Shown here: positions 1 through 51,075 of the stretch, piece by piece
Position numbering within the stretch: the first letter of the stretch is position 1
Layout of the letters: every line of letters begins with the position of its first letter
Source: a virus
Lineage: Duplodnaviria > Heunggongvirae > Uroviricota > Caudoviricetes
Strand: one strand, 5' to 3'
Length of the DNA: 51,075 nt
Virus record (IMG/VR): IMGVR_UViG_2872698443_000004
Span: 1 to 51,075 of that record
Notes under the pieces: model-generated
What the model saw: only the letters and a program-made list of their open reading frames with translations
The model's database searches: none
Told to the model about the DNA's origin: nothing
Made by a program: the position numbers and the translations under genes

Positions 1-192
1 TCAGGAGCATTTCTGATTAACACCACCGTTAAGAATCCACCCCTCAACAGCTTCACGAAGGTATGATTTGGGGTGGGTTCTGACTGGCTTCGGAAATCCG
101 TGCCGTTTGGTATAGTTCCAGATTGTCTGACGTGATGAAACACCGAGCTTGTTCATCACTTCTTTCTCAGGAATCAGGCTGGTATCGGTCAT
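1..192 (-). CDS. AlpA-family excisionase / DNA-binding regulator (Xis-like)
   Basis: Complete 63-aa ORF with stop at 1-3; small basic HTH-like protein at distal end of leftward early operon, where int-xis sit in lambdoid prophages; int presumably left of window. Confidence 0.55.
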   Translation of the reverse strand: MTDTSLIPEKEVMNKLGVSSRQTIWNYTKRHGFPKPVRTHPKSYLREAVEGWILNGGVNQKCS

Positions 193-205
193 CTTAATTC
201 TCCAG

Positions 206-231
206 GCAAAAATAAACCGCCATCAGGCGGC
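206..231 (-). terminator. Putative rho-independent terminator (minus strand)
   Basis: Hairpin CCGCC-ATCA-GGCGG followed on minus strand by U-tract (plus A-run 206-216). Confidence 0.35.
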
Positions 232-273
232 TTGGTGTTCTTTCAGTTCTTCAATTCGAATATTGGTTACGTC

Positions 274-585
274 TTATTCGATGCGCAATCCTGGTATTTC
301 GCCTTTTGATATTGCTAAGTCATAAATTTGCGCAGCACTATACCCATCTCGCATCCATGAATCTAAGGCGCGAACAGTCTCGCTACGCTTTTTATCTTCT
401 CTCTCATTTTTGATATCAACGAGGACATCAACGCAATTAAGGCAAATGTGGATTTTGTCCTTACATTCAATCATGGCGGCTTTACCATAATTTCCGCCAC
501 ACAGTGAGCATAAATCTTCAGGGTCTGGCTGGTATTTCTGTAACGTTAGAGGGTTGAATGTTGAACAGACCATAATCATCTCCAT
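274..585 (-). CDS. Hypothetical phage protein with two CxxC pairs (Zn-ribbon-like)
   Basis: 103-aa ORF; CSLCGG and CLNCV motifs; in leftward early operon. Confidence 0.5.
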   Translation of the reverse strand: MEMIMVCSTFNPLTLQKYQPDPEDLCSLCGGNYGKAAMIECKDKIHICLNCVDVLVDIKNEREDKKRSETVRALDSWMRDGYSAAQIYDLAISKGEIPGLRIE

Positions 586-666
586 AAAACAAAACTCGCC
601 GTAGCGAGTTAAGATAAAAGAAAACCTCGACGGTGCGAGGTTTGTTAGTTGCGCTCTGCTGCTGAT

Positions 667-948
667 TTAGCCATCAATATTTACCTTTATCGCGAACACC
701 TTTACCGGTTTATCACCGAAGTGCGGATGTGTGATTGTCTTGATTTCATATCCGTCATACGGGACGTCAATTCTACGACTGGAATCGTCACGCTTCGGAT
801 ATCCCTTTGTGATAATCAGTCGGTCATACTCGCGGAACATAATTCGCTTATTCCAGTAGTCATTACACAGGCGATACTCTTCCGTTTTCTCCCCGCGAAT
901 CATGGCATCGAAGTATTCACCTTTGACGGCAAGTTGCAGGTTAGCCAC
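667..948 (-). CDS. Hypothetical phage protein (possibly ASCH-like)
   Basis: 93-aa ORF, 8-nt overlap with upstream gene; family assignment from weak recalled resemblance only. Confidence 0.4.
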   Translation of the reverse strand: MANLQLAVKGEYFDAMIRGEKTEEYRLCNDYWNKRIMFREYDRLIITKGYPKRDDSSRRIDVPYDGYEIKTITHPHFGDKPVKVFAIKVNIDG

Positions 949-1225
949 GACCTTCCTCCTTTGGCTTGTGAATTTGTATCGTCATGCCGCTTTGAGTGGT
1001 GACTACAATGACAGAACCAGGCTGAAGGCTGTTAAGATTGAATGCTTCGTAAAACGAATCCAATGCCAGTGCTTTTTTATTCTTTCTGTTCCACCAACGC
1101 CATCCCTTGCTACAGGCTACACTGACAATCCACTGTCCACTCCTGTAAGCCATATAAAACCAGATGAGCAAAACCTGAAGGAAGGCAATCCAGTCAATAA
1201 TCGTATATTTCGCGAAGGAGTCCAT
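941..1225 (-). CDS. Hypothetical small membrane protein
   Basis: ATG at 1223-1225 overlaps TAA of upstream gene (TAATG coupling); hydrophobic segment IDWIAFLQVLLIWFYMAY; ORF-track start at 1300 is an upstream extension. Confidence 0.4.
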   Translation of the reverse strand: MDSFAKYTIIDWIAFLQVLLIWFYMAYRSGQWIVSVACSKGWRWWNRKNKKALALDSFYEAFNLNSLQPGSVIVVTTQSGMTIQIHKPKEEGRG

Positions 1226-1866
1226 TACTTCATCTCCTGCGGCGGTTCTGGTAGCGGCATCCAGTGTGACGGTTTCCACGACGCCCCAGGAATGATCCAC
1301 CCATCATTAGCGTCAGGATGCCCCGGGATGTAAGTCGCCCATTTCATTCGCCAGTCACCTTTCCTATCAAACTCCTTGGCAACAAGAACGGCTGTTTTGG
1401 TATCCGGCATTCGCTCACTACAGCTTATCCAACTATCCGGAGTTACCGGAGAGTTGCCAGATAGCTCGTTCAACTTGTAAGTTTGGCTTACAGGTTCGGC
1501 ACCATGAAGCATGGCAGCACGGCAGGCGTTCCAGCCAGCTGTTCGCCCAAGCGAGTAAACTTCAGATGGCTCAAGATAATCAATGTCATGCCCGTCCTCA
1601 TCGTCGTTCTCAGGTAATGCAGCAGGTACTACTGGTACTGGAGGGGCGGCATAAACAGGAATAACGTCCGATTGATCTTTATTGCTTTCATCCGTTAAAG
1701 CCCAGAATAATTTCCCGGCCGGATGTTTGAAAATATAAGCAACTGGCTCTGCTTCCAGTGATGCCAGTGCAATTCGTGCCAGTTCCATTTGTTCGCCACG
1801 GGTAAGCCCGTTTTCAAGCGGGGATTTAATGAACAATTCGATACGTTCTTTAGTGATAGTGCTCAT
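1225..1866 (-). CDS. Phage protein, DUF551-like C-terminal domain
   Basis: Start trimmed to ATG 1864-1866 preceded by AGGAGA; C-terminal W/P-rich segment resembles DUF551 (recalled). Confidence 0.5.
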   Translation of the reverse strand: MSTITKERIELFIKSPLENGLTRGEQMELARIALASLEAEPVAYIFKHPAGKLFWALTDESNKDQSDVIPVYAAPPVPVVPAALPENDDEDGHDIDYLEPSEVYSLGRTAGWNACRAAMLHGAEPVSQTYKLNELSGNSPVTPDSWISCSERMPDTKTAVLVAKEFDRKGDWRMKWATYIPGHPDANDGWIIPGASWKPSHWMPLPEPPQEMK

Positions 1867-1867
1867 A

Positions 1868-2407
1868 TCACTCTCCTTTGATGCGAATACCAGCAGTGCG
1901 CTCGGCTTCACTTTGTTCCCAAAACCACTTGTGAAGCTCCATAAGCTTTTCGTCAATCGGTGCATATTTGCGATTAAAGTAGGCCTGAGCATCTTTCTCA
2001 GATTCGTCCGGCAATTCGCCTGGGCCAAACAGTGTGTTATAAATCCATGCCAGTCCGCTTTTAGCGTCGCCAGTTGCCTGCCATTCGATAATCGCAGCCT
2101 GCATGACCAGAATGTTTTTCCCGATTAACAGGTCCAGTTCTTTGAACCGGTTGCGGATGTATGCATTCTCGCTTTGTAATTTTGCGTTGCGCTTCTCTGC
2201 GGCTTCCAGCTCATCCAGCAGTTCCAGCACGGTTTCTGGTCCGGCCAGAAATTTGAAGGCGTTGAGCGCATCAATATCCACACCGTAATCTTTAAGTTCC
2301 TGTTCGCTTATCAGATCATCATCAACTGGCAACATTAACAGGCGTTCCATTGCCGGAATTGCACGCTCTGCCGCTTCACGCAGTGCCTGATAGTCAATCT
2401 TGCTCAC
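1868..2407 (-). CDS. Hypothetical phage early protein
   Basis: GTG start at 2405-2407 with strong AAAGGAGG SD 6 nt upstream; ORF-track start 2428 is also GTG. Confidence 0.5.
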
Positions 2408-2604
2408 TGGTTGCCTCCTTTGCGCCACATCGCATTCAGATATCTGTTGTCGTTAACAGAACCGAAACTCTTTCTCTTAAGCAATTCCTCTCTCGATGGC
2501 ATTGGCTTTACGCGTTGGCGAATAATCATTTCTGCCGGAAGAATGCCGGGATTGTATGCAAGTCCTCTCATGGTAAATTCCTCAGTCATTACTGATAGCG
2601 CCAT
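2404..2604 (-). CDS. Hypothetical small protein
   Basis: Track ORF begins with TTG at 2724 and overlaps neighbour; first ATG at 2602-2604; weak SD. Confidence 0.3.
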
Positions 2605-2878
2605 AGCGTGAGCGGTAATTACGCAGGCGCGGGTCGATATATTCAGGGAAGTGGGTATATGTGGCTTTGCGGAATGGTCGGATTGATGTCTGGTAAATTC
2701 GCTCGCGTTCTTCTTTCTCTGCAAGCCATATACAGTGGCGAAATTCCTTTTCCTCTTTCGTTTCCTGCGGTAGCGACATTATCCGGTCGTAGTTTTTTCT
2801 GAATTTATCCAGCACCTCCGATACGGAATTGCCGGAACAGCGGCGCACGTCATCCGCACCATACAGAGGCGCTGGCAT
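2582..2878 (-). CDS. Hypothetical phage protein
   Basis: 98-aa ORF, ATG preceded by AGGAGAAA SD. Confidence 0.5.
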
Positions 2879-2891
2879 GATTTTCTCCTGA

Positions 2892-3407
2892 TTAAATTGC
2901 GTGAATAGCGTGACGAGGGAAGGGGAGAGTTACTGGTGCAAAGGGTATATCGTCGTCAAAATCCATAGGTGGTTCGCTATGATTCCCCTGCTGCTGAGGT
3001 TGCTGTCTTTGTTGCTGACCGTTATTTCGCTGAGGTGAAGACTGTTCATTGCCTCCTTGCTTGCCACCAAGCATTTGCATAGTTCCACCAACGCCCACGA
3101 TGACTTCAGTAGTGAACCGATCCTGTCCGCTTTGATCCTGCCATTTTCTTGTCCGCAATTTGCCTTCAAGATAAACCTCAGAGCCTTTTCGCAGATATTC
3201 GCTGGCAATTTCTGCCAGTTTCCCGCTCATTACCACGCGGTGCCACTCCGTCTGCTCCTTTTGCTCTCCAGTTTGCTTATCACGCCATTGTTCTGACGTA
3301 GCAACTGTAAGGTTTGCAAATGCCGTTCCTGATGGTGAATATCTGATTTCTGGATCATGCCCAAGGCGACCAATAATGATCACCTTATTTACGCCTCTAC
3401 TTCCCAT
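2892..3407 (-). CDS. ssb: Single-stranded DNA-binding protein with 15-aa C-terminal extension
   Basis: OB-fold N-terminus ([16 protein letters not shown]), Gly/Gln-rich linker, acidic [10 protein letters not shown] motif; ORF continues 15 codons past the usual terminal Phe. Confidence 0.85.
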
Positions 3408-4115
3408 TTATGCCGCCTGTTTTAGTTCGTTAACTCTGATGTTCATTACCTGAACGCATTTAGCCTGCGCCTCCTCGTTGCCAGCCATTAATTGCCAGTC
3501 ACGCTGATAACGCTCGATGAGTTTTTTCTTGTCAGTTTCTGTTGACGCATAATCGCTGAAGTCTTTCAGGATTTGTTCGCAGTCAACCGATGGAGATTTC
3601 TGGTTGGTATTTTCTGGTGATGGTTTGTTATCTGATGCTGGGATTGCCCAGCCCGGCAGCGATGGAGGGAGCCAGTAAAATCCTGTTCCATCCTTCAGTT
3701 TTGCCCTGTGCCACCCCTGCTTTTTATCGGGAGATGTTTGTGCGAAACCTTCCTCAAGGTTATACAGATACCGACCGATTCCCCACTGAACGGCAGCGCG
3801 CTTCATTGCACCGGAACGACCACCTTTGACGGCTTCTACCTGCGTGTTTTCAGCAGCATCCCATTTGGTTACCCATTCGGAATCAATCTTTATTGATATG
3901 CCGCATTCAACGCCGCCGTTGTTGGGAATATCGCGGTATTCATTGCGCCATCCTGCTTTGCCACAAACATCGTCAAGGCGTTTCATGATTGCCCGGTTCG
4001 TGACATAAGCCAGCACCATAGCCCACACTTTTCCATCGCGTGTTTTACCGCTTTGCTGTATTCGCCATTCGATATCTTCGGGGCTGAATGGCTCATCGAA
4101 TTTATTCAAATCCAT
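3408..4115 (-). CDS. Rad52-like single-strand annealing (recombination) protein
   Basis: 235 aa; GIGRYLY-type motif; directly upstream of ssb in leftward operon; GAGGTG SD. Confidence 0.6.
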   Translation of the reverse strand: MDLNKFDEPFSPEDIEWRIQQSGKTRDGKVWAMVLAYVTNRAIMKRLDDVCGKAGWRNEYRDIPNNGGVECGISIKIDSEWVTKWDAAENTQVEAVKGGRSGAMKRAAVQWGIGRYLYNLEEGFAQTSPDKKQGWHRAKLKDGTGFYWLPPSLPGWAIPASDNKPSPENTNQKSPSVDCEQILKDFSDYASTETDKKKLIERYQRDWQLMAGNEEAQAKCVQVMNIRVNELKQAA

Positions 4116-4123
4116 AATTCACC

Positions 4124-4294
4124 TCAGAATGGACATGGCCCAAGGAAATAACGCTGATTTAATACTTCAGTCTTTGCCGCATTTAAAAATACGCGAACAC
4201 CTTCACGATCTCCCTTCTGGCGATACATTAACGCCTGCTGCGTGTACATGCGTCTCTGTAACTTGCTCTCCTTCACTGTGGTTGCAAGTGACAT
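4124..4294 (-). CDS. Small hypothetical protein (56 aa)
   Basis: ATG preceded by strong AAGGAGATATTC SD; overlaps 4203..4373 in another frame, so only one may be real. Confidence 0.3.
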   Translation of the reverse strand: MSLATTVKESKLQRRMYTQQALMYRQKGDREGVRVFLNAAKTEVLNQRYFLGPCPF

Positions 4295-4373
4295 GAATAT
4301 CTCCTTCGTTACCGATTAATTCTTTCATCTGACGAATGAATTCTTCGTCTGACCAGTTATCTGTAAAACTCAT
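4203..4373 (-). CDS. Small acidic hypothetical protein (56 aa)
   Basis: ATG overlaps kil stop (ATGA coupling); acidic N-terminus MSFTDNWSDEEF. Confidence 0.3.
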   Translation of the reverse strand: MSFTDNWSDEEFIRQMKELIGNEGDIHVTCNHSEGEQVTETHVHAAGVNVSPEGRS

Positions 4374-4522
4374 TTCCTGCGATACCACGGAAGGTTGATA
4401 GCTGATTTCATCGCTTTATTTGCTTCAATCCACATTTTTGAATCACCAATAAATCTGGCTATTACTGCTTTGTTCTGTGCTGCACGAAGCATCTGGTGAT
4501 TGATGGCTATTTCATTGCGCAT
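4370..4522 (-). CDS. kil: Kil-like host division inhibitor (50 aa)
   Basis: MRNEIAINHQ...IARFIGDSKMW resembles recalled lambda Kil core; GAGG SD; start overlaps end of cIII as in lambda. Confidence 0.5.
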   Translation of the reverse strand: MRNEIAINHQMLRAAQNKAVIARFIGDSKMWIEANKAMKSAINLPWYRRK

Positions 4523-4638
4523 AATAAGACCTCAACTCTTTTCCATCCGTCACGTAATTTACGGGTGATTCGTTCAAGTAAAGATTCATTTAGTTGGAAG
4601 GCACCCATGCGAGCGCCTCCCGCGATTGCGTAAATCAT
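4507..4638 (-). CDS. cIII: CIII-like protease inhibitor (43 aa)
   Basis: MIYAIAGG...ESLLERITRKLRDGWKR matches lambda CIII core; AAGGA SD. Confidence 0.65.
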   Translation of the reverse strand: MIYAIAGGARMGAFQLNESLLERITRKLRDGWKRVEVLLCAMK

Positions 4639-4662
4639 GGGTGGTTCCTTATGTTGGTTTTA

Positions 4663-5631
4663 TTAGTAGGTTATTTTTGTTGCGAATACTTCGCCTTTTA
4701 CGATGGCTGTTATGATATTTTTAGCAACATCTTCTGATGCGCCAACCTTGATAAGGTCAGCAAGTATTTTGTTATTTACTTCTTTCCGGTGAGCTTTATC
4801 CTTTGCTCTACGCTCTTCTTCGTCCTTGATTCTTTTTTCTTCTGCTATTCTGGCTTGCTCTTTTGCTTCAGCTTCGCGCCGGATTCGTTCAGCCTCCTCC
4901 TGTGCTTTTCGGCGTTCTGCTTCAATTGCCGCCTGCTTTTCTCTTTCAGCTCGTTCTGCTGCCTCTTTTGCTTCGCGCTGTGCTCGTTGCTCGGCTTCAA
5001 TGCGTTCACGCTCTGCACGTTCCGCTGCGGCCTTAGCTTCTGCTTCTCGCCTTGCTGCTGCTTCAATTTCGGCTTTTGCCTTTGCTTCGGCTTCAGCTCT
5101 GGCTTTCTCTTCAGCTTCTCTTTTTAAGCGTTCTTCATGCTCTCGCTTTTCCTGCTCCGCTTTGAGTCTTGCCTCTTCTCTTTGGCGGTCAAATTCGCGA
5201 TCCATCAAAATCGCTATTTCATGGTCAGACTCAATTTGCTTTGCGAGAGCTTCAGCTGCTGCCTTAGCTTCTTCTTCGGCTTTAATTCGCGCCTGTTCTT
5301 CCTCATAATCAGTAAGAGGCTGGCGCGCCTTGGCTTTCAGTTCATCAAGGCGATCACGCACTGTCTTGCGGTTGGCATCAATTAGCTTTGGAATTTCCTT
5401 CAGTTCAGCAACAAGGTCTTTGCCAAGACCATCGAGATATGTTTTCGTCTGCGCAACTTTATACGCCAGAGAAGCGATCTCCTTTCTGCCCTTTGCCGTT
5501 GTGATATCAGGCACAAAGGACATAACTTCACGTTCAACCTTTTGGAGAATTTCTTCAATCTGGTCAGCAGACTGAAATACAATCATTGCATTTGCTTTTT
5601 CAATAACAACTAAATCTGTTACTTCACTCAT
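4663..5631 (-). CDS. Hypothetical coiled-coil protein with long E/A/K/R-rich repeat region
   Basis: 322 aa; GGAGGA SD; central ~150 aa of AEAKAKAE/REAEEK-type repeats; first gene after tL1-like terminator. Confidence 0.6.
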   Translation of the reverse strand: MSEVTDLVVIEKANAMIVFQSADQIEEILQKVEREVMSFVPDITTAKGRKEIASLAYKVAQTKTYLDGLGKDLVAELKEIPKLIDANRKTVRDRLDELKAKARQPLTDYEEEQARIKAEEEAKAAAEALAKQIESDHEIAILMDREFDRQREEARLKAEQEKREHEERLKREAEEKARAEAEAKAKAEIEAAARREAEAKAAAERAERERIEAEQRAQREAKEAAERAEREKQAAIEAERRKAQEEAERIRREAEAKEQARIAEEKRIKDEEERRAKDKAHRKEVNNKILADLIKVGASEDVAKNIITAIVKGEVFATKITY

Positions 5632-5643
5632 ATATCCTCCATC

Positions 5644-5669
5644 AAAAAAATGCCCTCACACTGGAGGGC
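5644..5669 (-). terminator. Rho-independent terminator (tL1-like)
   Basis: Hairpin GCCCTC-ACACTG-GAGGGC with 7-nt U-tract on minus strand. Confidence 0.5.
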
Positions 5670-5762
5670 AAAGAAGATTTCCAATAATCAGAACAAGTCG
5701 GCTCCTGTTTAGTTACGAGCGACATTGCTCACATAGCAGACTCGTAAATCTGCTATAGGCGC

Positions 5763-5921
5763 TTATTCGCATCGCATGACAACATCAAATTTTTCGAGAT
5801 TACTTTGTCGCAACAATCCTTCTTCTACTCGGTCAGCTTTTCTATAATTATCAAATTCGAAGTGTTTAATTACTTCTTTTGTTTCTCGCTCTATAACTTC
5901 AACGATGTATCTCTTATTCAT
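5763..5921 (-). CDS. Small hypothetical protein (52 aa)
   Basis: ATG overlaps TAA of upstream gene (TAATG); not in ORF track (<60 aa). Confidence 0.35.
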   Translation of the reverse strand: MNKRYIVEVIERETKEVIKHFEFDNYRKADRVEEGLLRQSNLEKFDVVMRCE

Positions 5922-6190
5922 TACTCATCACCTAGGGCTTTTTTGATAGCTTCGCGAGCCTTATTAACAGCTCCATACCATTCTGGATATGTTGTCGTTG
6001 TTCTATTTTCGGCTTGCTTAAGTAATAACTGAAGTGCTTCAAGTAAATCCGGTGCAGCCATAGCCAACCTTCCATTTGCTACGGCCTCTTCTGTTTCTTT
6101 ACCGGATAGGGCCATTCCAGGGTGTGAAAATAAAATTAAGCCTGCAAAATTGGCTTCTCGCCAATTTTTCCTAGTACCTTTAAATTCCAT
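5921..6190 (-). CDS. Hypothetical protein
   Basis: 89 aa, AGAGG SD. Confidence 0.45.
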   Translation of the reverse strand: MEFKGTRKNWREANFAGLILFSHPGMALSGKETEEAVANGRLAMAAPDLLEALQLLLKQAENRTTTTYPEWYGAVNKAREAIKKALGDE

Positions 6191-6227
6191 GTTAGCCTCT
6201 GTTGTTTATGCCAAAAATAAAGGCCGA

Positions 6228-6412
6228 CTATGCGGCCTCGGAAGGAAGTCCAATCATCTTATTCAAATCTTCTACCCGTAAAGCAGGAAGTGCTGTACTT
6301 GCTTTATCTGCTTCTTTTGGTAGCAATTCTTTGCTTTCAGGCCAAACTTCAATAAGTCGCTTAACTGTTGTGACTGAGTTCAAAGCAGCCCATACATTTG
6401 ATTCGATATCCT
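6228..6412 (-). pseudogene. C-terminal part of early-left gene split by IS1
   Basis: Reading frame of the 7181..7628 fragment continues across the IS1 target duplication into this segment, ending at TAG 6228-6230. Confidence 0.5.
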
Positions 6413-6427
6413 GGTAATGACTCCAAC

Positions 6428-6931
6428 TTATTGATAGTGTTTTATGTTCAGATAATGCCCGATGACTTTGTCATGCAGCTCCACCGATTTTGAGAACGAC
6501 AGCGACTTCCGTCCCAGCCGTGCCAGGTGCTGCCTCAGATTCAGGTTATGCCGCTCAATTCGCTGCGTATATCGCTTGCTGATTACGTGCAGCTTTCCCT
6601 TCAGGCGGGATTCATACAGCGGCCAGCCATCCGTCATCCATATCACCACGTCAAAGGGTGACAGCAGGCTCATAAGACGCCCCAGCGTCGCCATAGTGCG
6701 TTCACCGAATACGTGCGCAACAACCGTCTTCCGGAGCCTGTCATACGCGTAAAACAGCCAGCGCTGGCGCGATTTAGCCCCGACATAGCCCCACTGTTCG
6801 TCCATTTCCGCGCAGACGATGACGTCACTGCCCGGCTGTATGCGCGAGGTTACCGACTGCGGCCTGAGTTTTTTAAGTGACGTAAAATCGTGTTGAGGCC
6901 AACGCCCATAATGCGGGCAGTTGCCCGGCAT
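6428..6931 (-). CDS. insB: IS1 transposase InsB
   Basis: 167-aa ORF inside IS1. Confidence 0.9.
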
Positions 6932-7125
6932 CCAACGCCATTCATGGCCATATCAATGATTTTCTGGTGCGTACCGGGTTGAGAAGCGGTGTAAGTGAAC
7001 TGCAGTTGCCATGTTTTACGGCAGTGAGAGCAGAGATAGCGCTGATGTCCGGCGGTGCTTTTGCCGTTACGCACCACCCCGTCAGTAGCTGAACAGGAGG
7101 GACAGCTGATAGAAACAGAAGCCAC
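6850..7125 (-). CDS. insA: IS1 protein InsA
   Basis: 91-aa ORF with CPSC...CSHC zinc motif inside IS1. Confidence 0.9.
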
Positions 7126-7180
7126 TGGAGCACCTCAAAAACACCATCATACACTAAATCAGTAAGTTGGCAGCATTACC

Positions 7181-7628
7181 CGATATCCTTTTTCTTGGCT
7201 TCAAGTTTTTGTTGCAATGCGCAGATTTCATCAAACCTTTTTGTTATTTCGTGTTCTGCGCTAAACATGCATTTATCTTCGTTCGGAGCAGGGAGCAATA
7301 TATCTTCGCCGTTGCCGTCTTTCCCATATGAAAGCCATCCAACCCTTCTGCCAGATACAGTCAGATAAATTGAAGTAGAACGAACATCGTATGAGTAAAA
7401 TGAACATCCCATCTTTTCAAGTTCTTCACTTATAGCTACCAACTTGGATGATAACTGATCCACTTCCTCAGTTTTCTTTTTACCGCCAAACGCAATAACT
7501 CTGGCGTCAAGTGCAAGCTGGTTCTTTAACTTTGTTACTTCTTCAAGTTCAGTGAAAACCCCAGACTTAATTAAAGCGTTACGAGCGATTTCCTCTTTCA
7601 TTCTCGTAGTTAAGCGGATTGATGACAT
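7181..7628 (-). pseudogene. N-terminal part of early-left gene interrupted by IS1
   Basis: Likely start ATG 7626-7628 with GAGG SD; frame runs into IS1 where a stop at 7176-7178 truncates it. Confidence 0.5.
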
Positions 7629-7693
7629 ATTAATTCCTCTCAAATAAGTGCTTTGCTGCCAAAACAATGAACCATCCGGAAATTCCAGATAGT

Positions 7694-7921
7694 TCATAAT
7701 TCACTCTTCAATACTTCCAACTTACTAATCGCCGATAGATATCCGCGCTGATAGGGCATCATCATTCCTTCGAGCTTGCCACTTCTTAACTCCTCCCTGA
7801 GCAATTGTATTGCTTGATCAATAACCTCTGCCTTAGCGTCCTTTATGGCTTGCTTGCGGGGCTTTGCTTTCTGCTTTGGCAGATTTCTCAAGCATGATGG
7901 AATGTATGTCTGATTCATCAC
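7694..7921 (-). CDS. Hypothetical protein downstream of N
   Basis: 75-aa ORF, GTG immediately after N stop, ATG one codon later. Confidence 0.4.
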   Translation of the reverse strand: MMNQTYIPSCLRNLPKQKAKPRKQAIKDAKAEVIDQAIQLLREELRSGKLEGMMMPYQRGYLSAISKLEVLKSEL

Positions 7922-8194
7922 TTACCTCGCCGTCAGTTGTTTTGATTTCCGGTATCCTGCCGCGTAAATGGCTACGTTTGGCAGGCAAATACTTCCACTG
8001 CATTCTTCTGCCTTCTTGCAGCGAAGGCTTCCGAGCGATGCTGCTTTGTCTGCTCTGACGCAACCAGAGAGCTTTAGCGCAATTTTTCGCGCCAGTGCTT
8101 CATTACTGCGTCGCTCGGCAATAAGTTCTGCTCTGCGAGCTTTGTAGCGGCTTTTTGCCGTACCTTTGGATTCTTTCCAGACAATGGTTACCAT
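7922..8194 (-). CDS. N: N-like transcription antitermination protein
   Basis: Arginine-rich N-terminus (GTAKSRYKARRAELIAERR); first gene downstream of pL and nutL; AAGGAG SD. Confidence 0.7.
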   Translation of the reverse strand: MVTIVWKESKGTAKSRYKARRAELIAERRSNEALARKIALKLSGCVRADKAASLGSLRCKKAEECSGSICLPNVAIYAAGYRKSKQLTAR

Positions 8195-8304
8195 GATGGT
8201 CTCCTTTAAGTGGCTTTGGCGCATGACGCGTCGAGGTGCTTATCTTCTCGATCGCTGTCTTGCAGCTGCAATTCGCGCCATCCCCAAAACCACTCAAGTT
8301 CTGG

Positions 8305-8345
8305 TCTCAACGGTTAGGTTGAGAGTCCGTCGATGTTAAAGAGCA
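8305..8345 (-). promoter_or_regulatory. nutL (boxB hairpin 8305-8324, boxA 8334-8344)
   Basis: Minus-strand GCTCTTTAACA then hairpin UCUCAAC-CUAACC-GUUGAGA between pL and N; boxA identical to nutR. Confidence 0.6.
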
Positions 8346-8391
8346 TGCCAATCTGTTCCGTTTGGCTTCCAGCGTCCTGCTGATGGCTTAA

Positions 8392-8419
8392 ATTTAAGAC
8401 TTCTTAATTTATTGGTCAA
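8392..8419 (-). promoter_or_regulatory. pL promoter with OL operator
   Basis: Minus-strand -35 TTGACC (8414-8419), 16-nt spacer, -10 TTAAAT (8392-8397); palindrome TTAAGACTTCTTAA at 8394-8407. Confidence 0.5.
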
Positions 8420-8483
8420 GTGTATTTTTGAAGAAAACTTAATTTTATGGGCGTGAATTTAGTTTGTCTTTGATTTTTAACGG

Positions 8484-8508
8484 GAAATAAAAAAGGGGCG
8501 AAAGCCCC
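8484..8508 (-). terminator. Rho-independent terminator after cI
   Basis: GGGGC-GAAA-GCCCC hairpin right after cI stop, U-tract on minus strand. Confidence 0.6.
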
Positions 8509-9159
8509 TTAAGGAAGGTTTGCTAGCTTGGCATCAACGACAACGCCAATGATTTTACAGTTCCCATTGATTTCAATCATTGGGTATTGTGGATTGAGTG
8601 GTTTCAGGAATTTTCTCCCGGCATCAATAACTAACTTTTTGAATGTCGCCTCGTTTTCTCCTTCAAGTTTGGCGACTACCAGCTTTCCATTACGTGGTTC
8701 GACTTCTGGGTCGACGAGAATAATCATCCCCTCAGGAATACTCAGTCCTGCCGGGGCAGTCATTGAGTCGCCTTTAACGTCGAGCCAAAAAGAGTCTTCA
8801 GAACAATCTACCGTTGTGTCGTACCAGTTATCTATTGCACGCCTATGATATGGCTCTACAGCTTCCATCCAACATCCTGCGCTTACCCAACTAATTAGAG
8901 GATACGAACCTCTTGGATCATGCCTGCTGTGATAGGCAATGTTTGAAAGACTATCCTCTCCTTTCAACAGGTAATCAGGGGAGCACTGCAAAGCCTTGGC
9001 TAAGGCCAATAGGTTTTCGCCATTGGGCTCAGTTTCAGATCGCTCCCATTGGGAAATAGCAACATTAGACACGCCAACCATCTTGCCAAGGGCAGCCTGC
9101 CTAATCTTGAGTTCTTTTCTGCGAGCGCGAATACGCTCACCCATCAGTTGTGTATTCAT
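8509..9159 (-). CDS. cI: CI repressor (HTH + S24 LexA-like autopeptidase)
   Basis: N-terminal XRE-type HTH; Ala-Gly cleavage site (VSAGCW); GDSM and VVAKL catalytic motifs; divergent from cro. Confidence 0.85.
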   Translation of the reverse strand: MNTQLMGERIRARRKELKIRQAALGKMVGVSNVAISQWERSETEPNGENLLALAKALQCSPDYLLKGEDSLSNIAYHSRHDPRGSYPLISWVSAGCWMEAVEPYHRRAIDNWYDTTVDCSEDSFWLDVKGDSMTAPAGLSIPEGMIILVDPEVEPRNGKLVVAKLEGENEATFKKLVIDAGRKFLKPLNPQYPMIEINGNCKIIGVVVDAKLANLP

Positions 9160-9239
9160 AGTTAAGACATCTTAAATAAACTTGACTTAAGATTCCTTTG
9201 GTGGATAATTTAAGTGTTCTTTAATTTCGGAGCGAGTCT
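9160..9239. promoter_or_regulatory. OR operators with divergent PR/PRM
   Basis: PR -35 TTGACT (9182-9187), 16-nt spacer, -10 GATAAT (9204-9209); palindrome TTAAGACATCTTAA (9162-9175) and related site around 9209-9224. Confidence 0.6.
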
Positions 9240-9425
9240 ATGTACAAAAAAGATGTTATTGACCACTTCGGAACCCAGCGTGCTGTTGCTAAAGCACTAG
9301 GCATTAGCGATGCAGCAGTCTCTCAGTGGAAAGAAGTTATCCCAGAGAAAGACGCCTATCGATTGGAAATCGTTACAGCTGGCGCCCTGAAGTATCAAGA
9401 AAGTGCTTACCGCCAAGCGGCATAA
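9240..9425 (+). CDS. cro: Cro repressor
   Basis: 61 aa, HTH QRAVAKALGISDAAVSQW; divergent from cI. Confidence 0.8.
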   Translation: MYKKDVIDHFGTQRAVAKALGISDAAVSQWKEVIPEKDAYRLEIVTAGALKYQESAYRQAA

Positions 9426-9432
9426 GCAAATT

Positions 9433-9473
9433 GCTCTTTAACAGTTCTGGCCTTTCACCTCTAACCGGGTGAG
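9433..9473 (+). promoter_or_regulatory. nutR (boxA 9433-9443, boxB hairpin 9454-9473)
   Basis: GCTCTTTAACA followed by hairpin UCACC-UCUAACC-GGUGA just after cro. Confidence 0.6.
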
Positions 9474-9540
9474 CAAACATCAGCGGCAAATCCATTGGGT
9501 GTGCCGCTATAACTCAATATCAATATAGGAAAATTAACAA

Positions 9541-9837
9541 ATGGCACAAGCAAGCTACAGCAAGCCAACACAGCGAGAAATTGATCGCGCTGAAACTGAT
9601 TTACTCATCAACCTGTCAACGCTTACCCAGCGCGGTCTGGCAAAGATGATTGGCTGTCATGAATCGAAGATAAGCAGAACGGACTGGAGATTTATTGCTT
9701 CGGTCTTGTGTGCTTTCGGAATGGCATCAGACATCAGTCCGATTAGCAGGGCTTTTAAGTATGCGCTTGATGAAATCACAAAGAAAAAATCCCCGGCCGC
9801 CACCGAGGATTTTAAGCAAATTGATATGCAATTCTGA
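9541..9837 (+). CDS. cII: CII-like transcriptional activator
   Basis: 98 aa; C-terminus KKKSPAATEDFKQIDMQF parallels lambda CII; HTH in middle. Confidence 0.75.
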   Translation: MAQASYSKPTQREIDRAETDLLINLSTLTQRGLAKMIGCHESKISRTDWRFIASVLCAFGMASDISPISRAFKYALDEITKKKSPAATEDFKQIDMQF

Positions 9838-9869
9838 GGGAATTACTGGATCAATCCACAGGAGTAATT

Positions 9870-10031
9870 ATGACAAAACGTCGTAAGAAATACCAGGAAA
9901 AAGAAGAGATTCGACACCCTGATTCACCTGAGGGATTAGTGGTAGCCGCAGCAAATAACAGGGCGTTCGCAGAGCGCCTTGTTGGTGTTTACAGACTAGC
10001 CAAAGCAGGAGTGAAACATGGGCGTCGTTAA
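9870..10031 (+). CDS. Small basic hypothetical protein (53 aa)
   Basis: AGGAG SD; stop overlaps start region of O; below ORF-track size cutoff. Confidence 0.4.
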   Translation: MTKRRKKYQEKEEIRHPDSPEGLVVAAANNRAFAERLVGVYRLAKAGVKHGRR

Positions 10032-10839
10032 GTTAGCTGATTACAGGCCTCAACTGGAGGTCGTGGAGCATCGCGTGGCAGATACCGAAGATGGTTTCAT
10101 GCGCGTTGCTAACGAGATTACCGACAGTCTGCTGATGGCTGATTTAACCGTCCGGCAGTTGAAGGTGATGCTCGCTATCATGCGCAAGACATACGGATTC
10201 AATAAGCCGATGGATCGACTCACAAACACGCAGATAGCAGCCATGACAGGTATTCATCACACTCATGTTTGCGCTGCCAAGCGCCAGCTTATTGAGCGTA
10301 AATTCCTCATTGCTGATGGCGTGAAAATCGGAGTGAACAAGGTGGTTTCTCAGTGGATTAGCCAGGACAGCTTAACATTAGCCAAAACAGCTAATAAAAC
10401 ATTAGCCAAGTCAGCTAATGGGTATAAGCCAAGTCAGCTAAACACAAAAGACAATATACAAAAGACAATAAATACAAATACCCCCTTACCCCCTAACGGG
10501 GGCGGCGATGGGCAGGTTAAACCTGAACGTCGCAAGGCAGAACGCATCGACTACGAATCCTTCCTGAACGCCTACAACACCGAAGTCGGTGACAGGCTGC
10601 CACACGCTGTTGCGGTCAACGAGAAACGCAAACGTCGCCTGAAGAAAATCATCCCGCAACTGAAAACGCCAAACGTGGACGGTTTCAGAGCGTATGTCAG
10701 GGCGTTTGTACATCAGGCCAAGCCGTTTTACTTCGGAGACAACGACACGGGCTGGACGGCCGATTTTGATTACCTGCTGAGGGAAGACTCGTTAACGGGA
10801 GTTCGGGAAGGGAAGTTTGCAGACAGGGGGATTGCATGA
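10018..10839 (+). CDS. O: Replication initiation protein O-like
   Basis: 273 aa; position after cII; iteron array inside its coding sequence; followed by helicase. Confidence 0.7.
10355..10485 (+). repeat. Origin iterons plus A-rich tract within O
   Basis: Four tandem ~18-20 bp repeats (TTAGCCAGGACAGCTTAA / TTAGCCAAAACAGCTAA / TTAGCCAAGTCAGCTAA / TAAGCCAAGTCAGCTAA) then A-rich 10441-10485. Confidence 0.6.
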
Positions 10840-12212
10840 GACAGGATATCGAAGCGAGCGTTATCGGTGGCCTGCTGATTGGTGGATTAACACCAACCGC
10901 CAGCGACGTTCTGGCAACGCTGGAGCCGGAGGCGTTTTCAATTCCGCTCTACAGAAAAGCCTTCGAGGTTATCCGGAAGCAGGCGCGAAACAGAAACCTC
11001 ATTGACGCGCTGATGGTTGCCGAGGAGTGCGGAGAGGAGCATTTCACGTCAATCCTGATGACCAGCAAAAACTGCCCGAGTGCCGCAAACCTGAAGGGAT
11101 ATGCCGGAATGGTCGCGGATAACTATCACCGCCGTCTGGTGCTGGAAATCATGGATGAAATGCGTGAACCAATTCAGAGCGGAACCATCGACGCATCGAG
11201 TCAGGCGATGGATGAGCTTGTAAAGCGTCTCTCAGCCATCAGAAAGCCCCGTGACGAGGTTAAACCTGTACGGTTAGGGGAAATCATCACTGACTACACC
11301 GACACGCTTGACAGGCGTCTGAGGAACGGAGAAGAGTCAGATACCCTGAAGACCGGAATCGAAGAACTTGACGCCATCACCGGAGGGATGAACGCAGAAG
11401 ACCTTGTGATAATCGCTGCTCGTCCTGGTATGGGGAAAACCGAACTGGCGCTGAAGATTTCCGAAGGCGTTGCAAGCCGCGTTATTCCTGGTTCTGACGT
11501 CCGGCGCGGGGTATTGATTTTCTCAATGGAAATGAGCGCATTGCAGATTGCAGAGCGAAGCATTGCCAACGCCGGGAGGATGTCGGTTAGTGTGCTGCGA
11601 AATCCTGCAGCGATGGATGACGAAGGCTGGGCACGTGTTGCTAACGGCATGAGTCAGCTTGCAGATTTGGATGTATGGGTTGTCGATGCCTCGCGGTTAT
11701 CGGTCGAAGAAATACGCTCAATCGCAGAACGGCACAAACAGGAAAACCCAAACCTGTCACTCATCATGGCGGATTATCTTGGCCTGATTGAGAAGCCGAA
11801 AGCAGACCGCAACGACCTTGCAATTGCTCACATCTCCGGAAGCCTGAAGGCGATGGCGAAGGACCTGAAAACGCCTGTTATCTCCCTGAGTCAGCTTTCG
11901 CGCGATGTTGAGAAGCGACCAAACAAACGCCCGACAAACGCAGATTTGCGTGATTCAGGAAGCATTGAACAGGACGCAGACTCAATCATCATGCTCTATC
12001 GGGAAGCGGTATATGACGAGAACAGTAGCGCCGCGCCATTTGCTGAAATCATCGTGACGAAAAACCGTTTTGGCTCGCTTGGTACGGTTTACCAGCGGTT
12101 CTGTAACGGACACTTTGTTGCATGTAACCAGGATGAAGCCAGACAGATTTGCACAGCATCAAATGCACCTGCTGCGCGTGGCAGACGATATGCACAAGGG
12201 GCGGACGTATGA
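10836..12212 (+). CDS. Replicative DNA helicase (DnaB family)
   Basis: 458 aa; Walker A (ARPGMGKTE), DnaB-type motifs; start overlaps O stop. Confidence 0.85.
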
Positions 12213-12238
12213 CCATCTACATCACTGAGCTAATAACA

Positions 12239-12266
12239 GGCCTGCTGGTAATCGCAGGCCTTTTTA
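12239..12266 (+). terminator. Rho-independent terminator after helicase (tR2-like)
   Basis: GGCCTGC-TGGTAATC-GCAGGCC hairpin followed by TTTTT. Confidence 0.55.
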
Positions 12267-12607
12267 TTTGGGGGAGAGGGAATTGTGGCTGACTGGTAAA
12301 TTCCAATCATCATTCTTGCCGGAGCTTCGCTGGTTTCTGGCTTTATCCTGCTGAAAAAGCATAAAGACCGTGATCAAAAAGTCGAAGTTCTCTATGGGTA
12401 TCCAGCGAACAGCACAACATGGCTGACCATTTACCACTACCGAAAATCAGGACGCTGGGTATTCGAATGGGATGATCTGTTCGCTGAAAAGCGACCAAAG
12501 TCATGGGGAGACATCAGCGAATGCATGATGTTTGAAGAAAGAAAATCCGGCGCAACCCGAGAAGAGTTTAACGAAGCGTGGGCGCGATTAAGTGAGAGAG
12601 GGTATTT

Positions 12608-12808
12608 GTGAGCAAGTACGAAAAATTAGATCAAAACATTCTTTCAATGCTGAGTGAAAGACCAACACCTGTTTTTGATATCTGGCTTAAATGGCGGAGC
12701 AATGGAATGTATATCGAAACCATCGATCGCCGTATGCAATACCTGAGAAAGAAAGGGCTTGTTGCAAATGTGCGTGGGAAGGGTTGGGTGAAAATTAACC
12801 TGTCATAA
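12608..12808 (+). CDS. Hypothetical small protein
   Basis: 66 aa, GTG start. Confidence 0.4.
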   Translation: MSKYEKLDQNILSMLSERPTPVFDIWLKWRSNGMYIETIDRRMQYLRKKGLVANVRGKGWVKINLS

Positions 12809-12819
12809 CGGGGATTGAT

Positions 12820-13092
12820 ATGGACGAATCAAGAAAGCAGTTTTTGGAGTTCGCGAAAAAGCAAAATTTAAGCCTTGCATATGGTGATTGCGGGTATGTT
12901 TATTCATCCACGGAAATGGCATGGAGGGCATGGCAGGCATCTCGCGCAGCTATCGAGATTGAGTGTCCTGGAAAAAGAGAGCGTGAGGCATTTTCTACCG
13001 ATTTCGAGGATGGGGTCACATTTGGTTATAACGACGCAATTAGTGAATGCGAAGGACGGATTCGCGCTGCTGGAGTCAAAGTGAAGGAGTAA
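12820..13092 (+). CDS. Hypothetical nin-region protein
   Basis: 90 aa ORF. Confidence 0.45.
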   Translation: MDESRKQFLEFAKKQNLSLAYGDCGYVYSSTEMAWRAWQASRAAIEIECPGKREREAFSTDFEDGVTFGYNDAISECEGRIRAAGVKVKE

Positions 13093-13094
13093 CG

Positions 13095-13541
13095 ATGAAG
13101 CAAATATACATGCTTCGCAACGAAGAAATCAGAAACAACGCCATAGACGCAATACTCTCACTTCCCATCGACGACAAGTCACCTCACGAAGTCCACGTTA
13201 GAGAACCCAAACGCAGCAAAGCGCAGAATGACCGTATGTGGCCGATGCTGAACGATGTTTCGCGTCAGGTGCTATGGCATGGTCAACGGCTGGCACCGGA
13301 AGACTGGAAAGACCTGTTCACTGCCCTGTGGCTTAAGACCAAAAAACTGGAGCAACGAAGTGTGCCTGGTATCGACGGTGGCGTTGTCATGCTTGGCGTG
13401 CGTACCAGCAAAATGCGAAAGGCCAGCATGACTGAGCTTATCGAAATCATGTTCTGGTTCGGCTCAGAGCGCAACGTGCGGTGGAGTGATGACTCCCGGC
13501 GAGAGTATGAATGGTCACAACGAAAAGGTAGGGCTGCATGA
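13095..13541 (+). CDS. ninB: NinB recombination protein
   Basis: Start trimmed to ATG 13095 with AAGGAG SD; DQN...DVSRQV.WHG...KWSD motifs as recalled for lambda NinB. Confidence 0.8.
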   Translation: MKQIYMLRNEEIRNNAIDAILSLPIDDKSPHEVHVREPKRSKAQNDRMWPMLNDVSRQVLWHGQRLAPEDWKDLFTALWLKTKKLEQRSVPGIDGGVVMLGVRTSKMRKASMTELIEIMFWFGSERNVRWSDDSRREYEWSQRKGRAA

Positions 13542-14065
13542 CTATCAAATCAAATACGCCAGCACACGACAAGGACTGCTGGCAAACGCCGCTTTGGCTT
13601 TTTGATGCACTGGATATTGAGTTTGGATTCTGGCTGGATTCGGCAGCGAGCGACAAAAATGCTCTGTGCGCTCACTGGTTAACTGAGGCCGACGACGCGC
13701 TCAATTCTGAGTGGGTAAGCCACGGTGCAATATGGAATAACCCACCGTACAGCAATATCAGGCCGTGGGTGGAAAAAGCCGCTGAGCAGTGCATACAACA
13801 GCGACAGACGGTAGTTATGCTTGTGCCAGAGGATATGTCAGTCGGATGGTTCAGCAAGGCTCTGGAGAGTGTCGACGAAGTTCGCATTATCACTGATGGA
13901 CGGATTAATTTTATCGAACCATCGACAGGGCTGGAGAAGAAGGGAAACAGCAAAGGCTCCATGCTGCTGATTTGGCGACCGTTCATCAGTCCTCGACGGA
14001 TGTTTACTACCGTATCCAAAGCGGCATTGATGGCGATCGGGCAGGGCGTCAGGAGGGCGGCATGA
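13538..14065 (+). CDS. Phage DNA N6-adenine methyltransferase
   Basis: NPPY catalytic motif ([10 protein letters not shown]); 175 aa; nin region. Confidence 0.8.
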
Positions 14066-14244
14066 GGCGACAGCGACGAAGTATCACCGACATAATCTGC
14101 GAAAACTGCAAATACCTTCCAACGAAACGCTCCAGAAATAAACGCAAGCCAATCCCAAAAGAATCTGACGTAAAAACCTTCAATTACACAGCTCACCTGT
14201 GGGATATCCGGTGGCTAAGACATCGTGCGAGGAATACAAGGTGA
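14062..14244 (+). CDS. ninE: NinE protein
   Basis: [20 protein letters not shown]... matches recalled lambda NinE; ATGA overlap with upstream stop. Confidence 0.75.
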
Positions 14245-14411
14245 TTGACCCAAATCGAAGTTACGAACAAGAAAGCGTCGAGCGGGCTTTAACGTGCGCT
14301 AATTGCGGTCAGAAGCTGCATGTGCTGGAAGTTCACGTATGTGAGCACTGCTGCGCAGAACTGATGAGCGATCCGAATAGCTCAATGTACGAGGAAGAAG
14401 ACGATGAATGA
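14241..14411 (+). CDS. ninF: NinF protein
   Basis: GTG start with GAGGAA SD; [28 protein letters not shown] matches recalled lambda NinF. Confidence 0.7.
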
Positions 14412-15126
14412 GTTAATAAATGGCAATGCCATAAAAATGACAAGCATTGAAATCGCTGAGTTGGTTGGTAAGCGTCATGACAATGTGAAACGTACCATCG
14501 AAACGCTGGCTAAAAATGGTGTTATCCGGCTTCCTCAAATTGAGGATTGTGGAAGAATCAATGGGTTAGGCTTAAATCAAAGTTTTTGTGTGTATGTATT
14601 CGAAGGCGAACAAGGAAAGCGAGACAGTATTGTCGTTGTAGCCCAGTTGTCGCCGGAATTCACGGCTCGCCTTGTTGACCGTTGGCGAGAGCTTGAAGAA
14701 GCTGCGGTTAATATCCCAAAAACGCTACCAGAAGCGTTGCGCCTTGCTGCTGATCTTGCTGAGCAGAAAATGCAACTGGAAAACCAGCTCGCAATTGCCG
14801 CACCTAAAGTTGAGTTTGCCGATCGCGTTGGCGAGGCCAGCGGAATTTTGATTGGAAACTTTGCAAAGGTTGTCGGTATTGGTCCAAACAAACTGTTTGC
14901 GTGGATGCGCGATCACAAAATCCTTATTGCTTCAGGTTCCCGGCGAAATGTGCCAATGCAGGAATATATGGAGCGCGGCTATTTCACAGTGAAAGAAACA
15001 GCGGTCAACACAAATCACGGAATACAGATATCGTTCACCACAAAAATCACCGGGCGTGGTCAACAGTGGCTGACCAGAAAGCTGCTCGATAACGGAATGC
15101 TGAAAGTAACAGGTGAGGCTGCTTAA
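14404..15126 (+). CDS. Rha-family regulator / KilA-C antirepressor-like protein
   Basis: N-terminal TSIEIAELVGKRHDNVKRTIE (Rha-type), C-terminal antirepressor-like domain; 240 aa. Confidence 0.65.
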   Translation: MNELINGNAIKMTSIEIAELVGKRHDNVKRTIETLAKNGVIRLPQIEDCGRINGLGLNQSFCVYVFEGEQGKRDSIVVVAQLSPEFTARLVDRWRELEEAAVNIPKTLPEALRLAADLAEQKMQLENQLAIAAPKVEFADRVGEASGILIGNFAKVVGIGPNKLFAWMRDHKILIASGSRRNVPMQEYMERGYFTVKETAVNTNHGIQISFTTKITGRGQQWLTRKLLDNGMLKVTGEAA

Positions 15127-15416
15127 TGGCTAATCTACGCAAAGAAGCACGCGGCAGAGAATGCCAGGTACGTATTTACGGCGTATGCAATGGCAACCCT
15201 GAAACTACAGTTCTGGCACATTACCGGATGGCTGGAATTTGCGGAACGGGAATGAAACCTGACGACCTGATCGGAGCATGGGCTTGTAGCGCGTGTCACG
15301 ATGAAATCGACCGACGCACCCATAACCTCGACAACAAAGACGCCAGACTTTACCACCTCGAAGGCGTGATCAGGACGCAGGCGATACTGCTGGAGGAGGG
15401 GAAGATTAAGCCATGA
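15126..15416 (+). CDS. YbcO-like (DUF1364) nin-region protein
   Basis: 96 aa with conserved Cys/His; directly upstream of rusA as in DLP12. Confidence 0.55.
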   Translation: MANLRKEARGRECQVRIYGVCNGNPETTVLAHYRMAGICGTGMKPDDLIGAWACSACHDEIDRRTHNLDNKDARLYHLEGVIRTQAILLEEGKIKP

Positions 15417-15775
15417 ACGAATATCAGTTTGTGCTTCCATACCCGCCGTCGGTGAACACCTACTGGCGAAGACGGGGAAGCCAATACTACATCAGCGATA
15501 AAGGCCAGAAATACCGAAAAGACGTTCAGCAAATCATCCGCCAACTCAAGTTAGACATTTTCACCAAATCACGACTCCGCATCAAAGTCATCGCAGACGT
15601 TCCAGACTCCCGCCGCCGCGACCTCGACAACATCCTGAAAGGTTTACTCGACTCCCTTATCCACGCCGGATTTGCGGAAGACGACGAGCAATTCGATGAC
15701 ATTCGCGTAATTCGTGGTGTGAAAGTACCAGGCGGACGGCTTGGAATAAAAATCACCGAACTGGAGAACGCATGA
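15413..15775 (+). CDS. rusA: RusA Holliday junction resolvase
   Basis: 120 aa; PPSVNTYWRRR and RRRDLDN catalytic motifs. Confidence 0.85.
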   Translation: MNEYQFVLPYPPSVNTYWRRRGSQYYISDKGQKYRKDVQQIIRQLKLDIFTKSRLRIKVIADVPDSRRRDLDNILKGLLDSLIHAGFAEDDEQFDDIRVIRGVKVPGGRLGIKITELENA

Positions 15776-15960
15776 ACGCCACAATTCAAACGATACCAGA
15801 GCTTCTTATCCAGACACGAGGCAATCAGACCGAAGTGGCGAGGATGCTTTCCTGCGCAAGAGGAACAGTGCTCAAGTACAACCGAGACAGCAAAGGCGAT
15901 CGTCACGTAATAGTTAACGGCGTCCTGATGGTCAAACAGGGAAAGAGGGGAAGACGATGA
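15772..15960 (+). CDS. ninH: NinH-like protein
   Basis: 62 aa; GNQTEVARMLSCARGTVLKY HTH resembling lambda NinH. Confidence 0.6.
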   Translation: MNATIQTIPELLIQTRGNQTEVARMLSCARGTVLKYNRDSKGDRHVIVNGVLMVKQGKRGRR

Positions 15961-16445
15961 GCATAAGAGAACTAAACCTCACCAAAGAGCAGCACGAGTG
16001 GCTGAATGGCTGGCTTGAACTGTGGGGAGCATGGGTTTATTCAGGCCGCCTGGAAAAGCGCATGAGCAGCGTAATAGCGAAGTTCATGGAGAGCGTAGAG
16101 CCGGGAAGAGTTATGACAAGGCCAATGTGTAATGATGATGATGGAATGTTGATTTCTCAGGTCGTCGATTCCGTCATGTACATTGACAAGAAAGCCTTTG
16201 GCATCCTCCTCAGCTACTACGCTCATGGATCTTCCAAGCATGCCATTGCATCTTACTATCATCGTGTCGCAAGACCTCGCAAGATGTTATGCCGGGGCGG
16301 CGGGCGTATTCAAAAACCATCGCTCGCAACCTGTCGCCGGGAAGTTGACGAAATCCTCAATGCTTCGTTGTTTATGATTTACCCGGTTCTGGATAGTGCG
16401 TTTAAAAATCGGAAACGTGTAGAGAAAATTAAACATGTAGCATAG
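15957..16445 (+). CDS. Q: Late-gene antiterminator Q-like protein
   Basis: 162 aa; last gene of nin region, directly upstream of promoter-like element, tRNAs and lysis cassette; not lambda Q. Confidence 0.55.
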   Translation: MSIRELNLTKEQHEWLNGWLELWGAWVYSGRLEKRMSSVIAKFMESVEPGRVMTRPMCNDDDGMLISQVVDSVMYIDKKAFGILLSYYAHGSSKHAIASYYHRVARPRKMLCRGGGRIQKPSLATCRREVDEILNASLFMIYPVLDSAFKNRKRVEKIKHVA

Positions 16446-16448
16446 AAC

Positions 16449-16535
16449 TTGTTGACATCATTGAGCAAATGAGCAACACTATTGGCATAAGCTGCCGTTA
16501 GTGACTCTTAAGTTGCAACGGTGGCTTTTTTTATT
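16449..16535 (+). promoter_or_regulatory. Putative late promoter pR' / qut with downstream terminator-like hairpin
   Basis: -35 TTGACA at 16452-16457; weak -10; imperfect hairpin 16493-16526 followed by TTTTTTT. Confidence 0.4.
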
Positions 16536-16536
16536 T

Positions 16537-16611
16537 GGGTCAGTCGTATAAAGGTCATTACGGAAGGCTGTTAACCTTCTTATCGTGGTTCGAGTCCACG
16601 CTGTCCCGCCA
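16537..16611 (+). tRNA. tRNA, anticodon GUU (Asn) by manual fold
   Basis: 75 nt cloverleaf: acceptor with one mismatch, perfect anticodon stem GAAGG/CCTTC, loop CTGTTAA, T-arm CGTGG-TTCGAGT-CCACG, 3' CCA; D-stem weak. Confidence 0.5.
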
Positions 16612-16616
16612 AATAT

Positions 16617-16692
16617 GCTGGTTTAGCTCCAATGGTAGAGCAGTCGCCTTGTAAGCGAATGGGTAGCGGTTCAAGTCCGTTAACCAGCACCA
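16617..16692 (+). tRNA. tRNA, anticodon UGU (Thr) by manual fold
   Basis: 76 nt: acceptor GCTGGTT/AACCAGC, D-stem GCTC/GAGC, loop CTTGTAA, T-loop TTCAAGT, 3' ACCA. Confidence 0.65.
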
Positions 16693-16934
16693 TAACTGAG
16701 CCGTAGCCACTGGCTATCCTGAATTCATCAGTGATAGTTACGCTGCGGCATTCTACGCATGACCTTCGTGAAAGCGGGTGGCATGAGGTTGCCCTAACAA
16801 CCTCCTGCCGTTTTGCCCGTGCATATCGGTCACGAACAAATCTGATTACTAAACACAGTAGCCTGGATTTGTTCTATCAGTAACCGACCATATTCCTAAT
16901 TAAATAGAGCAAATCCCCTTATTGGGGGTAAGAC

Positions 16935-17258
16935 ATGAAGATGCCAGAAAAACATGACCTGTTAGCCGCCATTCTCGCGGCAAAGGAACAAGGCATCGGG
17001 GCAATCCTTGCGTTTGCAATGGCGTACCTTCGCGGCAGATATAATGGCGGTGCGTTTACAAAAACAGTAATCGACGCAACGATGTGCGCCATTATCGCCT
17101 GGTTCATTCGTGACCTTCTCGACTTCGCCGGACTAAGTAGCAATCTCGCTTATATAACGAGCGTGTTCATCGGCTACATCGGTACTGACTCGATTGGTTC
17201 GCTTATCAAACGCTTCGCTGCTAAAAAAGCCGGAGTAGAAGATGGTAGGAATCAATAA
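16935..17258 (+). CDS. S: Holin S (lambda-type, dual-start MKM)
   Basis: Matches lambda S as recalled; Met1-Lys2-Met3 dual start; hairpin CCCC-TTATT-GGGG just upstream. Confidence 0.9.
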
Positions 17259-17718
17259 TCAACGTAAGGCGTTCCTCGATATGCTGGCATGGTCAGAGGG
17301 AACTGATAACGGACGTCAGAAAACCAGAAATCATGGTTATGACGTCATTGTAGGAGGAGAGCTATTCACTGATTACTCCGATCACCCTCGCAAACTTGTC
17401 ACGCTAAACCCCAAACTCAAATCAACAGCAGCCGGACGTTATCAGCTTCTTTCCCGTTGGTGGGATGCCTATCGTAAGCAGCTTGGCCTGAAAGACTTCT
17501 CCCCCAAAAGCCAGGACGCAGTGGCATTGCAGCAGATTAAAGAACGTGGCGCTTTACCTATGATTGATCGCGGTGATATCCGTCAGGCAATCGACCGTTG
17601 CAGCAATATCTGGGCTTCACTGCCGGGTGCTGGTTATGGTCAATTCGAGCATAAGGCTGACAGCCTGATTGCAAAATTCAAAGAAGCAGGCGGAACGGTC
17701 AGAGAGATTGATGTATGA
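17242..17718 (+). CDS. R: Endolysin R (lambda-type lytic transglycosylase)
   Basis: 158 aa, matches lambda R as recalled. Confidence 0.9.
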
Positions 17719-18152
17719 GCAGAGTCACCGCGATTATCTCCGCTCTGGTTATCTGCATCATCGTCTGCCTGTCATGGGCGGTTAATCATTACCGTGATAA
17801 CGCCATCGCCTACAAAGAGCAGCGCGATAAAGCCACGTACATCATCGCTGACATGCAGAAGCGTCAACGTGATGTAGCAGAACTTGACGCCAGATACACA
17901 AAGGAGCTTGCTGATGCTAACGCGACTATCGAAAGTCTCCGTGCTGATGTTTCTGCTGGGCGTAAGCGCCTGCAAGTCGCCGCCACCTGTGCAAAGTCAA
18001 CGACCGGAGCCAGCAGCATGGGCGATGGAGAAAGCCCAGGACTTACAGCAGATGCTGAACTCAATTATTACCGTCTCCGAAGTGGAATCGACAGGATAAC
18101 CGCGCAGGTTAACTACCTGCAGGAGTACATCAGGACTCAGTGCCTGAAATAA
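17715..18152 (+). CDS. Rz: Spanin inner-membrane subunit Rz
   Basis: N-terminal TM helix then coiled-coil; follows R; contains embedded Rz1. Confidence 0.8.
17947..18099 (+). CDS. Rz1: Spanin outer-membrane lipoprotein Rz1 (embedded in Rz, +1 frame)
   Basis: MFLLGVSAC lipobox then proline-rich [13 protein letters not shown]; entirely within Rz. Confidence 0.7.
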
Positions 18153-18184
18153 TTTTTTTGCAAATCACAAAGTCCATTTAATGA

Positions 18185-18208
18185 GCCTCGCGATGCGGGG
18201 CTTTTTTA
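18185..18208 (+). terminator. Rho-independent terminator after lysis cassette
   Basis: GCCTCGC-GAT-GCGGGGC hairpin followed by TTTTTT. Confidence 0.5.
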
Positions 18209-18351
18209 TATCTGAATTTCACAGCGCATCTCACGCGCATATTAACGAGAGCCTTTCAGTAAGCGAGCCTGAGAAATGCCGTTATAGGTGGCGACCTCTC
18301 TCGGGCGGCTTTTCTGTGAGACAGGCTCACTTTCTAAAAGGTAAAGACGCT

Positions 18352-18870
18352 ATGAATCATCAATTGGCTAATCTCGATTTCCGGGACATGGTGGTTGTTT
18401 CTGGTGATCGCGTGATCACAACCTCCCGCAAGGTAGCAGCTTACTTCGACAAGCAGCATCACCACATCATTCAGAAAATCGAAAAGCTAGACTGTTCGGA
18501 TGAATTTCTAACCAGCAACTTTTCGCGGGTTACCTATGAACACAAGGGTAATCAGTATGTTGAATATGAAATTTCCAAAGACGGTGCGATGTACATCATC
18601 ATGTCGTTTACCGGCAAAAAAGCTGCCGCCATCAAAGAGGCGTTTATCAAAGCATTTAATTGGATGCGTGACAGGCTGATGGAGTTGGCTCACTCATACC
18701 AAAGAGAGCACAACGAGTTAATGCTGGAGTTCATGAAGGAAAAGGATGTTGCCAGTATGTCAGGACGCTTGCTGAACCGCTGGGGCAGGATCAAAAAACC
18801 GCAACTCATAGCAAGAATCGAAAGGCTTGAGCAGCAGGCGCAAATATCGATCCCCGGACTGCCAAAGTGA
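18352..18870 (+). CDS. rha: Rha-family phage regulatory protein
   Basis: Start trimmed to ATG 18352 (track ORF begins inside the terminator); Rha-like N-terminal domain. Confidence 0.6.
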   Translation: MNHQLANLDFRDMVVVSGDRVITTSRKVAAYFDKQHHHIIQKIEKLDCSDEFLTSNFSRVTYEHKGNQYVEYEISKDGAMYIIMSFTGKKAAAIKEAFIKAFNWMRDRLMELAHSYQREHNELMLEFMKEKDVASMSGRLLNRWGRIKKPQLIARIERLEQQAQISIPGLPK

Positions 18871-19291
18871 CCATTCCAAAGCCCATCTACTGGTGGGCTT
18901 GATAATGAAACCGTGATTTACATCCCTCACAATCCAGGTATGTAAAAGCTGGATCATGCGAGAACGGATTTAACTAAATCTGTACGCCACCAGTTAACGG
19001 CAGTACCACGAAGCAACCCAAGCCAGAAAGTGGGGAAATAACACTGGCAGCCACTGAAAGATGAACCTCCTGCCTTATGGCAAAAAAGATTCTTTGTGGT
19101 GGCGGACTGATGGAAAGACATCGGTTATTGCAGAGACCATTCAATGAGTGGTCTCGACAATGGCTTATACCCTGCACGGGATAACTTAACTGATATCCCC
19201 ACAAGCGGATAAAGAGGTCCTCAATGTCAGGAATCTACTTTTAGTCCTAGTAATGATGAACTAGATATCAGTTGAGTCGCTTGGGTGGTGA

Positions 19292-19528
19292 TTACGATTC
19301 TGCTTCAAACTCAGAAATTAGTTGATGAACACGTTCAGTATATGATGGGTTAGAACCTAGAAACTCTTCCACTGTCTGAATGGTTTCATCACCCTCCCAT
19401 TCAAAATGGCTCACAGGTGACGAATGACCAGCCCTGACTTGGTAGGAGCCATTGTCCAATTTGTCCAGGAATATATAAGTTTCATTATCATGACCTGTAT
19501 TTCGGTAAAAAATTTGCTTTGAGTTCAT
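19292..19528 (-). CDS. Hypothetical moron protein (78 aa), antisense to late operon
   Basis: AT-rich ORF with GAGGAT SD, divergent from terS with 24-bp spacer; sits in the lambda bor-type slot. Confidence 0.5.
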   Translation of the reverse strand: MNSKQIFYRNTGHDNETYIFLDKLDNGSYQVRAGHSSPVSHFEWEGDETIQTVEEFLGSNPSYTERVHQLISEFEAES

Positions 19529-19552
19529 TAAAGAAATCCTCTAGAGAAAACT

Positions 19553-20104
19553 ATGGCACTCACCGACAAGCAAGAAATGTTCTGTCGCGAGTACCTCATC
19601 GATTTAAACGCCACGCAAGCGGCTATTCGGGCGGGGTACAGCGCAAAGACAGCTAACCGTACCGCATCCGAAAACCTGTCAAAACCTGACATACAATTCA
19701 GAATCGCCGAACTGAAAGCGCAACGCAATGATCTTGTTGGTATTAATGCAGAATATGTACTTAATCGCCTTATTGAAATCGACCAGATGGATGTGCTCGA
19801 CATTCTCCTGCAAAACGGTGAGCTAAAGCCCATTAAAGACTGGCCTAAGGTATGGCGCACAACGCTATCAGGAATGGATGTCGTGGAGATAGTATCCGCA
19901 GATAGCGCCGCACTTCTGAAGAAAATCAAATGGCCTGATAAGGTTAAAAACCTTGAGTTGCTCGGGCGTCATGTTTCTGTTCAGGCGTTTAAAGACAATG
20001 TCAAAAATGAAGTGACTGGTGCTGACGGAGGACCAGTCAGAACAGAAATTACCAACTTAACGCCGGAGCAGGCTGCAGAAGCGTATAAAAAAATGATGGG
20101 CTAA
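19553..20104 (+). CDS. Terminase small subunit
   Basis: 183 aa; N-terminal [33 protein letters not shown] typical of TerS; directly upstream of TerL. Confidence 0.75.
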
Positions 20105-20106
20105 GT

Positions 20107-21729
20107 ATGCCGTTACCATTTCCCTTCGATTTTAAACATCCTGATTACCAGATGGTTTTTGAATGGCGGATGGAACGCTTACAGCGCATTCGTCAGAACC
20201 CTGAAATATTGCCAGCACTAAAACAGTTTTACCGGACCAACCCGGCTCAGTTCATCATCGACTGGGGCATGACAACGGACCCGCGTAATATTGATTATGG
20301 CCTGCCGGTGACCATTCCGTTTTTACTCTTCCCTAAGCAGGAGGAGTGGATCCACTGGATTATGGAACGCTGGGGTAATCGGGAGAATGGTATTACCGAA
20401 AAATCCCGTGAAATGGGGCTCAGTTGGACCGCGATCGGACTGGCCTGCTCGCTTTGTCTCTTCAACAAAGAAATGGTTATCGGTTTCGGCTCCCGTAAAG
20501 AGGAATACGTCGACAGCACTGGTGACCCGAAAGCATTGTTCTGGAAGGCACGCAAGTTCGTGGAAACGCTACCTGTAGAGTTTCGCGGTTCGTGGAGCGA
20601 GAAGAAGCACGCGCCATATATGCGTGTTGAGTTTCCTGAAACTGGTGCCGTTATCAAAGGCGAGGCTGGCGATAATATTGGTCGTGGTGACCGTACCACG
20701 CTTTATCTGGTTGATGAGGCTGCATTCCTTCAGCGTCCTCTGCTGATTGATGCGGCGTTGTCACAAACGACGCGTTGCCGTATCGACCTGAGTTCAGTTA
20801 ACGGCATGGCTAACCCGTTCGCTCAGAAGCGTCATGGCGGGAAGATACCGGTATTCACATTCCACTGGCGGGATGATCCTCGCAAGGATGAAGAGTGGTA
20901 TCGCAGGGAATGCGAGAAAATCGATAATCCGGTGGTGGTGGCACAGGAACTTGATCTGAACTACAGCGCATCAGCGGAAGGCGTCCTGATTCCATCCGAA
21001 TGGGTACAGGCTGCTGTCGACGCGCATATCAAGCTGGGCATCCAGCCAACAGGCAAACGACTTGGCGCGATGGATGTCGCTGATGAAGGCAGGGACAAAA
21101 ATGCCTTTTCCACCCGTCATGGCTTCCTCCTGGAGAATGTGCGGGAATGGTCCGGTGTGGGCAGCGACATTTATCAGTCCGTCGAGAAGGTTTTCGGCTT
21201 TTGCGAACAGGACAACCTCGAAGAGTTTCGCTTTGACGAGGACGGGCTGGGCGCTGGCGTTCGCGGCGATGCACGCGCTATCAACGAACTGCGTAACGCT
21301 GCGCGTCGACCGTCAATACTCGCTACACCGTTTCGCGGTAGCGGCGCGGTGTTTGATCCGGACGACGAAGCGGTGCGCGGTGACAACGGGCAAGCCGCAC
21401 GTCTGAACAAGGACTTCTTCGCTAACGCCAAAGCCCAGAGCTGGTGGCGGTTACGTAAACTTTTCCAGAACACCTGGCGTGCCGTGGTTGAAGGTATGGC
21501 TTACAACCCGGACGAAATCATCTCAATCAGCAGTAGCATGGCACTCAAAGATAAACTCATCATCGAGCTTTCGCAGCCGACCTATTCCATTAATGGTGTG
21601 GGAAAAATCGTTATTGATAAACAGCCTGATGGAACCCGGTCGCCAAACCTTGCCGACTCGGTGATGATCAGCTACGCGCCAATGAATTCAGCCCTGAACA
21701 TCTGGGAGCTGCTAGGGAGACAGGCCTGA
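20107..21729 (+). CDS. Terminase large subunit
   Basis: 540 aa; ATPase then nuclease domain (LYLVDEAAF Walker B-like). Confidence 0.85.
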
Positions 21730-23195
21730 TGGCACGAAACAAACAAGCCACGCGGCGAACGGCACAGGCCACCGCTGATGGCTATGAGAACTTTGTTGCC
21801 CGCGTGGGGATGCAGACACCTAACCAGCACTCAGCATCGACCTACCGGGCTAACTTCACCAGCCGCAACCGCATGCTGGTGGAATGGTCATATCGCGGAT
21901 CGTGGGTTATCGGCGAAGCGGTCGACGCTATCCCGGATGATATGACCCGCAAAGGCATTCGCATCACTTCGGAAATTGATGCAAAAGATCGCGGCATTCT
22001 CGAATCACAACTGGATGAGTTGCAAATCTGGGATGCGCTGAATGACGTGCTGAAATGGTCGCGTCTCTATGGCGGCGCGGTCGGCTTCATCATGATCGAG
22101 GGGCAGGCACCAATGACCCCGCTGCGGCTCGAAACCATTGGAGAAGGCAAGTTTAAGGGCATTCTCCCGCTCGACCGCTGGATGATTAACCCGGTCCTGA
22201 CCCGCCGCATTAAAGAGATGGGGCCAGATCTCGGCAAACCTGAGTTTTACGACGTAGTGACCACTGCAACGGGCATCCCGGCCTGGCGCATCCATCACAG
22301 CCGCCTGATTCGCTTCGATGGCGTCACGCTGCCATTCCAGCAGAAGATGACCGAGAACGAATGGGGAATGTCGGTTGTAGAGAGAATCTGGGATCGGCTT
22401 ACTGCGTTCGACAGCGCCACTGTCGGCGCGGCGCAGCTGGTCTACAAAGCGCATTTGCGTACCTACAGCGTGGAGAAGCTACGCGAGCTTATCGCACTTG
22501 GTGGTCCTGCGTATGAAGCGCTGCTGAAGAACATCGACCTGATCCGCCAGTTCCAGAGCAATGAAGGCATGACGCTCATGGACTCGCGGGATAAGTTCGA
22601 AACCCACCAGTACAGCTTCAGTGGTCTGGATGACATTCTTTCGCAGTTCGCTGAGCAGATCAGCGGTGCCGTCGGCATCCCGCTGGTACGCCTGTTTGGT
22701 CAATCCCCGAAAGGCTTCTCAACTGGTGACGCAGACCTCGCCAACTATTATGACCGGGTGAGTTCATTGCAGGAGCGCCGCTTACGGATGCCGATGCGCC
22801 GGATACTGGACATTATGCACCGCTCGGAACTCGGTAAGCCGCTGCCGGACGATTTCACGTTTGAGTTTAACCCGCTCTGGCAAATGTCTGATGTCGATCG
22901 CTCAACGGTGGCGTTAAACACTACCAACGCAATCAGTACGGCGCTGGGTGATGGTCTGATGACACTGAAAGCCGCTATGACCGATTTGCGCGAAAATTCT
23001 GACGTAACCGGCATCGGGGCGTCCATTACCGACGAGGACATAGAGAATGCCGAAGACGAAGCGCCGCCAGGCATCGGCGAACTTGGCGACAAACCGCCAG
23101 AGTCGCCAGGCGGAGATCCGATATCGAACGAGCCTACGGCAGATAGCGCGGGCGGTCGGGGATATCGTAAATGGTCGCTACGATGGTTCAAATGA
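21729..23195 (+). CDS. Portal protein
   Basis: 488 aa, immediately after TerL; acidic disordered C-terminus. Confidence 0.8.
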   Translation: MARNKQATRRTAQATADGYENFVARVGMQTPNQHSASTYRANFTSRNRMLVEWSYRGSWVIGEAVDAIPDDMTRKGIRITSEIDAKDRGILESQLDELQIWDALNDVLKWSRLYGGAVGFIMIEGQAPMTPLRLETIGEGKFKGILPLDRWMINPVLTRRIKEMGPDLGKPEFYDVVTTATGIPAWRIHHSRLIRFDGVTLPFQQKMTENEWGMSVVERIWDRLTAFDSATVGAAQLVYKAHLRTYSVEKLRELIALGGPAYEALLKNIDLIRQFQSNEGMTLMDSRDKFETHQYSFSGLDDILSQFAEQISGAVGIPLVRLFGQSPKGFSTGDADLANYYDRVSSLQERRLRMPMRRILDIMHRSELGKPLPDDFTFEFNPLWQMSDVDRSTVALNTTNAISTALGDGLMTLKAAMTDLRENSDVTGIGASITDEDIENAEDEAPPGIGELGDKPPESPGGDPISNEPTADSAGGRGYRKWSLRWFK

Positions 23196-23820
23196 CAGTG
23201 TCACCGAAATAATGGATGCGCTGGAGCGCTACAGCGAAATCATCACCCCCTGGGCGACGAAGGTTGCTGAGAACTTTACCGCCGACATTGCGCGCCAGAA
23301 TGAAAAGCAGTGGCGTCAGCACAGCAGGAACATCAGCGCAGAGCTGCGCAACATGGTCGACCGCGCCCCGGTAGGCCAGGTGATGAAATCCATCGTCGCC
23401 GAGCAAATTAAGTACATCAAGTCACTGCCTCTTGAGGCCGCCGATCGGGTGTATGACATTCAGAACAAGGCCATCGAGGCCGTTGTGTCTGGTGGCCGCG
23501 CTGAGCCATTCGCGAAAGAGATAGCTGCGTCCGGTGACGTGTCACGCTCACGAGCGAACCTTATCGCCCGTACTGAACTTGGACGTGCAACCGGCGCGCT
23601 GGATCAGGCGCGTGCGCTGTCAATCGGCTCGAATGGTTATATCTGGCGTACAGCCGAAGATGGTGACGTCAGGCATTCTCATCGGGAAATGGAAGGTAAA
23701 TTTGTCGAATGGGGCAAACCTCCAACGCTTGATGGCATGACCGGTCACGCTGGCGAGCTCCCGAATTGTCGCTGTTATAAAGAAATCGTTTTTCCCAACC
23801 CTCATTCTTATCTCGCCTGA
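23047..23820 (+). CDS. Head morphogenesis protein (Mu F / SPP1 gp7-like)
   Basis: 257 aa; overlaps portal 3' end by 149 nt; alternative start ATG 23212. Confidence 0.6.
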   Translation: MPKTKRRQASANLATNRQSRQAEIRYRTSLRQIARAVGDIVNGRYDGSNDSVTEIMDALERYSEIITPWATKVAENFTADIARQNEKQWRQHSRNISAELRNMVDRAPVGQVMKSIVAEQIKYIKSLPLEAADRVYDIQNKAIEAVVSGGRAEPFAKEIAASGDVSRSRANLIARTELGRATGALDQARALSIGSNGYIWRTAEDGDVRHSHREMEGKFVEWGKPPTLDGMTGHAGELPNCRCYKEIVFPNPHSYLA

Positions 23821-23834
23821 ATCGCAGGTAAACC

Positions 23835-25055
23835 ATGAAATATTTTTTCAATACCCGGCTGGGAGAAACCCGCTACCAGCTGGCTGACGGCTCGTTGCTG
23901 TGCAAAGACGTGCCGATAGGACGAACAGGTAAGCAGCTCTATGGTGCTGATGATCTGCCAAAACTGAAACCCGATAAGTTCGGTGAAATAGTCGTCACGC
24001 GTTCTCCTGAGCAGGTATTCCATCCCGCCACGCTTGCCTCATTCGAAGGAATGAGTATCACGGTGTTGCATCCCGAGGATGAAAACGGGGATGTGCGGCT
24101 GGTGAATCCAGAGAACTGGAAAGAGCTTGCTGTCGGGCATCTTCAGAATGTCCGGCGCGGGACGGGTGTGCAGTCTGATTTGATGCTGGCTGACCTTATC
24201 GTCAAAGACGAAAGCGCCATTCAGCTTATCGAAGATGGCCTGCGCGAAGTGTCGTGTGGCTATGACGCGGAGTACGAGCAGACCGAGCCAGGTAAAGCCG
24301 AGCAGGTCGATATTACCGGAAACCATGTGGCTCTTGTCCCTAAAGGCAGAGCCGGAAATCGTTGTGCAATTGGAGACAGAGACACAATGGCAAATCAAAA
24401 GAAAAGCTGGTGGACCCGCATGCGCACGGCCATCAAAACGGGTGACGCTGACACCATGAACGAACTGCTGGACTCTGCGCCAGCGGCGGTAACTGGCGAT
24501 GAAGGGGATCTGCCGAGCGGCGTTAACCTCAACATTAACCTTTCACCGCAACAACCATTGCCGGACAAAAAGCCGGAAATGGGCGGAGAGCCAACCGGCG
24601 ACGGCGAGGACGATATCAAAACCTTGCTCAAAGCCCTGCTGGCTAAGCTGGAAGGAAATGTGACGGGCGATAACGATAATAAGCCTGACGATAATCCGAC
24701 CGGTGATGGCGAGGATGATGAAGAGGAAACCACGATTACTGGTGACTCAGCCTGGCGTGCCGAAGTTATCGTTCCGGGTATCGATCTGAGCCGTAAGATG
24801 AAACCGACCGCGTTCAAACGCGAGGTTCTGGCTTCCGCAGATAAAACGCTGGTTCGCCAGATAGTCGGTGATGCGGATATCCGCAAATTACCGAAACAAT
24901 CGGTCAACATGGCGTTTAATGCCGTGTCTGAGATTGCCAAAGGGCGAAACACCCGCGCCACCACCGGCGATGCACAGCGCCCAAACATGGGCATGACCAG
25001 TATCGCTTCCCTGAACAAACAAAACGCTGAATTCTGGGCAAACCGTAAAGGGTAA
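23835..25055 (+). CDS. Putative scaffolding / prohead protein
   Basis: 406 aa with acidic Gly/Asp-rich linker; between head morphogenesis and capsid genes. Confidence 0.45.
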   Translation: MKYFFNTRLGETRYQLADGSLLCKDVPIGRTGKQLYGADDLPKLKPDKFGEIVVTRSPEQVFHPATLASFEGMSITVLHPEDENGDVRLVNPENWKELAVGHLQNVRRGTGVQSDLMLADLIVKDESAIQLIEDGLREVSCGYDAEYEQTEPGKAEQVDITGNHVALVPKGRAGNRCAIGDRDTMANQKKSWWTRMRTAIKTGDADTMNELLDSAPAAVTGDEGDLPSGVNLNINLSPQQPLPDKKPEMGGEPTGDGEDDIKTLLKALLAKLEGNVTGDNDNKPDDNPTGDGEDDEEETTITGDSAWRAEVIVPGIDLSRKMKPTAFKREVLASADKTLVRQIVGDADIRKLPKQSVNMAFNAVSEIAKGRNTRATTGDAQRPNMGMTSIASLNKQNAEFWANRKG

Positions 25056-25058
25056 AAA

Positions 25059-25565
25059 ATGAATAATGTATTTCTGTACCGGATGCCTGTTGGCATTGCC
25101 GGGGCTATCTCTCGCCCGCAGGACTTAACCGTCGAACCGGTGGTCCTTAAATCCGATAACGCCTTTGCTGCCTATGGGCTGGCTGGTAAATACGATGCTG
25201 ACGGTTTTTTCGTACCGCTGGCAGATGGTGATACCGCAGACAAGGTGAAGGGGATCTATGTGCGCCCTTATCCGACCACGTCGCAGCCGGACATGGTTCG
25301 CCAGGTGGGGAGTGGCAAGAACTTCCCGGGCGACGCAATGAAGCGTGGCTACGTGACCGTTAATCTCGGTTCTGATTTTGATGCCAGCACCATCAAAAAA
25401 GGCGACCCGGTATACGTTGTCGTCTCCACTGATGGATCCATCAAAGTGCCGCTGGGTGGATTCATGTCCACGTCAGTCAGTGGCAAAAATGTGGTGCTGA
25501 CCAACGCTGAATTCACAGGTGCCGGTGATGCTAACGGCAATGCAGAAATTTCCTGGAAGATTTAA
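25059..25565 (+). CDS. Putative head structural / decoration protein
   Basis: 168 aa, directly upstream of major capsid gene. Confidence 0.4.
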   Translation: MNNVFLYRMPVGIAGAISRPQDLTVEPVVLKSDNAFAAYGLAGKYDADGFFVPLADGDTADKVKGIYVRPYPTTSQPDMVRQVGSGKNFPGDAMKRGYVTVNLGSDFDASTIKKGDPVYVVVSTDGSIKVPLGGFMSTSVSGKNVVLTNAEFTGAGDANGNAEISWKI

Positions 25566-25576
25566 GGAACAGACGA

Positions 25577-26518
25577 ATGATTACTTTTGATCAGGCAACC
25601 GTTGACAGCTCTGGTGCCTTTCTCATCGGGGAGCTGGAGCGACTCGACCAGACGCTGAACCTGCCACTGGTGGGGTACACCTGGACCCGCGATATTCAGT
25701 TGCGTGAAGATGTCTCCATCGCAGATGACATTTCCAGCTGGACGAATACCAGCTTCGCCGCTGCGGGTACTGGCGCAAATCCGAATGGCAAAAACTGGGT
25801 AGGCAAAGACTCAACCGCTATTGCTGGCGTGAACGTGGATATCGGCAAATCCGGTAACCCGCTGAACCTGTGGGGGATGGAGCTTGGCTGGACGGTCATA
25901 GAATTGCAGGCTGCTCAGCAGGTCGGACGCCCGATTGATACGCAGAAGTATGACGGGATGCAACTGAAATGGCAGATGGATAACGATGAACAGGTGTATG
26001 TTGGCGATTCCGCATTAAACCTGAAAGGCCTTGTTACCCTGAACGGTGTTCCTGTCAACAACGCTGCCAAAACGTGGGCAACCTCAACACCGGACGAAAT
26101 CCGCGCAAGCATTAACCAGGTGCTGTCTGATGCGTGGGCCGCTTCCGGTTACTCTGTGGTTCCGAGTGATTTGCTGATCCCACCTGAGCAGTTTGCTCTG
26201 TTGTCCAGCATCATCGTTTCATCTGCTGGTAACCAGTCCCTGTTGACGTACCTTCAGACCAACACCATCAGCTATCACCAGAACGGTGTTCCGCTGAATA
26301 TCCGCGCGGTTAAATGGCTGAAAGGCCGTGGTGTGGGGGATAAGGATCGCATGGTTGCGTACACCAACGATAAAAAATACGTCCGCTACCCGCTGGTTCC
26401 GCTTCAGAGCGTGCCGGTGCAGTATCGCGGTCTGTATCAGATCGTCACTTACTACGGCAAGCTGGGTGCAGTCGAGCCAGTGTACAAAGAAACCATTTCG
26501 TACGTTGATGGCATTTAA
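25577..26518 (+). CDS. Major capsid protein
   Basis: 313 aa, synteny; hairpin ATGGCCCC-CTGGC-GGGGCCAT immediately downstream. Confidence 0.65.
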   Translation: MITFDQATVDSSGAFLIGELERLDQTLNLPLVGYTWTRDIQLREDVSIADDISSWTNTSFAAAGTGANPNGKNWVGKDSTAIAGVNVDIGKSGNPLNLWGMELGWTVIELQAAQQVGRPIDTQKYDGMQLKWQMDNDEQVYVGDSALNLKGLVTLNGVPVNNAAKTWATSTPDEIRASINQVLSDAWAASGYSVVPSDLLIPPEQFALLSSIIVSSAGNQSLLTYLQTNTISYHQNGVPLNIRAVKWLKGRGVGDKDRMVAYTNDKKYVRYPLVPLQSVPVQYRGLYQIVTYYGKLGAVEPVYKETISYVDGI

Positions 26519-26559
26519 CAGCCATATGGCCCCCTGGCGGGGCCATTAAGGATGACCCG

Positions 26560-26781
26560 ATGGTAAAAAATAATGCAGTAATACACGTACATACCCCGTT
26601 TGTGCTCACGCTTCCCGACGGTTCACGGCGCGAGTTTGTTAAAGGCCGTCATGCTGTGGAGGAAGAAGTTGCCACGCACTGGTTCACTCGTGCGCACGCG
26701 GAAGTATCCGTTGGCAAAGCCACAGACGCGCGTAACGAGGTAAAAAATGCCAAAGAATCAAAGTCTGCCAGCGGTAAGTGA
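26560..26781 (+). CDS. Hypothetical head-associated protein
   Basis: 73-aa ORF with AAGGA SD. Confidence 0.35.
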
Positions 26782-27154
26782 TTTTCGCCGCGACTTCCCG
26801 CAGTTTGCTGACCCTGCCAAATATCCCGAAGCGCAAATCCAGTTTCGTCTGAATCTGGCCGATGAACTGCTGAGCGAAAACGTCACCGGAAAAAAGTTGT
26901 TTCCGTACTTTGCCGAGTTGTTCGTGGCTCACTACATGACGCTATGGGCGGCAGATAGTCGGGCAATGCTGGTTGGCGGCCCGGGCGGTTCAACCAATGG
27001 TGTTCAATCCTCAAAGTCTGTTGACAAGGTAAGCGTCAGTTATGACACCAGCGCGACGCTGAATCCTGATGCAGGCTTCTGGAATAACACCCGATATGGC
27101 GCTGAATTTTATCAGCTGATCACGATGTTCGGTGCGGGAGGTCGCCAGCTATGA
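26747..27154 (+). CDS. Putative head-tail connector protein
   Basis: 135 aa, GAGG SD, synteny. Confidence 0.45.
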
Positions 27155-27705
27155 GCTTCAAAAGCGGTGTAACAACGAGGGTGGATAACGCTCAGGCCAT
27201 TCTGGATGCGCTCAGGTCGCTAACCAAAAAGGATGTGCTGGTCGGCATCCCTTCGGAAGACAGCGAGCGTGAAGATGTTCCGTTTGGTAATGCGGGGATC
27301 GGCTATGTCAACGAATACGGCTCACCAGCGCAAAACATCCCCCCACGCCCGCACCTGACCCCCGGCGTTAAATCGGTAGAGGGACAGACAGTGCCGCAGC
27401 TCAAAGCAGCGGCGCAGGCTGCGCTTGATGGTAATGCGTCGGGTGCGGAAAGAGCGCTCAACCGTGCCGGAACGCTGGCCGCTAATGGCGTCAGGCGTTA
27501 CATGACTATTACCGGCTTTACGCCGCTTGCTGACAGCACTGTTGAAGCCCGCGCACGTCGAGGGCGCAAAGGGGCGAAAGCTGAGCTTGCCCGACGCGCT
27601 GCTGGCGAGTCACCCGGAACCGATCTGGTGAAACCGCTAATTGACACCGGACAGTACCGCAGAGCTATTACCCATGTAGTGAGGGATAAAGATGCCGACT
27701 CTTGA
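27151..27705 (+). CDS. Putative head-tail joining / completion protein
   Basis: 184 aa, overlapping coupled starts. Confidence 0.4.
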
Positions 27706-28081
27706 TGTAACAGACGTGCTTTTTGACCCCGATTTTTGCGACTTCAACCTGTGGGTAACGCGTCGCGTGCAAACGGTGGACGATGACGGGATCGGCAGTG
27801 ACAGCGAAGTTAAAACGCAGTTTGCCGGAGTTGTTACCGTTGACCGCTCCCTGGAGAACCGCCGTATGCAGTCCGGGCAAGTTATCAGTGGCGCGATTCT
27901 TATCGTGACAACTGAGCGGCTGACACAGGGGCAGACTGGCCGTGATGCAGATATCGTGACGTATCAGGGCCGTGATTATCGTGTGACTTTCGTCGACCCG
28001 TATACAGCTTATGGGTCCGGATTCGTTCAGGCGCATTGTGAGTTGCTGCCGTTTGATGGGGGAATTCCGGTTGAGCAATAA
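27692..28081 (+). CDS. Putative tail completion protein
   Basis: 129 aa, synteny. Confidence 0.4.
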   Translation: MPTLDVTDVLFDPDFCDFNLWVTRRVQTVDDDGIGSDSEVKTQFAGVVTVDRSLENRRMQSGQVISGAILIVTTERLTQGQTGRDADIVTYQGRDYRVTFVDPYTAYGSGFVQAHCELLPFDGGIPVEQ

Positions 28082-28619
28082 CACCAGCACAGAGCGCGGA
28101 TGGTTAATACCAACCAGTGGCGATCCGGATTATGACGAAGCGCTCGACAGGCTGTTAAGCCAGTGGATGCGTAACGTTTCCGGTCTGTCTGCCGGGATGG
28201 TTCGTCCGCGCTGGCAGAAAGAGCAGCCGCCACTGCTACCGGTTGAAACGAACTGGTGTGCGTTTGGGGTTATCGGATGGTCAGGTGATGACAGTCCGGC
28301 ATTCACCAGACAGACCGATGATGGCTCTCAGCTCTGGCGGCATGAAACGATTGAGTGTATGGCTTCGTTTTATGGTCCGGCTGGGATGGTGTATGCGTCC
28401 CGGTTTCGTGACGGTATATCTGTGCCGCAGAACAATGCAGCACTGAATGCGCTGGGGCTGTCTCTTGGCGATTACACAGGTCTGACTCCCTTCCCTGAAC
28501 TTATTAATCAGCAATGGGTCCGCCGCTACGATATGACGGTGCGCCTGCGCCGGAAGGTTGTGCGCGAGTACGGTATTAAATCGCTGGTGGAAGCACCAGT
28601 CATCTTTTTCGGAGATTAA
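28056..28619 (+). CDS. Putative tail-associated protein
   Basis: Start uncertain (track 28011; ATG 28056). Confidence 0.4.
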   Translation: MGEFRLSNNTSTERGWLIPTSGDPDYDEALDRLLSQWMRNVSGLSAGMVRPRWQKEQPPLLPVETNWCAFGVIGWSGDDSPAFTRQTDDGSQLWRHETIECMASFYGPAGMVYASRFRDGISVPQNNAALNALGLSLGDYTGLTPFPELINQQWVRRYDMTVRLRRKVVREYGIKSLVEAPVIFFGD

Positions 28620-28622
28620 GCT

Positions 28623-29768
28623 ATGGCACAGGGCTTGCCTGTATCAAACGTTGTTAATGTTGATGTGATCATGTCGCCGCGTGCAGCATCAGGGCGAAAT
28701 TTTGGTGCATTACTCATTCTCGGCCCGTCCACAATCATTCCGGTAAGTGAGCGCATTCGTCGTTATTCTGCCGCGGAAGATATTGGAAAAGATTTTGGCG
28801 TGGAATCACCAGAATATAAAGCTGCGCAGGTGTTTTTCTCACAATCACCGAAACCTCAGGAGGTTTTTGTTGGTCGTTGGGTGAAAACGAAGGGAGACAG
28901 CGAACAGGCCACGACTGAGACGCTGGAGCAGGCTGTGAATGCCATGCTCGATTATACTTCATGGTATGGGTTGGGGATTGCAGACGATGCAGATATTCCG
29001 GATGCAGACTGGCTGAAAGTGGCTGCGGCGATCGAATCCTCTTCTGTAAGCCGTATTCTGGCGATTACGACAAGCGATGAGAAATGCCTGCAGACTGCAT
29101 CCAGCGATGATTTGGCATCAAAACTGAAAACCGCCGGATATTCACGCAGTTTTATTCAGTATTCATCGGGTAATAAATACGCTGCGTTATCTGCATTTGG
29201 CCGGGCATTCACGGTTAATTTCAATGGCAGTAATACCGCGATTACGCTCAAGTTTAAGCAGGAGCCGGGTGTCGGGTATGAAACACTGACAGTCAGTCAG
29301 GCATCGGCACTTGATGCAAAAAACTGCAATGTGTTCGTGTACTACCAGAATGATACAGCTATCCTCCAGCAGGGAGTGATGGCTAACGGCGATTTCTTTG
29401 ATGAACGCCACGGCCTGGACTGGTTACAGAATTATGTGCAGACCAACCTCTATAACCTGCTTTATACCAGCACCACGAAAGTTCCCCAGACTGAAGCCGG
29501 TATTACCCGACTGTTATCAAATGTTGAAAAATCACTGGATCAGGCCGTTCAGAATGGACTGATTGCTCCGGGCGTATGGAACGGGGGCGACCTTGGTCAG
29601 TTGTCATCAGGTGACACACTGCCCAAAGGTTATTACGTATACGCCCAGCCGCTGGATGAACAGGCACAATCAGAACGTGAAGCCCGTAAGGCTCCGGTGA
29701 TTCAGGCTGCAATAAAACTTGCAGGCGCGGTTCATTACGCTGACGTACAGATTAACGTTGTTCGCTAA
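28623..29768 (+). CDS. Tail sheath protein (contractile tail)
   Basis: 381 aa, followed by tube gene, chaperone and tape measure; classic myovirus order. Confidence 0.6.
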
Positions 29769-29778
29769 GGGGAAGTGA

Positions 29779-30219
29779 ATGTCTACCTATTCTTTTATGG
29801 ATGTCACTGCGACGCTGACCGGGCCGACCGGTTCGATTGACCTCGGGTACGGTTCTGCAAGTTCTGAAGAGGGGATTGTGGTTGCGATGGGCGGTCCTAA
29901 AAACACCATGACCATCGGTGCTGATGGCGAAGTGATGCACAGTCTCCATGCAGATAAAAGCGGGACGATTACCGTTAATCTTCTGAAGACATCACCGACA
30001 AATAAAAAATTGTCGCTGGCGTATAACGCACAGAGCCAGTCTTCTGCCACATGGGGGAATAACGTTATTGTGATCCGAAACAAGGTCAGCGGCGACATCA
30101 TCACGGCACGTAGTGTTGCGTTCCAGAAACAACCGGATAACGCCAACGCTAAAACCGGTAATACGATGCCGTGGGTGTTTGACTGCGGCAAGATTGACCA
30201 GGTTCTCGGGGAGTTTTAA
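29779..30219 (+). CDS. Tail tube protein
   Basis: 146 aa, between sheath and chaperone. Confidence 0.55.
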   Translation: MSTYSFMDVTATLTGPTGSIDLGYGSASSEEGIVVAMGGPKNTMTIGADGEVMHSLHADKSGTITVNLLKTSPTNKKLSLAYNAQSQSSATWGNNVIVIRNKVSGDIITARSVAFQKQPDNANAKTGNTMPWVFDCGKIDQVLGEF

Positions 30220-30222
30220 TAC

Positions 30223-30675
30223 ATGGAATTCGAAATCAAAGGCGTGAAATATCGCGCGGCAAAACTCAGCGTTTTTGACCAGCTGAAAGTGACCCGCAAA
30301 CTTCTGCCGGTGCTGGCAGGAATGATGTCAGATTTCGGGAGCATTCGCTCCCGTTTGCCTGCTGATGGCAAAATCGACACCGTGAAATTCGAGCAGTTAA
30401 AACCGGTGTTTGAAACCATGCTCCCGCGTATCGCTGAGGAACTGTCTTCCCTGACCGAAGATGACACCAGTGCGATTATTCATCCTTGCCTGGCCGTAGT
30501 GTCACGTAAGCACATGGACGGATGGACGCCGGTATTCAACAGCGGTCAGCTGATGTTCGATGATATCGACCTGCTAACCATGCTGCAGCTGGTGGCGCGG
30601 GTGGTCGCCGATTCGCTGGGAAATTTTTTGCCTACACCCCTTACCAGCACGGCGCAGAGCCTGCAACAGGGCTGA
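30223..30675 (+). CDS. Tail assembly chaperone
   Basis: 150 aa immediately upstream of tape measure; slippery heptamer T-TTT-TTG at 30624-30630. Confidence 0.6.
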   Translation: MEFEIKGVKYRAAKLSVFDQLKVTRKLLPVLAGMMSDFGSIRSRLPADGKIDTVKFEQLKPVFETMLPRIAEELSSLTEDDTSAIIHPCLAVVSRKHMDGWTPVFNSGQLMFDDIDLLTMLQLVARVVADSLGNFLPTPLTSTAQSLQQG

Positions 30676-30861
30676 CGTTTAACAGCCTGCCGGACGGGCT
30701 GTCTTACCTTCTCAATCCGGTTGACGCCGGGTTAATTCCTTATACAGCACTTAAAGATGGCTCTGTCGATTTGTACGACATTGCTCTCTTGAATGACCAT
30801 CTGGCGGTAAAAGCGGATAACCAGCGGCGCATTGAGAAATGGAGAGAGGATAATGAACGCT
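30624..30861 (+). other. Candidate -1 programmed frameshift site and extension of tail chaperone
   Basis: After TTTTTTG the -1 frame stays open for ~77 codons and stops at 30859-30861 just inside the tape-measure gene. Confidence 0.45.
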
Positions 30862-32841
30862 GAAACTATTAAAGATTTCCTCGTCTCGCTTGGCTTCAGT
30901 GTGGATGAGGCAGGCGCGAAAAAGTTCGGTTCTGTCCTCGCCGGTACAACTGCAAATGTCATCAAAATGGGGCTGGCTGTTGAAGGAGCTGCACTGTCCG
31001 TGGTGGCCTTTACGGCTAAGATTGCCTCCGGCCTGGATAATCTTTACTGGGCGTCACAGCGCACCGGCGCGACAGTCCAGGGAATTCAGTCTATTGGCTA
31101 TGCGGTTTCGCAGGTTGGCGGCAGCGTGGACGCTGCGCGATCTTCTCTGGAAAGCCTCTCCCGGTTTATTCGTAACAATCCCGGAGCAGAAGGCTTTCTG
31201 AATCGCCTGGGCGTACAGACCCGTGATGCAAGCGGTAACATGCGTGACATGGCCGCTATTTTTACGGGCGTTGGACAGAAACTCAGCAGCATGCCGTATT
31301 ACCGGGCTAACCAGTATGCGCAGATGCTGGGCATTGACGAAAATACCCTTATGGCGATGCGCCGGGGTGTGGGTGGTTTCTCCGGGCAGTACAGCGCAAT
31401 GGCGAAAGCTATCGGTTTCAATGCTGACGAGGCGGCCAGAAGCTCCAACAAATTCATGACCTCCCTGCGCGAGTTCGGCTCGATGGCAGGCATGGCCCGT
31501 GACAAAATCGGCTCTAATCTTGCGGGTGGGCTTGCGGGTTCGCTGGACACCCTGCGCCGCCATATCCTGGACAACTTCCCTCGTATCGAGCAGACCCTGA
31601 CGAAAGCCATAAAAGGCATTCTGGCGATCGGGGATATTATCGGGCGGCTGTTCTTCAGGCTAATTGAGGGAACATCCAGCCTTATCACCTGGTGGCAATC
31701 GCTGGATAAGCAAACGCGGGAGCTTATCTCGCTGTTTGGCGCGCTGACGATTGCGCTGCGCATTCTGAACAGTACGTTCTGGATGTCGCCGATTGGCCTC
31801 ATTACCGCGCTGGCGGCGGGGATTGCCCTTCTGTGGGAGGACTATCAGACCTGGAAGGAAGGCGGCGACAGCCTGATTGACTGGGGCAAGTGGAAGCCGG
31901 AGGTCGATGCCGCGCTGAAGATGGTTCGTGACCTGAAAGGGTCTGTTAATGAACTGGCGAAAGCGCTGGCGAAACTGCTCAATATTGACCCCAAATCATG
32001 GTCCCTGAAGTGGGATTTCAGCAACTTCATCGACCAGATGGGCGAATTCAGCAAAATGCTGAACATGATCGCCGACCTGCTCAACGCTATCAAAGATGGC
32101 CGCTGGGCTGATGCCGTCAGCATCGGCAAACAGATACTTAATCAGGGCAGCGAAAATCCGTCAGCGATGCCGATGGTTACAGACAGCGCTAACAGTACTG
32201 CCGACTGGATTAAAGAGCACTGGGGATTCGATCCCCGCAGTGTGGGCCGGACGGTACGCGGCTGGTTTGGTGATGATGAGCCGGAACAATATGCACAGGC
32301 TACGAAACGAGGAGAACGGAATAACAATCCGGGAAACCTTAATTTTGCTGGTCAGGCAGGGGCTTCTCTTGAACGCCCGGGCGGGCGATTTGCCAGATTT
32401 GAAACTGCTTTTGATGGATTACGGGCTCTTGCTCGTCAGTTAATGCTGTACGCCGGACGTGGAATAAACAGCGTGGAGAAAATTATCTCTACCTGGGCAC
32501 CTGCGGCTGATAATAACAACACAACTGCGTATATCAGGGCTGTATCGCAACGACTGGGAGTGGATCCCCGGGCTGCCCTGAATATGAGCAATCCGCAAAC
32601 CATGTCAGCATTGATGAGCAGCATTATCCAGCATGAGAATGGAAGAAATATCTATTCTCGAGAGCTGATTAATAAGGCTGCCGTGGCGGGAATTAGTGGC
32701 AAAGTGACAGAGGTTAACCAGCAAAATACCTACCACATTTACGGTGGCGGAGATCCGCACGCTGTCGGTAATGAGGTTGCACGTCGGCAACAGTCTGCAA
32801 ATGCTCAGGTCATGCGAAGTAATCAGGTGAGGGTGGGTTAG
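30853..32841 (+). CDS. Tail tape measure protein
   Basis: 662 aa from ATG 30853 (GAGAGGATA SD); long helical/TM-rich protein. Confidence 0.75.
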   Translation: MNAETIKDFLVSLGFSVDEAGAKKFGSVLAGTTANVIKMGLAVEGAALSVVAFTAKIASGLDNLYWASQRTGATVQGIQSIGYAVSQVGGSVDAARSSLESLSRFIRNNPGAEGFLNRLGVQTRDASGNMRDMAAIFTGVGQKLSSMPYYRANQYAQMLGIDENTLMAMRRGVGGFSGQYSAMAKAIGFNADEAARSSNKFMTSLREFGSMAGMARDKIGSNLAGGLAGSLDTLRRHILDNFPRIEQTLTKAIKGILAIGDIIGRLFFRLIEGTSSLITWWQSLDKQTRELISLFGALTIALRILNSTFWMSPIGLITALAAGIALLWEDYQTWKEGGDSLIDWGKWKPEVDAALKMVRDLKGSVNELAKALAKLLNIDPKSWSLKWDFSNFIDQMGEFSKMLNMIADLLNAIKDGRWADAVSIGKQILNQGSENPSAMPMVTDSANSTADWIKEHWGFDPRSVGRTVRGWFGDDEPEQYAQATKRGERNNNPGNLNFAGQAGASLERPGGRFARFETAFDGLRALARQLMLYAGRGINSVEKIISTWAPAADNNNTTAYIRAVSQRLGVDPRAALNMSNPQTMSALMSSIIQHENGRNIYSRELINKAAVAGISGKVTEVNQQNTYHIYGGGDPHAVGNEVARRQQSANAQVMRSNQVRVG

Positions 32842-33428
32842 TGGATATTCTCTCTACACTTTTTCATCAGCAGAGCAGAAAAATAGGAATGATTGTTCCC
32901 AGTGTTGTTATTTCAGAGAAGCATACAGATATGCTTGAAATAACAGAGCATCCGGTAGAGGTCGGGGCCGCTGTCGCTGATCATGCCTATAAAAAACCGT
33001 CAGAAGTGGTGATGGAGGTTGGTTTCGCCGGTGGCGGTGCATTGCTGGATTTTGCCAGTAATCTGACGGCTACCAGCATGCTCGGCCTGAGTCCTCAGCA
33101 GACGTATCAGGAGCTACTGGATCTGCAGGAAAGCCGTATCCCCTTCGATGTGGTAACCGGTAAACGGCTGTACAGCAACATGTTGATCCGGGCGCTGGAA
33201 GTGACGACGGACAAGACAACCGAAAACGTCCTGTCCGCCGTCCTCACCCTGAGGGAGGTCCTTATCTCCCGGACACAGCAGATCACTGTCGCTGATAAAA
33301 CCAACATGAAGGAAGGGGCCAGCACGTCGGCGGTACAGAACAGCGGCAACAAAACCACAAAGCCTCCAGATACTTCACTGCTGAAAAGCATCACGGGTAA
33401 CGTGGCGTCATTACTGGGGGGCGGTTGA
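32841..33428 (+). CDS. Tail protein (Mu gp43-like position)
   Basis: 195 aa, synteny after tape measure. Confidence 0.45.
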   Translation: MDILSTLFHQQSRKIGMIVPSVVISEKHTDMLEITEHPVEVGAAVADHAYKKPSEVVMEVGFAGGGALLDFASNLTATSMLGLSPQQTYQELLDLQESRIPFDVVTGKRLYSNMLIRALEVTTDKTTENVLSAVLTLREVLISRTQQITVADKTNMKEGASTSAVQNSGNKTTKPPDTSLLKSITGNVASLLGGG

Positions 33429-33730
33429 TGACAATTCAGGAAATTCCGCTGACAGCGGATAACCAGCAGTTCAGTATCGCCCTGAGCGGTGTCACCTGGC
33501 GGATTAGCATCATATGGCGAGATCCTTACTGGATTATGGACCTGCAGAACGACAGAGGAGAGCCGGTAATCTCCGGTATTCCTCTCGTCACTGGCGCTGA
33601 TCTGCTGGCGCAGTACGCCTGTATGGGGCTTGGTTTTAAGCTGTTGGTGGTCTGCGATGACAACACACAGGATTATCCCACGAAAACTGACCTGGGCAGT
33701 CGCAGCCATTTACTGGTATCAACGGAGTAA
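33425..33730 (+). CDS. Small tail/baseplate protein
   Basis: 101 aa, coupled. Confidence 0.4.
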   Translation: MMTIQEIPLTADNQQFSIALSGVTWRISIIWRDPYWIMDLQNDRGEPVISGIPLVTGADLLAQYACMGLGFKLLVVCDDNTQDYPTKTDLGSRSHLLVSTE

Positions 33731-33732
33731 GC

Positions 33733-34800
33733 ATGTCACAGAACTGGATGAGACATTTCGAGCTGCAGCTTGTGGACGGGAACGGTCAGGGAATTGAGCT
33801 AAGTGATTTCAAAGTCACCTTTACGATCGACTGGTTCAACATCAGCAGCGCGTCCCGGGTAGGGACTATCAAAATTTATAACCTCTCGGCAGATACTGTG
33901 AACCGAATTACCGGGCAGGAGTTTTCGAAAGTGCGTCTGATTGCGGGTTACGACGGTATCGCGCCGGAGGTGTCGGCAAGCGATGTCGGGACCGTGCGGG
34001 AGGTTGATGCGGCGGACGTGGGCCAGAGTGATGGCCGCAACTACGGACTGATTTTCAGCGGTGAAATTCGCTACTCGGTCACAGGAAAAGACAGCCCGGT
34101 TGATTCCTACGTCCTGATTCAGGCAGCCGATACAGATCTGGCTTTTGCCACCAGTATAACCTCACAGACGCTGGCTGCCGGTTACACGGTCGCTGATGTG
34201 AACCGTGCGCTGATGAAAGACTTCGAAGCCAAAGGTGCGACCGAAGGCCTGACGCCTGAAATGCCTGCTACTGTATTCCCCCGGGGGCGGGTACTCTTTG
34301 GCATGACGCGGCATCTTATGGATAATGTAGCCGGGCAATGTGGCGCAACATGGCAATTCGTGGATGGTCAACGCCAGATGGTGGCGAATAATGAATATGT
34401 TCACGAAGCGATTGTGCTCAACAGCGCTACCGGGCTTATTGGCATGCCGCAGCAGACTATCGGTAACGGCGTAAACGTCCGCGCGCTTATTAATCCGAAC
34501 ATCCGGGTTAACGGGCTCATTCAACTGGATCAGGCTTCAGTGTATCGTACCGCGTTGTCGAACAACGATATCGCGATGGCCGGTGGGCAGATCACCGACC
34601 AGAACACGGACGGAAATATTACGCTAAGCGGCACCACATCGCAGCCTGCCAGCATCGCAACGGATGGCGTTTATATTGTGCGTGGGATTATGTACACTGG
34701 CGACACAAGGGGGCAGGCGTGGTACATGGATATGATGTGTGAAGCACGTGGCGCGGCTGATCTACTTTCGTCCTCAGCGCAGCAAAGGATTTATTCATGA
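33733..34800 (+). CDS. Baseplate hub protein (Mu gp44 / P2 gpD-like)
   Basis: 355 aa, synteny. Confidence 0.5.
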   Translation: MSQNWMRHFELQLVDGNGQGIELSDFKVTFTIDWFNISSASRVGTIKIYNLSADTVNRITGQEFSKVRLIAGYDGIAPEVSASDVGTVREVDAADVGQSDGRNYGLIFSGEIRYSVTGKDSPVDSYVLIQAADTDLAFATSITSQTLAAGYTVADVNRALMKDFEAKGATEGLTPEMPATVFPRGRVLFGMTRHLMDNVAGQCGATWQFVDGQRQMVANNEYVHEAIVLNSATGLIGMPQQTIGNGVNVRALINPNIRVNGLIQLDQASVYRTALSNNDIAMAGGQITDQNTDGNITLSGTTSQPASIATDGVYIVRGIMYTGDTRGQAWYMDMMCEARGAADLLSSSAQQRIYS

Positions 34801-35144
34801 AGCGTATGAAGTTAGTTTTGACAATTTCGTTATTATTTTCTTGTTCAGCAGCTTTTGCTGATTTGCAATGCGGCGGATATCTACTTCATGCAGCTGATAA
34901 CGGTTGGACAAAAATCAACGGTGAGCAGGTAACATCACAGAAGATTACGTTTCTTGGTAAGAAAGATGACTGGGACAACGTTAAAACTAACATGGGCCTG
35001 ATGCCTTCTCGCGATGGCAACAATTACGGCTTTGAGTTTGTGAAGCGTAACGGAAAAGCTTTCCTGAACGTCCAGCTTCTGCAGAACAGCATGGATGCGC
35101 CTAAAATCATCGGATCTTTCCCGTGTAAAAAGGTTGATGGTTAA
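34797..35144 (+). CDS. Cargo gene A: small secreted protein with cleavable signal peptide
   Basis: MKRMKLVLTISLLFSCSAAFA then DLQCGG; two Cys; AT-rich; ATGA-coupled to baseplate hub stop; AAGGA SD. Confidence 0.6.
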   Translation: MKRMKLVLTISLLFSCSAAFADLQCGGYLLHAADNGWTKINGEQVTSQKITFLGKKDDWDNVKTNMGLMPSRDGNNYGFEFVKRNGKAFLNVQLLQNSMDAPKIIGSFPCKKVDG

Positions 35145-35312
35145 CCAAAAGTTACATTTCTGCATAGTGTTGAGTTTGTTCACATTCACTAAATAATGAT
35201 TTTTTATCGCTTGCTAGGTGGTTGCATGATCACTAAACTTTGCGAACTTTTAGCGCTCAGCTAACTTTGAATAAGTGGTGTATAGTCGTTTAAAACGACA
35301 GAGGGATTGGGT

Positions 35313-35885
35313 ATGGCGATTAGCTACGCATTTGCGCTGGCAACAATTACACAACAAATGAATCAGGTTCAGGAAGCTGTTAACGGTGCTTTCAAACCCC
35401 TGATCTCTAATGCTTGTGAACTGCCACAACGATTAGATGCTGAAGAGGTATTTCGTCGTTGTACCGCGATTGCTGCACGCGCTCAAGAAATCGAAAATAC
35501 CGCGAAGGAAGGCATGTCTCATCTCGAAGCTTTTCGAAATGGGAGAATCATTGTTGATGAGCTTCCGGAAGAGTTTTTATCCCATCTCGAAGGTCTTGCC
35601 AAGGCATGCCGAAATGCTAAAGGACATTTAGTGGATATGTTCTCTGAAGCGGAAAGATCCCCTATGTGGCAAGGCCATCTGCAAATGTTGCGCCCATTAA
35701 AACGCAAATATGTTCGTGCGTTGACCGCCGTCGAGAACACTGCAACTCAGTTGGCCGCTGAAGTTAGGCAATCGCAGCCTTTCCAGGCTGAACTCTTGTC
35801 AGATAATGTTACCCGTGAAGAGGCTATTGAACTGATCTCAACATCGCATAAGATGCTGGGAGCCAACGCCCCTAAATGGATGTGA
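35313..35885 (+). CDS. Cargo gene B: hypothetical helical protein (190 aa)
   Basis: ATG 35313 with GAGGG SD (track ORF begins with TTG 35307); no signal peptide; stop 1 nt before gene C start. Confidence 0.55.
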   Translation: MAISYAFALATITQQMNQVQEAVNGAFKPLISNACELPQRLDAEEVFRRCTAIAARAQEIENTAKEGMSHLEAFRNGRIIVDELPEEFLSHLEGLAKACRNAKGHLVDMFSEAERSPMWQGHLQMLRPLKRKYVRALTAVENTATQLAAEVRQSQPFQAELLSDNVTREEAIELISTSHKMLGANAPKWM

Positions 35886-35886
35886 C

Positions 35887-36303
35887 ATGGCAAAAGTCAG
35901 TATCACGGGAGAATTGCGTCATTTAGCTGCAGCACATAAGTATGCTCAAATGCTTGCCGATTATATTTCAAAGGGTTCCCAGTTCTGGTGTTTTGGTTCG
36001 TTAGGCGGTTTTGAACGTAACTATGATGCGATGGCTGCCAACATCAGGAAAATTCACTTAAAGCTACCTGGCGATAAACCCTGGCCTCCAGAAGCATCTC
36101 TGAGTGAACGGACATGTGATAATTTTTTGGTATATGCTCAGCATCTTTATATCGATGAACACTATCAGATATTGGCAATCATCAGCCCAAACGCTCATCA
36201 GCAAGCTGATTCGATGCTTCCCCGGCTGATAAAATTAGCAGAGGAAACCTTCATAGAACTTCCTCCTGATGAACTCGAAAAATTGAAAACCTACGATTCA
36301 TAA
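35887..36303 (+). CDS. Cargo gene C: possible YafO-like toxin (138 aa)
   Basis: Central segment IHLKLP...RTCDNFLVYAQH...ILAIISPNAH resembles recalled YafO-family pattern; tightly coupled to gene B. Confidence 0.4.
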   Translation: MAKVSITGELRHLAAAHKYAQMLADYISKGSQFWCFGSLGGFERNYDAMAANIRKIHLKLPGDKPWPPEASLSERTCDNFLVYAQHLYIDEHYQILAIISPNAHQQADSMLPRLIKLAEETFIELPPDELEKLKTYDS

Positions 36304-36304
36304 A

Positions 36305-36326
36305 CCCGCCACCCGGCGGGTTTTTT
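36305..36326 (+). terminator. Rho-independent terminator closing the cargo cassette
   Basis: CCCGCC-ACCC-GGCGGG hairpin followed by TTTTTT. Confidence 0.6.
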
Positions 36327-36345
36327 GCTTTCTGGAGCCTACTAA

Positions 36346-37101
36346 ATGGCAGTATCTGACCAGACCCGCAGCGGCGACCTTGCTGAAACATTCAAATCTG
36401 AACGGGAAACAACAAAGAACCAGATCCGAGTCGCTTTGCCTGGCATCGTCCAGTCATTCGATCCTGACGCTGTGACGGCGGTTGTGCAGCCTTCTATCCG
36501 TTCGGTTGAAACGGATAACGACGGCAATCGCGTTACCAAAAATTACCCGCTGCTGGTGGATGTGCCGGTGGTATTCCCGCGCGGCGGAGGCTGCACGCTG
36601 ACCTTTCCGGTAAAAGAAGGCGACGAGTGCCTGCTGATCTTTTCCGACCGTTGTATCGATTTCTGGTGGCAGAGCGGCGGCGTTCAGGAGACCGTCGACC
36701 CGCGCCAGCATGACTTGTCTGATGCGTTCGCCATCGTTGGCCCGCAGTCGCAAGCACAGAAAATCAGCGGTATCAGTACCAGCGCCGCGCAGCTGCGAAC
36801 CGATGATGGTGCGGCGTTCGTAGAGGTTGCCGCAGGACATAACATCACCGTTCAAACACCGGGCCAGCTCACGGCTACGGCTGAAGGTGGAACAACAATC
36901 ACATCCCCGACTATCACGCTGAACGGCAACGTAACGATTAATGGCAATCTGTCTCAGGGAATGGGCGAAAGTGGCGGTACTGCGACGATGCTTGGGCCGG
37001 TGACGGTGACTAACGATGTAAAAGCTGGTGGTAAGAGCCTGATGACGCACACGCACGGCGGAGTACAGACCGGCGGCGGTAACACAGGAGCGCCTAACTG
37101 A
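36346..37101 (+). CDS. Baseplate spike protein (Mu gp45 / P2 gpV-like)
   Basis: 251 aa, Gly-rich C-terminus; synteny. Confidence 0.5.
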   Translation: MAVSDQTRSGDLAETFKSERETTKNQIRVALPGIVQSFDPDAVTAVVQPSIRSVETDNDGNRVTKNYPLLVDVPVVFPRGGGCTLTFPVKEGDECLLIFSDRCIDFWWQSGGVQETVDPRQHDLSDAFAIVGPQSQAQKISGISTSAAQLRTDDGAAFVEVAAGHNITVQTPGQLTATAEGGTTITSPTITLNGNVTINGNLSQGMGESGGTATMLGPVTVTNDVKAGGKSLMTHTHGGVQTGGGNTGAPN

Positions 37102-37454
37102 TGCGATACAGACGTGAAGACGCCGATGGCGATTATACCTTTGGCAGCGGTGATGACACCTGGCTGATTAACTCACCGGAGGCCGTGGCGCAGGCGGTAA
37201 AAACGCGATTCGAATTGTGGTATGGGCAATGGTTTCTCGATACCACAGAGGGAACACCGTGGATCCAGTCCGTGCTGGGCAGGCAAAAACCAGAAACTTA
37301 CAACCTGGCGATCCGTAAGCGCATCCTCGAAACGCAGGGCGTTAAATCAATCCTCTCTTTCAATACGACGGTGGATACCACGACCCGACGTGTCATGTTT
37401 TCCGCTGAAATCGACACTCTCTATGGAATAACGACTGTTACATCGGAGGCGTAA
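37101..37454 (+). CDS. Baseplate protein (gp46 / gpW-like)
   Basis: 117 aa, synteny. Confidence 0.5.
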   Translation: MRYRREDADGDYTFGSGDDTWLINSPEAVAQAVKTRFELWYGQWFLDTTEGTPWIQSVLGRQKPETYNLAIRKRILETQGVKSILSFNTTVDTTTRRVMFSAEIDTLYGITTVTSEA

Positions 37455-38653
37455 TGGCTCTGAACCTTGATTCTCTCGGTTTATCTGCAAAGGTAACCGT
37501 GGAGGGGATCAGTGCGCCTGATTATCAGACGATACTCAGCACCCTGATTAGCTATTTTCAGCAGATTTATGGCAGTGATGCCTACCTCGAACCGGACAGC
37601 AAAGACGGCCAGATGGTGGCTCTGATGGCGCTGGCGATTCATGATGCCAATAATACTGCGATAACTGTCTACAACTGTTTTTCACCGGCAACCGGCTATG
37701 GGGCTGCACTGACCAGTAACGTGAAAATAAATGGTATTTCACGTAAAGGCGCGACGAACTCTACGGTTGATTTGCTTCTTACAGGAACTGCCGGAACAAC
37801 CATCATTAATGGCAGCGTGAAAGACAGTAATAATGTGATATGGCGTTTGCCTGCTTCAGTGGTGGTCGGCGTGGATGGTACAGTGATGGTGACCGCAACA
37901 TGTTCCGTCAGTGGTGCAGTGGCGGCGCTGGCTGGAACTATCACTGAAATTAATACGCCAACCCGTGGCTGGGTTTCGGTAACTAATCCTGCTGCGGCTA
38001 CTGTTGGCTCTCCGGCAGAAACTGACGCGGAGTTACGTATCCGCCAGTCACAAAGTGTTGCGTTGCCATCAATAACCCCATTTGAAGCACTGGATGGTGC
38101 TGTTTCTAATGTTACCGGTGTAACCCGCCACAAACTCTATGAAAACGATACTGGTTCGGAGGACGGTAACGGGTTACCGCCACACTCTGTTGCTGTAATT
38201 GTGGATGGCGGTGATGTGACGGATATTGCTCAGGCTATCAGAGGGAATAAAGGCCAGGGGACAGCCACTCACGGTACAACATCCGTTACGGTTCCGGATA
38301 AATACGGCAATCCCCATGTAATCAAATTCTCGCGTTCCAGTGATGTGCCTGTTTATGCCCTGATTAAATTAAAAGTTTTTACGGGTTATACCTCACAGAT
38401 AGGGCAGCAGATCCAGCAGGCTATTTCCGACTATATCAATAGTCTGACGATTGGTGATTCGGTCCTTTTAAGTCGCATTTACTCACCGGCGAATCTTGGC
38501 GTGGTGAGTGGCGGGAATGCACGCTATTACGATATTCAGGAACTGACGATTGGGAAATCCCCGGGGGCTTTGTCGTCATCAAACATTGATATCAGATACA
38601 ACGAATCTGCGTCCTGTACACCGGAAAATATCGTTATAACGGTGGAGTCATGA
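37454..38653 (+). CDS. Baseplate J-like protein
   Basis: 399 aa, synteny. Confidence 0.55.
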   Translation: MALNLDSLGLSAKVTVEGISAPDYQTILSTLISYFQQIYGSDAYLEPDSKDGQMVALMALAIHDANNTAITVYNCFSPATGYGAALTSNVKINGISRKGATNSTVDLLLTGTAGTTIINGSVKDSNNVIWRLPASVVVGVDGTVMVTATCSVSGAVAALAGTITEINTPTRGWVSVTNPAAATVGSPAETDAELRIRQSQSVALPSITPFEALDGAVSNVTGVTRHKLYENDTGSEDGNGLPPHSVAVIVDGGDVTDIAQAIRGNKGQGTATHGTTSVTVPDKYGNPHVIKFSRSSDVPVYALIKLKVFTGYTSQIGQQIQQAISDYINSLTIGDSVLLSRIYSPANLGVVSGGNARYYDIQELTIGKSPGALSSSNIDIRYNESASCTPENIVITVES

Positions 38654-39330
38654 GCAAATACACCGAACTGATCACGAACTACCACGCCACCAAACCTAAA
38701 TTTCTTGCACATGTTGATCTGATGACCCGGCCGCTTATTGATGTTGCGGCTGCCACCAGAGGGCTGATTACTGCATTTGATATTGACTCTGCGGTTGGTG
38801 TGCAACTTGACATTCTTGGATTGTGGATCGGACGTAGCCGTGTTGTCAGCCAGCCTATCTCAGGTGTCTATTTCAGCTGGGATACCGACGGGCTTGGATA
38901 TGATCAGGGTGTATGGCAGGGGCCATACGATCCTGATTCCGGATACATGTACCTCAGCGATGAAACTTATCGTGTCATCCTTAAAGCGAAGATTGCGATT
39001 AATAACTGGGACGGACGGAATGATTCGCTTCCAGCAATTCTTGACGCGGCGACAGCAGGATCCGGGCTGCGAATGCAGATCGTCGACAACCAGGACATGA
39101 CGATATCGGTCTGGGTCTTTCCCGATAATGATATTTCAGATGTATCGCGTGAGTTAATTGCTGCAATTAAACAGGGATATCTCACAGTAAAAGCCGCCGG
39201 TGTGTGGGCGGGCGGCATTGAAACACCTTCGGTGGAAGCCCCATCGGAAGGCTCAAAATTTTTTGGTTTTGATATGGATAACGAATACATCGATGGGTTC
39301 GATGTTGGAGCATGGGGGACAATACTCTAA
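38650..39330 (+). CDS. Tail protein (gp48 / P2 gpI-like)
   Basis: 226 aa, synteny. Confidence 0.5.
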   Translation: MSKYTELITNYHATKPKFLAHVDLMTRPLIDVAAATRGLITAFDIDSAVGVQLDILGLWIGRSRVVSQPISGVYFSWDTDGLGYDQGVWQGPYDPDSGYMYLSDETYRVILKAKIAINNWDGRNDSLPAILDAATAGSGLRMQIVDNQDMTISVWVFPDNDISDVSRELIAAIKQGYLTVKAAGVWAGGIETPSVEAPSEGSKFFGFDMDNEYIDGFDVGAWGTIL

Positions 39331-40364
39331 TGGCAACAAACAACTTTAAACCGTTCGCGACAGCGGCAAATGCTAACGTGACGGCCCAGGCTGACTGGGA
39401 AGCGCTTCCGGCTCTACTCTCTGGTTTCATGGCAGGAAAAGCATCCAGTGCGCAGGTAAACAAAGCCATTCGACAGGCCAGCTTTATTGCGGCAGCGCTT
39501 GCGCAGTACACAGCCAACAAAAGTGGGCTGGACGTGCTTGATGATGGTGACCTGAACGGCTTTATCTCCAAAATGGGAACCGCTTTTGGGAAGGATTTCC
39601 AGGCACTTGATGCCACGCTGACGGCATTGGCAGGGCTGGCAACCGGTGAAAATAAACTCCCGTATTTCACTGGAAATGATACAGCAGCGCAGACTGATTT
39701 AACTTCTGTCGGCCGCGACATTATTGGTAAAAGCACTATTGCTGACATTCTCACATACCTTGGTTTACCGGAATTACTGAACCTGAAGAGAGATAAGACA
39801 GATAACAGATTCTCGACTTTCGTGTTTGAGTCTGGCAGGCCAGAGGATAGTCTTTGGCTGGCATATGATGAACAGAAGAAACAATTTGCTATCGCTTTTA
39901 AAGTCGACGGTGCCGCAAAATACGTATATCTGCAAAACAAAGGAGGAAGTCTTGCTCTTGAAGAACAGGTAACGGCGCAGGCAATACTGACAAAACTGCT
40001 TCAGGTTGATGGTTCCGGGTCAGGGCTTGATGCCGATTTGGTGCGCGGGCTACCTGCTGATTTTGGTAGTTCACCGTCAACTAATGGATATCAGAAGTTA
40101 CCGTCCGGCATGATTATACAGTGGGGGATGTCAGAGGTTACACCAACGGATGTCTACGTAAAATTCCCGGTGGCTTTCACAAGACCACCACTGTTTGTCG
40201 GCGAGTCTTCGCCGGGCGGCGGACAAACGACATCAGTGTGGACAGCTAATGCTATAACGAATGTCGGATTTAATGCCACACAGATTTGCGTGTTAAGCAA
40301 CACATCAGACAGAGTGCTCCTTCCCGATAATAACGCCACCACCTGGCTAGCGATAGGATTTTAA
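39312..40364 (+). CDS. Tail fiber protein
   Basis: 350 aa, directly upstream of tail fiber assembly gene. Confidence 0.6.
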   Translation: MGDNTLMATNNFKPFATAANANVTAQADWEALPALLSGFMAGKASSAQVNKAIRQASFIAAALAQYTANKSGLDVLDDGDLNGFISKMGTAFGKDFQALDATLTALAGLATGENKLPYFTGNDTAAQTDLTSVGRDIIGKSTIADILTYLGLPELLNLKRDKTDNRFSTFVFESGRPEDSLWLAYDEQKKQFAIAFKVDGAAKYVYLQNKGGSLALEEQVTAQAILTKLLQVDGSGSGLDADLVRGLPADFGSSPSTNGYQKLPSGMIIQWGMSEVTPTDVYVKFPVAFTRPPLFVGESSPGGGQTTSVWTANAITNVGFNATQICVLSNTSDRVLLPDNNATTWLAIGF

Positions 40365-40366
40365 TT

Positions 40367-40801
40367 ATGGATATGTGCTTCTCAGCCACAACGTTGGCGT
40401 TTTATCCTCTGGATATGAAAGACGGCTATATCGCCGCCGGAACATGGCCGGATGATATCGTTAAACTGACGGATTCAGAGCGTGATAAATACTGGATGAA
40501 ACCGGCTCCGGAAGGAAAAGAACTCGGCAGTGTCAAAGGTCGACCTGCCTGGGTGAATGTCACTCTGCCTACCCATGAGGAATTGGTGCATCAGGCGGAA
40601 GTCAAAAAAGTATTTCTGATATCAGAAGTGAAATCGGAAACAGAGATGCTACGGACAAGACTGGCGCTCAAACGCATCAAGCCAGATGAAGAAGCACTTT
40701 TGAACGCCTGGTTTGATTATCTGGACGCACTGGAACTGGTCGATACTTCCAGTGCGCCAGATATTGAATGGCCTACGCCTCCGGCAGTTCAGGCCAGATG
40801 A
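40367..40801 (+). CDS. Tail fiber assembly protein (Tfa)
   Basis: 144 aa; N-terminal FYPLDMKDGYIAAG and C-terminal LDALELVDTS...WPTPP motifs. Confidence 0.6.
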   Translation: MDMCFSATTLAFYPLDMKDGYIAAGTWPDDIVKLTDSERDKYWMKPAPEGKELGSVKGRPAWVNVTLPTHEELVHQAEVKKVFLISEVKSETEMLRTRLALKRIKPDEEALLNAWFDYLDALELVDTSSAPDIEWPTPPAVQAR

Positions 40802-41510
40802 CATCCGGCGCACATGACAAAACTGAGACACACAAATATTTGCACTGGATTGCAAGGCTTTGTGCTATTCGATAGTTAAGGTGGATCACTCCACCTTTTC
40901 ATCAAGCCAATCCGCCCACCACTGCATCATTTCTCTGCGCTTATCGTGGCAGATGCCTCACTATCACACGGTGATGGTTCATTACTGGTTTGCATAATGG
41001 ATAGAGAACTGCGGATAAAAGATATCCCAAAACCCCAAAATCTCATCTTTAGGATTTGCAGAAAGGGAGGCGTGAACAAATACCTGCGCATGAAAGCGGA
41101 ACTAGTCCAGATGTGATGCTTGTGGTGATCACATACATCATTAACGATGCTCGTTATGGTGAGTTTGATGACTACCCTCTGAAGTGAAAATTGTGTTGTG
41201 TACCAAATTGCGTACCAAACTAAAATCACAAATCATGAAACCCTTGTTCATGGCGGTTCTCAGGGGTGTTGCGCGTAATCGTGAAACAAAAAGGTAGATT
41301 GTTGCTTACCGTCATTCATCATTAGGTTAAATCCGTTATTTCTGCTGTCTGCCAGAGTATCAAATATCACCGTACTAATCAGCTTTAGCGCCACAAGATC
41401 ATGTCAGATAAAAATGAGAGGGTAGTCACATTTTCTTGCACTTTATTCCAGCCAGTTCATAAGTATTTCCGTAAAAAGAACAGCTATTTGAAACTCCTGA
41501 GGGTTTGCTG

Positions 41511-42677
41511 TTGAAACGCCGTCTTATTATTGCTGCTTCTTTGTTCGTTTTTAACTTATCGTCTGGTTTTGCGGCGGAAAACATTCCTTTTTCACCTCAG
41601 CCTCCAGAGATTCGTGCCGGGTCCTGGGTATTGATGGATTACACCACCGGTCAGATCCTCACCGCGGGTAATGAGCATCAACAGCGCAATCCCGCCAGCC
41701 TGACAAAGCTGATGACGGGTTATGTCGTGGATCGCGCTATCGATAGTCATCGCATTACGCCAGACGATATTGTCACCGTGGGGCGCGATGCGTGGGCGAA
41801 AGATAATCCGGTGTTTGTCGGTTCTTCACTGATGTTTTTGAAAGAGGGCGATCGCGTATCGGTACGTGATTTAAGCCGTGGTTTAATTGTGGATTCCGGA
41901 AATGACGCTTGTGTTGCTCTGGCTGACTATATTGCCGGTGGGCAACGGCAGTTTGTTGAAATGATGAACAACTATGCCGAGAAGCTGCATCTCAAGGATA
42001 CGCATTTTGAAACAGTGCATGGTCTGGATGCACCTGGCCAGCATAGCTCGGCTTATGATTTAGCTGTGCTTTCTCGCGCTATCATCCACGGCGAGCCCGA
42101 GTTTTATCATATGTACAGTGAGAAAAGTCTCACCTGGAACGGTATCACCCAGCAAAACCGTAACGGGTTGTTGTGGGATAAAACCATGAATGTTGACGGC
42201 CTGAAAACGGGTCATACTTCTGGTGCCGGGTTTAATCTCATTGCTTCGGCTGTAGATGGGCAGCGTCGTCTCATTGCAGTGGTAATGGGGGCTGACAGTG
42301 CAAAAGGTCGTGAGGAAGAGGCAAGAAAATTACTGCGTTGGGGGCAACAAAACTTTACTACGGTGCAAATTTTGCACCGTGGGAAAAAGGTCGGAACGGA
42401 ACGCATCTGGTATGGCGATAAAGAAAATATCGACCTGGGAACGGAACAAGAGTTCTGGATGGTGCTACCGAAAGCCGAAATTCCACATATCAAAGCCAAA
42501 TATACCCTTGATGGTAAAGAGCTCACCGCGCCAATTAGCGCCCATCAGCGGGTAGGGGAAATTGAACTTTACGACCGTGATAAACAGGTGGCGCACTGGC
42601 CGCTGGTTACCCTGGAATCTGTCGGGGAAGGCGGCATGTTTTCCCGCCTGAGTGATTATTTCCACCATAAGGCCTGA
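41511..42677 (+). CDS. dacD: D-alanyl-D-alanine carboxypeptidase DacD (PBP6b)
   Basis: SLTK active-site motif, signal peptide; likely TTG start 41511 with AGGG SD (track start 41505 also TTG). Confidence 0.85.
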   Translation: MKRRLIIAASLFVFNLSSGFAAENIPFSPQPPEIRAGSWVLMDYTTGQILTAGNEHQQRNPASLTKLMTGYVVDRAIDSHRITPDDIVTVGRDAWAKDNPVFVGSSLMFLKEGDRVSVRDLSRGLIVDSGNDACVALADYIAGGQRQFVEMMNNYAEKLHLKDTHFETVHGLDAPGQHSSAYDLAVLSRAIIHGEPEFYHMYSEKSLTWNGITQQNRNGLLWDKTMNVDGLKTGHTSGAGFNLIASAVDGQRRLIAVVMGADSAKGREEEARKLLRWGQQNFTTVQILHRGKKVGTERIWYGDKENIDLGTEQEFWMVLPKAEIPHIKAKYTLDGKELTAPISAHQRVGEIELYDRDKQVAHWPLVTLESVGEGGMFSRLSDYFHHKA

Positions 42678-42795
42678 CCTTTCTTTTGCAGCAGACTGGC
42701 AGGAGTGCGAGTCTGCTCGCATAATCAACACTCATTCCTTGTGGTTTTAATATTGCAACTATACTGTATATAAAAACAGTGTTAATGGAGGCGTC

Positions 42796-43269
42796 ATGAA
42801 CTACGAGATTAAGCAGGAAGAGAAACGTACCGTTGCAGGTTTCCATCTCGTTGGCCCGTGGGAACAGACGGTAAAGAAAGGCTTTGAGCAGTTGATGATG
42901 TGGGTAGATAGTAAAAATATTGTGCCGAAGGAGTGGGTTGCTGTCTATTACGACAATCCAGATGAAACACCCGCCGAAAAATTACGCTGCGGCACCGTCG
43001 TGACGGTGCCGGGTTACTTTACGCTTCCCGAAAACAGTGAGGGCGTCATTCTGACAGAAATTTCAGGTGGTCAGTATGCGGTGGCGGTAGCTCGTGTAGT
43101 CGGTGATGATTTTGCTAAACCCTGGTATCAGTTCTTTAATAGCCTCTTGCAGGACAGTGCTTATGAAATGTTACCAAAGCCCTGCTTCGAGGTTTACTTG
43201 AACAATGGCGCGGAAGATGGGTACTGGGATATCGAAATGTATGTTGCGGTGCAGCCAAAACATCACTAA
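42796..43269 (+). CDS. sbmC: DNA gyrase inhibitor SbmC (GyrI)
   Basis: 157 aa, GGAGG SD; matches recalled SbmC. Confidence 0.85.
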
Positions 43270-43466
43270 TTCATCTCAGGGCGGTGTGTTAACGCGATGA
43301 CCACTCTTTTTTTGAAAGCGAAAAGAGTAAGATGCGCCTTTCAAATTTTTCGCTCCTGCCGGGAAATTACACTGTTCCCGGTATGTCCGTCGGATAATTC
43401 AGAGGCGCGCCTTCTGGCCGACAGATGAGTTATGAGCGCTTTTAATCTTCATTACGGAGTTTCTGC

Positions 43467-44525
43467 GTGCGTGCCGATAAGTCATTAAGCCCGTTTGAAA
43501 TCCGGGTATACCGCCATTACCGCATTGTGCATGGTACTCGGGTCGCGCTGGCATTCCTGCTCACTTTTCTCATTATCCGCCTGTTTACTATCCCGGAAAG
43601 CACCTGGCCGCTGGTCACCATGGTGGTGATTATGGGGCCAATCTCGTTCTGGGGTAACGTTGTCCCTCGCGCCTTCGAACGTATTGGCGGTACGGTGTTG
43701 GGTTCGATTTTGGGTCTTATCGCTCTGCAACTGGAGTTAATTTCGTTACCGCTGATGTTAGTCTGGTGCGCGGCGGCGATGTTTCTTTGCGGTTGGCTGG
43801 CGCTGGGCAAGAAACCGTATCAAGGATTATTGATTGGGGTGACGCTGGCAATTGTTGTTGGTTCCCCGACAGGTGAAATTGATACGGCGTTATGGCGAAG
43901 CGGCGATGTGATCCTCGGCTCTTTACTGGCAATGTTGTTTACCGGTATCTGGCCACAACGGGCGTTCATCCACTGGCGCATTCAACTGGCGAAAAGTCTG
44001 ACCGAGTATAATCGGGTCTATCAATCTGCATTCTCACCGAACTTACTCGAACGCCCACGTCTGGAAAGCCATCTACAAAAACTCTTGACCGATGCCGTGA
44101 AAATGCGTGGGCTGATTGCGCCCGCCAGCAAAGAAACTCGTATTCCAAAATCGATATATGAAGGTATCCAGACCATTAATCGCAATCTGGTTTGTATGCT
44201 GGAGTTGCAAATCAATGCATACTGGGCCACGCGCCCCAGCCATTTCGTGTTATTGAACGCGCAAAAACTTCGTGATACCCAGCATATGATGCAGCAAATA
44301 CTGCTGAGCCTTGTTCATGCGCTGTACGAAGGTAATCCGCAGCCGGTTTTTGCCAATACGGAAAAATTGAACGATGCTGTGGAAGAGCTGCGTCAGTTGC
44401 TGAATAACCACCATGACCTGAAGGTTGTGGAAACACCAATCTATGGTTATGTGTGGCTGAACATGGAAACGGCACATCAGCTTGAGTTGCTATCGAATCT
44501 GATTTGCCGGGCCTTGCGCAAATAA
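43467..44525 (+). CDS. yeeA: Inner membrane protein YeeA
   Basis: 352 aa multi-TM; GTG start with GGAG SD; synteny sbmC-yeeA-yeeX. Confidence 0.8.
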   Translation: MRADKSLSPFEIRVYRHYRIVHGTRVALAFLLTFLIIRLFTIPESTWPLVTMVVIMGPISFWGNVVPRAFERIGGTVLGSILGLIALQLELISLPLMLVWCAAAMFLCGWLALGKKPYQGLLIGVTLAIVVGSPTGEIDTALWRSGDVILGSLLAMLFTGIWPQRAFIHWRIQLAKSLTEYNRVYQSAFSPNLLERPRLESHLQKLLTDAVKMRGLIAPASKETRIPKSIYEGIQTINRNLVCMLELQINAYWATRPSHFVLLNAQKLRDTQHMMQQILLSLVHALYEGNPQPVFANTEKLNDAVEELRQLLNNHHDLKVVETPIYGYVWLNMETAHQLELLSNLICRALRK

Positions 44526-44696
44526 TTCCTGAACTTCAGAATCATCTTGCTGCTGCTTCGATTCAGCAAGGATAAAGGGTATGATAGTGAAAAGGGATAA
44601 AAGCATTGTCATCTGCGGCAGCTATGAGTAATGTTGGCCCTAACGAATAGCGGTTGCTTAAACGAATCCGACTCTCACATTATCAGGGGTATAAAA

Positions 44697-45026
44697 ATGG
44701 AAACTACCAAGCCTTCATTCCAGGACGTACTGGAATTTGTTCGTCTGTTCCGTCGTAAGAACAAACTGCAACGTGAAATTCAGGACGTTGAGAAAAAGAT
44801 TCGTGACAACCAGAAGCGCGTCCTGTTGCTGGACAACCTGAGCGATTACATCAAGCCGGGGATGAGCGTTGAAGCAATCCAGGGCATCATCGCCAGCATG
44901 AAAGGTGACTATGAAGATCGCGTTGACGATTACATCATCAAAAATGCCGAGCTCTCCAAAGAACGCCGCGATATCTCCAAAAAGCTGAAAGCTATGGGCG
45001 AAATGAAAAACGGCGAAGCGAAGTAA
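44697..45026 (+). CDS. yeeX: YeeX (UPF0265 family)
   Basis: 109 aa from ATG 44697; downstream hairpin GAGGGTTGCC-CG-GCAACCCTC. Confidence 0.8.
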
Positions 45027-45126
45027 TTCCCGTTTTATTCAATGAGGGTTGCCCGGCAACCCTCATTGCTCATTGATTCTTATCTGTGTATCACCGTCAT
45101 CATTCTCATCTGAGAACCTGTCGAAA

Positions 45127-45309
45127 TTAACAACAGCCTTCTTCTGTATGCAGCAAGGCAAAAAGTTCTGTAACTCCATTGTTATTAACTGCACTGGTTA
45201 CTAACACGTTGTGCGCTCCAGCTTCCCGTAACCAACTTTTCACCAAAGATATTTGTTCCATGCTGGCTAAATCTGCTTTGGTTACTACTCCAATGACCGG
45301 GTGATTCAT
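45127..45309 (-). pseudogene. yoeF: EutP/PduV-like GTPase C-terminal fragment (yoeF-like)
   Basis: Only C-terminal ~60 aa (VIGVVTKADLA...) look protein-like; N-terminal part of track ORF is antisense to a transposase remnant. Confidence 0.4.
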
Positions 45310-45368
45310 GGCCCGGTAGGGCGTTTTTACCTCTAATTCCTGCTTCAGCGCTGAGATTCCTGCTTGTT

Positions 45369-45509
45369 GCCGGAAAAGCAGGCACCTGCCGTCTGAACGG
45401 TATCGATCCGGAAGCGTATCTGCGCCATATTCTGAGCATACTGCCGGAATGGCCCTCCAACCGTGTTGACGAACTCCTGCCATGGAACGTAGTTCTCACC
45501 AATAAATAA
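45369..45509 (+). pseudogene. Transposase C-terminal remnant
   Basis: Open frame ending ...GIDPEAYLRHILSILPEWPSNRVDELLPWNVVLTNK; no start or N-terminal part; followed by hairpin. Confidence 0.4.
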
Positions 45510-45923
45510 GCGTCAATACGGTGCTCCGTTGACGCTTACTTTAATCCGTTTTCTGAGCTTAGATTTTTCTGTTCCTACCCAGACCGTGGATTTGGAATTC
45601 ATTTTTTGTCAGGTCAATGCTAATCGTTAAAACGGCCATAACGCACCTCCACTGGAAGGTTTATCAGTAATATCCTACCGTTGCTTCATGGTCGGGGCGT
45701 CCATTCCATTATTATCGGTTTTCCTTTCTGTTTATAAATGAAAACGCCAGCTGTATTCAGGCTGGCGTCAGGGGAAATGAAGCCTGTTGAGTGAGATTCA
45801 CCGGTTCTGGTGCAGAAGCTGCAGATGGCGCAGGGTAAGGACATCTTCTCTTGCCTGCTTAATACAGGACAACAGTGCTGTTTCTGTGGTTAATGGCACT
45901 ATACCCTGCATCACTGCATTGTC

Positions 45924-46118
45924 TTACAGCAACTGGTGAGGGCTGGCATAAGTTGCCGGTGTTTCGGTAGAGTCACGGTCATCCACCACGCGGAGTGAAT
46001 AACCTTTTTCAGCGGCCTTATTAATCAGTTCAGTGATATTAACACCATCAATGTCAACGACAATGTGCCCCATATCCAGCGCCTGTACGTTAACGCTGTC
46101 GGCTTCCAGTGTCATCAT
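45924..46118 (-). CDS. yeeW: YeeW-like protein
   Basis: 64 aa; start overlaps cbtA stop (ATGA). Confidence 0.75.
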   Translation of the reverse strand: MMTLEADSVNVQALDMGHIVVDIDGVNITELINKAAEKGYSLRVVDDRDSTETPATYASPHQLL

Positions 46119-46488
46119 TTCGCCTCCGGATACTTACCCAGGGTAATGTTATTTACCGTTCTGTAATTGTCGCGGGTCATCAGGCCGGTCGCCCTGCGAG
46201 CCCGGAGGATATCGATGCTGTTTATTAACTGAGAGCGGGTACAGGCGCTGAATCCCGGCTGGTCGGTAGCACCAGCGCGTATTTTTCCACGAGAAAGTTC
46301 ACCGCATCACACAGTGAAATGCCTGCCTCAATATGCTGCTCAATCACACGTTCATCGGCAAAAGGTGTGTCATTCAGTGTGAGGCCATAGTGCTGGTCCA
46401 GCAGTCGGGACAGCAGTATCTGCCAGATTTCAACAGGAGACGGGCGAGAACTGGTCGCCTGCCCGGGTAATACAGGTAATGTTTTCAT
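46115..46488 (-). pseudogene. cbtA: CbtA (YeeV) toxin gene, frameshifted
   Basis: N-terminal 73 aa read normally then 14 out-of-frame codons to a stop at 46225; recognisable C-terminus continues in another frame down to 46115. Confidence 0.7.
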
Positions 46489-46576
46489 ACTGAAGATTTT
46501 CCTGATATGCAGATATAAAAATGGAAAAGTGGCGTGGTGAAAACACCAGGCCGTAGCAGAAGGCTATTCTGGAGAG

Positions 46577-46945
46577 TTAATTTTTCATTTCGGGCGTCGG
46601 ATAAACAGCCAGATAAACGTAACCACAACTGCTGAGGGTATCGGCTTTGCAGGTCAGCCCTTTTGCATACAGCGTGACGGTATGCTGATGGCGGGGATTC
46701 AGTTCACCGCTGGTGAGCATGAGTTCCAGTTGTTTCATCAGCAGCGGAAAGGCCTGGTCCAGGTGGTACGCATCTGCATCGCTGAACAGGCCTCTGATAC
46801 CGGCGCGGTCGGCAAGGTAATGCAACCGGTTACCCTCCTGCACCAGACGTGCCCCGAAACAGGGCGTCACGGTGCAGGGCAGCCCCCACCAGGGGCGGTC
46901 GTGATTGTCGTCGGGAAGTGTTGTCCCGGGGAGTGTGTCTGACAC
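46577..46945 (-). CDS. cbeA: CbeA (YeeU) antitoxin
   Basis: 122 aa, intact. Confidence 0.85.
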   Translation of the reverse strand: MSDTLPGTTLPDDNHDRPWWGLPCTVTPCFGARLVQEGNRLHYLADRAGIRGLFSDADAYHLDQAFPLLMKQLELMLTSGELNPRHQHTVTLYAKGLTCKADTLSSCGYVYLAVYPTPEMKN

Positions 46946-47018
46946 GATAAAATCCTTACAGAAAATCGGCTAAGAATGGTCCGGTAGTGGCGATAATTCT
47001 GCTCATCAGAATTCCCAC

Positions 47019-47240
47019 TCAGTTCAGGGTGACGCTCATCAGCCGGACATACGGACCAAAACTGTCCTTACGGCGTTCAGCAAACACGGCCAGCACACCG
47101 GGAATATCCTGCACTTCACGACCGGTATACGCTTCAGCACTGCCGTGCCAGCGGTATTTACCGGTACAGAACGGAAAAAGACGGGATGTCGGATGTTGTT
47201 GGTGAATACGCATGGCTTCACCACGGGTGATAATTTTCAT
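47019..47240 (-). CDS. yeeT: YeeT-like protein
   Basis: 73 aa, synteny. Confidence 0.75.
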   Translation of the reverse strand: MKIITRGEAMRIHQQHPTSRLFPFCTGKYRWHGSAEAYTGREVQDIPGVLAVFAERRKDSFGPYVRLMSVTLN

Positions 47241-47302
47241 AATGGGATACCTCTGAAGACAGAAGATAAAAGTGAAAACAGGTGTGATGTGGTTGTGAAG
47301 GG

Positions 47303-47794
47303 TTAAAGCAGACCATGTTCGGCAAAGGAGAAAACCTGGTTGCCACCGACTATCAGATGGTCCGGCACCCGGATATCCACCAGGCCCAGTGCCTGTACCA
47401 GACGTTCCGTGATAAGGCGGTCTGCCTTACTGGGTGTGACTTCACCGGAGGGGTGATTGTGTGCCAGCACCACGGCAGCGGCATTGTGGTACAGGGCGCG
47501 TTTAATCACTTCCCGGGGATGGACTTCCGTGCGGTTGATGGTGCCGGTAAAGAGGGTTTCACCGGCAATCAGTTGATTCTGGTTATTCAGATACAGCACC
47601 CGGAATTCTTCACGCTCCAGTCCCGCCATGTTCAGAATCAGCCATTCCCGTGCTGCACGGGTGGAGGTGAAGGCCACGCCGGGTTCATGAAGATGGCGGT
47701 CCAGGGTTTTCAGGGCCCGTTGAATGAGGCTGCGCTCGCCGGGCGTCATCTCTCCGGGCAGAAAGGAAAGTTGTTGCATTGTGCTTCTCTCCAT
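47303..47794 (-). CDS. yeeS: RadC-like JAB-domain protein (YeeS)
   Basis: HNHPSG JAMM motif; start may be the internal Met (MQQLSF). Confidence 0.8.
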   Translation of the reverse strand: MERSTMQQLSFLPGEMTPGERSLIQRALKTLDRHLHEPGVAFTSTRAAREWLILNMAGLEREEFRVLYLNNQNQLIAGETLFTGTINRTEVHPREVIKRALYHNAAAVVLAHNHPSGEVTPSKADRLITERLVQALGLVDIRVPDHLIVGGNQVFSFAEHGLL

Positions 47795-48274
47795 TCAGTC
47801 GATGATGCGCATAATGGCGCTGCATTCCGGATGCTGCAGGGCGTAATCCCGCAACCGGTAATAATGGACCGTCATGGCATAATTCTCCGTACGACAGGCA
47901 TGATGACTGTACGTCATCAGACAGGCGGCAATACCGGCGGCTTCCGGGCTCATTTCTGCGCGGTTACCGTTCATGGCATTGAACAGTACCCATGTTTCGT
48001 CATCATCGTCATCCGGTTCGGGTGCCATAAATGCCCCGCCGTTGTTCAGGGTGTACAGATTCCAGATACCACCGCAGTAGTCTTCGCACAGACGGTCCAT
48101 CCAGCCGAAGACACGGGGCTCCAGGGTCACCCACTGTGGAATGAGGCCAAAATGCTGCGGCCAGAAGCTGATGCGCTGTTCATCAGGGACGAGGCTGGCA
48201 ACCAACTGAGGCGGATTATTCTCTGGTGTTGTAGCTGAATAAATTGTGGGGGTATTCTGAGAAACGGTTTTCAT
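47795..48274 (-). CDS. Antirestriction protein (KlcA/ArdB-like)
   Basis: 159 aa with acidic patch EPDDDDDE; usual position upstream of radC-like gene. Confidence 0.65.
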   Translation of the reverse strand: MKTVSQNTPTIYSATTPENNPPQLVASLVPDEQRISFWPQHFGLIPQWVTLEPRVFGWMDRLCEDYCGGIWNLYTLNNGGAFMAPEPDDDDDETWVLFNAMNGNRAEMSPEAAGIAACLMTYSHHACRTENYAMTVHYYRLRDYALQHPECSAIMRIID

Positions 48275-48355
48275 GAGATAACTCCTTAAATAACAAATAA
48301 ATGTGTGTTTTTCAGGAACGAAAGCTGAATGATTCCCTCACTCAGGGAAACGGCA

Positions 48356-49177
48356 TCAGCGCAGGCTCTCCAGCATCGTTTCTGCCATCACCCACAATGC
48401 GCGATTGAGCTTAATGTCGGTATCAATGCTGTGAATGGCCCGGGTATGGATACGTTTTCCTTTTGCACTGCGACCGGAAATCCCGCCTTTCAGCATATTC
48501 TCCTGGATGGTCTGATATGCGCTCCACAGGTCCTTACCGTAATCCTCCCGGCGTCGCGGCGTCAGAATGTCGGCGGTGGTGACGGGCTGATGTTCGTCAC
48601 CATAACGGTAAGTCAGTGCCGCCTGTGCCAGCGCCTGGCGTGCCGGTGGCGGCAGGACCAGCGACTGCATGGCATCACGCTTCTCCTCTATCCGGTCAAA
48701 CACGCCCACCACCTCGTAAGCCCCTTCGATAACTTTCTCCACTACATTTCCCCGGTGTGGAACACGCACTTCCCCCAGAGACTGGCCACAGACGCACCCG
48801 TTCTGGCAGACGAACCTGAAGTAACCCGGCAGCATCTGGTAGCTGGAGGTACCGTCATGAGAGTTGAGCAGAATAATTTCAGGGACATGTTCTCCGTTTA
48901 TCTCTCCGGCCCGCCGCAGACGCAGCATGTGTTTTGTGTATCCCCGGCGGCCCGGGTCGCGCACACGGGTCTGGCAGGCGAAGAACGGCTGAAAGCCTTC
49001 CCGCTGCAGATTTTCCAGGACGGTAATGGTGGGAATGTACGCATACCGTTCACTGCGGGAGGTGTGCCGGTCTTCCCCAAAAATACTGGGTACATGGCGT
49101 ATCAGTTCTTCATGTGTCAGCGGACGGTCACGGCGTATCTGGTTTGCAGCATAACCAAAACGACTTGCTAATCGCAT
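48356..49177 (-). CDS. DUF932-like protein
   Basis: 273 aa; synteny with antirestriction/radC cluster. Confidence 0.6.
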   Translation of the reverse strand: MRLASRFGYAANQIRRDRPLTHEELIRHVPSIFGEDRHTSRSERYAYIPTITVLENLQREGFQPFFACQTRVRDPGRRGYTKHMLRLRRAGEINGEHVPEIILLNSHDGTSSYQMLPGYFRFVCQNGCVCGQSLGEVRVPHRGNVVEKVIEGAYEVVGVFDRIEEKRDAMQSLVLPPPARQALAQAALTYRYGDEHQPVTTADILTPRRREDYGKDLWSAYQTIQENMLKGGISGRSAKGKRIHTRAIHSIDTDIKLNRALWVMAETMLESLR

Positions 49178-49221
49178 ACTTTGCTCCTTATCGGTGGTTA
49201 AGATTTACTGGTGCAATAAAT

Positions 49222-49254
49222 GAAAAAAGCCGCGTCTCCCGGAGAAGACGCGGC
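49222..49254 (-). terminator. Rho-independent terminator (minus strand)
   Basis: GCCGCGTCT-CCCGGAGA-AGACGCGGC hairpin with U-tract on minus strand; downstream of secreted-protein operon. Confidence 0.45.
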
Positions 49255-49397
49255 CTGACGGGTGAAATGAATAAGGTTTATTGTCTGAGAGGCCTTTCAC
49301 TGGCGAGCCACGCATTAAGCGGCTTTCCGGTAACAATGGCTGGGGCTGTATTTACCTTTGATATTAATAATGTGCAGAGAAACGCATGGTTTACTCC

Positions 49398-49808
49398 TTA
49401 GATTTTAAGTTTGTCCTGGGCTACAACGACAGGTTTTCCGGATGTGTCGATGACTCCTACCGTCGGTACGCCATTTTTGATTTCGAAGAACGGTTTGTTG
49501 CTACCTGAGCACAGTTGATTGTCCCCGTATTCAATCATTTGTGCTTTCCCGGTTTTCAGGTTAACTACCGAGACAGTGTAGTCGTAGCACCAGGCACCAC
49601 CACGTTCAAGCACGAAAACATAGCTGTTATCTTTATAGTTGAACTGATTCTTTGTCTGGCAATTCATACCGTCAATTTCGGTACAGGAAAACGCTTCTGT
49701 AGTATTAACGTATTTGATGTTATTTGGCAGTTTTACTTGTTTCGCAGTAGCGAAGACAGAGAACAGAATAGTTACAGCAACGAGTAAAGTTTTGATAAAA
49801 GTTTTCAT
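49398..49808 (-). CDS. Hypothetical secreted protein (136 aa)
   Basis: Signal peptide MKTFIKTLLVAVTILFSVFATA; four Cys; AT-rich. Confidence 0.55.
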   Translation of the reverse strand: MKTFIKTLLVAVTILFSVFATAKQVKLPNNIKYVNTTEAFSCTEIDGMNCQTKNQFNYKDNSYVFVLERGGAWCYDYTVSVVNLKTGKAQMIEYGDNQLCSGSNKPFFEIKNGVPTVGVIDTSGKPVVVAQDKLKI

Positions 49809-49823
49809 GATAGACTCCTTAAA

Positions 49824-50312
49824 TTAGTTAACCGCAGCTACGTAGTTTTTCACCAGATACGCGAATTCATGCACGCCAATTTCACCGAACCAAACCAGGT
49901 AGGCCGGGTCATCTAAACCAAAGTAACGGTAGCCAACAACTTCATGGGTTTTTGGGTTATAGAGTGTTACGATAAAGTCCCAGCCGCAGGTATTGGCTTT
50001 GCAACCGTCGCCCTGGAACCAGACTGTACCGTTAATGTTTACTGGCGTGATACCTCCACCAGGGCCATCCATATAGCCGCCTTTACCGAACATGCCGCTC
50101 AGTCCGACCGGTTTTAATGCTTTGTCGATAGCGGCTTTGTAGGTAGCGTCACCTTCGTACAACTCGTACGTTGATGGACACGCTCCAGGTTGTTCAGCCC
50201 AGGCTTCCGGGTTACAACTAAGAGCTTGTTTTACGGTAGCCGCTTCTGCGTTAAAGTTAAAGCCCGTGAACAGAACCGCCAGAAATAACATAAGGGTATG
50301 TAAACGTTTCAT
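49824..50312 (-). CDS. Hypothetical secreted protein (162 aa)
   Basis: Signal peptide MKRLHTLMLFLAVLFTGFNFNAEA; Gly-rich, several Cys; AT-rich. Confidence 0.55.
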   Translation of the reverse strand: MKRLHTLMLFLAVLFTGFNFNAEAATVKQALSCNPEAWAEQPGACPSTYELYEGDATYKAAIDKALKPVGLSGMFGKGGYMDGPGGGITPVNINGTVWFQGDGCKANTCGWDFIVTLYNPKTHEVVGYRYFGLDDPAYLVWFGEIGVHEFAYLVKNYVAAVN

Positions 50313-50614
50313 TGTAAATATTCTTCCGTTGTAAATGGCGCTGGAAAATTTCTCATCAGTGAAACCTTCCGGAAGTTTCCCCCCTTGTATGATGTATATC
50401 GCCAGTATTTTATTTCATCCCGGCTGTGATTTTTATATTCCCCGGCACGTGCAATAACGCTGACCAGAGATATAAGGCTCATTAATAACTTTACAGGTAA
50501 TTTCATAATTAAATTTCCAGTGAGTGAATTGACAGGTGAGGGGTAAAACTTTCTCTCAGGTAATATATATCTGAAAATATTTTCAATAACACCAGACAGG
50601 AAAAACACCACCAC
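50309..50614 (-). CDS. Hypothetical small protein
   Basis: 101-aa ORF overlapping start of downstream gene; internal Met MKLPVKLLMSLISLVSVIA may be true start; weak SD. Confidence 0.3.
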   Translation of the reverse strand: MVVFFLSGVIENIFRYILPERKFYPSPVNSLTGNLIMKLPVKLLMSLISLVSVIARAGEYKNHSRDEIKYWRYTSYKGGNFRKVSLMRNFPAPFTTEEYLQ

Positions 50615-50682
50615 AGGCGGTGGCGTTTCTTTGGGGCGTCTTTATTTAATCCGGGCCATCGCGTTTCTCAGTGCCAAATCTG

Positions 50683-51075
50683 GGTAATGACTCCAACTTA
50701 TTGATAGTGTTTTATGTTCAGATAATGCCCGATGACTTTGTCATGCAGCTCCACCGATTTTGAGAACGACAGCGACTTCCGTCCCAGCCGTGCCAGGTGC
50801 TGCCTCAGATTCAGGTTATGCCGCTCAATTCGCTGCGTATATCGCTTGCTGATTACGTGCAGCTTTCCCTTCAGGCGGGATTCATACAGCGGCCAGCCAT
50901 CCGTCATCCATATCACCACGTCAAAGGGTGACAGCAGGCTCATAAGACGCCCCAGCGTCGCCATAGTGCGTTCACCGAATACGTGCGCAACAACCGTCTT
51001 CCGGAGCCTGTCATACGCGTAAAACAGCCAGCGCTGGCGCGATTTAGCCCCGACATAGCCCCACTGTTCGTCCAT
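50683..51075 (-). mobile_element. IS1, second copy (partial, runs off window end)
   Basis: Same terminal repeat and sequence identical to first copy over 393 bp; same orientation. Confidence 0.9.
50698..51075 (-). CDS. insB: IS1 transposase InsB (truncated by window end)
   Basis: Identical to InsB C-terminal 125 aa of first copy. Confidence 0.85.

What the first reader, a model, noticed from the sequence alone, without database searches (positions are those of the whole stretch)
34797..35144. Secreted small protein translationally coupled to the baseplate hub gene
The start codon of gene A overlaps the stop of the baseplate hub gene (ATGA), yet the protein has a classic Sec signal peptide and AT-rich codons. 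A periplasmic or envelope protein expressed with tail genes is unexpected. In the lysogen it could act in superinfection exclusion or receptor masking.
Basis: partly seen in the sequence, partly recalled or inferred. Interest (0 to 1): 0.5.

Follow-up and report, generated by a model that had tools for sequence, protein, structure and literature searches.

The report
Exported phage protein beside baseplate hub
A small gene wedged between two tail-tip genes of an E. coli prophage encodes a protein that is almost certainly exported to the periplasm and is not part of the virus particle; it belongs to an uncharacterised, fast-diversifying family, most likely used to protect the cell envelope against other phages, but that function is untested.

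Summary
ORF 34797..35144 (+) encodes 115 aa. Its ATG overlaps the TGA of the baseplate-hub gene (ATGA), it has its own AAGGA ribosome-binding site, and its GC is 42% against 54-57% in the flanking tail genes.

Every full-length homologue examined (116 of 116) has a signal-peptidase-I type signal peptide. 114 of 116 have exactly two cysteines in the mature part, at the two ends of a confidently modelled 8-stranded beta-barrel.

The gene is not a free-standing moron. In 42 Enterobacterales loci it sits directly after the hub gene, usually overlapping its stop, and in the simplest loci the spike gene follows at once. Other cargo, here a YafO-like toxin module, is inserted after it.

It is not structural. 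Providencia phage PSTCR3 goes straight from hub to spike. Hafnia phage yong1 has replaced it with a different secreted protein.

Two surface patches are hypervariable. Alleles swap on otherwise constant tail modules and do not track spike, tape-measure or fibre types.

The family has no characterised member: no Pfam, NCBIfam or PADLOC match, only PHROG 3443 (unknown function), and no paper found. A UniProt label hinting at MliC lysozyme inhibitors failed the tests.

Superinfection exclusion is the best guess, but it is inferred.

The parts
33733..34800 (+). Baseplate hub gene (355 aa). Its TGA stop overlaps the gene A start.
   Evidence: phrog_196 baseplate hub, E=1e-88. Pfam E217_GP41 at 22.8 bits, below the cut-off. 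Synteny is Dit-like, plug, hub, spike.
34785..34789 (+). Shine-Dalgarno-like AAGGA, 7 nt upstream of the gene A ATG, inside the hub coding sequence.
   Evidence: Sequence. A purine-rich motif lies at the same distance in most of the related loci printed.
34797..34800 (+). ATGA start/stop overlap between the hub gene and gene A (translational coupling).
   Evidence: The hub-stop to A-start gap is -11 to +19 nt in 38 of the 42 related loci where it could be measured, mostly ATGA or TAATG overlaps.
34797..34859 (+). Signal peptide (residues 1-21, MKRMKLVLTISLLFSCSAAFA). Predicted signal peptidase I cleavage is after A21. This allele also holds a lipobox-like LLFS-C16.
   Evidence: Rule-based check on 116 homologues. 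The AF2 model shows an N-terminal helix at residues 3-15 with lower pLDDT.
34860..35141 (+). Mature domain (residues 22-115): an 8-stranded beta-barrel with Cys25 (34869-34871) and Cys110 (35124-35126), presumably forming a disulfide. The stop codon is at 35142-35144.
   Evidence: AF2 model with pLDDT 86.7 and 8 strands. C25 and C110 are invariant. 114 of 116 homologues have exactly 2 Cys in the mature part.
34875..34913 (+). Hypervariable patch 1 (residues 27-39: strand 2 and the strand 2-3 loop).
   Evidence: Mean column entropy 1.87 bits, against 0.37-0.49 bits in the conserved core.
34944..34991 (+). Hypervariable patch 2 (residues 50-65: end of strand 4, the strand 4-5 loop, start of strand 5).
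   Evidence: Mean column entropy 1.49 bits. Indels occur here between allele types.
35145..35306 (+). AT-rich spacer (36% GC) with a promoter-like site at 35170-35197. It marks the boundary between gene A and the separately inserted cargo.
   Evidence: The cargo downstream of gene A differs between loci that share nearly identical gene A (L001).
35307..36303 (+). Neighbouring cargo, not part of gene A. It comprises a 192-aa ORF (35307..35885, probably starting at the ATG at 35313) and a YafO-family toxin homologue (35887..36303).
   Evidence: PF13957 YafO_toxin E=4e-17; phrog_35514 and phrog_1651. RefSeq annotates the homologue as 'type II toxin-antitoxin system YafO family toxin'.
36302..36323 (+). 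Intrinsic-terminator-like hairpin closing the cargo module, just before the spike gene.
   Evidence: Stem of 9 pairs with 6 GC pairs, followed by a T run.
36346..37101 (+). Baseplate central spike gene (251 aa). This is the gene that directly follows gene A in the simplest related loci.
   Evidence: A Pfam spike N-terminal domain at E=9e-44 and the GpV Apex motif. In L044-L048 the spike match begins 21-67 nt after the gene A stop.

Best explanation
Gene A encodes a non-structural, Sec-exported, soluble periplasmic protein. It is a ~94-residue disulfide-closed 8-stranded beta-barrel, and it occupies a conserved 'secreted-protein slot' between the baseplate hub and central spike genes of SEN34-like temperate myoviruses of Enterobacterales.

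Shown here:
- It is a real, conserved gene.
- It is translationally coupled to the hub gene in nearly all relatives.
- It carries a signal peptide throughout the family.
- It is absent or replaced in viable related phages.
- It has one strongly conserved part (residues 40-49 and 66-112).
- It has two hypervariable patches (27-39 and 50-65) whose alleles are exchanged horizontally, independently of the rest of the tail module.

Inferred:
- It is made together with the tail proteins, and possibly at a low level from the prophage.
- It is exported, and DsbA closes the barrel.
- In the periplasm it acts as an exclusion or protection factor against incoming phages. It would interfere with the step at which a contracted tail's spike and tape-measure complex crosses the periplasm and peptidoglycan.
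- This resembles in kind T4 Spackle, P1 Sim or HK97 gp15.
- The conserved end of the barrel would bind a conserved partner, and the variable end would be under arms-race pressure.
For: Gene reality and conservation:
- 404 clusters at 90% identity.
- phrog_3443 at E=1e-54.
- 19 invariant columns in 44 sequences.

Export:
- All 116 full-length homologues keep a signal peptide with an AXA-like site, although the signal sequence itself is the most variable segment at 2.57 bits.
- There are exactly two invariant Cys, at the two ends of the barrel.
- A 292-aa variant (P0134) in the same slot carries the domain behind an LSGC lipobox.

Fold: the AF2 model has pLDDT 86.7 and 8 strands.

Not structural:
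- PSTCR3 has the hub directly followed by the spike.
- yong1 keeps only a 23-aa relic and has another signal-peptide protein coupled to the hub by GTGA.
- There are no hits to virion proteins.

Slot conservation: 42 loci in Enterobacterales all have gene A next to the hub, with a gap of -11 to +19 nt in 38 of them. The basal order hub-A-spike is seen in L044-L048.

Diversification typical of conflict genes:
- Among 82 locus pairs with hubs at least 90% identical, the mature N-half of gene A averages 61% identity (minimum 37%). Dit, plug, W, J and I average 90-95%.
- Seven Photorhabdus loci share single spike-C and TMP-N types (and one TMP-C type wherever it could be typed) but carry five gene A types.
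- Identical gene A types recur on different hub backgrounds.
- Co-resident prophages in four genomes always carry different alleles, 32-72% identical.

Precedent: exclusion genes sit inside tail operons next to the apparatus they oppose (PMC3594210). Periplasmic exclusion proteins are also known (PMC7677548, PMC7650644).
Against: - No functional homology to any exclusion or defence family: Pfam, NCBIfam, PADLOC and PDB sequence searches were all empty.
- There is no sign of prophage-state expression. No promoter-like site lies immediately upstream, no terminator follows gene A, and promoter-like sites in the region are not above chance (5 found against 3.5 +/- 2.1 expected). Coupling to a late gene suggests late expression, which is an odd time for exclusion.
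- Alleles do not co-vary with spike C-terminus (rho -0.10), TMP C-terminus (rho 0.25, n=43) or fibre (rho -0.24). The expected self-targeting signature of an exclusion factor is therefore absent.
- Hypervariability could also reflect relaxed constraint on surface loops.
Confidence: 0.4

Rival explanations
1. Periplasmic inhibitor or immunity protein against a peptidoglycan hydrolase. It would work like MliC/PliC/PhiA or a type VI immunity protein. Conserved loops at one end of the barrel (NGExVTSQK, RDGNNYGF) would plug the active site of a lysozyme-like enzyme. The target could be animal-host lysozyme (lysogenic conversion), a competitor's effector, or the tail-borne hydrolase of incoming phages.
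For: - UniProt auto-names one member (A0A090UZ02, P0119) 'C-type lysozyme inhibitor domain-containing protein'.
- The general design matches: ~100 aa, a signal peptide, an 8-stranded barrel, and Cys near both ends.
- The phage's own tape-measure protein ends in a peptidoglycan hydrolase domain, which matches PDB 7q47 'Endolysin' at E=5e-13 and 9vvp Gp29 at E=4e-21.
Against: - None of 30 diverse members hits Pfam MliC (PF09864), even at E<=10.
- hhalign against an MliC alignment gives 19% probability, and the aligned stretch covers only the signal peptide and the N-terminal part.
- The tape-measure hydrolase domain type changes between relatives, SLT in some and the 7q47-like type here, without gene A changing family. 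In Photorhabdus, gene A alleles change on a constant TMP C-terminus.
Confidence: 0.2
2. A lytic-cycle helper rather than a prophage-expressed factor. It would be made late with the tail, exported, and act at or after lysis. For example, it could keep progeny from injecting into debris or into the already infected cell, or condition the envelope for release.
For: - Coupling to a late structural gene is conserved across about 40 loci.
- There is no own promoter or terminator.
- The slot holds a secreted protein even when gene A is replaced, as in yong1 gp67 and the EKP1 107-aa protein. This suggests that secretion at the time of tail synthesis is what matters.
- T5 Llp shows that protecting progeny from receptor-bearing debris is a real selective pressure (PMC9586334).
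Against: - A soluble periplasmic protein is poorly placed to mask outer-surface receptors.
- The window already has a complete lambda-type lysis cassette: holin, R lysozyme identical in family to 1am7, and Rz.
- PSTCR3 manages without any gene in the slot.
- Allele hypervariability is not expected for a housekeeping lysis helper.
Confidence: 0.2
3. Host-directed lysogenic-conversion factor unrelated to phages or hydrolases. Examples would be a periplasmic binding protein, or a stress or virulence modulator in the manner of Bor or Lom.
For: - The composition is foreign: 42% GC against 54-57% in the flanks.
- Stray chromosomal copies exist outside prophages in Mixta, between yciY and yciI/tonB, and next to an Hcp gene in another genome.
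- The barrel fold is shared with small ligand-binding proteins such as avidins and lipocalins.
Against: - 41 of 42 genome loci have it glued to the hub gene.
- The family is tiny, with 66 representatives among 1.84 billion proteins, and confined to Enterobacterales prophages.
- There is no autonomous transcription unit.
Confidence: 0.12
4. A virion or assembly component of the baseplate whose N-terminus is a membrane anchor or assembly tag rather than a cleaved signal peptide.
For: It sits between the hub and spike genes and is translationally coupled, like bona fide baseplate genes.
Against: - It is missing in PSTCR3 and disrupted in the isolated phage yong1.
- The solved Pam3/E217-type baseplates that match the neighbouring genes contain no corresponding component, since there were no PDB sequence or fold hits.
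- The AXA site and Cys pair are conserved.
- Alleles swap on constant tails.
Confidence: 0.04

Closest known systems
HK97 gp15 moron (superinfection exclusion; Cumby et al. 2012, summarised in PMC3594210)
   Same: A small envelope-targeted accessory protein encoded inside the tail operon, next to genes for the DNA-delivery apparatus. Its GC is foreign. It has relatives outside prophages. It is absent from related phages.
   Different: gp15 is an inner-membrane protein of the YebO family with its own promoter and terminator, and it is expressed from the prophage. Gene A is a soluble periplasmic beta-barrel with no detectable own promoter or terminator. It overlaps the upstream stop codon and has no sequence relationship to gp15.
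T4 Spackle (gp61.3), periplasmic inhibitor of the tail-spike lysozyme gp5 (PMC7677548, PMC7650644)
   Same: A ~10 kDa Sec-exported soluble periplasmic phage protein. It acts on the periplasmic stage of contractile-tail penetration. This is the best analogue for the mechanism proposed here.
MliC/PliC/PhiA periplasmic lysozyme or peptidoglycan-hydrolase inhibitors (Pfam PF09864)
   Different: There is no HMM or profile-profile similarity. The MliC signature loop as I recall it, S-x-S-G-A-x-Y (visible as SASGARY in E. coli MliC), is not present. The structural similarity is no better than to unrelated barrels.
Cor (phi80/N15/T1) and T5 Llp receptor-blocking lipoproteins (PMC9586334 for Llp)
   Same: Exported phage proteins encoded beside tail or receptor-binding genes that exclude superinfecting phages.
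   Different: Those are outer-membrane lipoproteins that plug FhuA. The lipobox is not conserved in the gene A family (8 of 116). Alleles do not track fibre types. There is no sequence similarity in Pfam, PHROGs or PADLOC.
Lambda Lom and Bor
   Same: Envelope proteins encoded in or near the late region of a lambdoid prophage. These are classic examples showing that such genes in late operons are not exceptional (PMC3594210).
   Different: From memory, Lom is an outer-membrane beta-barrel and Bor a lipoprotein, both with host-virulence roles and prophage expression. Gene A is unrelated in sequence and probably soluble.

Membership tests
Sec / signal peptidase I secreted proteins | Positively charged n-region, a hydrophobic h-region of about 10 or more residues, and small residues at -1 and -3 of the cleavage site. 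| tested here: met
   Window protein: K2, R3 and K5; LVLTISLLF; A-F-A|D. Family: 114 of 116 have K/R in the first 8 residues. 116 of 116 have a hydrophobic 10-mer and an AXA-like site. Position -1 is Ala in 107 of 116. This was a rule-based check only; SignalP was not available.
Sec / signal peptidase I secreted proteins | Actual export and cleavage in vivo. | not testable with these tools
   Needs PhoA or BlaM fusions, fractionation, and N-terminal sequencing.
Bacterial lipoproteins (signal peptidase II) | A conserved lipobox [LVI][ASTVI][GAS]C at the end of the signal peptide. | tested here: not met
   The window allele has LLFS-C16, but only 8 of 116 homologues have any lipobox-like motif. 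The close relative P0006 (82% identical) lacks the Cys. The exception is the fused 292-aa variant P0134, which has LSGC.
Moron (Hendrix/Juhala definition, PMC3594210) | An extra gene that is absent from related phages. | tested here: met
   PSTCR3 goes from hub directly to spike. yong1 and EKP1 have other genes in the slot.
Moron (Hendrix/Juhala definition, PMC3594210) | Base composition different from the neighbouring genes. | tested here: met
   GC is 42.2% for gene A, 54.0% for the hub and 57.1% for the spike.
Moron (Hendrix/Juhala definition, PMC3594210) | Own promoter and terminator, forming an autonomous transcription unit expressed from the prophage. | tested here: not met
   The start codon overlaps the hub stop. 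No promoter-like site lies directly upstream; the nearest are 400-500 nt inside the hub gene and are at chance frequency. No terminator follows gene A. The consensus scan is crude, so a weak internal promoter cannot be excluded.
MliC/PliC C-type lysozyme inhibitors (PF09864) | A significant match to the family HMM. | tested here: not met
   No PF09864 hit for the window protein, for P0119, or for any of 30 diverse members at E<=10. True MliC homologues all carry PF09864.
MliC/PliC C-type lysozyme inhibitors (PF09864) | Profile-profile similarity over the barrel. | tested here: not met
   hhalign of A2 against the MliC alignment A3 gives probability 19% over 43 columns at the N-terminus. Caveat: A3 is shallow, since all members are at least 74% identical.
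MliC/PliC C-type lysozyme inhibitors (PF09864) | The same fold as solved PliC/MliC structures, better than generic barrels. | tested here: inconclusive
MliC/PliC C-type lysozyme inhibitors (PF09864) | Inhibition of lysozyme activity. | not testable with these tools
   Needs an enzyme assay.
Known superinfection-exclusion / anti-phage defence families (PADLOC, Pfam, PHROG annotations) | Sequence homology to a described exclusion or defence protein. | tested here: not met
   PADLOC returned 0 families and Pfam 0. The only PHROG match, phrog_3443, is 'unknown function'. No papers were found.
Known superinfection-exclusion / anti-phage defence families (PADLOC, Pfam, PHROG annotations) | Reduces infection by the same or other phages when expressed. 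| not testable with these tools
   Needs plating, adsorption and DNA-entry assays.
Baseplate / virion structural proteins of Pam3/E217-type myoviruses | Present in all members of the tail lineage and homologous to a solved virion component. | tested here: not met
   Only 20 of 154 phage records with a hub homologue carry gene A. It is absent from PSTCR3. There were no PDB sequence or fold matches to virion proteins.

The most novel reading that the evidence does not exclude
The position immediately downstream of the baseplate-hub gene is a dedicated, translationally coupled 'secretory slot' in a whole lineage of temperate myoviruses. Its usual occupant, the phrog_3443 barrel, would be a new family of periplasmic anti-penetration proteins with cassette-like specificity. 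A conserved end would dock on an invariant element of the envelope or of contractile-tail delivery complexes. Two hypervariable loops would set which competing phages (or which counter-measures) are recognised. This would add a periplasmic, allele-diversified layer of phage-phage competition, present in roughly 7% of complete E. coli genomes.
Probability: 0.22. Interest if true: 0.65.

Novelty: new member of a known kind. Interest (0 to 1): 0.4.

Why it matters
Prophage-encoded envelope proteins are a major but poorly catalogued source of phage resistance and of host-fitness traits. This family has no characterised member, no Pfam or NCBIfam model and no literature, yet the hub-spike region that carries it occurs in 393 of 5,426 complete E. 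coli genomes. That count includes EPEC E2348/69. The family is also found in Klebsiella, Salmonella, Yersinia, Photorhabdus, Serratia and Pantoea prophages.

If it blocks phage penetration, it would matter for phage-therapy host-range prediction. It would also give a second, structurally unrelated example, after T4 Spackle, of exclusion in the periplasm.

The comparative picture gives a ready-made experimental design: allele and patch swaps tested against a phage panel. That picture consists of a fixed slot, conserved coupling, two hypervariable patches and alleles shuffled independently of the tail.

If it turns out to have no phage-related role, it is simply one more uncharacterised moron-like gene.

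Tried and rejected
1. MliC/PliC membership. I followed this up because UniProt names one member a 'C-type lysozyme inhibitor domain' protein. I fetched E. coli mliC, collected homologues, built alignment A3 and ran hhalign. The probability was 13.6% against the single sequence and 19% against the profile. A Pfam scan of 30 members found no MliC hit. Rejected as a membership claim and kept only as a functional analogy.

3. Co-variation of gene A alleles with spike, tape-measure, fibre, Dit, plug and wedge proteins, to find a partner. There was no convincing signal. The only correlations were with the adjacent hub C-terminus, which linkage explains, and a weak rho of 0.25 with the TMP C-terminus.

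4. Type VI immunity link. The distant homologue P0147 lies near an Hcp gene, but its neighbours have no recognisable effector domains. Dropped.

5. A conserved host orthologue. The chromosomal copies next to tonB turned out to be confined to Mixta, with only 2 clusters. This is not a widespread host gene.

6. Own promoter, terminator or RNA element around gene A. Nothing was above chance.

7. Literature. No paper mentions the family, its accessions or its PHROG. The SEN34 paper has no proteomics or functional data.

8. The search for related loci with the divergent alignment A2 failed because no stretch was conserved enough. It was repeated with A1.
Full report
**Observation.** The window carries a lambdoid-type prophage with a contractile tail.
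- It has a CI-like repressor at 8509..9159 (-).
- Its lysis cassette is at 16935..18152: a lambda S-family holin, a lambda R-type lysozyme that matches PDB 1am7 at E=7e-105, and Rz.
- Its tail module is of the SEN34/Pam3/E217 type.
- The prophage ends after the tail-fibre assembly gene (~40801) and is followed by a chromosomal penicillin-binding-protein gene.

Within the tail module the gene order is as follows:

| Coordinates | Gene |
|---|---|
| 30832..32841 | tape measure |
| 32841..33428 | Dit-like baseplate protein |
| 33425..33730 | Pam3-gp18-type plug |
| 33733..34800 | hub (phrog_196, E=1e-88) |
| 34797..35144 | gene A |
| 35145..35306 | 162-nt AT-rich spacer |
| 35307..35885 | 192-aa ORF |
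| 35887..36303 | YafO-family toxin homologue |
| 36302..36323 | terminator-like hairpin |
| 36346..37101 | central spike |
| from 37101 | sheath initiator, baseplate J and downstream genes |

The ATG of gene A overlaps the hub TGA (ATGA), and an AAGGA lies 7 nt upstream. Gene A has 42.2% GC and 45.7% GC3. The hub has 54.0% and 60.4%, the spike 57.1% and 61.1%.

**Is the gene real, and is the product exported?** The protein matches a dedicated PHROG (phrog_3443, unknown function) end to end at E=1e-54. It has 404 homologue clusters at 90% identity in the 5.8-billion-protein collection.

An exhaustive HMM search of 1.84 billion representatives found only 66 at E<=1e-3. The family is therefore real, but small and taxonomically narrow.

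In a 44-sequence alignment, 19 columns are invariant, including C25 and C110. These two Cys remain invariant when members down to 23% identity are added.

A rule-based analysis of the 116 full-length homologues gave:

| Feature | Count |
|---|---|
| Hydrophobic core and small-x-small site 1-4 residues before the first Cys | 116 of 116 |
| K/R in the first eight residues | 114 of 116 |
| Ala at position -1 | 107 of 116 |
| Exactly two Cys in the mature part | 114 of 116 |

The signal region is the most variable part in sequence (2.57 bits per column), yet it always keeps these physico-chemical properties. That is the behaviour of genuine signal peptides.

The window allele also contains a lipobox-like LLFS-C16. 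Only 8 of 116 homologues have anything similar, and an 82%-identical relative lacks the Cys. The family as a whole is therefore soluble periplasmic, and lipidation of this particular allele stays an open detail.

AlphaFold2 with the family alignment gives a confident model: pLDDT 86.7, with more than 90 over most of residues 30-100. It shows an N-terminal helix (the signal peptide) followed by eight beta-strands. The two Cys lie in the first and last strands. This is consistent with a disulfide that closes the barrel, which can only form outside the cytoplasm (inference).

**Comparative anatomy.** tblastn against 50,697 phage records finds gene A in 20 phages. These include Salmonella SEN34 (Brunovirus), Klebsiella phages and prophages including a Wanchaivirus, Yersinia YP3, Citrobacter Omnitron and four E. 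coli phages. Hub homologues occur in 154 records.

A scan of one genome per GTDB species found 42 loci, nearly all labelled Enterobacterales. The one exception is a record titled Chryseobacterium sp. Genera include Enterobacter, Shimwellia, Yersinia, Photorhabdus, Pantoea, Citrobacter, Raoultella, Serratia and Rahnella.

Mapping the window's tail proteins onto all loci shows gene A directly after the hub gene in essentially every case. The distance from hub stop to gene A start is -11 to +19 nt in 38 loci. ATGA (-4) and TAATG (-1) overlaps dominate, and a purine-rich motif precedes the start.

In five loci (L044-L048) the spike match begins 21-67 nt after the gene A stop. The basal arrangement is therefore hub-A-spike. 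Elsewhere, 0.4-4 kb of varied cargo lies between A and the spike. In E. coli genomes this cargo includes DUF4282, DUF2335, thioredoxin-domain and STY1065-family genes, and YafO modules.

In the window that cargo behaves like a classical moron. It has a promoter-like site at 35170-35197 and a strong terminator at 36302-36323. It is separable from gene A: strain AH19B041 has a 98%-identical gene A followed by entirely different genes.

Gene A is therefore not an autonomous moron. It is an operon-embedded gene that shares the compositional signature of foreign DNA.

**Not a virion component.**
- Providencia phage PSTCR3 has the hub gene overlapping the spike gene directly, with nothing in between.
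- Hafnia phage yong1 has a hub 78% identical to the window's. It keeps only the last 23 codons of gene A as a relic (SSMDAPKLIGSFPCKKVPG). In front of the relic is a different protein. Its true start is a GTG overlapping the hub stop (GTGA), and it reads VNKRTVFLILSLFVPIAVMA|APGK..., a signal peptide that the database annotation misses.
- Phage EKP1 has yet another small signal-peptide protein in the slot.
- A 292-aa variant (P0134) in the same slot fuses a lipoprotein N-domain (lipobox LSGC) to the gene A barrel.

The constant feature of this position is thus 'a protein exported at the time the hub is made', not any one structural part. No search linked gene A to a virion protein.

**Diversification.** Column entropy splits the mature protein into conserved and variable segments:

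| Residues | Mean entropy (bits) | Class |
|---|---|---|
| 40-49 (INGExVTSQK) | 0.49 | conserved |
| 66-96 | 0.37 | conserved |
| 104-112 | 0.40 | conserved |
| 27-39 | 1.87 | variable, with indels |
| 50-65 | 1.49 | variable, with indels |

In an up-and-down barrel with the modelled strand order, the two variable loops (strands 2-3 and 4-5) lie at the same end as the termini. The conserved polar loops (NGExVT, PxRDGNNY, QNSMDAP) lie at the other end. This follows from topology alone and was not checked on coordinates.

Among 82 pairs of loci whose hubs are at least 90% identical, mean identities were as follows:

| Segment | Mean identity |
|---|---|
| Gene A mature N-half | 61% (minimum 37%) |
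| Gene A C-half | 87% |
| Dit, plug, sheath initiator, J, I | 90-95% |
| Spike C-half | 67% |
| Tape-measure C-terminus | 61% |
| Fibre | 71% |

Only the envelope-contacting segments are comparably variable.

Typing at 80% identity shows seven gene A types on one hub type. It also shows five gene A types in Photorhabdus prophages that share a single spike-C type, a single TMP-N type and, wherever it could be typed, a single TMP-C type. The same gene A types recur on different hub backgrounds.

Pairwise identity of the gene A N-half does not correlate with spike-C (rho -0.10), fibre (-0.24) or TMP-N (-0.11). It correlates only weakly with TMP-C (0.25, n=43).

Genomes with several such prophages carry different alleles: Pantoea stewartii has 4 intact copies, and Serratia sp. 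Ag1, Pseudescherichia vulneris and Apirhabdus have 2 each. The alleles are 32-72% identical in all nine pairs.

In complete E. coli genomes the hub-spike region occurs in 393 of 5,426. The two examples I opened, EPEC E2348/69 and strain 03_3013, whose gene A is too diverged from the window allele for megablast to align across it, carry other alleles in the same place.

**What could it do?** No sequence method assigns a function.

A UniProt auto-name on one member suggested MliC, which would give a neat mechanism, so I tested it.
- HMM searches are negative for all 30 diverse members.
- hhalign against an MliC alignment gives 19% probability.

Membership is therefore rejected. The resemblance in design remains as an analogy: a small periplasmic disulfide-bonded barrel with conserved loops at one end.

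The tape-measure protein of this prophage ends in a peptidoglycan-hydrolase domain that matches the PDB 'Endolysin' 7q47 at E=5e-13 and Gp29 of 9vvp at E=4e-21. Some relatives have a canonical SLT domain there instead. Gene A alleles do not follow these changes, which argues against a simple inhibitor of the phage's own tail enzyme.

The most economical reading combines five observations:
- the protein is exported;
- it is dispensable for virions;
- it is physically tied to the genes for the membrane-piercing hub and spike;
- it diversifies like a conflict gene;
- it follows the pattern of known exclusion genes placed inside tail operons (HK97 gp15, PMC3594210) and of a known periplasmic exclusion protein (T4 Spackle, PMC7677548 and PMC7650644). 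P1 Sim is a further example from my own knowledge.

I therefore rank a periplasmic exclusion or anti-penetration role first, at about 0.4.

The main weakness is expression. There is no sign of an own promoter, and the coupling to a late gene is conserved. A lytic-cycle role is thus a serious rival at about 0.2, as is a hydrolase-inhibitor or immunity role at about 0.2. The lack of co-variation with the phage's own delivery proteins means that, if the protein excludes, its specificity is not simply 'self'.

The anatomy is right, and 'could act in superinfection exclusion' is reasonable.
- 'Unexpected' overstates the case, given Lom, gp15, Cor and Llp.
- 'In the lysogen' is unsupported.
- The suggested search for homologues in Cor/Imm-like exclusion families returned nothing in Pfam, PHROGs or PADLOC.
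- Receptor masking is the less likely variant, because most members are soluble and alleles ignore fibre type.

**Verdict.** This is a genuine, well-conserved but uncharacterised exported accessory protein family. It sits in a fixed, translationally coupled slot of SEN34-like prophages.

In kind it is a new member of the known class of phage-encoded envelope accessory proteins, and its mechanism is open. Interest is moderate at 0.4. A specialist would not be surprised that it exists. However, the family has no characterised member, it is common in clinically relevant Enterobacterales, and the slot-and-allele pattern makes the exclusion hypothesis directly testable.

Noticed in passing
window 35307-36323: A separate cargo module lies between gene A and the spike. 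It has a 192-aa protein of unknown function (phrog_35514, probably starting at the ATG at 35313), followed one base later by a YafO-family toxin homologue (PF13957, E=4e-17). A promoter-like site lies upstream at 35170-35197, and a strong terminator at 36302-36323. The upstream partner is not YafN-like, so this may be an atypical toxin-antitoxin or defence pair. YafO homologues sit in the same slot in Shimwellia, Photorhabdus and Rosenbergiella loci (L012, L022, L025, L033).
   Followed up: partly
L006 (Hafnia phage yong1, NC_073022.1) 4568-5091: gp67 is annotated from an internal ATG (4622). The reading frame actually opens at a GTG at 4568 that overlaps the hub stop (GTGA), and it encodes a signal peptide (VNKRTVFLILSLFVPIAVMA). 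Behind it lies a 23-codon relic of the gene A C-terminus. So a different secreted protein has replaced gene A in the same coupled slot. It has no Pfam, PHROG or PDB match.
   Followed up: partly
L008 (phage EKP1, OM284015.1) 4799-5122: A third, unrelated small protein with a signal peptide (VNKTYISLLFLLSFSSFA) occupies the hub-spike slot. The record is labelled as an Elizabethkingia phage, although its tail genes are 47-81% identical to the enterobacterial ones.
   Followed up: no
L002 (SEN34, KT630649.1) 4001-4342; L004 (ST340-VIM1phi10.1) 4001-4342: The database annotations of the gene A homologues start at an internal ATG (77 aa) and cut off the signal peptide. The full ORFs start at a TTG or ATG next to the hub stop.
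   Followed up: yes
window 32269-32838 (tape-measure C-terminus): The tape-measure protein ends in a peptidoglycan-hydrolase-like domain with the NNPGN motif. It matches PDB 7q47 'Endolysin' at E=5e-13 and the N-terminus of Gp29 in 9vvp at E=4e-21, but no Pfam model. Relatives (L053, yong1, EKP1) carry a canonical SLT domain at the same place, so the enzymatic tip of the tape measure is a swapped module.
   Followed up: partly
L052 6001-6357; L058 5001-5327 (metagenome contigs; Mixta gaviniae homologue P0320): Stray copies of the gene A family (~31-34% identical, with signal peptide and both Cys) sit outside any prophage, between yciY and yciI/tonB next to cls. They are apparently confined to Mixta, with 2 clusters in 5.8 billion proteins.
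   Followed up: partly
L057 5001-5342 (GCA_000773975.1): Another distant family member (P0147) lies in a non-phage context, downstream of a small lipoprotein gene and about 1.4 kb upstream of an orphan Hcp (type VI secretion) gene. The neighbours have no recognisable domains.
   Followed up: partly
L053 6001-6879 (P0134): A 292-aa variant in the same hub-spike slot has a lipoprotein signal (LSGC) and a ~190-aa N-terminal domain of unknown function, fused to the gene A barrel.
   Followed up: no
L018, L036, L043, L044, L045 (Pantoea stewartii ATCC 8199, NZ_CP046558.1): One genome holds five loci with gene A homologues: four intact alleles that all differ, and one truncated copy lacking the signal peptide. 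Two of the loci (L044, L045), like L046-L048 in other genomes, match the window only in Dit, hub, gene A and spike. Their wedge and tape-measure genes do not match. This suggests a second tail lineage, or a tailocin-like element, that shares the hub-A-spike core.
   Followed up: no
window 17242-17718: The endolysin is a lambda R-type transglycosylase (PDB 1am7, E=7e-105), yet it gets no Pfam or NCBIfam hit even at E<=10 in these library copies. This is a reminder that empty HMM scans here do not always mean an unknown protein.
   Followed up: yes

Follow-up and report, generated by a model that had tools for sequence, protein, structure and literature searches.

The window, a stretch of viral DNA of 51,075 nucleotides, contains two small genes, B and C, which follow one another on the same strand between a baseplate hub-like gene and a spike gene (Table 1). 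A preliminary description of this locus had proposed that C is a possible YafO-like toxin paired with an upstream partner that is not YafN, and had pointed to the start of C, 1 nt past the stop of B, as a toxin-antitoxin-like arrangement. Exactly one base (35886) does separate the stop codon of B from the start codon of C, and the gene order, with the candidate antitoxin preceding the toxin at a spacing of the translational-coupling type, agrees with the arrangement described. Within the ORF list for the B-C region, the opposite strand held no competing ORF of more than 75 aa.

Table 1. Positions of the B-C cassette, its signals and the adjoining genes in the window
Feature	Position	Strand	Details
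Baseplate hub-like gene	33733-34800		
115-aa gene adjoining the cassette upstream	34797-35144	+	PHROGs phrog_3443, function unknown; low GC
Non-coding gap 5' of B	35145-35312		168 nt
Candidate cassette promoter	35211-35239	+	TTGCTA 35211-35216, N17, TAAACT 35234-35239; predicted from the sequence
Palindrome	35285-35299	+	Perfect 7-1-7, GTCGTTT-A-AAACGAC (15 nt); abuts the 5' side of the B ribosome-binding site
Ribosome-binding site of B	35301-35306		GAGGGA
Gene B	35313-35885	+	ATG 35313, TGA 35883-35885, 190 aa (ORF list and sequence)
Gene C	35887-36303	+	ATG 35887, TAA 36301-36303, 138 aa (ORF list and sequence)
Intrinsic terminator	36302-36329	+	9-bp GC-rich stem, then T-run; closes the cassette
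Spike gene	36346-37101		

Upstream of B, the siphovirus-type loci of Leclercia, Klebsiella, Pantoea and Serratia share a conserved promoter-like element, TTGAAr-N17-TACACT, with which the -10 element of the window aligns. The window has a 12-nt deletion at this element, and a different -35 element is therefore needed; TTGCTA-17-TAAACT appears to be the best substitute, and would be the putative promoter of the cassette. Another consensus match (TTGAGT-16-AATAAT, 35170-35197) was the sole one returned by a consensus scan, and shuffled sequences gave as many. The palindrome next to the ribosome-binding site may act as an operator, or may form a hairpin in the leader. It is partly conserved in the close Leclercia and Klebsiella loci (L003/L004; GTCGTTAAnAGCGGC) and absent from more distant ones, and we rejected a conserved operator because the 15-nt repeat is lost beyond close relatives. 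The leader RNA folded no better than shuffled sequences (z = 0.22), which, together with the lack of an Rfam match at or near threshold, led us to reject an RNA element or RNA antitoxin. The terminator, at -16.7 kcal/mol (z = -3.69), folded more stably than expected, with 0 of 200 shuffles folding equally well. In Serratia (L008:3350-3415; also L010 and L011), the part of the leader that separates the conserved promoter-like element from the ribosome-binding site of B contains a hairpin resembling a terminator, CCACCG...CGGTGG with seven T after it (RNA fold z = -2.68); this hairpin may be an attenuator, and has no equivalent in the window.

A region nearly identical to the window's is present in E. 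coli STEC1587, where it forms part of a lambdoid prophage beside a tRNA-Thr gene and proAB. That prophage combines lambda-like early genes with a myovirus-type tail as in Salmonella phage SEN34 (genus Brunovirus). Common to the window (16537-16692) and the STEC1587 prophage are phage genes for tRNA-Asn (GTT) and tRNA-Thr (TGT), which in STEC1587 are flanked by the Q antiterminator gene and the lysis genes. A 41.7-kb circular 'plasmid' record of Shigella flexneri 1a 0228 (L026; NZ_CP012733.1) also has the tail genes of the window, and its B and C proteins match those of the window exactly; this record is probably the circular form of the window phage rather than a plasmid.

The proteins encoded by C and B

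The product of C gave a significant match to the Pfam profile PF13957 (YafO_toxin), scoring 62.6 bits where the gathering cut-off is 25 (E = 4e-17) over profile positions 12-98 of 101. Compared directly with YafO of E. coli K-12, C showed 25% identity over 125 residues (BLASTP E = 5e-7) and an hhalign probability of 91.5%. These values bear out the resemblance to YafO that the preliminary description had proposed, and the three motifs it quoted (IHLKLP, RTCDNFLVYAQH and ILAIISPNAH) are all present in the translation of C. The score against the NCBIfam YafO equivalog (NF007377 / PRK09885) was 31.4 bits, under the cut-off of 153, and the passing of the family profile combined with the failure of the equivalog model indicates that C is a member of the family and not an orthologue of K-12 YafO. 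All members of the C clade that we found contain PF13957. C itself is identical to RefSeq WP_023565512.1, to which PGAP gives the label 'type II toxin-antitoxin system YafO family toxin'.

No chain in the PDB was related to C in sequence. An AlphaFold model built on an alignment of 27 clade members (pLDDT 95.2, pTM 0.89) predicted a fold of the RelE/BECR type, resembling RelE, HigB and YafQ, as expected for the family, with a C-terminal helical extension at residues 103-130. Fifteen positions are invariant in the clade, including H57, R75, N79, H86, H104 and D108, and three of them, H57, R75 and H104, have His, Arg and His as their counterparts in the alignment to K-12 YafO; this conserved set of residues argues for an active enzyme. 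K-12 YafO was found by experiment to be a translation-dependent mRNA interferase that is neutralised by the product of the upstream gene (PMC2814082), and the PF_YafO family has been catalogued with the antitoxin gene preceding the toxin gene (PMC11980606). By analogy, C, a family member by its profile match, is a candidate mRNA endonuclease. The protein is mildly acidic, with a pI of 5.8 compared with 7.0, near neutral, for K-12 YafO, and its C-terminal helices are more acidic still (pI 4.6).

B corresponds to RefSeq WP_001766747.1 ('hypothetical protein') and to PHROGs family phrog_35514, of unknown function. Neither Pfam, NCBIfam nor PADLOC returned a match above noise, and the hhalign probability of the B profile against YafN was 0.15%. 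This is in keeping with the earlier statements that B does not look like a Phd/YefM antitoxin and, at 190 aa against 97 aa, is about twice the size of YafN. A hit to the Pfam domain EAD5 (Effector-associated domain 5; E = 0.003) was confined to a single member of the 18 in the family and was dismissed as chance.

The AlphaFold model of B, obtained with moderate confidence (pLDDT 76, pTM 0.66), is all-alpha, with helices at residues 3-31, 43-75, 86-115, 123-154 and 168-181. These are predicted to form a four-helix bundle, the helices being ~30 residues long, followed by a less confident C-terminal helix and tail. Foldseek comparison of the model with the PDB gave nothing at E <= 1e-3, only generic helical-bundle resemblances, and no DNA-binding domain of the helix-turn-helix, ribbon-helix-helix, AbrB or Phd type was recognised by profile or fold. 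P29, W119, S178, H179 and W189 are invariant in the extended B family, and residues 121-155 are basic (pI 10.9). An exhaustive profile search recovered 14 relatives among 1.84 billion representative proteins, and a word-indexed search 34 clusters among 5.8 billion; all clusters with a named organism came from Enterobacterales, except one from a bat-faeces phage genome. Our literature search found no paper describing the family of B, nothing on WP_001766747 or WP_023565512, and no paper linking YafO with the NetFlax toxin-antitoxin network survey.

The closest known counterpart of the pair is yafNO of E. coli K-12. YafO and C both belong to PF13957 and have the core motifs IHL, RT-D/N, LVY and P-x-x-H in common, the antitoxin gene comes first in both systems with a gap of 1-2 nt, and the predicted fold of C places it in the RelE superfamily, to which YafO is assigned (PMC2814082, PMC11980606). 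In contrast, the sequence identity between C and YafO is just 25%, C falls below the equivalog cut-off, the helical 190-aa B bears no relation to YafN (97 aa, Phd/YefM class), and B-C is phage cargo, whereas yafNO lies in the SOS-regulated dinB operon. HigBA, RelBE and DinJ-YafQ, in which toxins of the RelE/ParE BECR fold are joined by proteic antitoxins, also differ from B-C: the toxins of these systems have no sequence-level relation to C and do not have its additional C-terminal helical extension (103-130), and their antitoxins bear helix-turn-helix or ribbon-helix-helix DNA-binding domains, none of which was recognised in B.

YafO toxins with partners other than Phd have been noted before. 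Leplae et al. (2011) describe 'guilt-by-association' antitoxins and YafO toxins with such partners, and report no YafO toxins on phages or plasmids (PMC3141249), whereas the clade of C is mainly phage-borne. A 2023 survey of E. coli toxin-antitoxin systems in mBio counts 13 partner clusters, 8% of them known, for 6 YafO_toxin clusters (PMC10790755). Both surveys give the partners as bulk entries, without family definition, structure, distribution or validation, and these entries may include the family of B. The suggestion that B-C is a new toxin-partner pairing is supported by the computational results, the partner being conserved and not YafN, but its novelty is smaller than was implied: PGAP already names C, and YafO proteins with unknown partners are already in print.

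Pairing, mobility and decay of the cassette

In 11 of 11 independent loci with a recognisable relative of B, a PF13957 gene was located -1 to +6 nt downstream; the paired loci come from E. coli, Leclercia, Klebsiella, Pantoea, Serratia, Photorhabdus, a bat-gut siphovirus and two metagenome contigs. Even the two metagenome proteins that ranked last among the significant hits from the exhaustive search, with E values of 3e-4 and 1e-3, are paired with a PF13957 gene, and the association is kept down to ~22% B identity, which is the limit of sequence detection. Searching from the toxin side revealed clade members in Photorhabdus and Serratia liquefaciens with upstream partners of 185-212 aa that lack Pfam domains. 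The B profile scored 31 bits against the Photorhabdus partner and 7.5 bits against that of Serratia liquefaciens, which is barely detected, and both partners carry W119-x-(G/P)-H and S178-H179...P-x-W189. The Avibacterium upstream partner (165 aa) was the sole one past recognition by the B profile.

The two proteins have diverged together. Identities to the window copies of B and C, respectively, were 60% and 72% at locus L003, 52% and 65% at L005, 35% and 49% at L008 (Serratia), and 22% and 42% at L013; B and C identities are correlated at r = 0.93 in the set of 36 locus pairs, and B is always the more diverged. It is usual in toxin-antitoxin pairs for the antitoxin to diverge faster than the toxin. 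The pairing of B with C is not due to chance.

Across positions 34800-36300, the GC content of the window falls to 0.41-0.47, compared with 0.54-0.58 in the flanks. Among 5,426 complete E. coli genomes, 316 matched a 1.7-kb query extending into the flanking tail genes, but only 37 carried the cassette itself, and every one of the 37 copies keeps both B and C, each at no less than 98% identity. In the wider set of loci, the pair occupies four positions among tail genes, namely hub-spike, chaperone-tape measure, after the tape measure and before Baseplate_J; siphovirus-type prophages have it between a DUF6246 gene and the tape-measure gene, and the position before the Baseplate_J gene belongs to another myovirus type. 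Copies were also found at non-phage chromosomal sites. This range of positions indicates that the pair moves as a unit, and B-C is best read as a moron, that is, low-GC accessory cargo, of temperate phages, on the grounds of the GC dip, the 168-nt upstream gap, the terminator of its own, its rarity, and the occurrence of other genes at the same site in related phages.

In this phage lineage, the cargo at the hub-spike junction varies. At this site SEN34 has genes for proteins of 77 and 138 aa (L020:2331-3002, SEN34_20/21), and vB_EcoM-689R2 has a gene for a 111-aa secreted protein and one for a 170-aa protein (L019:3098-3942). We considered whether the 138-aa SEN34_21 might be YafO-like and rejected this, its Pfam matches being sub-threshold, with a lysis protein the best (E = 0.04).

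Decayed copies are mostly consistent with a toxin-antitoxin pair. In one E. coli genome (L025), C is frameshifted twice beside an intact B, and in one Salmonella genome (L023), C is lost and only a remnant of B is left. Toxin-antitoxin loci usually erode the toxin first (PMC13617665), and both copies fit this pattern, since C is damaged or gone while B, or its remnant, persists. The reverse was seen in one Logan short-read contig from public sequencing runs (L024:2119-2690), in which C is intact and B carries a frameshift near residue 88. An ORF of 73 aa that begins at M118 remains in this copy and retains both the basic helix of B and its conserved motif at the C terminus. The contig may be misassembled, may be a counter-example, or may point to residues 118-190 of B as the part that neutralises C. 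L023 and L025 represent a third prophage type, in which a gene on the - strand with an AntA domain (anti-repressor-like; L023:2944-3501 and L025:2817-3296) abuts or replaces the 3' end of C, and overlaps the degraded C in L025.

Proposed function and alternatives

B-C is a small co-directional gene pair with coupling-type spacing that is conserved as a pair, as in type II systems, and we favor the interpretation, with a probability of roughly 0.6, that it is a toxin-antitoxin module resembling type II, whose antitoxin belongs to a new family and which temperate phages carry as cargo, perhaps for abortive infection or addiction. B is probably the cognate antidote of C. In the mechanism we propose, transcription would begin in the non-coding gap ahead of B, and the two genes would be bicistronic and translationally coupled. 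Free C would act, by analogy with characterised relatives, as an endoribonuclease of RelE/BECR fold, cutting mRNA and stopping translation, and B would most likely block it through direct binding, as the conserved coupling, the co-divergence and the pattern of decay suggest. The likely contact region would be the conserved C-terminal third of B, comprising the basic helix at ~118-155 and the S178-H179...P-x-W189 tail; this proposal is speculative, and draws on the conservation of this third as well as on the opposite charges of B residues 121-155 and the C-terminal helices of C. With its own terminator and a probable promoter of its own, the cassette would be expected to be expressed from a repressed prophage, despite its location in a late tail operon. 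The benefit is conjectural, the likely ones being abortive infection, exclusion of other phages or prophage addiction; no known defence-system model in PADLOC-DB 2.0 matches B or C, which leaves a defence role a matter of conjecture.

Several observations weigh against the toxin-antitoxin interpretation. B appears to have no DNA-binding domain and is larger than C, which is atypical of autoregulating type II antitoxins; DNA binding and autoregulation are common, not obligatory, among antitoxins of this type. The model of B reaches only moderate confidence, and C is mildly acidic, K-12 YafO being likewise near neutral. The contig in which a frameshifted B lies beside an intact C also counts against the interpretation, except if it was misassembled or if the 73-aa ORF is enough for neutralisation.

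A possible but unlikely variant is that B is a sensor-type partner, whose bundle silences C and releases it on binding a protein of an infecting phage, such that the system would be one of abortive infection, not addiction. B is large and fast-evolving and has no DNA-binding domain, the cassette is cargo at variable sites of temperate phages beside candidate exclusion genes such as lipoproteins, and toxins of the RelE/ParE superfamily are documented in phage defence (PMC11980606), all of which would suit such a role. If true, it would explain why the cassette hops among the tail-gene cargo sites of unrelated temperate phages. However, PADLOC gave no match, B has no known sensor domain (the EAD5 hit in 1 of 18 members being chance), some copies reside at non-phage chromosomal sites, and the present data fit a plain toxin-antitoxin pair equally. 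It is possible but unlikely that B founds a new class of helical-bundle 'sensor antitoxins' without a DNA-binding domain, with the cassette a phage-borne abortive infection system.

It is improbable that B and C are unrelated or loosely related cargo, with C degenerate, non-toxic or otherwise neutralised and B having a separate role, such as regulator or chaperone. Although B has no known antitoxin domain, L024 pairs a frameshifted B with an intact C, and 'orphan' YafO toxins have been described in prophages (PMC10449497), this explanation is difficult to reconcile with coupling-type adjacency that persists to ~22% B identity, with the correlated divergence of the two proteins (r = 0.93), with their never being apart in 37 E. 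coli genomes, and with the 15 invariant residues of C, which include the candidate catalytic His and Arg. Finally, despite the location within the tail cluster, between the baseplate hub-like and spike genes, it is very improbable that B and C are assembly or structural accessory proteins of the tail or baseplate, as they are missing from most related prophages and from SEN34 and vB_EcoM-689R2, occur at four different tail positions and at non-phage loci, coincide with a GC dip and a private terminator, and include a predicted toxin fold in C.

Were the toxin-antitoxin interpretation confirmed, the RelE/ParE superfamily would gain, in its small YafO branch, a new family of antitoxins that are all-helical, ~190 aa long, free of known domains and restricted to Enterobacterales, at least the C clade of prophage 'orphan' YafO toxins would be resolved, and a compact mobile two-gene cassette would be at hand for testing prophage-encoded defence or addiction. 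Partner swapping by toxins and the carriage of toxin-antitoxin cargo by prophages are both established; B-C overturns no concept, and its novelty is moderate, C having already been named by PGAP.

Neighboring candidate cargo genes

The 115-aa gene that adjoins the cassette upstream encodes an N-terminal signal peptide (MKRMKLVLTISLLFSCSAAFA) with a possible lipobox, LFSC, and gave no significant match in PADLOC. It may be separate cargo, e.g., for superinfection exclusion. A three-gene system that includes it was considered and rejected, because a homologue occurs without B-C in phage vB_EcoM-689R2, and because the 115-aa genes 5' of B in L023-L025 are unrelated to it in sequence. Siphovirus-type loci have lipoprotein genes shortly 3' of B-C (L003:7061-7600; L005:7063-7359; L027:5043-5384), with a lipobox in Leclercia and Pantoea, and with SmpA/OmlA/BamE-like products in Pantoea and the bat-gut phage. 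The presence of lipoprotein genes near B-C suggests that the cassette tends to neighbor other candidate exclusion cargo.

Follow-up and report, generated by a model that had tools for sequence, protein, structure and literature searches.

Right-hand attachment site of a mosaic lambdoid prophage in the 5' end of sbcB, upstream of dacD

Results

The interval between the last intact prophage gene and dacD (40802-41510) is almost certainly the attR (P-O-B') of a lambdoid prophage that combines a SEN34-like myovirus tail with a type 2851 tyrosine-integrase/attP module and is inserted in the 5' end of sbcB. The features found in and around it, within the whole 51,075-nucleotide stretch that was analysed (the window), are collected in Table 1. 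The initial annotation had described this interval as an AT-rich, non-coding prophage-chromosome junction that should contain the right attachment site and the dacD promoter. The limits that it gave are correct, with 709 bp devoid of intact genes between the end of the tail fibre ORF and the start of dacD, and the right attachment site is indeed there, as indicated by the core, its position in sbcB and the P-arm homology. The AT-richness is real but mild, since the GC content is 42.3% compared to 49.7% for the window, which corresponds to the 3rd percentile of 709-bp windows. The term non-coding holds as far as intact genes are concerned but overlooks two gene relics and, on the minus strand at 41274-41322, 49 nt that genuinely encode part of SbcB. 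Of the 709 bp, 237 are chromosomal and the other 472 come from the phage, comprising the P arm with its two pseudogene relics.

Table 1. Features of the prophage-chromosome junction (window coordinates).
Feature	Position	Strand	Basis and remarks
Tail fibre assembly gene	40367..40801	+	Pfam Caudo_TAP, E 3e-26; ORF list; last intact prophage gene
P arm plus core of type 2851 attP	40816..41286	+	Megablast against phages; alignment with mEp234 attP and with 1717 and CUPF09 attR
Integrase relic, DKRREMMQWWADWLDEKVE*	40877..40945	-	Last ~22 codons (69 bp); Sf6/HK620-type integrase 3' end
Hairpin, AAGGTGGA-TCAC-TCCACCTT	40878..40897		8-bp stem; overlap with stop codon of integrase relic
humD/umuD-like S24 peptidase relic	40937..41187	+	C-terminal two thirds (250 bp); interrupted by a frameshift and an in-frame stop
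Tandem repeats, GTGTACCAAA and GCGTACCAAA	41198..41219	+	12 bp start to start; candidate integrase arm-type sites
Orphaned native sbcB start, MMNDGKQQSTFLFHDY	41260..41322	-	Codons 1-16 at 41322-41274; translation and alignment; sbcB start of unoccupied L007 corresponds to 41322
Core (crossover region), CGTAATCGTGAAA	41274-41286	+	13 bp, identical in attR, attL, attB and attP
Native sbcB-dacD divergent intergenic region	41323..41510		188 bp; 100% identical to unoccupied 19SZHZ886Rt
CRP-like site, TGAGA GGGTAG TCACA	41415-41430		TGAGA-N6-TCACA; read by eye
dacD	41511..42677	+	TTG start, as in RefSeq

The chromosomal side of the junction was defined by alignment with unoccupied strains. The query 40700-41600 was matched by all of the complete E. 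coli genomes (5426/5426), and in every unoccupied genome among the matches listed the match started at query base 575, that is, at window position 41274, where chromosomal homology begins. In the unoccupied genome THO-010 this breakpoint base lies 49 nt into sbcB, which is divergent from dacD, and the window is 100% identical to the unoccupied strain 19SZHZ886Rt from 41274 to 46000, the position up to which identity right of the junction was checked. The junction is real, far beyond chance, and can be placed to a single base. The earlier placement upstream of dacD needs to be refined, as the insertion falls within codons 13-17 of sbcB, near its 5' end, and not in a plain intergenic spacer. Prophage sequence continuing beyond dacD, which had been named as evidence against a junction here, was not what followed; the order of dacD, sbmC, yeeA and tmaR is that of unoccupied genomes. 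At least 80% of the junction is carried by 419 of the 5426 complete genomes (~8%). When these complete E. coli genomes were searched for an identical lysogen the best attR match was 95-97.5%, and no identical reference lysogen at the sbcB site was found among them. Further to the right, beyond tmaR, the window contains a CP4-44-like cryptic element (about 45100-51075, coordinates mapped from L007) with an EutP/PduV fragment, yeeW, a frameshifted cbtA, cbeA, yeeT, yeeS, an antirestriction gene and a DUF932 gene. Since this element is also present in unoccupied strains, it is independent of the prophage.

The core itself had been considered impossible to identify because the left attachment site is outside the window. 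Comparison with a related lysogen provides it, since the strain CUPF09 carries a related prophage at the same site and is the source of both prophage ends for the comparison. A four-way alignment of the window attR, CUPF09 attR, CUPF09 attL and the unoccupied attB left 13 bases in common, CGTAATCGTGAAA, and their single occurrence in the window confirms that attL lies outside of it. The record of phage mEp234 ('type 2851') annotates the same sequence as its attachment site, and that of the Stx2c phage 1717 as an insertion duplication. The users of the type 2851 core include the Stx2c phages 2851 and 1717, mEp234, HK544, HK140 and the Shigella phage Sf101. On the sbcB strand the core reads TTTCACGATTACG and encodes F13-H-D-Y-E17, a motif that contains what we take to be the catalytic residues Asp15 and Glu17 of exonuclease I. 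Recombination between attP and sbcB occurred within these 13 bp. This same sequence has been published for Sf101/2851 (PMC4159516), and sbcB is a textbook integration site for Stx phages (PMC8065619).

On the phage side, a megablast search with the P-arm block against phages returned 64 records, with 89-95% identity in the 21 records covering at least 80% of the block. Full-length identity was 93-95% to 2851, 1717 and mEp234 and 89% to Sf101, while HK544 and HK140 share only its last ~170 bp. The alignment with the mEp234 attP gave 92.8% identity over query bases 15-496 (window 40816-41297), and in this free phage the block runs contiguously into the P' arm and int. The site therefore resembles those of 2851, 1717, mEp234, HK544, HK140 and Sf101 in its 13-bp core and its place in sbcB, and resembles the 2851-type phages in a P arm of 89-95% identity that comprises the pair of GTACCAAA repeats as well as the two relics. 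In contrast to these phages, the body of the prophage contains a SEN34-like contractile-tail structural module, and it is the tail fibre assembly gene that abuts the block (40801/40816). No stx gene was noticed in this prophage.

The two relics, a fossil humD and the fossil 3' end of another integrase with a hairpin, would be passengers of the P arm, travelling with the module. The integrase relic is identical to the HK633 integrase at 20 of 23 positions (tblastn, E 3e-12) and also matches the 3' end of the HK633 int at the DNA level; PGAP annotates an N-terminally truncated fragment on the minus strand at the matching place in KBN10P04869. The humD relic aligns in two frames to residues 46-129 of HK140_028, a Peptidase_S24 protein (tblastn, E 8e-18), and a DNA alignment showed that the HK140 copy of this humD-type gene is intact. 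A frameshifted or truncated HumD/S24 pseudogene is annotated by PGAP at the same place in GPEC1292 and S163-2. Furthermore, the stop codon of the relic is common to mEp234, 1717 and CUPF09, which indicates that the pseudogene is older than the divergence of these three. As RNA, the hairpin has a folding energy of -14 kcal/mol on the plus strand (z -4.8) and -15.6 kcal/mol on the minus strand (z -4.25), and it is likely, as predicted from its sequence, to be the terminator of the tail operon. A consensus terminator scan of 40700-41600 called none, this hairpin included, because its T run is short.

The maintenance of this block at 89-95% identity in siphoviruses, podoviruses and this myovirus-type prophage could also be read as a sign that the 470 bp on the phage side encode a real small protein or RNA, whose function would explain their conservation across unrelated phages, and a 100-aa ORF does exist on the minus strand at 40927-41229. 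We consider this very unlikely. This ORF was rejected as a gene, as it had no Pfam or PHROG match and runs antisense through the recognisable humD pseudogene, and the RNA version of the proposal is at odds with an Rfam scan of 38000-44000 that yielded no match to any family at E up to 1. In addition, HK544 and HK140 share the int and the core but contain just the final ~170 bp of the block, so the rest of it is dispensable, and the block owes its conservation to having spread recently along with the int module. The small plus-strand ORFs were also discarded as genes, having no Pfam match and, as the sole PHROG match, a UmuD-like one to the ORF at 40946-41116 (E 0.0011) that belongs to the humD relic.

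The attR arm also contains two tandem repeats that are likely to be arm-type integrase sites, a putative assignment made from their sequence and arrangement. The pattern GYGTACCARA occurs twice in the 51-kb window compared to 0.27 matches expected, both times at 41198-41219, and the tandem repeats were also picked up as direct repeat D3. The distance between the core and the two GTACCAAA repeats is 55-76 bp. The tandem repeats are invariant across all the attP and attR sites compared, and three more copies are found in the int-adjacent P' arm of mEp234, CUPF09 and S163-2. As a sequence pattern, repeats present in both arms and distinct from the core correspond to the arrangement of lambda. Another candidate, a 12-bp perfect inverted repeat (41169-41180/41417-41428) that straddles the junction, was set aside as probably due to chance, one of its phage-arm bases being variable in mEp234, 1717 and CUPF09.

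The prophage to the left of the junction (1-40801) is a mosaic of a lambdoid early region, a contractile-tail module like that of SEN34 and vB_EcoM-606R2, and the type 2851 att module. Its early region includes a Rad52-type recombinase and cI/cII-like genes, and nin genes are present in relatives. S163-2 has an early region 99.8% identical to window 3405-9000 but a P22-like tail end; that the body is unlike the named 2851-type phages is ordinary mosaicism. The Mu/SEN34-type baseplate and tail genes (baseplate J, DUF2612, gp53-like fibre) could recall a transposable phage of the Mu type or the remnant of a decayed phage, in which case the end would not be a site-specific att and the 700 bp would be mere spacer, but this is scarcely credible given the exact 13-bp core with 470 bp of type 2851 attP arm at the end, a breakpoint base identical to that of all other sbcB lysogens and the lambdoid character of the early region (with cI, cII, Q and nin genes in relatives). 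Elsewhere in the prophage, the lysis genes are separated from a Q-like antiterminator ORF (15957-16445) by a stretch with genes for tRNA-Asn (GTT) and tRNA-Thr (TGT) at 16537-16692. In Stx phages this is where tRNAs and stx are found; no stx-sized ORF was evident here.

Insertion at this site separates sbcB from its own 5' end. The native sbcB start left at attR runs into phage DNA as AQHP followed by a stop. The attP of the type 2851 phages mimics the start of sbcB, reading on the sbcB strand ATG ACA GAC ACA GAT AAA CAA CCT ACC TTC CTC and then the core, so the product encoded at attL begins with MTDTDKQPTFLFHDY and continues from native codon 17. Outside the window, the phage P' arm would thus supply the look-alike start MTDTDKQPTFLFHDY and sbcB would remain an intact ORF of 474 aa. 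In the related lysogens CUPF09 and S163-2, int adjoins a full, annotated 474-aa sbcB, and apart from its first residues the rebuilt SbcB shares 99% identity with the native protein of 475 aa. The integrase and attL of S163-2 are located ~3 kb beyond the point that matches window base 1. We infer that this prophage has a matching attL and integrase, and the expected left end would comprise a 2851-type integrase, three GTACCAAA repeats, ATGACAGACACAGATAAACAACCTACCTTCCTC, TTTCACGATTACG and sbcB from codon 17 onward. Only 181 bp separate the rebuilt sbcB from the divergently oriented int in related lysogens (L009 6114-8898; L003 17441-20225), so the promoters of both must lie in the P' arm, together with the three putative arm-type repeats.

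On the other side of the junction, dacD keeps the whole native 188-bp spacer plus the sbcB stub, and its control region is therefore intact. Both the dacD promoter and the sbcB promoter, which is now orphaned, are presumably located in this spacer. The expectation of a dacD promoter in the interval is borne out as far as the native DNA upstream of dacD is present in full, but the promoter itself was not located by a consensus scan: in 40700-41600 this returned two promoter-like hits, no more than in shuffled sequences and neither of them sensibly placed for dacD or sbcB. The dacD<>sbcB region is a predicted CRP target in a genomic SELEX study (PMC3105977). In lysogens, the CRP-like site of Table 1 remains with dacD and the sbcB stub, apart from the rebuilt sbcB. 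Additionally, the window is without a 20-bp spacer segment, ATTTGGCAGCGAGTGGCAAC, at 41389/41390 that is present in THO-010 and in most E. coli, judged by the 90-95% identity band (5190 records). The short allele is common to the window, 19SZHZ886Rt and others.

Discussion

Our analysis confirms a finding that is correct, ordinary and already known, since the right-hand attachment site has been described previously. Its value is mainly for annotation, as the right boundary of the prophage is now fixed to the base (41286/41274) and the 700 bp that had been taken as non-coding spacer turn out to combine one real gene stub and two pseudogenes with recombination sites. The prophage sits at the well-known sbcB site of Stx2c and serotype-converting phages, and no new biology is implied by this junction.

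The organization of the site can be compared with two well-known systems. The attP of lambda has arm-type sites P1-P2 and P'1-P'3, and the type 2851 module is similar in having a tyrosine integrase with repeated putative arm-type sites, two in the attR arm and three near int, which gives the same 2 + 3 count. However, the two systems show no sequence relationship, in type 2851 transcription of int leads away from the att site, and the target lies inside a protein-coding gene here whereas it is a spacer in lambda. Phage 21 and e14 integrate in icd, with the phage carrying a substitute gene end. In both icd and sbcB integration takes place inside a conserved coding sequence and a diverged substitute gene end keeps the ORF, but it is the 3' end that is replaced in icd and the 5' end in sbcB. 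Replacement of the 5' end means that the start codon, the ribosome-binding region and the promoter must come from the phage arm.

This arrangement raises the possibility, which we put forward tentatively and regard as rather less than probable, that integration rewires the expression of exonuclease I. The rebuilt sbcB would lose its native promoter region, the predicted CRP target and its first 16 codons, and would depend on P' arm signals that also serve the divergent int. At the opposite prophage end, transcription from the orphaned sbcB promoter would pass through a 20-codon stub and enter the prophage in antisense to the tail genes. If this were true, exonuclease I levels would be under phage control in about 8% of E. 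coli strains, with potential effects on recombination and phage defence.

Follow-up and report, generated by a model that had tools for sequence, protein, structure and literature searches.

The window, which is the whole stretch of 51,075 nucleotides analysed here, is E. coli chromosome and carries here the genes sbmC, yeeA and tmaR (yeeX) in that order, followed by a series of truncated gene pieces and the genes of a CP4-44-type island (Table 1). The preliminary description had pointed out two of these pieces, the C-terminal ~45 codons of a transposase on the plus strand and the C-terminal ~60 codons of a EutP-like GTPase on the minus strand, and had interpreted them as scars of old insertions and deletions. 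Similarity searches bore this out: by Pfam and alignment the first is the last 42 codons and the stop codon of an IS66-family TnpC and the second is codons 88-147 of pduV, neither belongs to an intact gene, and both are truncated remnants at the edge of the island. The two had also been said to be directly adjacent, which is wrong, as they are separated by a 71-bp piece of a third gene (DUF4942). With this piece, and with a stub of an IS110 element following the IS66 stub, there are thus four nested remnants and not two, and the layers of the scar are, to judge from homology, pduV', DUF4942', IS66' and IS110'.

Table 1. Features at and around the scar, with positions in the window.
Feature	Position	Strand	Description
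tmaR (yeeX)	44697..45026	+	Intact backbone gene, converging on pduV'; PGAP annotation transferred from K-12 by coordinates
Palindrome	45040..45068		29 bp, GC-rich, between the convergent stops of tmaR and pduV'
pduV' (K-12 yoeF core)	45127..45309	-	Codons 88-147 of the 147-codon EutP/PduV GTPase gene, with stop
DUF4942'	45310..45380	-	Codons ~40-63 of the terminal island gene; DNA colinearity with L002 and L009
IS66' (K-12 yoeD)	45381..45539	+	Final 159 bp of an IS66-family element
IS110'	45540..45710	-	5'-terminal 171 bp of an IS110-family element (1370 bp, degenerate)
DUF4942-DUF957 intergenic region and DUF957 3' fragment (45798-45890)	45711..45890	-	84.7% identity to L009 3692-3860
yeeW	45924..46118	-	Next island gene; N-terminal domain only of a DUF5983 protein (Pfam DUF5983_N, E 7.8e-29)

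The same remnants are found in K-12 MG1655, which is 99.4% identical to positions 44900-45800 over 901 bp and has the same feature boundaries and breakpoints, with tmaR on one side and DUF957', yeeW, cbtA and cbeA on the other; nothing substantive sets the window apart, the strain differing by a few SNPs. At this locus PGAP annotates in K-12 a 60-aa "EutP/PduV family" CDS and a "transposase domain-containing, missing N-terminus" pseudogene, and labels DUF957 "incomplete". We take the K-12 pseudogenes yoeF and yoeD to be the EutP/PduV and IS66 fragments described here. The name yoeF is further backed by a 118-aa ORF across the remnants, an exact match to the UniProt "Uncharacterized protein YoeF" of UTI89, and by the "yoeF" gene label of one database match (H43).

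In gene order the island end resembles islands of the CP4-44/CP4-57 type (...cbeA-cbtA-yeeW(DUF5983)-DUF957-DUF4942), with 85-91% DNA identity to the intact island end of plasmid NZ_CP010123, but in the window this end is eroded, since only ~24 codons of DUF4942 and a 3' fragment of DUF957 are left and the IS110 and IS66 stubs are embedded in it. Another sign of the erosion is yeeW, which has 64 aa with DUF5983 N-terminal part only, compared to 162 aa in an intact related island (L009). Further in, cbtA (46225-46488, minus strand), which encodes the toxin of the type IV toxin-antitoxin pair CbtA/CbeA, lacks 1 nt near 46268 relative to K-12 and has a frameshifted product of 87 aa instead of 124 aa; the antitoxin gene cbeA (46577-46945) looks intact. 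The other, cobU-proximal end of the island falls outside the window.

The palindrome next to tmaR has the arms AATGAGGGTTGCC-CGG-GGCAACCCTCATT and was found by self reverse-complement BLAST in every strain compared, pdu+ and pdu- alike. It is probably a shared terminator hairpin of tmaR and pduV', and was passed over by a simple terminator scan because it has no T-run.

The pduV remnant and its intact counterpart

The minus-strand piece translates as MNHPVIGVVTKADLASMEQ...HTEEGCC and a stop, 60 codons in all. It matches positions 86-142/143 of Pfam PduV-EutP (PF10662; E 5.9e-13, 49.3 bits against a cutoff of 21) and aligns to residues 88-147 of the intact 147-aa PduV. At the same position in FDAARGOS_1260 (L008), a pdu+ E. 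coli reference strain, stands a full-length 147-aa gene, with pduU, pduT and the remaining genes of an entire pdu operon after it, the gene order being ldtA-cobTSU-riboswitch-pocR-pduF-pduA...pduV-tmaR. The window and the pdu+ strain are colinear across tmaR, the palindrome and the 3' end of pduV at 96.7-97.4% DNA identity, and the likeness ends exactly at 45309; a diverged pduV continuing past this point was ruled out, as protein alignment shows none.

Intact E. coli PduV has its P-loop (GPSQCGKT) at residues 10-17 and the DTPGE motif at residues ~46-50. Both are within the missing residues 1-87, and hence pduV' is incapable of acting as a GTPase. As an orthologue of PduV from the propanediol-utilisation microcompartment, the fragment still has the TKAD (G4-like) motif together with the C-terminal helix region, but it differs from the EutP/PduV family in starting at residue 88, without the P-loop, the switch motifs and the length of ~145-160 aa, and in its location, as no pdu operon lies upstream and no pdu genes stand beside pduV' in the window.

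In the pdu+ reference strain itself (L008 27893-28638) the cbi genes are absent, and only cobUST, a gene for a 145-aa hypothetical protein and a cobalamin riboswitch are found beside pocR; cobS is frameshifted. Exogenous corrinoid would therefore be needed for Pdu function in this strain.

The DUF4942, IS66 and IS110 fragments

The origin of the spacer between pduV' and IS66' was seen from two E. coli strains, 13081 (L002) and G47-1 (L004), and from intact islands found by a distant search against plasmids, in which both ends of the L002 segment meet without a gap over a gene for a DUF4942 protein. The spacer is 98% identical to the two strains, where the sequence runs on for ~110 bp to the DUF4942 ATG, and has 76% DNA identity to the intact DUF4942 gene of L009. 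Positions 4403-4593 of L002 correspond to the first ~64 codons of that gene (74.5% DNA identity to L009), and the L002 ORF matches the DUF4942 N-terminus by BLASTP (E 5e-16). The DUF4942 domain (PF13708) covers residues 87-275 of the intact 281-aa protein, and codons ~40-63 kept in the window lie upstream of it. Two other origins of the spacer were rejected. An origin in cob-pdu DNA, for example upstream of cobU, was looked for across 47 kb of that region in a pdu+ strain and gave no match. A 3' non-coding (bridge-RNA) end of IS110 does not fit because in L009 both the spacer and the sequence that continues it make up the 5' end of DUF4942, and the 1370-bp IS110 element lies beyond that end.

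At the junction of the two genes, pduV reads ...GGGCGATTCAT followed by TGACG, DUF4942 ...CCTGTTTCAT followed by GGCCC, and the window ...GGGTGATTCAT followed by GGCCC. Codon 88 of pduV is joined in frame to codon ~63 of DUF4942 within a shared 5-bp microhomology, TTCAT. In strains of the L002 type the scar is a 121-aa in-frame chimeric ORF of DUF4942 residues 1-61 and PduV residues 88-147. This ORF (L002 4228-4593) carries the RefSeq name "EutP/PduV family microcompartment system protein" and occurs on at least 1000 contigs. The junction of DUF4942 and IS66 in the window (45380/45381) is, on the other side of the spacer, blunt and without microhomology, and the IS66 endpoint is inside tnpC.

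Plus-strand translation of 45300-45509 ends in ...GTCRLNGIDPEAYLRHILSILPEWPSNRVDELLPWNVVLTNK and a stop, and its part 45381-45509 is the 42 codons of TnpC with the stop codon. The stub matches Pfam DDE_Tnp_IS66_C (PF13817; E 1.5e-15, 57.5 bits against a cutoff of 30), and 40 of its 42 residues agree with the C-terminus (489-530) of an intact 530-aa TnpC (L011), whose catalytic domain DDE_Tnp_IS66 occupies residues 189-479. After the stop, 30 nt lead to an intact right terminus ...GACGCTTAC (also ...CCGTTGACGCTTAC) at 45539. Inverted repeats of the IS66 family begin with GTAA, and so does that of the stub, which follows the C-terminal element. Over precisely 45381-45539 the identity to IS66/ISEc23-type copies is 96-99%, including the TnpC end and the terminal inverted repeat ending GTAAGCGTCAACGG (reverse complement). 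Compared to intact ISEc22/ISEc23-type elements of ~2.5 kb (tnpA-tnpB-tnpC), the stub keeps 159 bp and lacks the DDE domain, tnpA, tnpB, the left inverted repeat and an 8-bp target duplication; the homology starts abruptly at 45381, upstream of which are DUF4942 and pduV DNA. The plasmid copy H20 was discarded as a reference, being itself a deleted IS66, and H21/L011 were used instead. At the junction with IS110 (45539/45540) the stub ends in the same terminus as the intact copy and the two sequences part right after it, a hallmark of genuine transposition, here into the IS110 transposase gene.

The IS110 stub consists of a 71-bp leader and the first ~33 codons of the transposase gene, which starts at 45639 and reads MAVLTISIDLTKNEFQIHG... 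It is colinear, at 93-95% identity, with L002 5793-5963 and with L004 from 4181 onward, annotated by PGAP as an IS110 transposase pseudogene. In L002 the whole insertion (4594-5963; 1370 bp) lies immediately upstream of the DUF4942 ATG, and L009 has the empty site. The L002 element is heavily decayed with many stops, and its C-terminal part matches Pfam Transposase_20 (E 8.7e-11). The ~33 N-terminal codons in the window contain neither a DEDD N-terminal domain nor Transposase_20, and a Pfam search of the 26-aa ORF within IS110' matched nothing. In the 1370-bp element the inverted repeats are sub-terminal (GGACGCCCCTACC / CAGGGGCGACC), and the 3' non-coding part is 270 bp long. Megablast turned up no intact copy of it in E. 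coli; the nearest relatives on plasmids, in Photobacterium, share ~73% identity with it. In G47-1 (L004 3001-4350) the IS110 element is further separated from the DUF4942 fragment by an IS100 insertion.

Distribution and proposed history of the scar

The population counts come from megablast against 5426 complete E. coli genomes. The query 44900-45800 was found in 5422 of them and the full window arrangement, with query coverage of at least 80%, in 3174 (58%). The 3' end of pduV was present in 5410 genomes, intact pduV-pduU in 644 (12%), and the junction of DUF4942' with pduV in 4181 (77%), with an uninterrupted IS110 in 633 of the latter. An exact-match scan across 185,579 species, one genome each, found the pduV/DUF4942 junction only in records of E. 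coli/Shigella and in two MAG contigs. One of the contigs, JAJXBQ010000329.1 (L013, "Segatella copri" MAG), shares 99.2% identity with E. coli along 2342 bp and is thus a mis-binned contig. The other, JADFIX010000334.1 (L014, "Planctomycetota" MAG), matches E. coli (100%) in its first 405 bp alone and so looks chimeric. In a minority of E. coli a gene for a DEAD/DEAH helicase abuts the pduV remnant at ~45301, or yeeR does so at ~45230 (H18, H19), and these variants would indicate additional independent rearrangements at a hotspot. Previously, pdu has been reported as repeatedly gained and lost in ST372 E. coli, tied to the neighbouring O-antigen region (PMC9997745), and yoeF has been found immediately beside cobU in some STEC strains (PMC5359238), both of which are consistent with the locus being a recombination-prone boundary.

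As shown by the comparison with pdu+ strains, the ancestral backbone at the site is tmaR followed by a convergent pdu operon ending in pduV, and in most E. coli the operon has been lost, with only codons 88-147 of pduV left. For the later events we infer the order from the extant intermediates, strains 13081 and G47-1 being less deleted and retaining codons 1-63 of DUF4942 together with the whole 1370-bp IS110 pseudogene. The first step may have been an illegitimate, microhomology-mediated deletion or replacement that fused the island end to pduV and removed everything from pduA through pduV codon 87. An IS110-family element would then have entered directly upstream of the start codon of DUF4942 and later decayed, and an IS66-family element could have inserted into codon ~33 of its transposase gene. 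Finally, a deletion of ~3.6 kb, with endpoints at IS66 tnpC codon 488/489 and DUF4942 codon ~39/40, would have taken most of IS66, most of IS110 and the start of DUF4942 (codons 1-39), and left the 159-bp IS66 tail between the 71-bp DUF4942 fragment and the 171-bp IS110 head.

Coding status of yoeF and position of the island edge

A catalytic or nucleotide-binding domain is kept in none of the four fragments. An Rfam search of the window positions 44000-47000 and of L002 4200-6100 (E<=1, E<=0.1) matched no family, and the promoter and terminator scan gave nothing above shuffled expectation. We consider it very probable that the region is a non-functional, multi-layered rearrangement scar at the junction of the E. 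coli backbone and a CP4-44-type island, and the 60-aa and 118-aa yoeF ORFs are most likely meaningless read-through of the scars.

It could be argued that yoeF is a real small gene, its 60-aa or 118-aa product being expressed and having gained a function, for example in modulating the Eut microcompartment through its likeness to EutP. Across thousands of genomes the ORF stays open, with 96-100% conservation, the 183-nt frame of pduV' still being open in 14 of the 14 truncated copies examined, and it is listed as a protein by UniProt and by PGAP, which annotates pduV' as a CDS and not as a pseudogene. In addition, as the fusion of DUF4942 and pduV is in frame, the ORF of L002-type strains inherits a genuine start codon. 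However, the conservation is the same as that of the surrounding non-coding DNA, and the P-loop and switch regions of the GTPase are missing. The N-terminal extension varies with the strain type, made up of DUF4942 codons 1-63 in the L002 type and of antisense IS66 in the window and K-12 type, and hence yoeF has no conserved upstream coding or promoter context; a minus-strand promoter-like site is absent upstream within 45310-45700. Among the unique substitutions between pduV' and intact pduV, 10 were non-synonymous and 2 synonymous, a small sample of 12 sites from copies that are not phylogenetically independent, and this is the pattern expected without purifying selection. A functional small gene is thereby highly unlikely. 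With the frame open in all copies examined, the translation of a pduV' peptide as such keeps a very small probability. Less probable still is that the in-frame chimera of DUF4942 and PduV' (121 aa in the L002 type, 60 or 118 aa in the window) is translated and its PduV C-terminal module retained for microcompartment or other partners; if this were true, yoeF would be a domesticated gene fragment instead of a scar.

In the literature searched, yoeF was met with in gene lists only, without a discussion of its origin. The y-ome paper lists it within the "CP4-44 prophage region" (PMC11551758), and the fragment is physically contiguous with island genes, so the EutP-like piece could be taken for DNA of the prophage or island, with the boundary between tmaR and yoeF. 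Against this, pdu+ strains free of the island carry the same 183 nt (96.7% identical) as the 3' end of an intact pduV, with the complete pdu operon beside tmaR, the segment is present in 5410 of the 5426 genomes whatever lies beyond it, and in the related islands that are intact DUF4942 is the last gene and a EutP/PduV gene is absent. An island origin of the piece thus has a very slim chance of being right. Least probable of all is an origin from the eut operon, by duplication or transposition of part of eutP, for although Pfam does not separate EutP from PduV and many database entries call the fragment "ethanolamine utilization protein EutP", it is colinear at the nucleotide level with pduV-pduU-pduT at the very same locus, and the pduV-pduU query matches a median of one place per genome, meaning that the eut operon is not cross-matched at the megablast level.

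The EutP-like fragment is, judged by this colinearity, specifically the tail of pduV and belongs to the chromosomal backbone rather than to the island, which sets the island edge at 45309/45310. The preliminary description had located both fragments at the island boundary; the boundary is indeed nearby, but its exact edge moves to this position and leaves the pduV piece outside. In the public annotation of the yoeF/yoeD locus, the 71-bp DUF4942 piece and the IS110 stub are unlabelled, and yoeF is grouped with the prophage though it is backbone.

The scar is made of ordinary, already annotated pseudogene fragments that are present in most E. coli including K-12, and for biology at large it matters little. 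As yoeF is what remains of the pdu operon of the chromosome and not prophage DNA, the CP4-44 boundary belongs at the junction of pduV' and DUF4942'. Annotation pipelines still call the 60-aa stub a protein, which could be corrected to a pseudogene. The identical TTCAT junction, found in ~77% of the complete genomes, gives a clean marker of the pdu-loss allele, while the ~12% that are pdu+ carry the undeleted allele. The nested IS110 and IS66 stubs, with surviving intermediates, provide a neat case of stepwise erosion at the edge of an island.

Follow-up and report, generated by a model that had tools for sequence, protein, structure and literature searches.

The locus examined here raises two questions: how the toxin gene of a type IV toxin-antitoxin pair came to be interrupted next to an intact antitoxin gene, and whether the product that is left still acts as a toxin. 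In the window (the whole 51,075-nt stretch of DNA that was analysed), cbtA carries a one-base deletion beside an intact cbeA. Our findings favour a model, to which we assign a probability of about 0.85, where G221 of cbtA was lost in an ancestor and the allele inherited, with a toxin product that is most likely a non-functional remnant (a pseudogene) and an antitoxin gene that stayed intact. An ancestral strain would have lost a single G in codon 74, and inheritance together with recombination would then have carried the allele into much of the E. coli and Shigella population. From an unchanged start codon and ribosome-binding site, translation would yield 73 native and 14 unrelated residues before a stop; the product, deprived of the conserved C-terminal third (Arg74, Asp76, the IDILRARRATGL helix and the helix that follows), would most likely be non-functional.

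The locus and its lesion

The features of the locus, all on the minus strand, are as follows.

46115..46488, minus: cbtA (yeeV) pseudogene, 374 nt, the frameshifted toxin gene of the CP4-44 type IV toxin-antitoxin pair; 100% identical to DNA called "cbtA, frameshifted" by PGAP
46225..46488, minus: truncated cbtA reading frame of 87 aa, made of CbtA residues 1-73, a 14-aa aberrant tail and TAA; covers Pfam PF06755 positions 1-73 of 112 (E 3e-37)
46268..46269, minus: deletion junction; by alignment, the missing G is G221 of K-12 cbtA, the second base of the Arg74 codon CGT
46115..46264, minus: out-of-frame remnant encoding CbtA residues 76-124 (DQPGF...GKYPEAK, then stop); covers PF06755 positions 76-112 (E 7e-13)
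46489..46576, minus: intergenic region between cbeA and cbtA, identical to K-12; a Shine-Dalgarno-like motif, AGGAAA, precedes the ATG of cbtA
46577..46945, minus: cbeA (yeeU), intact antitoxin gene, 122 aa, 121/122 identical to K-12; covers PF06154 positions 1-100 of 101 (E 4e-53)
45924..46118, minus: yeeW, 64 aa, 63/64 identical to K-12 YeeW; Pfam match to DUF5983_N only
47019..47240, minus: yeeT (DUF987), by Pfam
47303..47794, minus: yeeS (RadC-like JAB domain), by Pfam
47795-49177, minus: an antirestriction (PF03230) gene and a DUF932 gene, upstream of yeeS as in strain E2863

Downstream of yeeW lie yoeF/yoeD remnants, tmaR (yeeX), yeeA, sbmC and dacD. Compared with K-12 and E2863, the window shows the CP4-44 context yeeS-yeeT-cbeA-cbtA-yeeW beside yoeF, tmaR, yeeA, sbmC and dacD; judged by this gene order, the locus is the CP4-44 cryptic prophage or island at its normal chromosomal position. 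The closest described counterpart is the CP4-44 pair of K-12 MG1655, cbtA/yeeV (b2005) and cbeA/yeeU (b2004), which stands in the same order (yeeS, yeeT, cbeA, cbtA, yeeW, yoeF, tmaR, yeeA). The two loci share 373 of 375 nt of cbtA, 121 of 122 residues of CbeA, 63 of 64 of YeeW and an identical intergenic region. They differ upstream of yeeS, where the window has the antirestriction and DUF932 genes and K-12 has yeeR and flu (Ag43), and in cbtA itself, which without G221 runs for 87 codons instead of 124 and also carries A12T.

In the window, cbtA extends from an ATG at 46488 to a TGA at 46117..46115, so that its 374 nt are one short of the 375 (125 codons) of the intact gene. Aligned to K-12 b2005, it shows two differences only: G34A, which gives A12T, and a single gap at G221, by which the K-12 codons GTG CGT ACC become GTG C-T ACC. 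The junction context is CTGGTGC[G]TACCG, where the missing G is flanked by C and T with no homopolymer; the motif GTGCTACCGACC occupies 46272..46261 in the window, and the intact, G-bearing form of the site is GTGCGTACC. Past the gap, the remnant at 46115..46264 has zero differences from K-12 over 150 nt, and the native TGA overlaps the yeeW ATG (46118..46116) as ATGA. The initial annotation had described a toxin frame that shifts and stops after 14 aberrant codons, as is indeed seen (73 native codons, 14 more and TAA), and a C-terminal coding sequence that continues in another frame down to the ATGA overlap with yeeW, which we read at 46264..46115. Its placement of the shift at 46245-46255 needs correction: that interval lies inside the aberrant tail, some 15-20 nt from the actual deletion at 46268/46269. 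The deletion of a single base, which the initial annotation had proposed, is now borne out by alignment to K-12 and to three other intact CP4-44 alleles.

These three alleles (WP5-W18, SE15 and AVS0051) come from a panel of 12 aligned alleles, from whose variable-site listing the divergent paralogue-type loci of IHE3034 and ETEC4085 were omitted, and all three have G221. Since other alleles carry the G, and since the family is conserved in the native frame beyond codon 74, the intact state is taken as ancestral and the window allele as a deletion.

Single-base insertions and deletions are a common class of sequencing and assembly error, and this is the sole point in favour of an artefact that would hide an intact gene. 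The earlier worry was a miscounted homopolymer; yet the site has none, the missing base lying between C and T. The identical junction, moreover, recurs in 1504 independently produced records of complete genomes and in Shigella flexneri, and it is found on two linked haplotypes, G34 and A34. We reject a sequencing error on account of the non-homopolymer site and the 1504 exact junction matches, and regard its chance as next to nil.

An inherited and widespread allele

Many complete genomes in RefSeq, of cattle, human, bird, pig and water origin, carry the full 374-nt allele at 100% identity. With a 61-nt probe across the junction, exact matches were obtained in 1504 RefSeq records, to be set against 5426 complete E. 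coli genomes; intact alleles align to this probe over 62 nt at 98.4%, and the corresponding intact K-12 62-mer has exact matches in 1814 records. Carriers of the deletion include O157:H7, O111, ETEC O6:H16 and O25 strains, and among GTDB species representatives the sole match is S. flexneri SFBU0723. In every carrier inspected (E2863, O157:H7 PV15-279, ETEC TW10598 and A3176), PGAP records "cbtA ... frameshifted" with a pseudogene flag, and cbeA and yeeW are intact alongside. The copy of E2863 (EL381_RS12885, "cbtA, frameshifted") is identical to the window over all 374 nt, and that of O157:H7 PV15-279 (ECpv15279_RS14500) has the deletion and the neighbours seen in the window. The allele is thus an ordinary inherited one, which more than a quarter (at least 28%) of the complete E. 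coli genomes share and for which a pseudogene annotation already exists. As a feature the locus is known, namely the CP4-44 cbeA/cbtA locus with a database-annotated toxin pseudogene allele; our literature searches returned no publication on the G221 frameshift allele of cbtA.

The deletion occurs on both haplotypes at position 34: G34 (Ala12) in O157:H7, A3176 and S. flexneri, and A34 (Thr12) in the window, E2863 and TW10598. In a public protein collection, the 87-aa products with A12 and with T12 are each found on at least 1000 contigs. Outside a repeat the same base is unlikely to be deleted twice, and we therefore favour, as the simplest reading of its spread, an allele that arose once and was then handed on by descent and recombination.

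The paralogues YkfI (CP4-6) and YpjF (CP4-57) belong to the same Pfam family as the window cbtA, and 87-aa products are also found on YpjF/YkfI-like backgrounds. Some of these variants carry the G221 deletion: its characteristic tail is seen on P0020, P0024 and P0039, alleles with a YpjF/YkfI-like N-terminus (MNTLPDTHVREAS...), whose chimeric sequences suggest that cbtA paralogues have recombined or undergone gene conversion. Others (P0012, P0013 and P0048 among them) have a separate loss in an A5 run. This second class of 87-aa products lacks one A of the run at codons 68-69 (window equivalent approximately 46282-46286), is found mostly on YpjF/YkfI-like backgrounds, and comprises P0012, P0013, P0016, P0048, P0053, P0055, P0065 and P0078. 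Such A5-run frameshifts may either have inactivated these genes independently or reflect sequencing errors in a homopolymer; their independent occurrence with the same 87-aa length suggests, at the level of sequence, that toxin decay recurs in the CbtA family.

Beyond correct annotation, the individual finding has little weight: the window strain has no full-length CbtA and an orphan-like CbeA, like at least 28% of complete E. coli genomes. It does bear on how such loci are counted. The naming of the 87-aa product is inconsistent, since in GenBank it is often called "toxin of the YeeV-YeeU system" or "CbtA" with no flag, whereas RefSeq/PGAP gives it as frameshifted. Censuses of toxin-antitoxin systems by name or Pfam match will over-count functional CbtA as a consequence of the many unflagged 87-aa GenBank records. 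The physiology of K-12 CbtA is not transferable to O157:H7, O111, many ETEC and S. flexneri at the CP4-44 locus.

Consequences for the toxin

By homology, and with the DNA identity to K-12 given above, the window cbtA falls within PF06755. The continuous frame of about 124 codons over the whole domain is interrupted by a stop at codon 88: the 112 positions of Pfam CbtA_toxin are split into 1-73, within the reading frame, and 76-112, out of frame, so that positions 74-112 are lost and about 65% of the domain is kept. R15 and F65 are retained in the 87-aa product, and the C-terminal segment with R74, D76 and the IDILRARRATGL helix is encoded out of frame only. On sequence grounds, the window cbtA is a family member by descent, a gene remnant, and does not encode full-length CbtA. 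The toxicity that defines an active CbtA is a block of division and elongation, with lemon-shaped cells as the result.

What was removed can be gauged from the rest of the family, which is small: a search of 1.84 billion representatives gave 222 matches, many of them fragments. Among 22 aligned full-length members, the mean frequency of the top residue is 0.66 in the region 74-103, versus 0.72 in the core and 0.43-0.50 at the two termini; residues R74, D76, D92, I93, A96, A99, G101 and L102 are conserved in at least 80% of them. No solved structure resembling the CbtA family was found by sequence (best E 0.12) or by fold (best E 1.2). In the AlphaFold model of P0044, a close homologue that is intact (pLDDT 83, pTM 0.75), helices span 18-34, 46-54, 59-70, 91-101 and 106-116, the IDILRARRATGL helix being 91-101. 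According to the secondary structure of this single model, the truncation takes away the helices 91-101 and 106-116 (two of five) and the connecting segment. With Pfam positions 74-112, a conserved motif near the C-terminus and two of the five predicted helices gone, loss of CbtA toxin function is likely, as judged from the missing conserved C-terminal third of the domain. Substitutions in the carriers agree with relaxed constraint: the deletion is accompanied in some of them by D40N (418 contigs), L38M, R47C or R15H, at near-invariant positions or known contact residues. Against the loss of function stands the 3' out-of-frame part, which shows no extra decay relative to K-12; its approximately 150 nt carry little information.

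The same perfect preservation of the downstream native frame relative to K-12 could be taken as a sign that the two parts are still joined, through programmed -1 ribosomal frameshifting or transcriptional slippage that would supply full-length CbtA at a low level. Programmed frameshifting is a matter of speculation in a recent paper, though for the adjacent DUF5983 gene and not for cbtA (PMC13294457). No slippery heptamer of the X XXY YYZ type is present anywhere in frame 0 of the 87-aa reading frame, however, and the stretch from the deletion to the stop is free of homopolymers. Intact one-frame alleles, in turn, are common (the 1814 exact matches) and represent the family norm, which makes the split gene the derived state. 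With no slippery heptamer in frame 0 and no run at the site, we reject a programmed frameshift and hold it to be highly improbable.

We also considered an internal start from which the C-terminal part would be made separately, and reject it on limited evidence, from a check of ATG starts. No minus-strand reading frame of at least 25 aa ending at 46115 is listed; the remnant frame has a stop upstream, and its only Met (in GLMTRD) is 21 codons from the end.

A more serious alternative to a non-functional remnant is that the 87-aa fragment is itself an attenuated or altered toxin, for example an inhibitor of FtsZ only, or a decoy, in which case the pair would be modified and the retention of cbeA explained. 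In CbtA, substitution of R15 abolishes MreB binding and substitution of F65 abolishes FtsZ binding (PMC5624674). Both residues lie in the fragment, whose start codon, ribosome-binding site and upstream intergenic region are identical to K-12. In addition, the allele is very common, and its reading frame stays at 87 aa in thousands of contigs. C-terminal truncations of YeeV are also said, in work by Tan et al. in 2011, to have still caused cell elongation or filamentation. Thus, a product with helices 1-3, R15 and F65, made from an unchanged cbeA-cbtA operon, might act as an attenuated or single-target inhibitor of the cytoskeleton or as a decoy; our literature searches found no experiment on the G221-deletion allele. 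Several of these points have a simpler account. The constant length follows from the same stop in the shifted frame and the high frequency from descent, while the carriers tolerate D40N, L38M and even R15H, the last at one of the two binding residues. The predicted loss of two of five helices, together with the best-conserved C-terminal motif and all but about 65% of the Pfam domain, also argues against activity. Altogether we judge a modified but working pair unlikely, and the specific proposal of an attenuated or single-target inhibitor or a decoy about equally so. If it were true, the type IV pair would be functionally remodelled, and not dead, in a quarter of E. coli, O157:H7 and Shigella among them.

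The retained antitoxin and the decay of the island

The initial annotation had also called the cbeA antitoxin intact, and so it is: of 122 aa, 121 match K-12, and Pfam CbeA_antitoxin is covered end to end. The gene adjoins cbtA, 88 nt upstream on the same strand, and given that this spacer is identical to K-12, the start and ribosome-binding site of cbtA are unchanged. The single CbeA difference, G108 in the window versus D108 in K-12, is a K-12 peculiarity, all other panel members having G.

Under the favoured reading, that of a non-functional toxin remnant, the persistence of cbeA calls for an explanation of its own. CbeA antagonises CbtA by stabilising FtsZ and MreB assemblies, not by binding the toxin, and it protects against other FtsZ inhibitors (PMC5624674); the three K-12 antitoxins, moreover, cross-neutralise homologous toxins (PMC5371832). 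Most RefSeq complete genomes carry several cbtA-family copies (median 2, up to 11). It is likely, we infer, that cbeA is kept as a costless gene whose product, acting on FtsZ and MreB, could still counteract the paralogous toxins YkfI and YpjF or other inhibitors of division. Equally, the decay of cbeA may just not have begun. The locus illustrates clearly how, in a cryptic prophage, the toxin decays ahead of the antitoxin.

Other parts of the island are degraded as well. The start of yeeW overlaps the native cbtA stop in the ATGA, so its translational coupling to cbtA would be lost in the window allele. In the related islands of IHE3034 and ETEC4085 the corresponding protein has 163 aa, and the window yeeW covers no more than its N-terminal 64. 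Next to it, those islands then have an intact DUF957 gene (65 aa), of which CP4-44 has only an N-terminally truncated remnant (window 45798-45890, minus). The DUF957 remnant and the short yeeW imply that the 3' end of the island decayed before, or apart from, the cbtA frameshift. A 118-aa reading frame at 45127-45483 (minus) equals K-12 yoeF/yoeD, which PGAP divides into a fragment of the EutP/PduV family (60 aa) and a truncated transposase pseudogene, further debris of the island edge. The gene yeeA is frameshifted in E2863 (L001 4964-6023) and an intact 352-aa reading frame in the window (43467-44525); E2863 and the window thus have a common cbtA allele and different other pseudogenes.

Upstream of dacD (41505-42677), window positions 1-41000 have the sizes and arrangement of reading frames typical of a tailed prophage, and in related genomes the segment matching this part carries tail fibre, baseplate and DUF2612 annotations. 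Positions 38000-51075 are covered to at least 80% by only 10 complete genomes, which makes the prophage junction uncommon.

Follow-up and report, generated by a model that had tools for sequence, protein, structure and literature searches.

[quoted passage not shown] Phage T4 achieves superinfection exclusion with Spackle (gp61.3), which inhibits the tail lysozyme gp5 in the periplasm and evolved independently of Ivy (PMC7677548). In E. coli O121, CRISPRi knockdown of Hypo_04657, a protein carrying the loop CKANTC, increased both the fitness and the plaquing of phage T7, a result validated with a single phage in a single strain (bioRxiv 10.1101/2024.04.20.590424).

Here, we analysed two consecutive genes, A and B, near the end of a 51,075-nt window (the whole stretch of DNA under study). 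We assigned gene A to the Ivy family, corrected a 227-aa gene model to a 162-aa precursor and found the A-B pair to be shared with jumbo phages. Thousands of E. coli genomes list both genes as “hypothetical”; the label “DNA polymerase III subunit gamma/tau”, which they are sometimes given, is wrong.

A two-gene unit for predicted exported proteins

Gene A is followed on the minus strand by gene B (Table 1), at a spacing of 15 nt that is identical in island and phage copies. The two genes form a transcription unit with its own terminator, and the proteins that they encode are predicted from sequence to be Sec-exported and to contain disulphides. In each precursor, a basic n-region leads into a hydrophobic core of 12 residues (Kyte-Doolittle 2.5 for gene A and 2.9 for gene B) and then an A-x-A cleavage site; neither carries a lipobox, and the signal-peptide features of gene A are conserved in all homologues. 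There are four cysteines in each protein, at positions 33, 45, 104 and 109 in gene A, all conserved among homologues, and at positions 42, 50, 74 and 100 in gene B, invariant in homologues. The original prediction of two adjacent signal-peptide genes with several cysteines, followed by a terminator, was thus borne out, and the terminator proved to be a strong one. In the terminator scan, which put this terminator at 49256->49227, 1.7 terminator-like sites were expected and 7 were detected. No sigma-70-like site emerged from the promoter scan of the minus strand ahead of the unit, and Rfam gave no match at E<=0.1 between 48900 and 51075.

Table 1. Positions of the A-B unit and of its neighbouring features in the window.
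Feature	Position	Strand	Description
Intrinsic terminator of the A-B unit	49217..49256	-	13-bp stem (8 G-C pairs), 4-nt loop, T-run; precedes the DUF932 gene
Gene B	49398..49808	-	Precursor of 136 aa, predicted all-beta, four Cys, predicted exported; signal peptide residues 1-22, predicted cleavage ATA↓K
Shine-Dalgarno of gene B	49815..49820	-	AAGGAG, inside the A-B spacer; direct sequence reading
Gene A	49824..50312	-	Precursor of 162 aa, divergent Ivy-family, predicted periplasmic; signal peptide residues 1-24, predicted cleavage AEA↓A
Gene A loop C-K-A-N-T-C	49986..50003	-	Codons 104-109; counterpart of Ivy's disulphide-closed inhibitory loop CKPHDC
Remnant ORF, 65 codons	50309..50506	-	ATG at 50506, stop at 50309-50311, ATGA overlap with the gene A start
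G6 homopolymer	50379..50384	-	C6 on the plus strand; alignment and allele counts
Terminator-like hairpin of the upstream patatin operon	50606..50622	-	7-bp stem, then TTTTT; divides the patatin operon from the A-B unit
Patatin-like phospholipase stump	50642..50682	-	Last 41 nt: 12 full codons, part of the 13th, stop; cut by IS1
IS1 end	50683..51075	-	Terminal repeat GGTAATGACTCC begins at 50683; runs off the window

The block had also been described as much more AT-rich than its surroundings. This is true of the block as a whole, whose GC content of 43.1% lies at the 1st percentile of 1217-nt windows and below the 54-57% of neighbouring genes, but not of gene A, which at 48.7% is near the window mean of 49.7%; the low value is due to gene B (41.1%) and to a remnant upstream (38.9%). 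That remnant corresponds to the small upstream ORF suspected at the outset, and it is indeed co-oriented; it is, however, no leader gene but the decaying 5' stump of a 180-aa signal-peptide gene. Over 63 residues, its product and the N-terminus of that gene (L004, 7098-7640) share 49% identity, and relative to the L004 locus there is a deletion of ~710 bp. Moreover, the remnant contains a stop codon in L008, and the printed translations of L001 and L010 differ by 12 amino-acid changes. Extension of the ORF to a GTG at 50614 is not credible, because it would cross the terminator hairpin of the patatin operon.

The G tract within the remnant decides how gene A is annotated. With seven G, the remnant is joined in frame to gene A, which yields the 227-aa PGAP annotation found in most genomes, whereas the six G of the window split the two. 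The 90-nt stretch with the window's G6 is found exactly in 27 of 2286 records (1.2%), and the G7 form in 1262 of them. We conclude that the conserved unit is the 162-aa form and that the 227-aa form is a by-product of the deletion, which brought the neighbour's 5' stump into fusion with gene A; we rejected the view that the 227-aa ORF encodes a true membrane protein with two domains. The tract could still act as a phase-variation switch between a membrane-anchored 227-aa fusion and a separately translated, exported 162-aa protein. Its length does vary among genomes, G6 recurs in unrelated lineages as well as in clonal groups, and in the G6 form the upstream ORF stops on the gene A start in a coupling arrangement (ATGA). 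We nevertheless see only a very slim likelihood of such a switch, since the tract lies in a decaying stump with many non-synonymous changes and is interrupted in other alleles (GGGTGG in P0005), since phage and divergent island copies lack it and simply encode 160 aa, and since the rarity of G6 fits sporadic slippage or homopolymer sequencing error.

The surrounding island is of the CP4-44 type, with the A-B pair upstream of DUF932, an antirestriction gene, yeeS, yeeT, cbeA and cbtA; cbtA is frameshifted in this neighbourhood. On the other side, the unit was correctly placed next to IS1, but the position is incidental: in most genomes a patatin-like gene occupies it. IS1, annotated as an IS1A transposase copy in the closest genome, stands in place of the dynamin-like / RdcB-like / patatin module of other genomes, and the stump is collinear with the patatin 3' end in L001 up to the IS1 junction. 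We therefore rejected IS1 as the vehicle of acquisition and regard it as a later insertion with deletion that truncated the patatin-like gene. The patatin and dynamin-like neighbours gave marginal PADLOC matches only.

Ivy membership of gene A and the family of gene B

Direct sequence searches of NCBIfam, Pfam and PDB returned nothing useful for either protein; gene A alone had no Pfam match at E<=0.1 and no PDB sequence match. Likewise, Foldseek of gene A against BFVD gave no match at E<=0.001, none turned up when 50,697 genomes of isolated phages were queried with gene A by tblastn, no PADLOC-DB 2.0 model was matched by gene A, gene B or the 180-aa neighbour, and a literature search found no paper citing the two RefSeq protein accessions. 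A profile of the close relatives of gene A matched an E. coli Ivy fragment weakly (47% probability, E 2e-4). More importantly, all 16 scanned family-profile homologues that align to most of gene A pass the Ivy gathering score (PF08816), and a profile that includes these Ivy-passing homologues matches 1gpq and 1xs0 at E 3e-13. Two weaker matches with partial or multi-stretch alignments (P0136 and P0155) gave no Ivy match. Ivy membership of gene A therefore holds transitively. At only ~20% identity to core Ivy, its product is a divergent member, by sequence, of this family of inhibitors of enzymes that cleave the glycan strands of peptidoglycan, and the predicted model is beta-rich and has the Ivy three-dimensional fold, a central antiparallel beta-sheet flanked by helices.

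The profile alignment places the CKANTC loop of gene A on CKPHDCG of Ivy. Gene A does not contain the motif C-K-P-H-D-C itself: both cysteines, which are invariant in 21 homologues, the lysine and the following glycine are kept, and the proline, histidine and aspartate are all replaced, the histidine by asparagine. Distant homologues, with loops such as CEAHNC, still have the histidine, and so does an island paralogue, P0014 (CKAHAC). In Ivy, this residue (His60), which inserts into the active site of lysozyme, is reportedly central to lysozyme inhibition, and its replacement suggests that gene A has a target other than c-type lysozyme.

The same substitution bears on a classical Ivy role, in which gene A, perhaps with gene B, would protect against host c-type lysozyme at a breached outer membrane and serve the island as a colonisation or virulence accessory. 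The fold and homology of gene A agree with such a role, as do the higher lysozyme tolerance that Ivy and other inhibitors confer on E. coli (PMC2267010) and the frequency of the island in animal-associated strains, including STEC, APEC and ETEC. Yet we consider it unlikely: besides the Asn in place of the loop His, E. coli already possesses core ivy and mliC (PMC2267010), jumbo phages carry the same pair and have nothing to gain from resisting animal lysozyme, and the sole phenotype on record concerns phage T7.

Gene B matches phrog_8968 over residues 1-131 (E 2.6e-45). It is homologous to SPN3US gp084 (34-37% identity) and paralogous to gp083 and gp085, with all four cysteines aligned, and tblastn found matches to it in 40 jumbo-phage records. 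The family of gene B consists of small, predicted all-beta four-cysteine proteins that are tandemly multiplied in SPN3US-like jumbo phages. The predicted model of gene B itself is of low confidence (pLDDT 66) and matched no known fold, and its sequence matched no Pfam family; SH3b_T and JUQZ matches were dismissed, as their scores were far below the cut-offs. Neither sequence nor fold relates gene B to the beta-rich lysozyme-inhibitor families MliC/PliC, PliG or PliI. A kinship with the 180-aa neighbour or with the p130/gp086 family was also rejected, because hhalign aligned the signal peptides only.

A phage-shared pair and its proposed function

Counterparts of both genes occur in jumbo phages, 59-79% identical and in the same order. 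In SPN3US-like jumbo phages of ~220 kb, they lie within a run of five signal-peptide genes. On one Logan contig (L011) and five IMG/VR contigs (L022-L026; 107-225 kb), the order is 153-130-160(Ivy-like)-136(B)-129, and the run adjoins an SMC-like gene with 57% identity to gp080 of SPN3US. A 222-kb circular replicon of Enterobacter ludwigii 51A:C (NZ_CP134650.1) has the same flanking gene order, with gene B annotated, and a DNA match at 78% identity that spans both genes. In another island type, the phage 130-aa gene persists as a pseudogene, located upstream of the Ivy-like gene. The same pair with the same spacing in the jumbo-phage clade indicates that CP4-type islands of E. coli share this block with those phages.

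Across E. coli, the pair is present in about 43% of complete genomes. The original prediction of horizontally acquired cargo for envelope or secreted proteins is upheld by this distribution, the island location and the phage counterparts, with export itself predicted from the signal peptides. Homology to conserved core periplasmic proteins, which might have spoken against it, does exist in the distant relationship of gene A to core Ivy, but horizontal acquisition stands because gene A is an island- and phage-borne paralogue of Ivy at the low identity given above.

Both genes are under purifying selection, with dN/dS of 0.11-0.26 across island and phage copies at dS up to >1, and are therefore real genes and not chance ORFs. 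Selection also weighs on the idea that A and B are functionless remains of phage DNA, maintained in the island by linkage only. Their neighbours are clearly decaying, as the 180-aa stump and the p130 pseudogene, a frameshift in cbtA and the truncation by IS1 attest, but with the low dN/dS of both genes, reading frames that are intact in >2,000 genomes, all eight cysteines conserved and a reported knockdown phenotype, we regard mere hitch-hiking as very unlikely.

The reading we prefer, with about an even chance of being correct, is that the Ivy-like gene A protein is periplasmic and inhibits peptidoglycan-cleaving enzymes of incoming phages as part of the phage-shared pair with gene B. The mature protein would sit in the periplasm, where its disulphide-closed CKANTC loop would obstruct the active site of an enzyme brought in by the virion, either a muramidase or a lytic transglycosylase, by filling its cleft, and cell-wall penetration and genome entry would be hindered as a result. 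T4 Spackle and the MltB-inhibiting Ivy proteins of P. aeruginosa are precedents. For T7, we infer that the target would be the transglycosylase domain of gp16. The T7 “lysozyme”, gp3.5, is an amidase, so that an Ivy-type glycosidase inhibitor is not expected to act on it. In the phage setting, such inhibition would amount to superinfection exclusion; in the island, it would form a constitutive anti-phage barrier. The gain of T7 on knockdown of Hypo_04657 hints at such a barrier, but CRISPRi is polar, and the phenotype could therefore stem from gene B or other genes lying farther along the operon. Gene B, which is inherited and transcribed together with gene A, probably has the same site of action and would be either a second inhibitor or a partner.

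Two other roles for a peptidoglycan-directed inhibitor have to be weighed. The pair might be orphan immunity genes, kept without a cognate toxin, that neutralise periplasm-delivered peptidoglycan-hydrolase toxins of competitors (T6SS, T4SS or bacteriocin-type), which we consider improbable. Alternatively, gene A could have a housekeeping-type role in controlling lytic transglycosylases of the cell itself, a function that has been proposed for Ivy in Pseudomonas, with the island copy as a redundant paralogue. The inhibition of MltB by Ivy proteins (PMC10746161) is in line with this proposal, but a gene found in only ~43% of E. coli genomes, located on a mobile island and in phages and ~20% identical to core Ivy makes a poor fit, and there is little chance that housekeeping is its role.

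The Ivy assignment, the corrected gene model and the sharing with jumbo phages turn a single CRISPRi observation, the rise in T7 plaquing on knockdown, into a concrete and testable mechanism. If entry inhibition holds, T4 Spackle would have in gene A its first counterpart with an Ivy fold, integrative islands would be seen to recruit phage superinfection-exclusion genes as host defence, and a candidate for a new periplasmic inhibitor family would be at hand in gene B and its paralogues from phages. If the mechanism fails, the locus is ordinary island cargo. A broader hypothesis, which we find rather doubtful, is that the jumbo-phage clade and CP4-type islands share a cassette of small periplasmic proteins (Ivy-fold plus the gp083/084/085 four-cysteine family) that represents a new entry-blocking class of immunity. 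Each protein would inhibit a different virion-borne or lysis enzyme acting in the periplasm, gene B would found a new inhibitor family, and nearly half of E. coli strains would obtain a phage-derived, constitutive “periplasmic shield”.

Comparison with known inhibitors

Unlike the core-genome Ivy proteins, gene A resides on a mobile island and in jumbo phages. It further differs from them by an additional N-terminal cysteine pair (C33-C45, with a “C...CP” motif), by its pairing with gene B and by the loop CKANTC instead of CKPHDC. Hypo_04657 of E. coli O121 belongs to the same family, has the same loop and was recognised as Ivy-like in the PHAGEPACK preprint (bioRxiv 10.1101/2024.04.20.590424). 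There, the long ORF is taken to encode two domains, one of them helical and transmembrane, whereas here that part is shown to be the fused neighbour stump plus the gene A signal peptide. The preprint proposes T7 lysozyme as the target; it mentions neither gene B nor the counterparts in jumbo phages nor the island setting.

In the Seoulvirus jumbo phages, gp083, gp084 and gp085 of SPN3US, all annotated as hypothetical, occupy the same genomic slot as gene B, by the SMC-like gene. The position that the Ivy-like gene takes in the E. coli islands and in a related clade of phages is filled in SPN3US itself by a gp085 paralogue.

T4 Spackle, like gene A, is small, phage-encoded and equipped with a signal peptide and a disulphide, and it is periplasmic, the location predicted for gene A. 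The logic proposed for gene A would also be the same, namely inhibition of the cell-wall-cutting enzyme of an incoming virion. However, Spackle is an alpha-helical bundle and an allosteric inhibitor (PMC7677548), whereas gene A has a beta-rich, loop-inserting Ivy architecture. Homology to Spackle was accordingly rejected on the basis of the beta-rich, Ivy-like predicted model, and the likeness between the two would be functional only.

The gene pair and its upstream remnant

Two consecutive, co-oriented genes with signal peptides and several cysteines had been predicted here, together with a downstream terminator, and the sequence confirms this arrangement on the minus strand. The first gene of the pair, gene A, and the second, gene B, encode products whose N-termini consist of a basic n-region, a 12-residue hydrophobic core and an A-x-A site (AEA followed by A in the gene A product, ATA followed by K in that of gene B); sequence inspection found no lipobox in either. 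Each product has four cysteines, which are invariant across all homologues examined. The block is also AT-rich as predicted: GC content is 48.7% in gene A, 41.1% in gene B and 38.9% in the upstream ORF, compared with 54-57% in neighbouring genes and a window mean of 49.7%, and the 1217-nt block lies in the 1st GC percentile of the window. Pairwise comparisons of island and phage copies, with dS up to more than 1, gave dN/dS of 0.13-0.22 (gene A) and 0.11-0.26 (gene B). Both are real, constrained genes, and their layout is that of a co-transcribed pair.

Features of the gene pair and its surroundings
Feature	Position	Strand	Remarks
Gene A	50312->49824	minus	162 aa; Ivy-like
Gene B	49808->49398	minus	136 aa
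A-B spacer	between gene A and gene B	minus	15 nt, contains AAGGAG
Terminator after gene B	49256->49227	minus	13-bp stem and T-run
Second hairpin	50622->50606	minus	divides the A-B unit from upstream DNA
Upstream ORF	50309-50506	minus	65 codons
G6 tract	50379-50384	minus	C6 on the plus strand
Patatin gene remnant	50642-50682		last 41 nt left in the window, by alignment
IS1 end	starts at 50683		upstream of the pair
cbtA	46225-46488	minus	truncated to an 87-aa ORF
cbeA	46577-46945		intact

The small upstream ORF, suggested as a possible member of the operon, turned out to be the 5' stump of another gene. In paralogous E. coli islands (L003-L007), the upstream gene encodes a complete 180-aa signal-peptide protein whose first 63 residues are 49% identical to the upstream ORF. 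In the window type, ~710 bp are deleted between codon ~63 of this gene and a point just upstream of the gene A start codon. The stump is decaying: it contains an in-frame stop in L008, its translations in L001 and L010 differ at 12 residues, one of them introducing Arg into the hydrophobic core of the former signal peptide, and the window's own copy carries an added frameshift. In the closest genomes, the RefSeq annotation of gene A is 227 aa long, and alignment reveals a G7 tract there versus G6 in the window. With G7, the upstream ORF (MKLPVKLL...) runs in frame into gene A; with G6, it ends at a TGA overlapping the ATG of gene A. Divergent gene A homologues (58-81% identity), including the phage copies, are all 160-161 aa long and start with MKRL. 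Together with the deletion and the decay of the stump, this leads us to conclude that a precursor of 160-162 aa is the conserved product, the 227-aa model being a deletion by-product. Depending on tract length, annotation pipelines predict a protein of either 227 aa or 162 aa.

Of 2286 matching E. coli records, 27 contain the exact G6 90-mer and 1262 its exact G7 version. The G6 records comprise apparent clonal groups as well as unrelated lineages (an O157:H7, APEC O1:K1:H7, duck isolates and NCTC11129), and thus slippage at the G tract recurs. A programmed phase switch is an unlikely reading, which would match the phage distribution and the T7 phenotype described below less well than an anti-phage inhibitor.

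An Ivy-family protein beside a phage protein family

Direct sequence searches with gene A found no relative. A profile built from gene A together with seven close relatives recovered 57 proteins from 1.84 billion representatives; all 16 scanned proteins that aligned over most of gene A passed the Pfam gathering threshold for Ivy (PF08816), a lysozyme inhibitor family, and the domain was absent from two weaker matches with partial or multi-stretch alignments (P0136 and P0155). Against PDB, a 21-sequence profile across both groups of homologues matched 1gpq and 1xs0 (E 3e-13) as well as 4ps6 and 1uuz (E ~4e-10). The gene A segment C104-K-A-N-T-C109-G aligned onto the C-K-P-H-D-C-G loop of Ivy, and both loop cysteines are invariant in 21/21 sequences. 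Every distant homologue keeps the loop His (CEAHNC, CEPHNC and similar), as does one island paralogue (CKAHAC); Asn takes its place in the window, most island alleles and the phage copies. The gene A clade has an additional N-terminal Cys pair, C33 and C45. Gene A thus shows the fold, signal peptide and transitive homology of Ivy without its canonical inhibitory motif, and we are highly confident that it encodes an exported Ivy-family protein. It is a motif-divergent new member of a known family.

Some distant homologues are fusions, with a C-terminal caspase-like peptidase C14 domain in P0150 and a Cys-rich extension of ~170 residues in P0116 and P0118; the Ivy-like module appears to be reused within larger exported proteins. 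Some database entries for gene A homologues (in the gene A protein cluster, and RefSeq match H120) bear the name "DNA polymerase III subunit gamma/tau", which looks like a propagated annotation error since neither sequence nor fold supports it.

A preprint describing PHAGEPACK noted an Ivy-like character and a "CKANTC" loop in Hypo_04657 of E. coli O121, took its long form to have two domains, including a helical transmembrane part, found that CRISPRi knockdown raised T7 fitness and plaquing, and proposed T7 lysozyme as the target (bioRxiv 10.1101/2024.04.20.590424). The likeness between gene A and Ivy had therefore been reported before. Section 13 of the preprint, together with a term search, gave no mention of the origin of the extra N-terminal segment, of gene B or of jumbo-phage counterparts; the corrected gene model, the deletion history, the gene B paralogy and the block shared with jumbo phages go beyond what was found there. 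Knockdown by dCas9 is polar, so the T7 phenotype is not assignable to gene A over gene B.

Gene B has no relative in Pfam, NCBIfam or PDB. It matched phrog_8968 (E 2.6e-45), and tblastn located it in 40 SPN3US-group jumbo-phage genomes at 34-37% identity, the counterpart being SPN3US gp084. Profile-profile comparison aligned its four cysteines with those of the adjacent gp083 (96%, E 4e-9) and gp085 (95%, E 4e-8) families and showed gene B to be paralogous to both. Kinship with gp086 and the phage 130-aa protein, or with the 180-aa island protein, was rejected by the same approach. Gene B is a member of an uncharacterised phage protein family.

Jumbo-phage counterparts and island setting

Five consecutive signal-peptide genes (153 aa, 130 aa, 160/161-aa Ivy-like, 136-aa gene B homologue, 129 aa) recur in identical order in several large contigs: L011 from Logan (168 kb) and L022-L026, five viral contigs from IMG/VR (107-225 kb). 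In the three contigs inspected in detail, the A-B spacing is 15 nt (L011 and L023) or 11 nt (L024) versus 15 nt in the window. Genes syntenic with SPN3US gp082-gp080 (33-57% identical) follow the five-gene run; in SPN3US itself, the gp085 paralogue occupies the place of the Ivy-like gene. The first gene of the run (4608-5069 in L011; 5106-5567 in L023 and L024) is assigned by its precomputed Pfam record alone to the YfjT family (PF27224), which takes its name from a gene of the E. coli K-12 prophage CP4-57, and hmmscan of its protein returned a sub-threshold DUF5114 match and no YfjT. If the assignment is true, the overlap between CP4-type islands and these jumbo phages extends to more than a single small exported protein.

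The circular "plasmid" NZ_CP134650.1 of Enterobacter ludwigii 51A:C (222,441 bp) shares this flanking gene order and has an annotated gene B, and a DNA match at 78% nucleotide identity covers both genes. This replicon ("plasmid unnamed1", non-mobilizable) has SPN3US-like gene order in the ~11 kb inspected, with an unnamed 834-aa gene at the site of the SMC-like protein of L011. Most probably it represents the genome of a jumbo phage that the isolate carried or that was assembled along with it.

The L004-type island lacks gene B and retains, at 7687-7979, a frameshifted pseudogene of the phage 130-aa gene (SPN3US gp086-like; 81% identity, C-terminal half) between the 180-aa gene and the Ivy-like gene, directly upstream of the latter. 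It follows that the island and phage blocks were formerly collinear (130 aa, Ivy-like, gene B), and the pseudogene is a fossil of a longer stretch in common with phages. An AT-richer base composition and a gene family typical of phages favour transfer from phage to island as the likelier direction. The proposal of horizontally acquired exported cargo was right in substance. Among 5426 complete E. coli genomes, gene A is found in 2333 and gene B in 2366, nearly always on the chromosome and typically in single copy. Functionless hitch-hiking is a poorer match to the phage distribution and the T7 phenotype than an anti-phage inhibitor.

Downstream of the pair, the minus strand carries a DUF932 gene, an antirestriction gene and RadC/YeeS, then yeeT, cbeA, truncated cbtA and yeeW. 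Together these are the conserved right-hand module of an island of CP4-44 type, inserted beside tmaR-yeeA-sbmC-dacD-sbcB. The toxin gene cbtA is annotated as frameshifted in the closest genomes. Adjacency to IS1 had been taken as a clue to acquisition. At this position, most other genomes have a gene for a patatin-like phospholipase, with RdcB/YjcZ-like and dynamin-like genes ahead of it; of the phospholipase gene, only the last 41 nt are left in the window, and IS1 is therefore a later insertion with deletion, and is rejected as the carrier of the pair. The dynamin-like (794-798 aa), RdcB/YjcZ-like and patatin genes form a conserved trio, with the patatin gene last, upstream of the pair in several CP4-type islands (compare L001 13444-17809). 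PADLOC gave marginal matches alone (LeoBC, phospholipase effector), and the trio looks like an uncharacterised, possibly defence, module.

A candidate inhibitor of virion hydrolases

We hypothesize that, in the periplasm, the mature gene A product may insert its loop into an enzyme that cleaves glycan strands and so inhibit it; most likely, it would thereby counter the peptidoglycan hydrolase that incoming phages carry in their virions. T7 gp3.5 is an amidase, and T7 gp16 has a transglycosylase domain; in the T7 case, the plausible target would be this domain of gp16 and not gp3.5. We give the anti-phage inhibitor mechanism an about even chance. The loop His-to-Asn replacement fits a target other than c-type lysozyme. 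Three further roles fit less well, namely the classical Ivy function of protection from host lysozyme, orphan immunity against interbacterial cell-wall toxins and control of the cell's own transglycosylases, each of which matches the carriage by phages and the T7 phenotype more poorly than inhibition of a virion hydrolase. Gene B is always adjacent to the Ivy-like gene, and its family fills the same phage slot; it probably acts in the same compartment as gene A.

The anti-phage role is favoured by phage carriage and the T7 gain on knockdown, taken together with two known systems: Ivy proteins also inhibit a lytic transglycosylase (PMC10746161), and T4 superinfection exclusion employs a periplasmic inhibitor of the tail lysozyme (PMC7677548).
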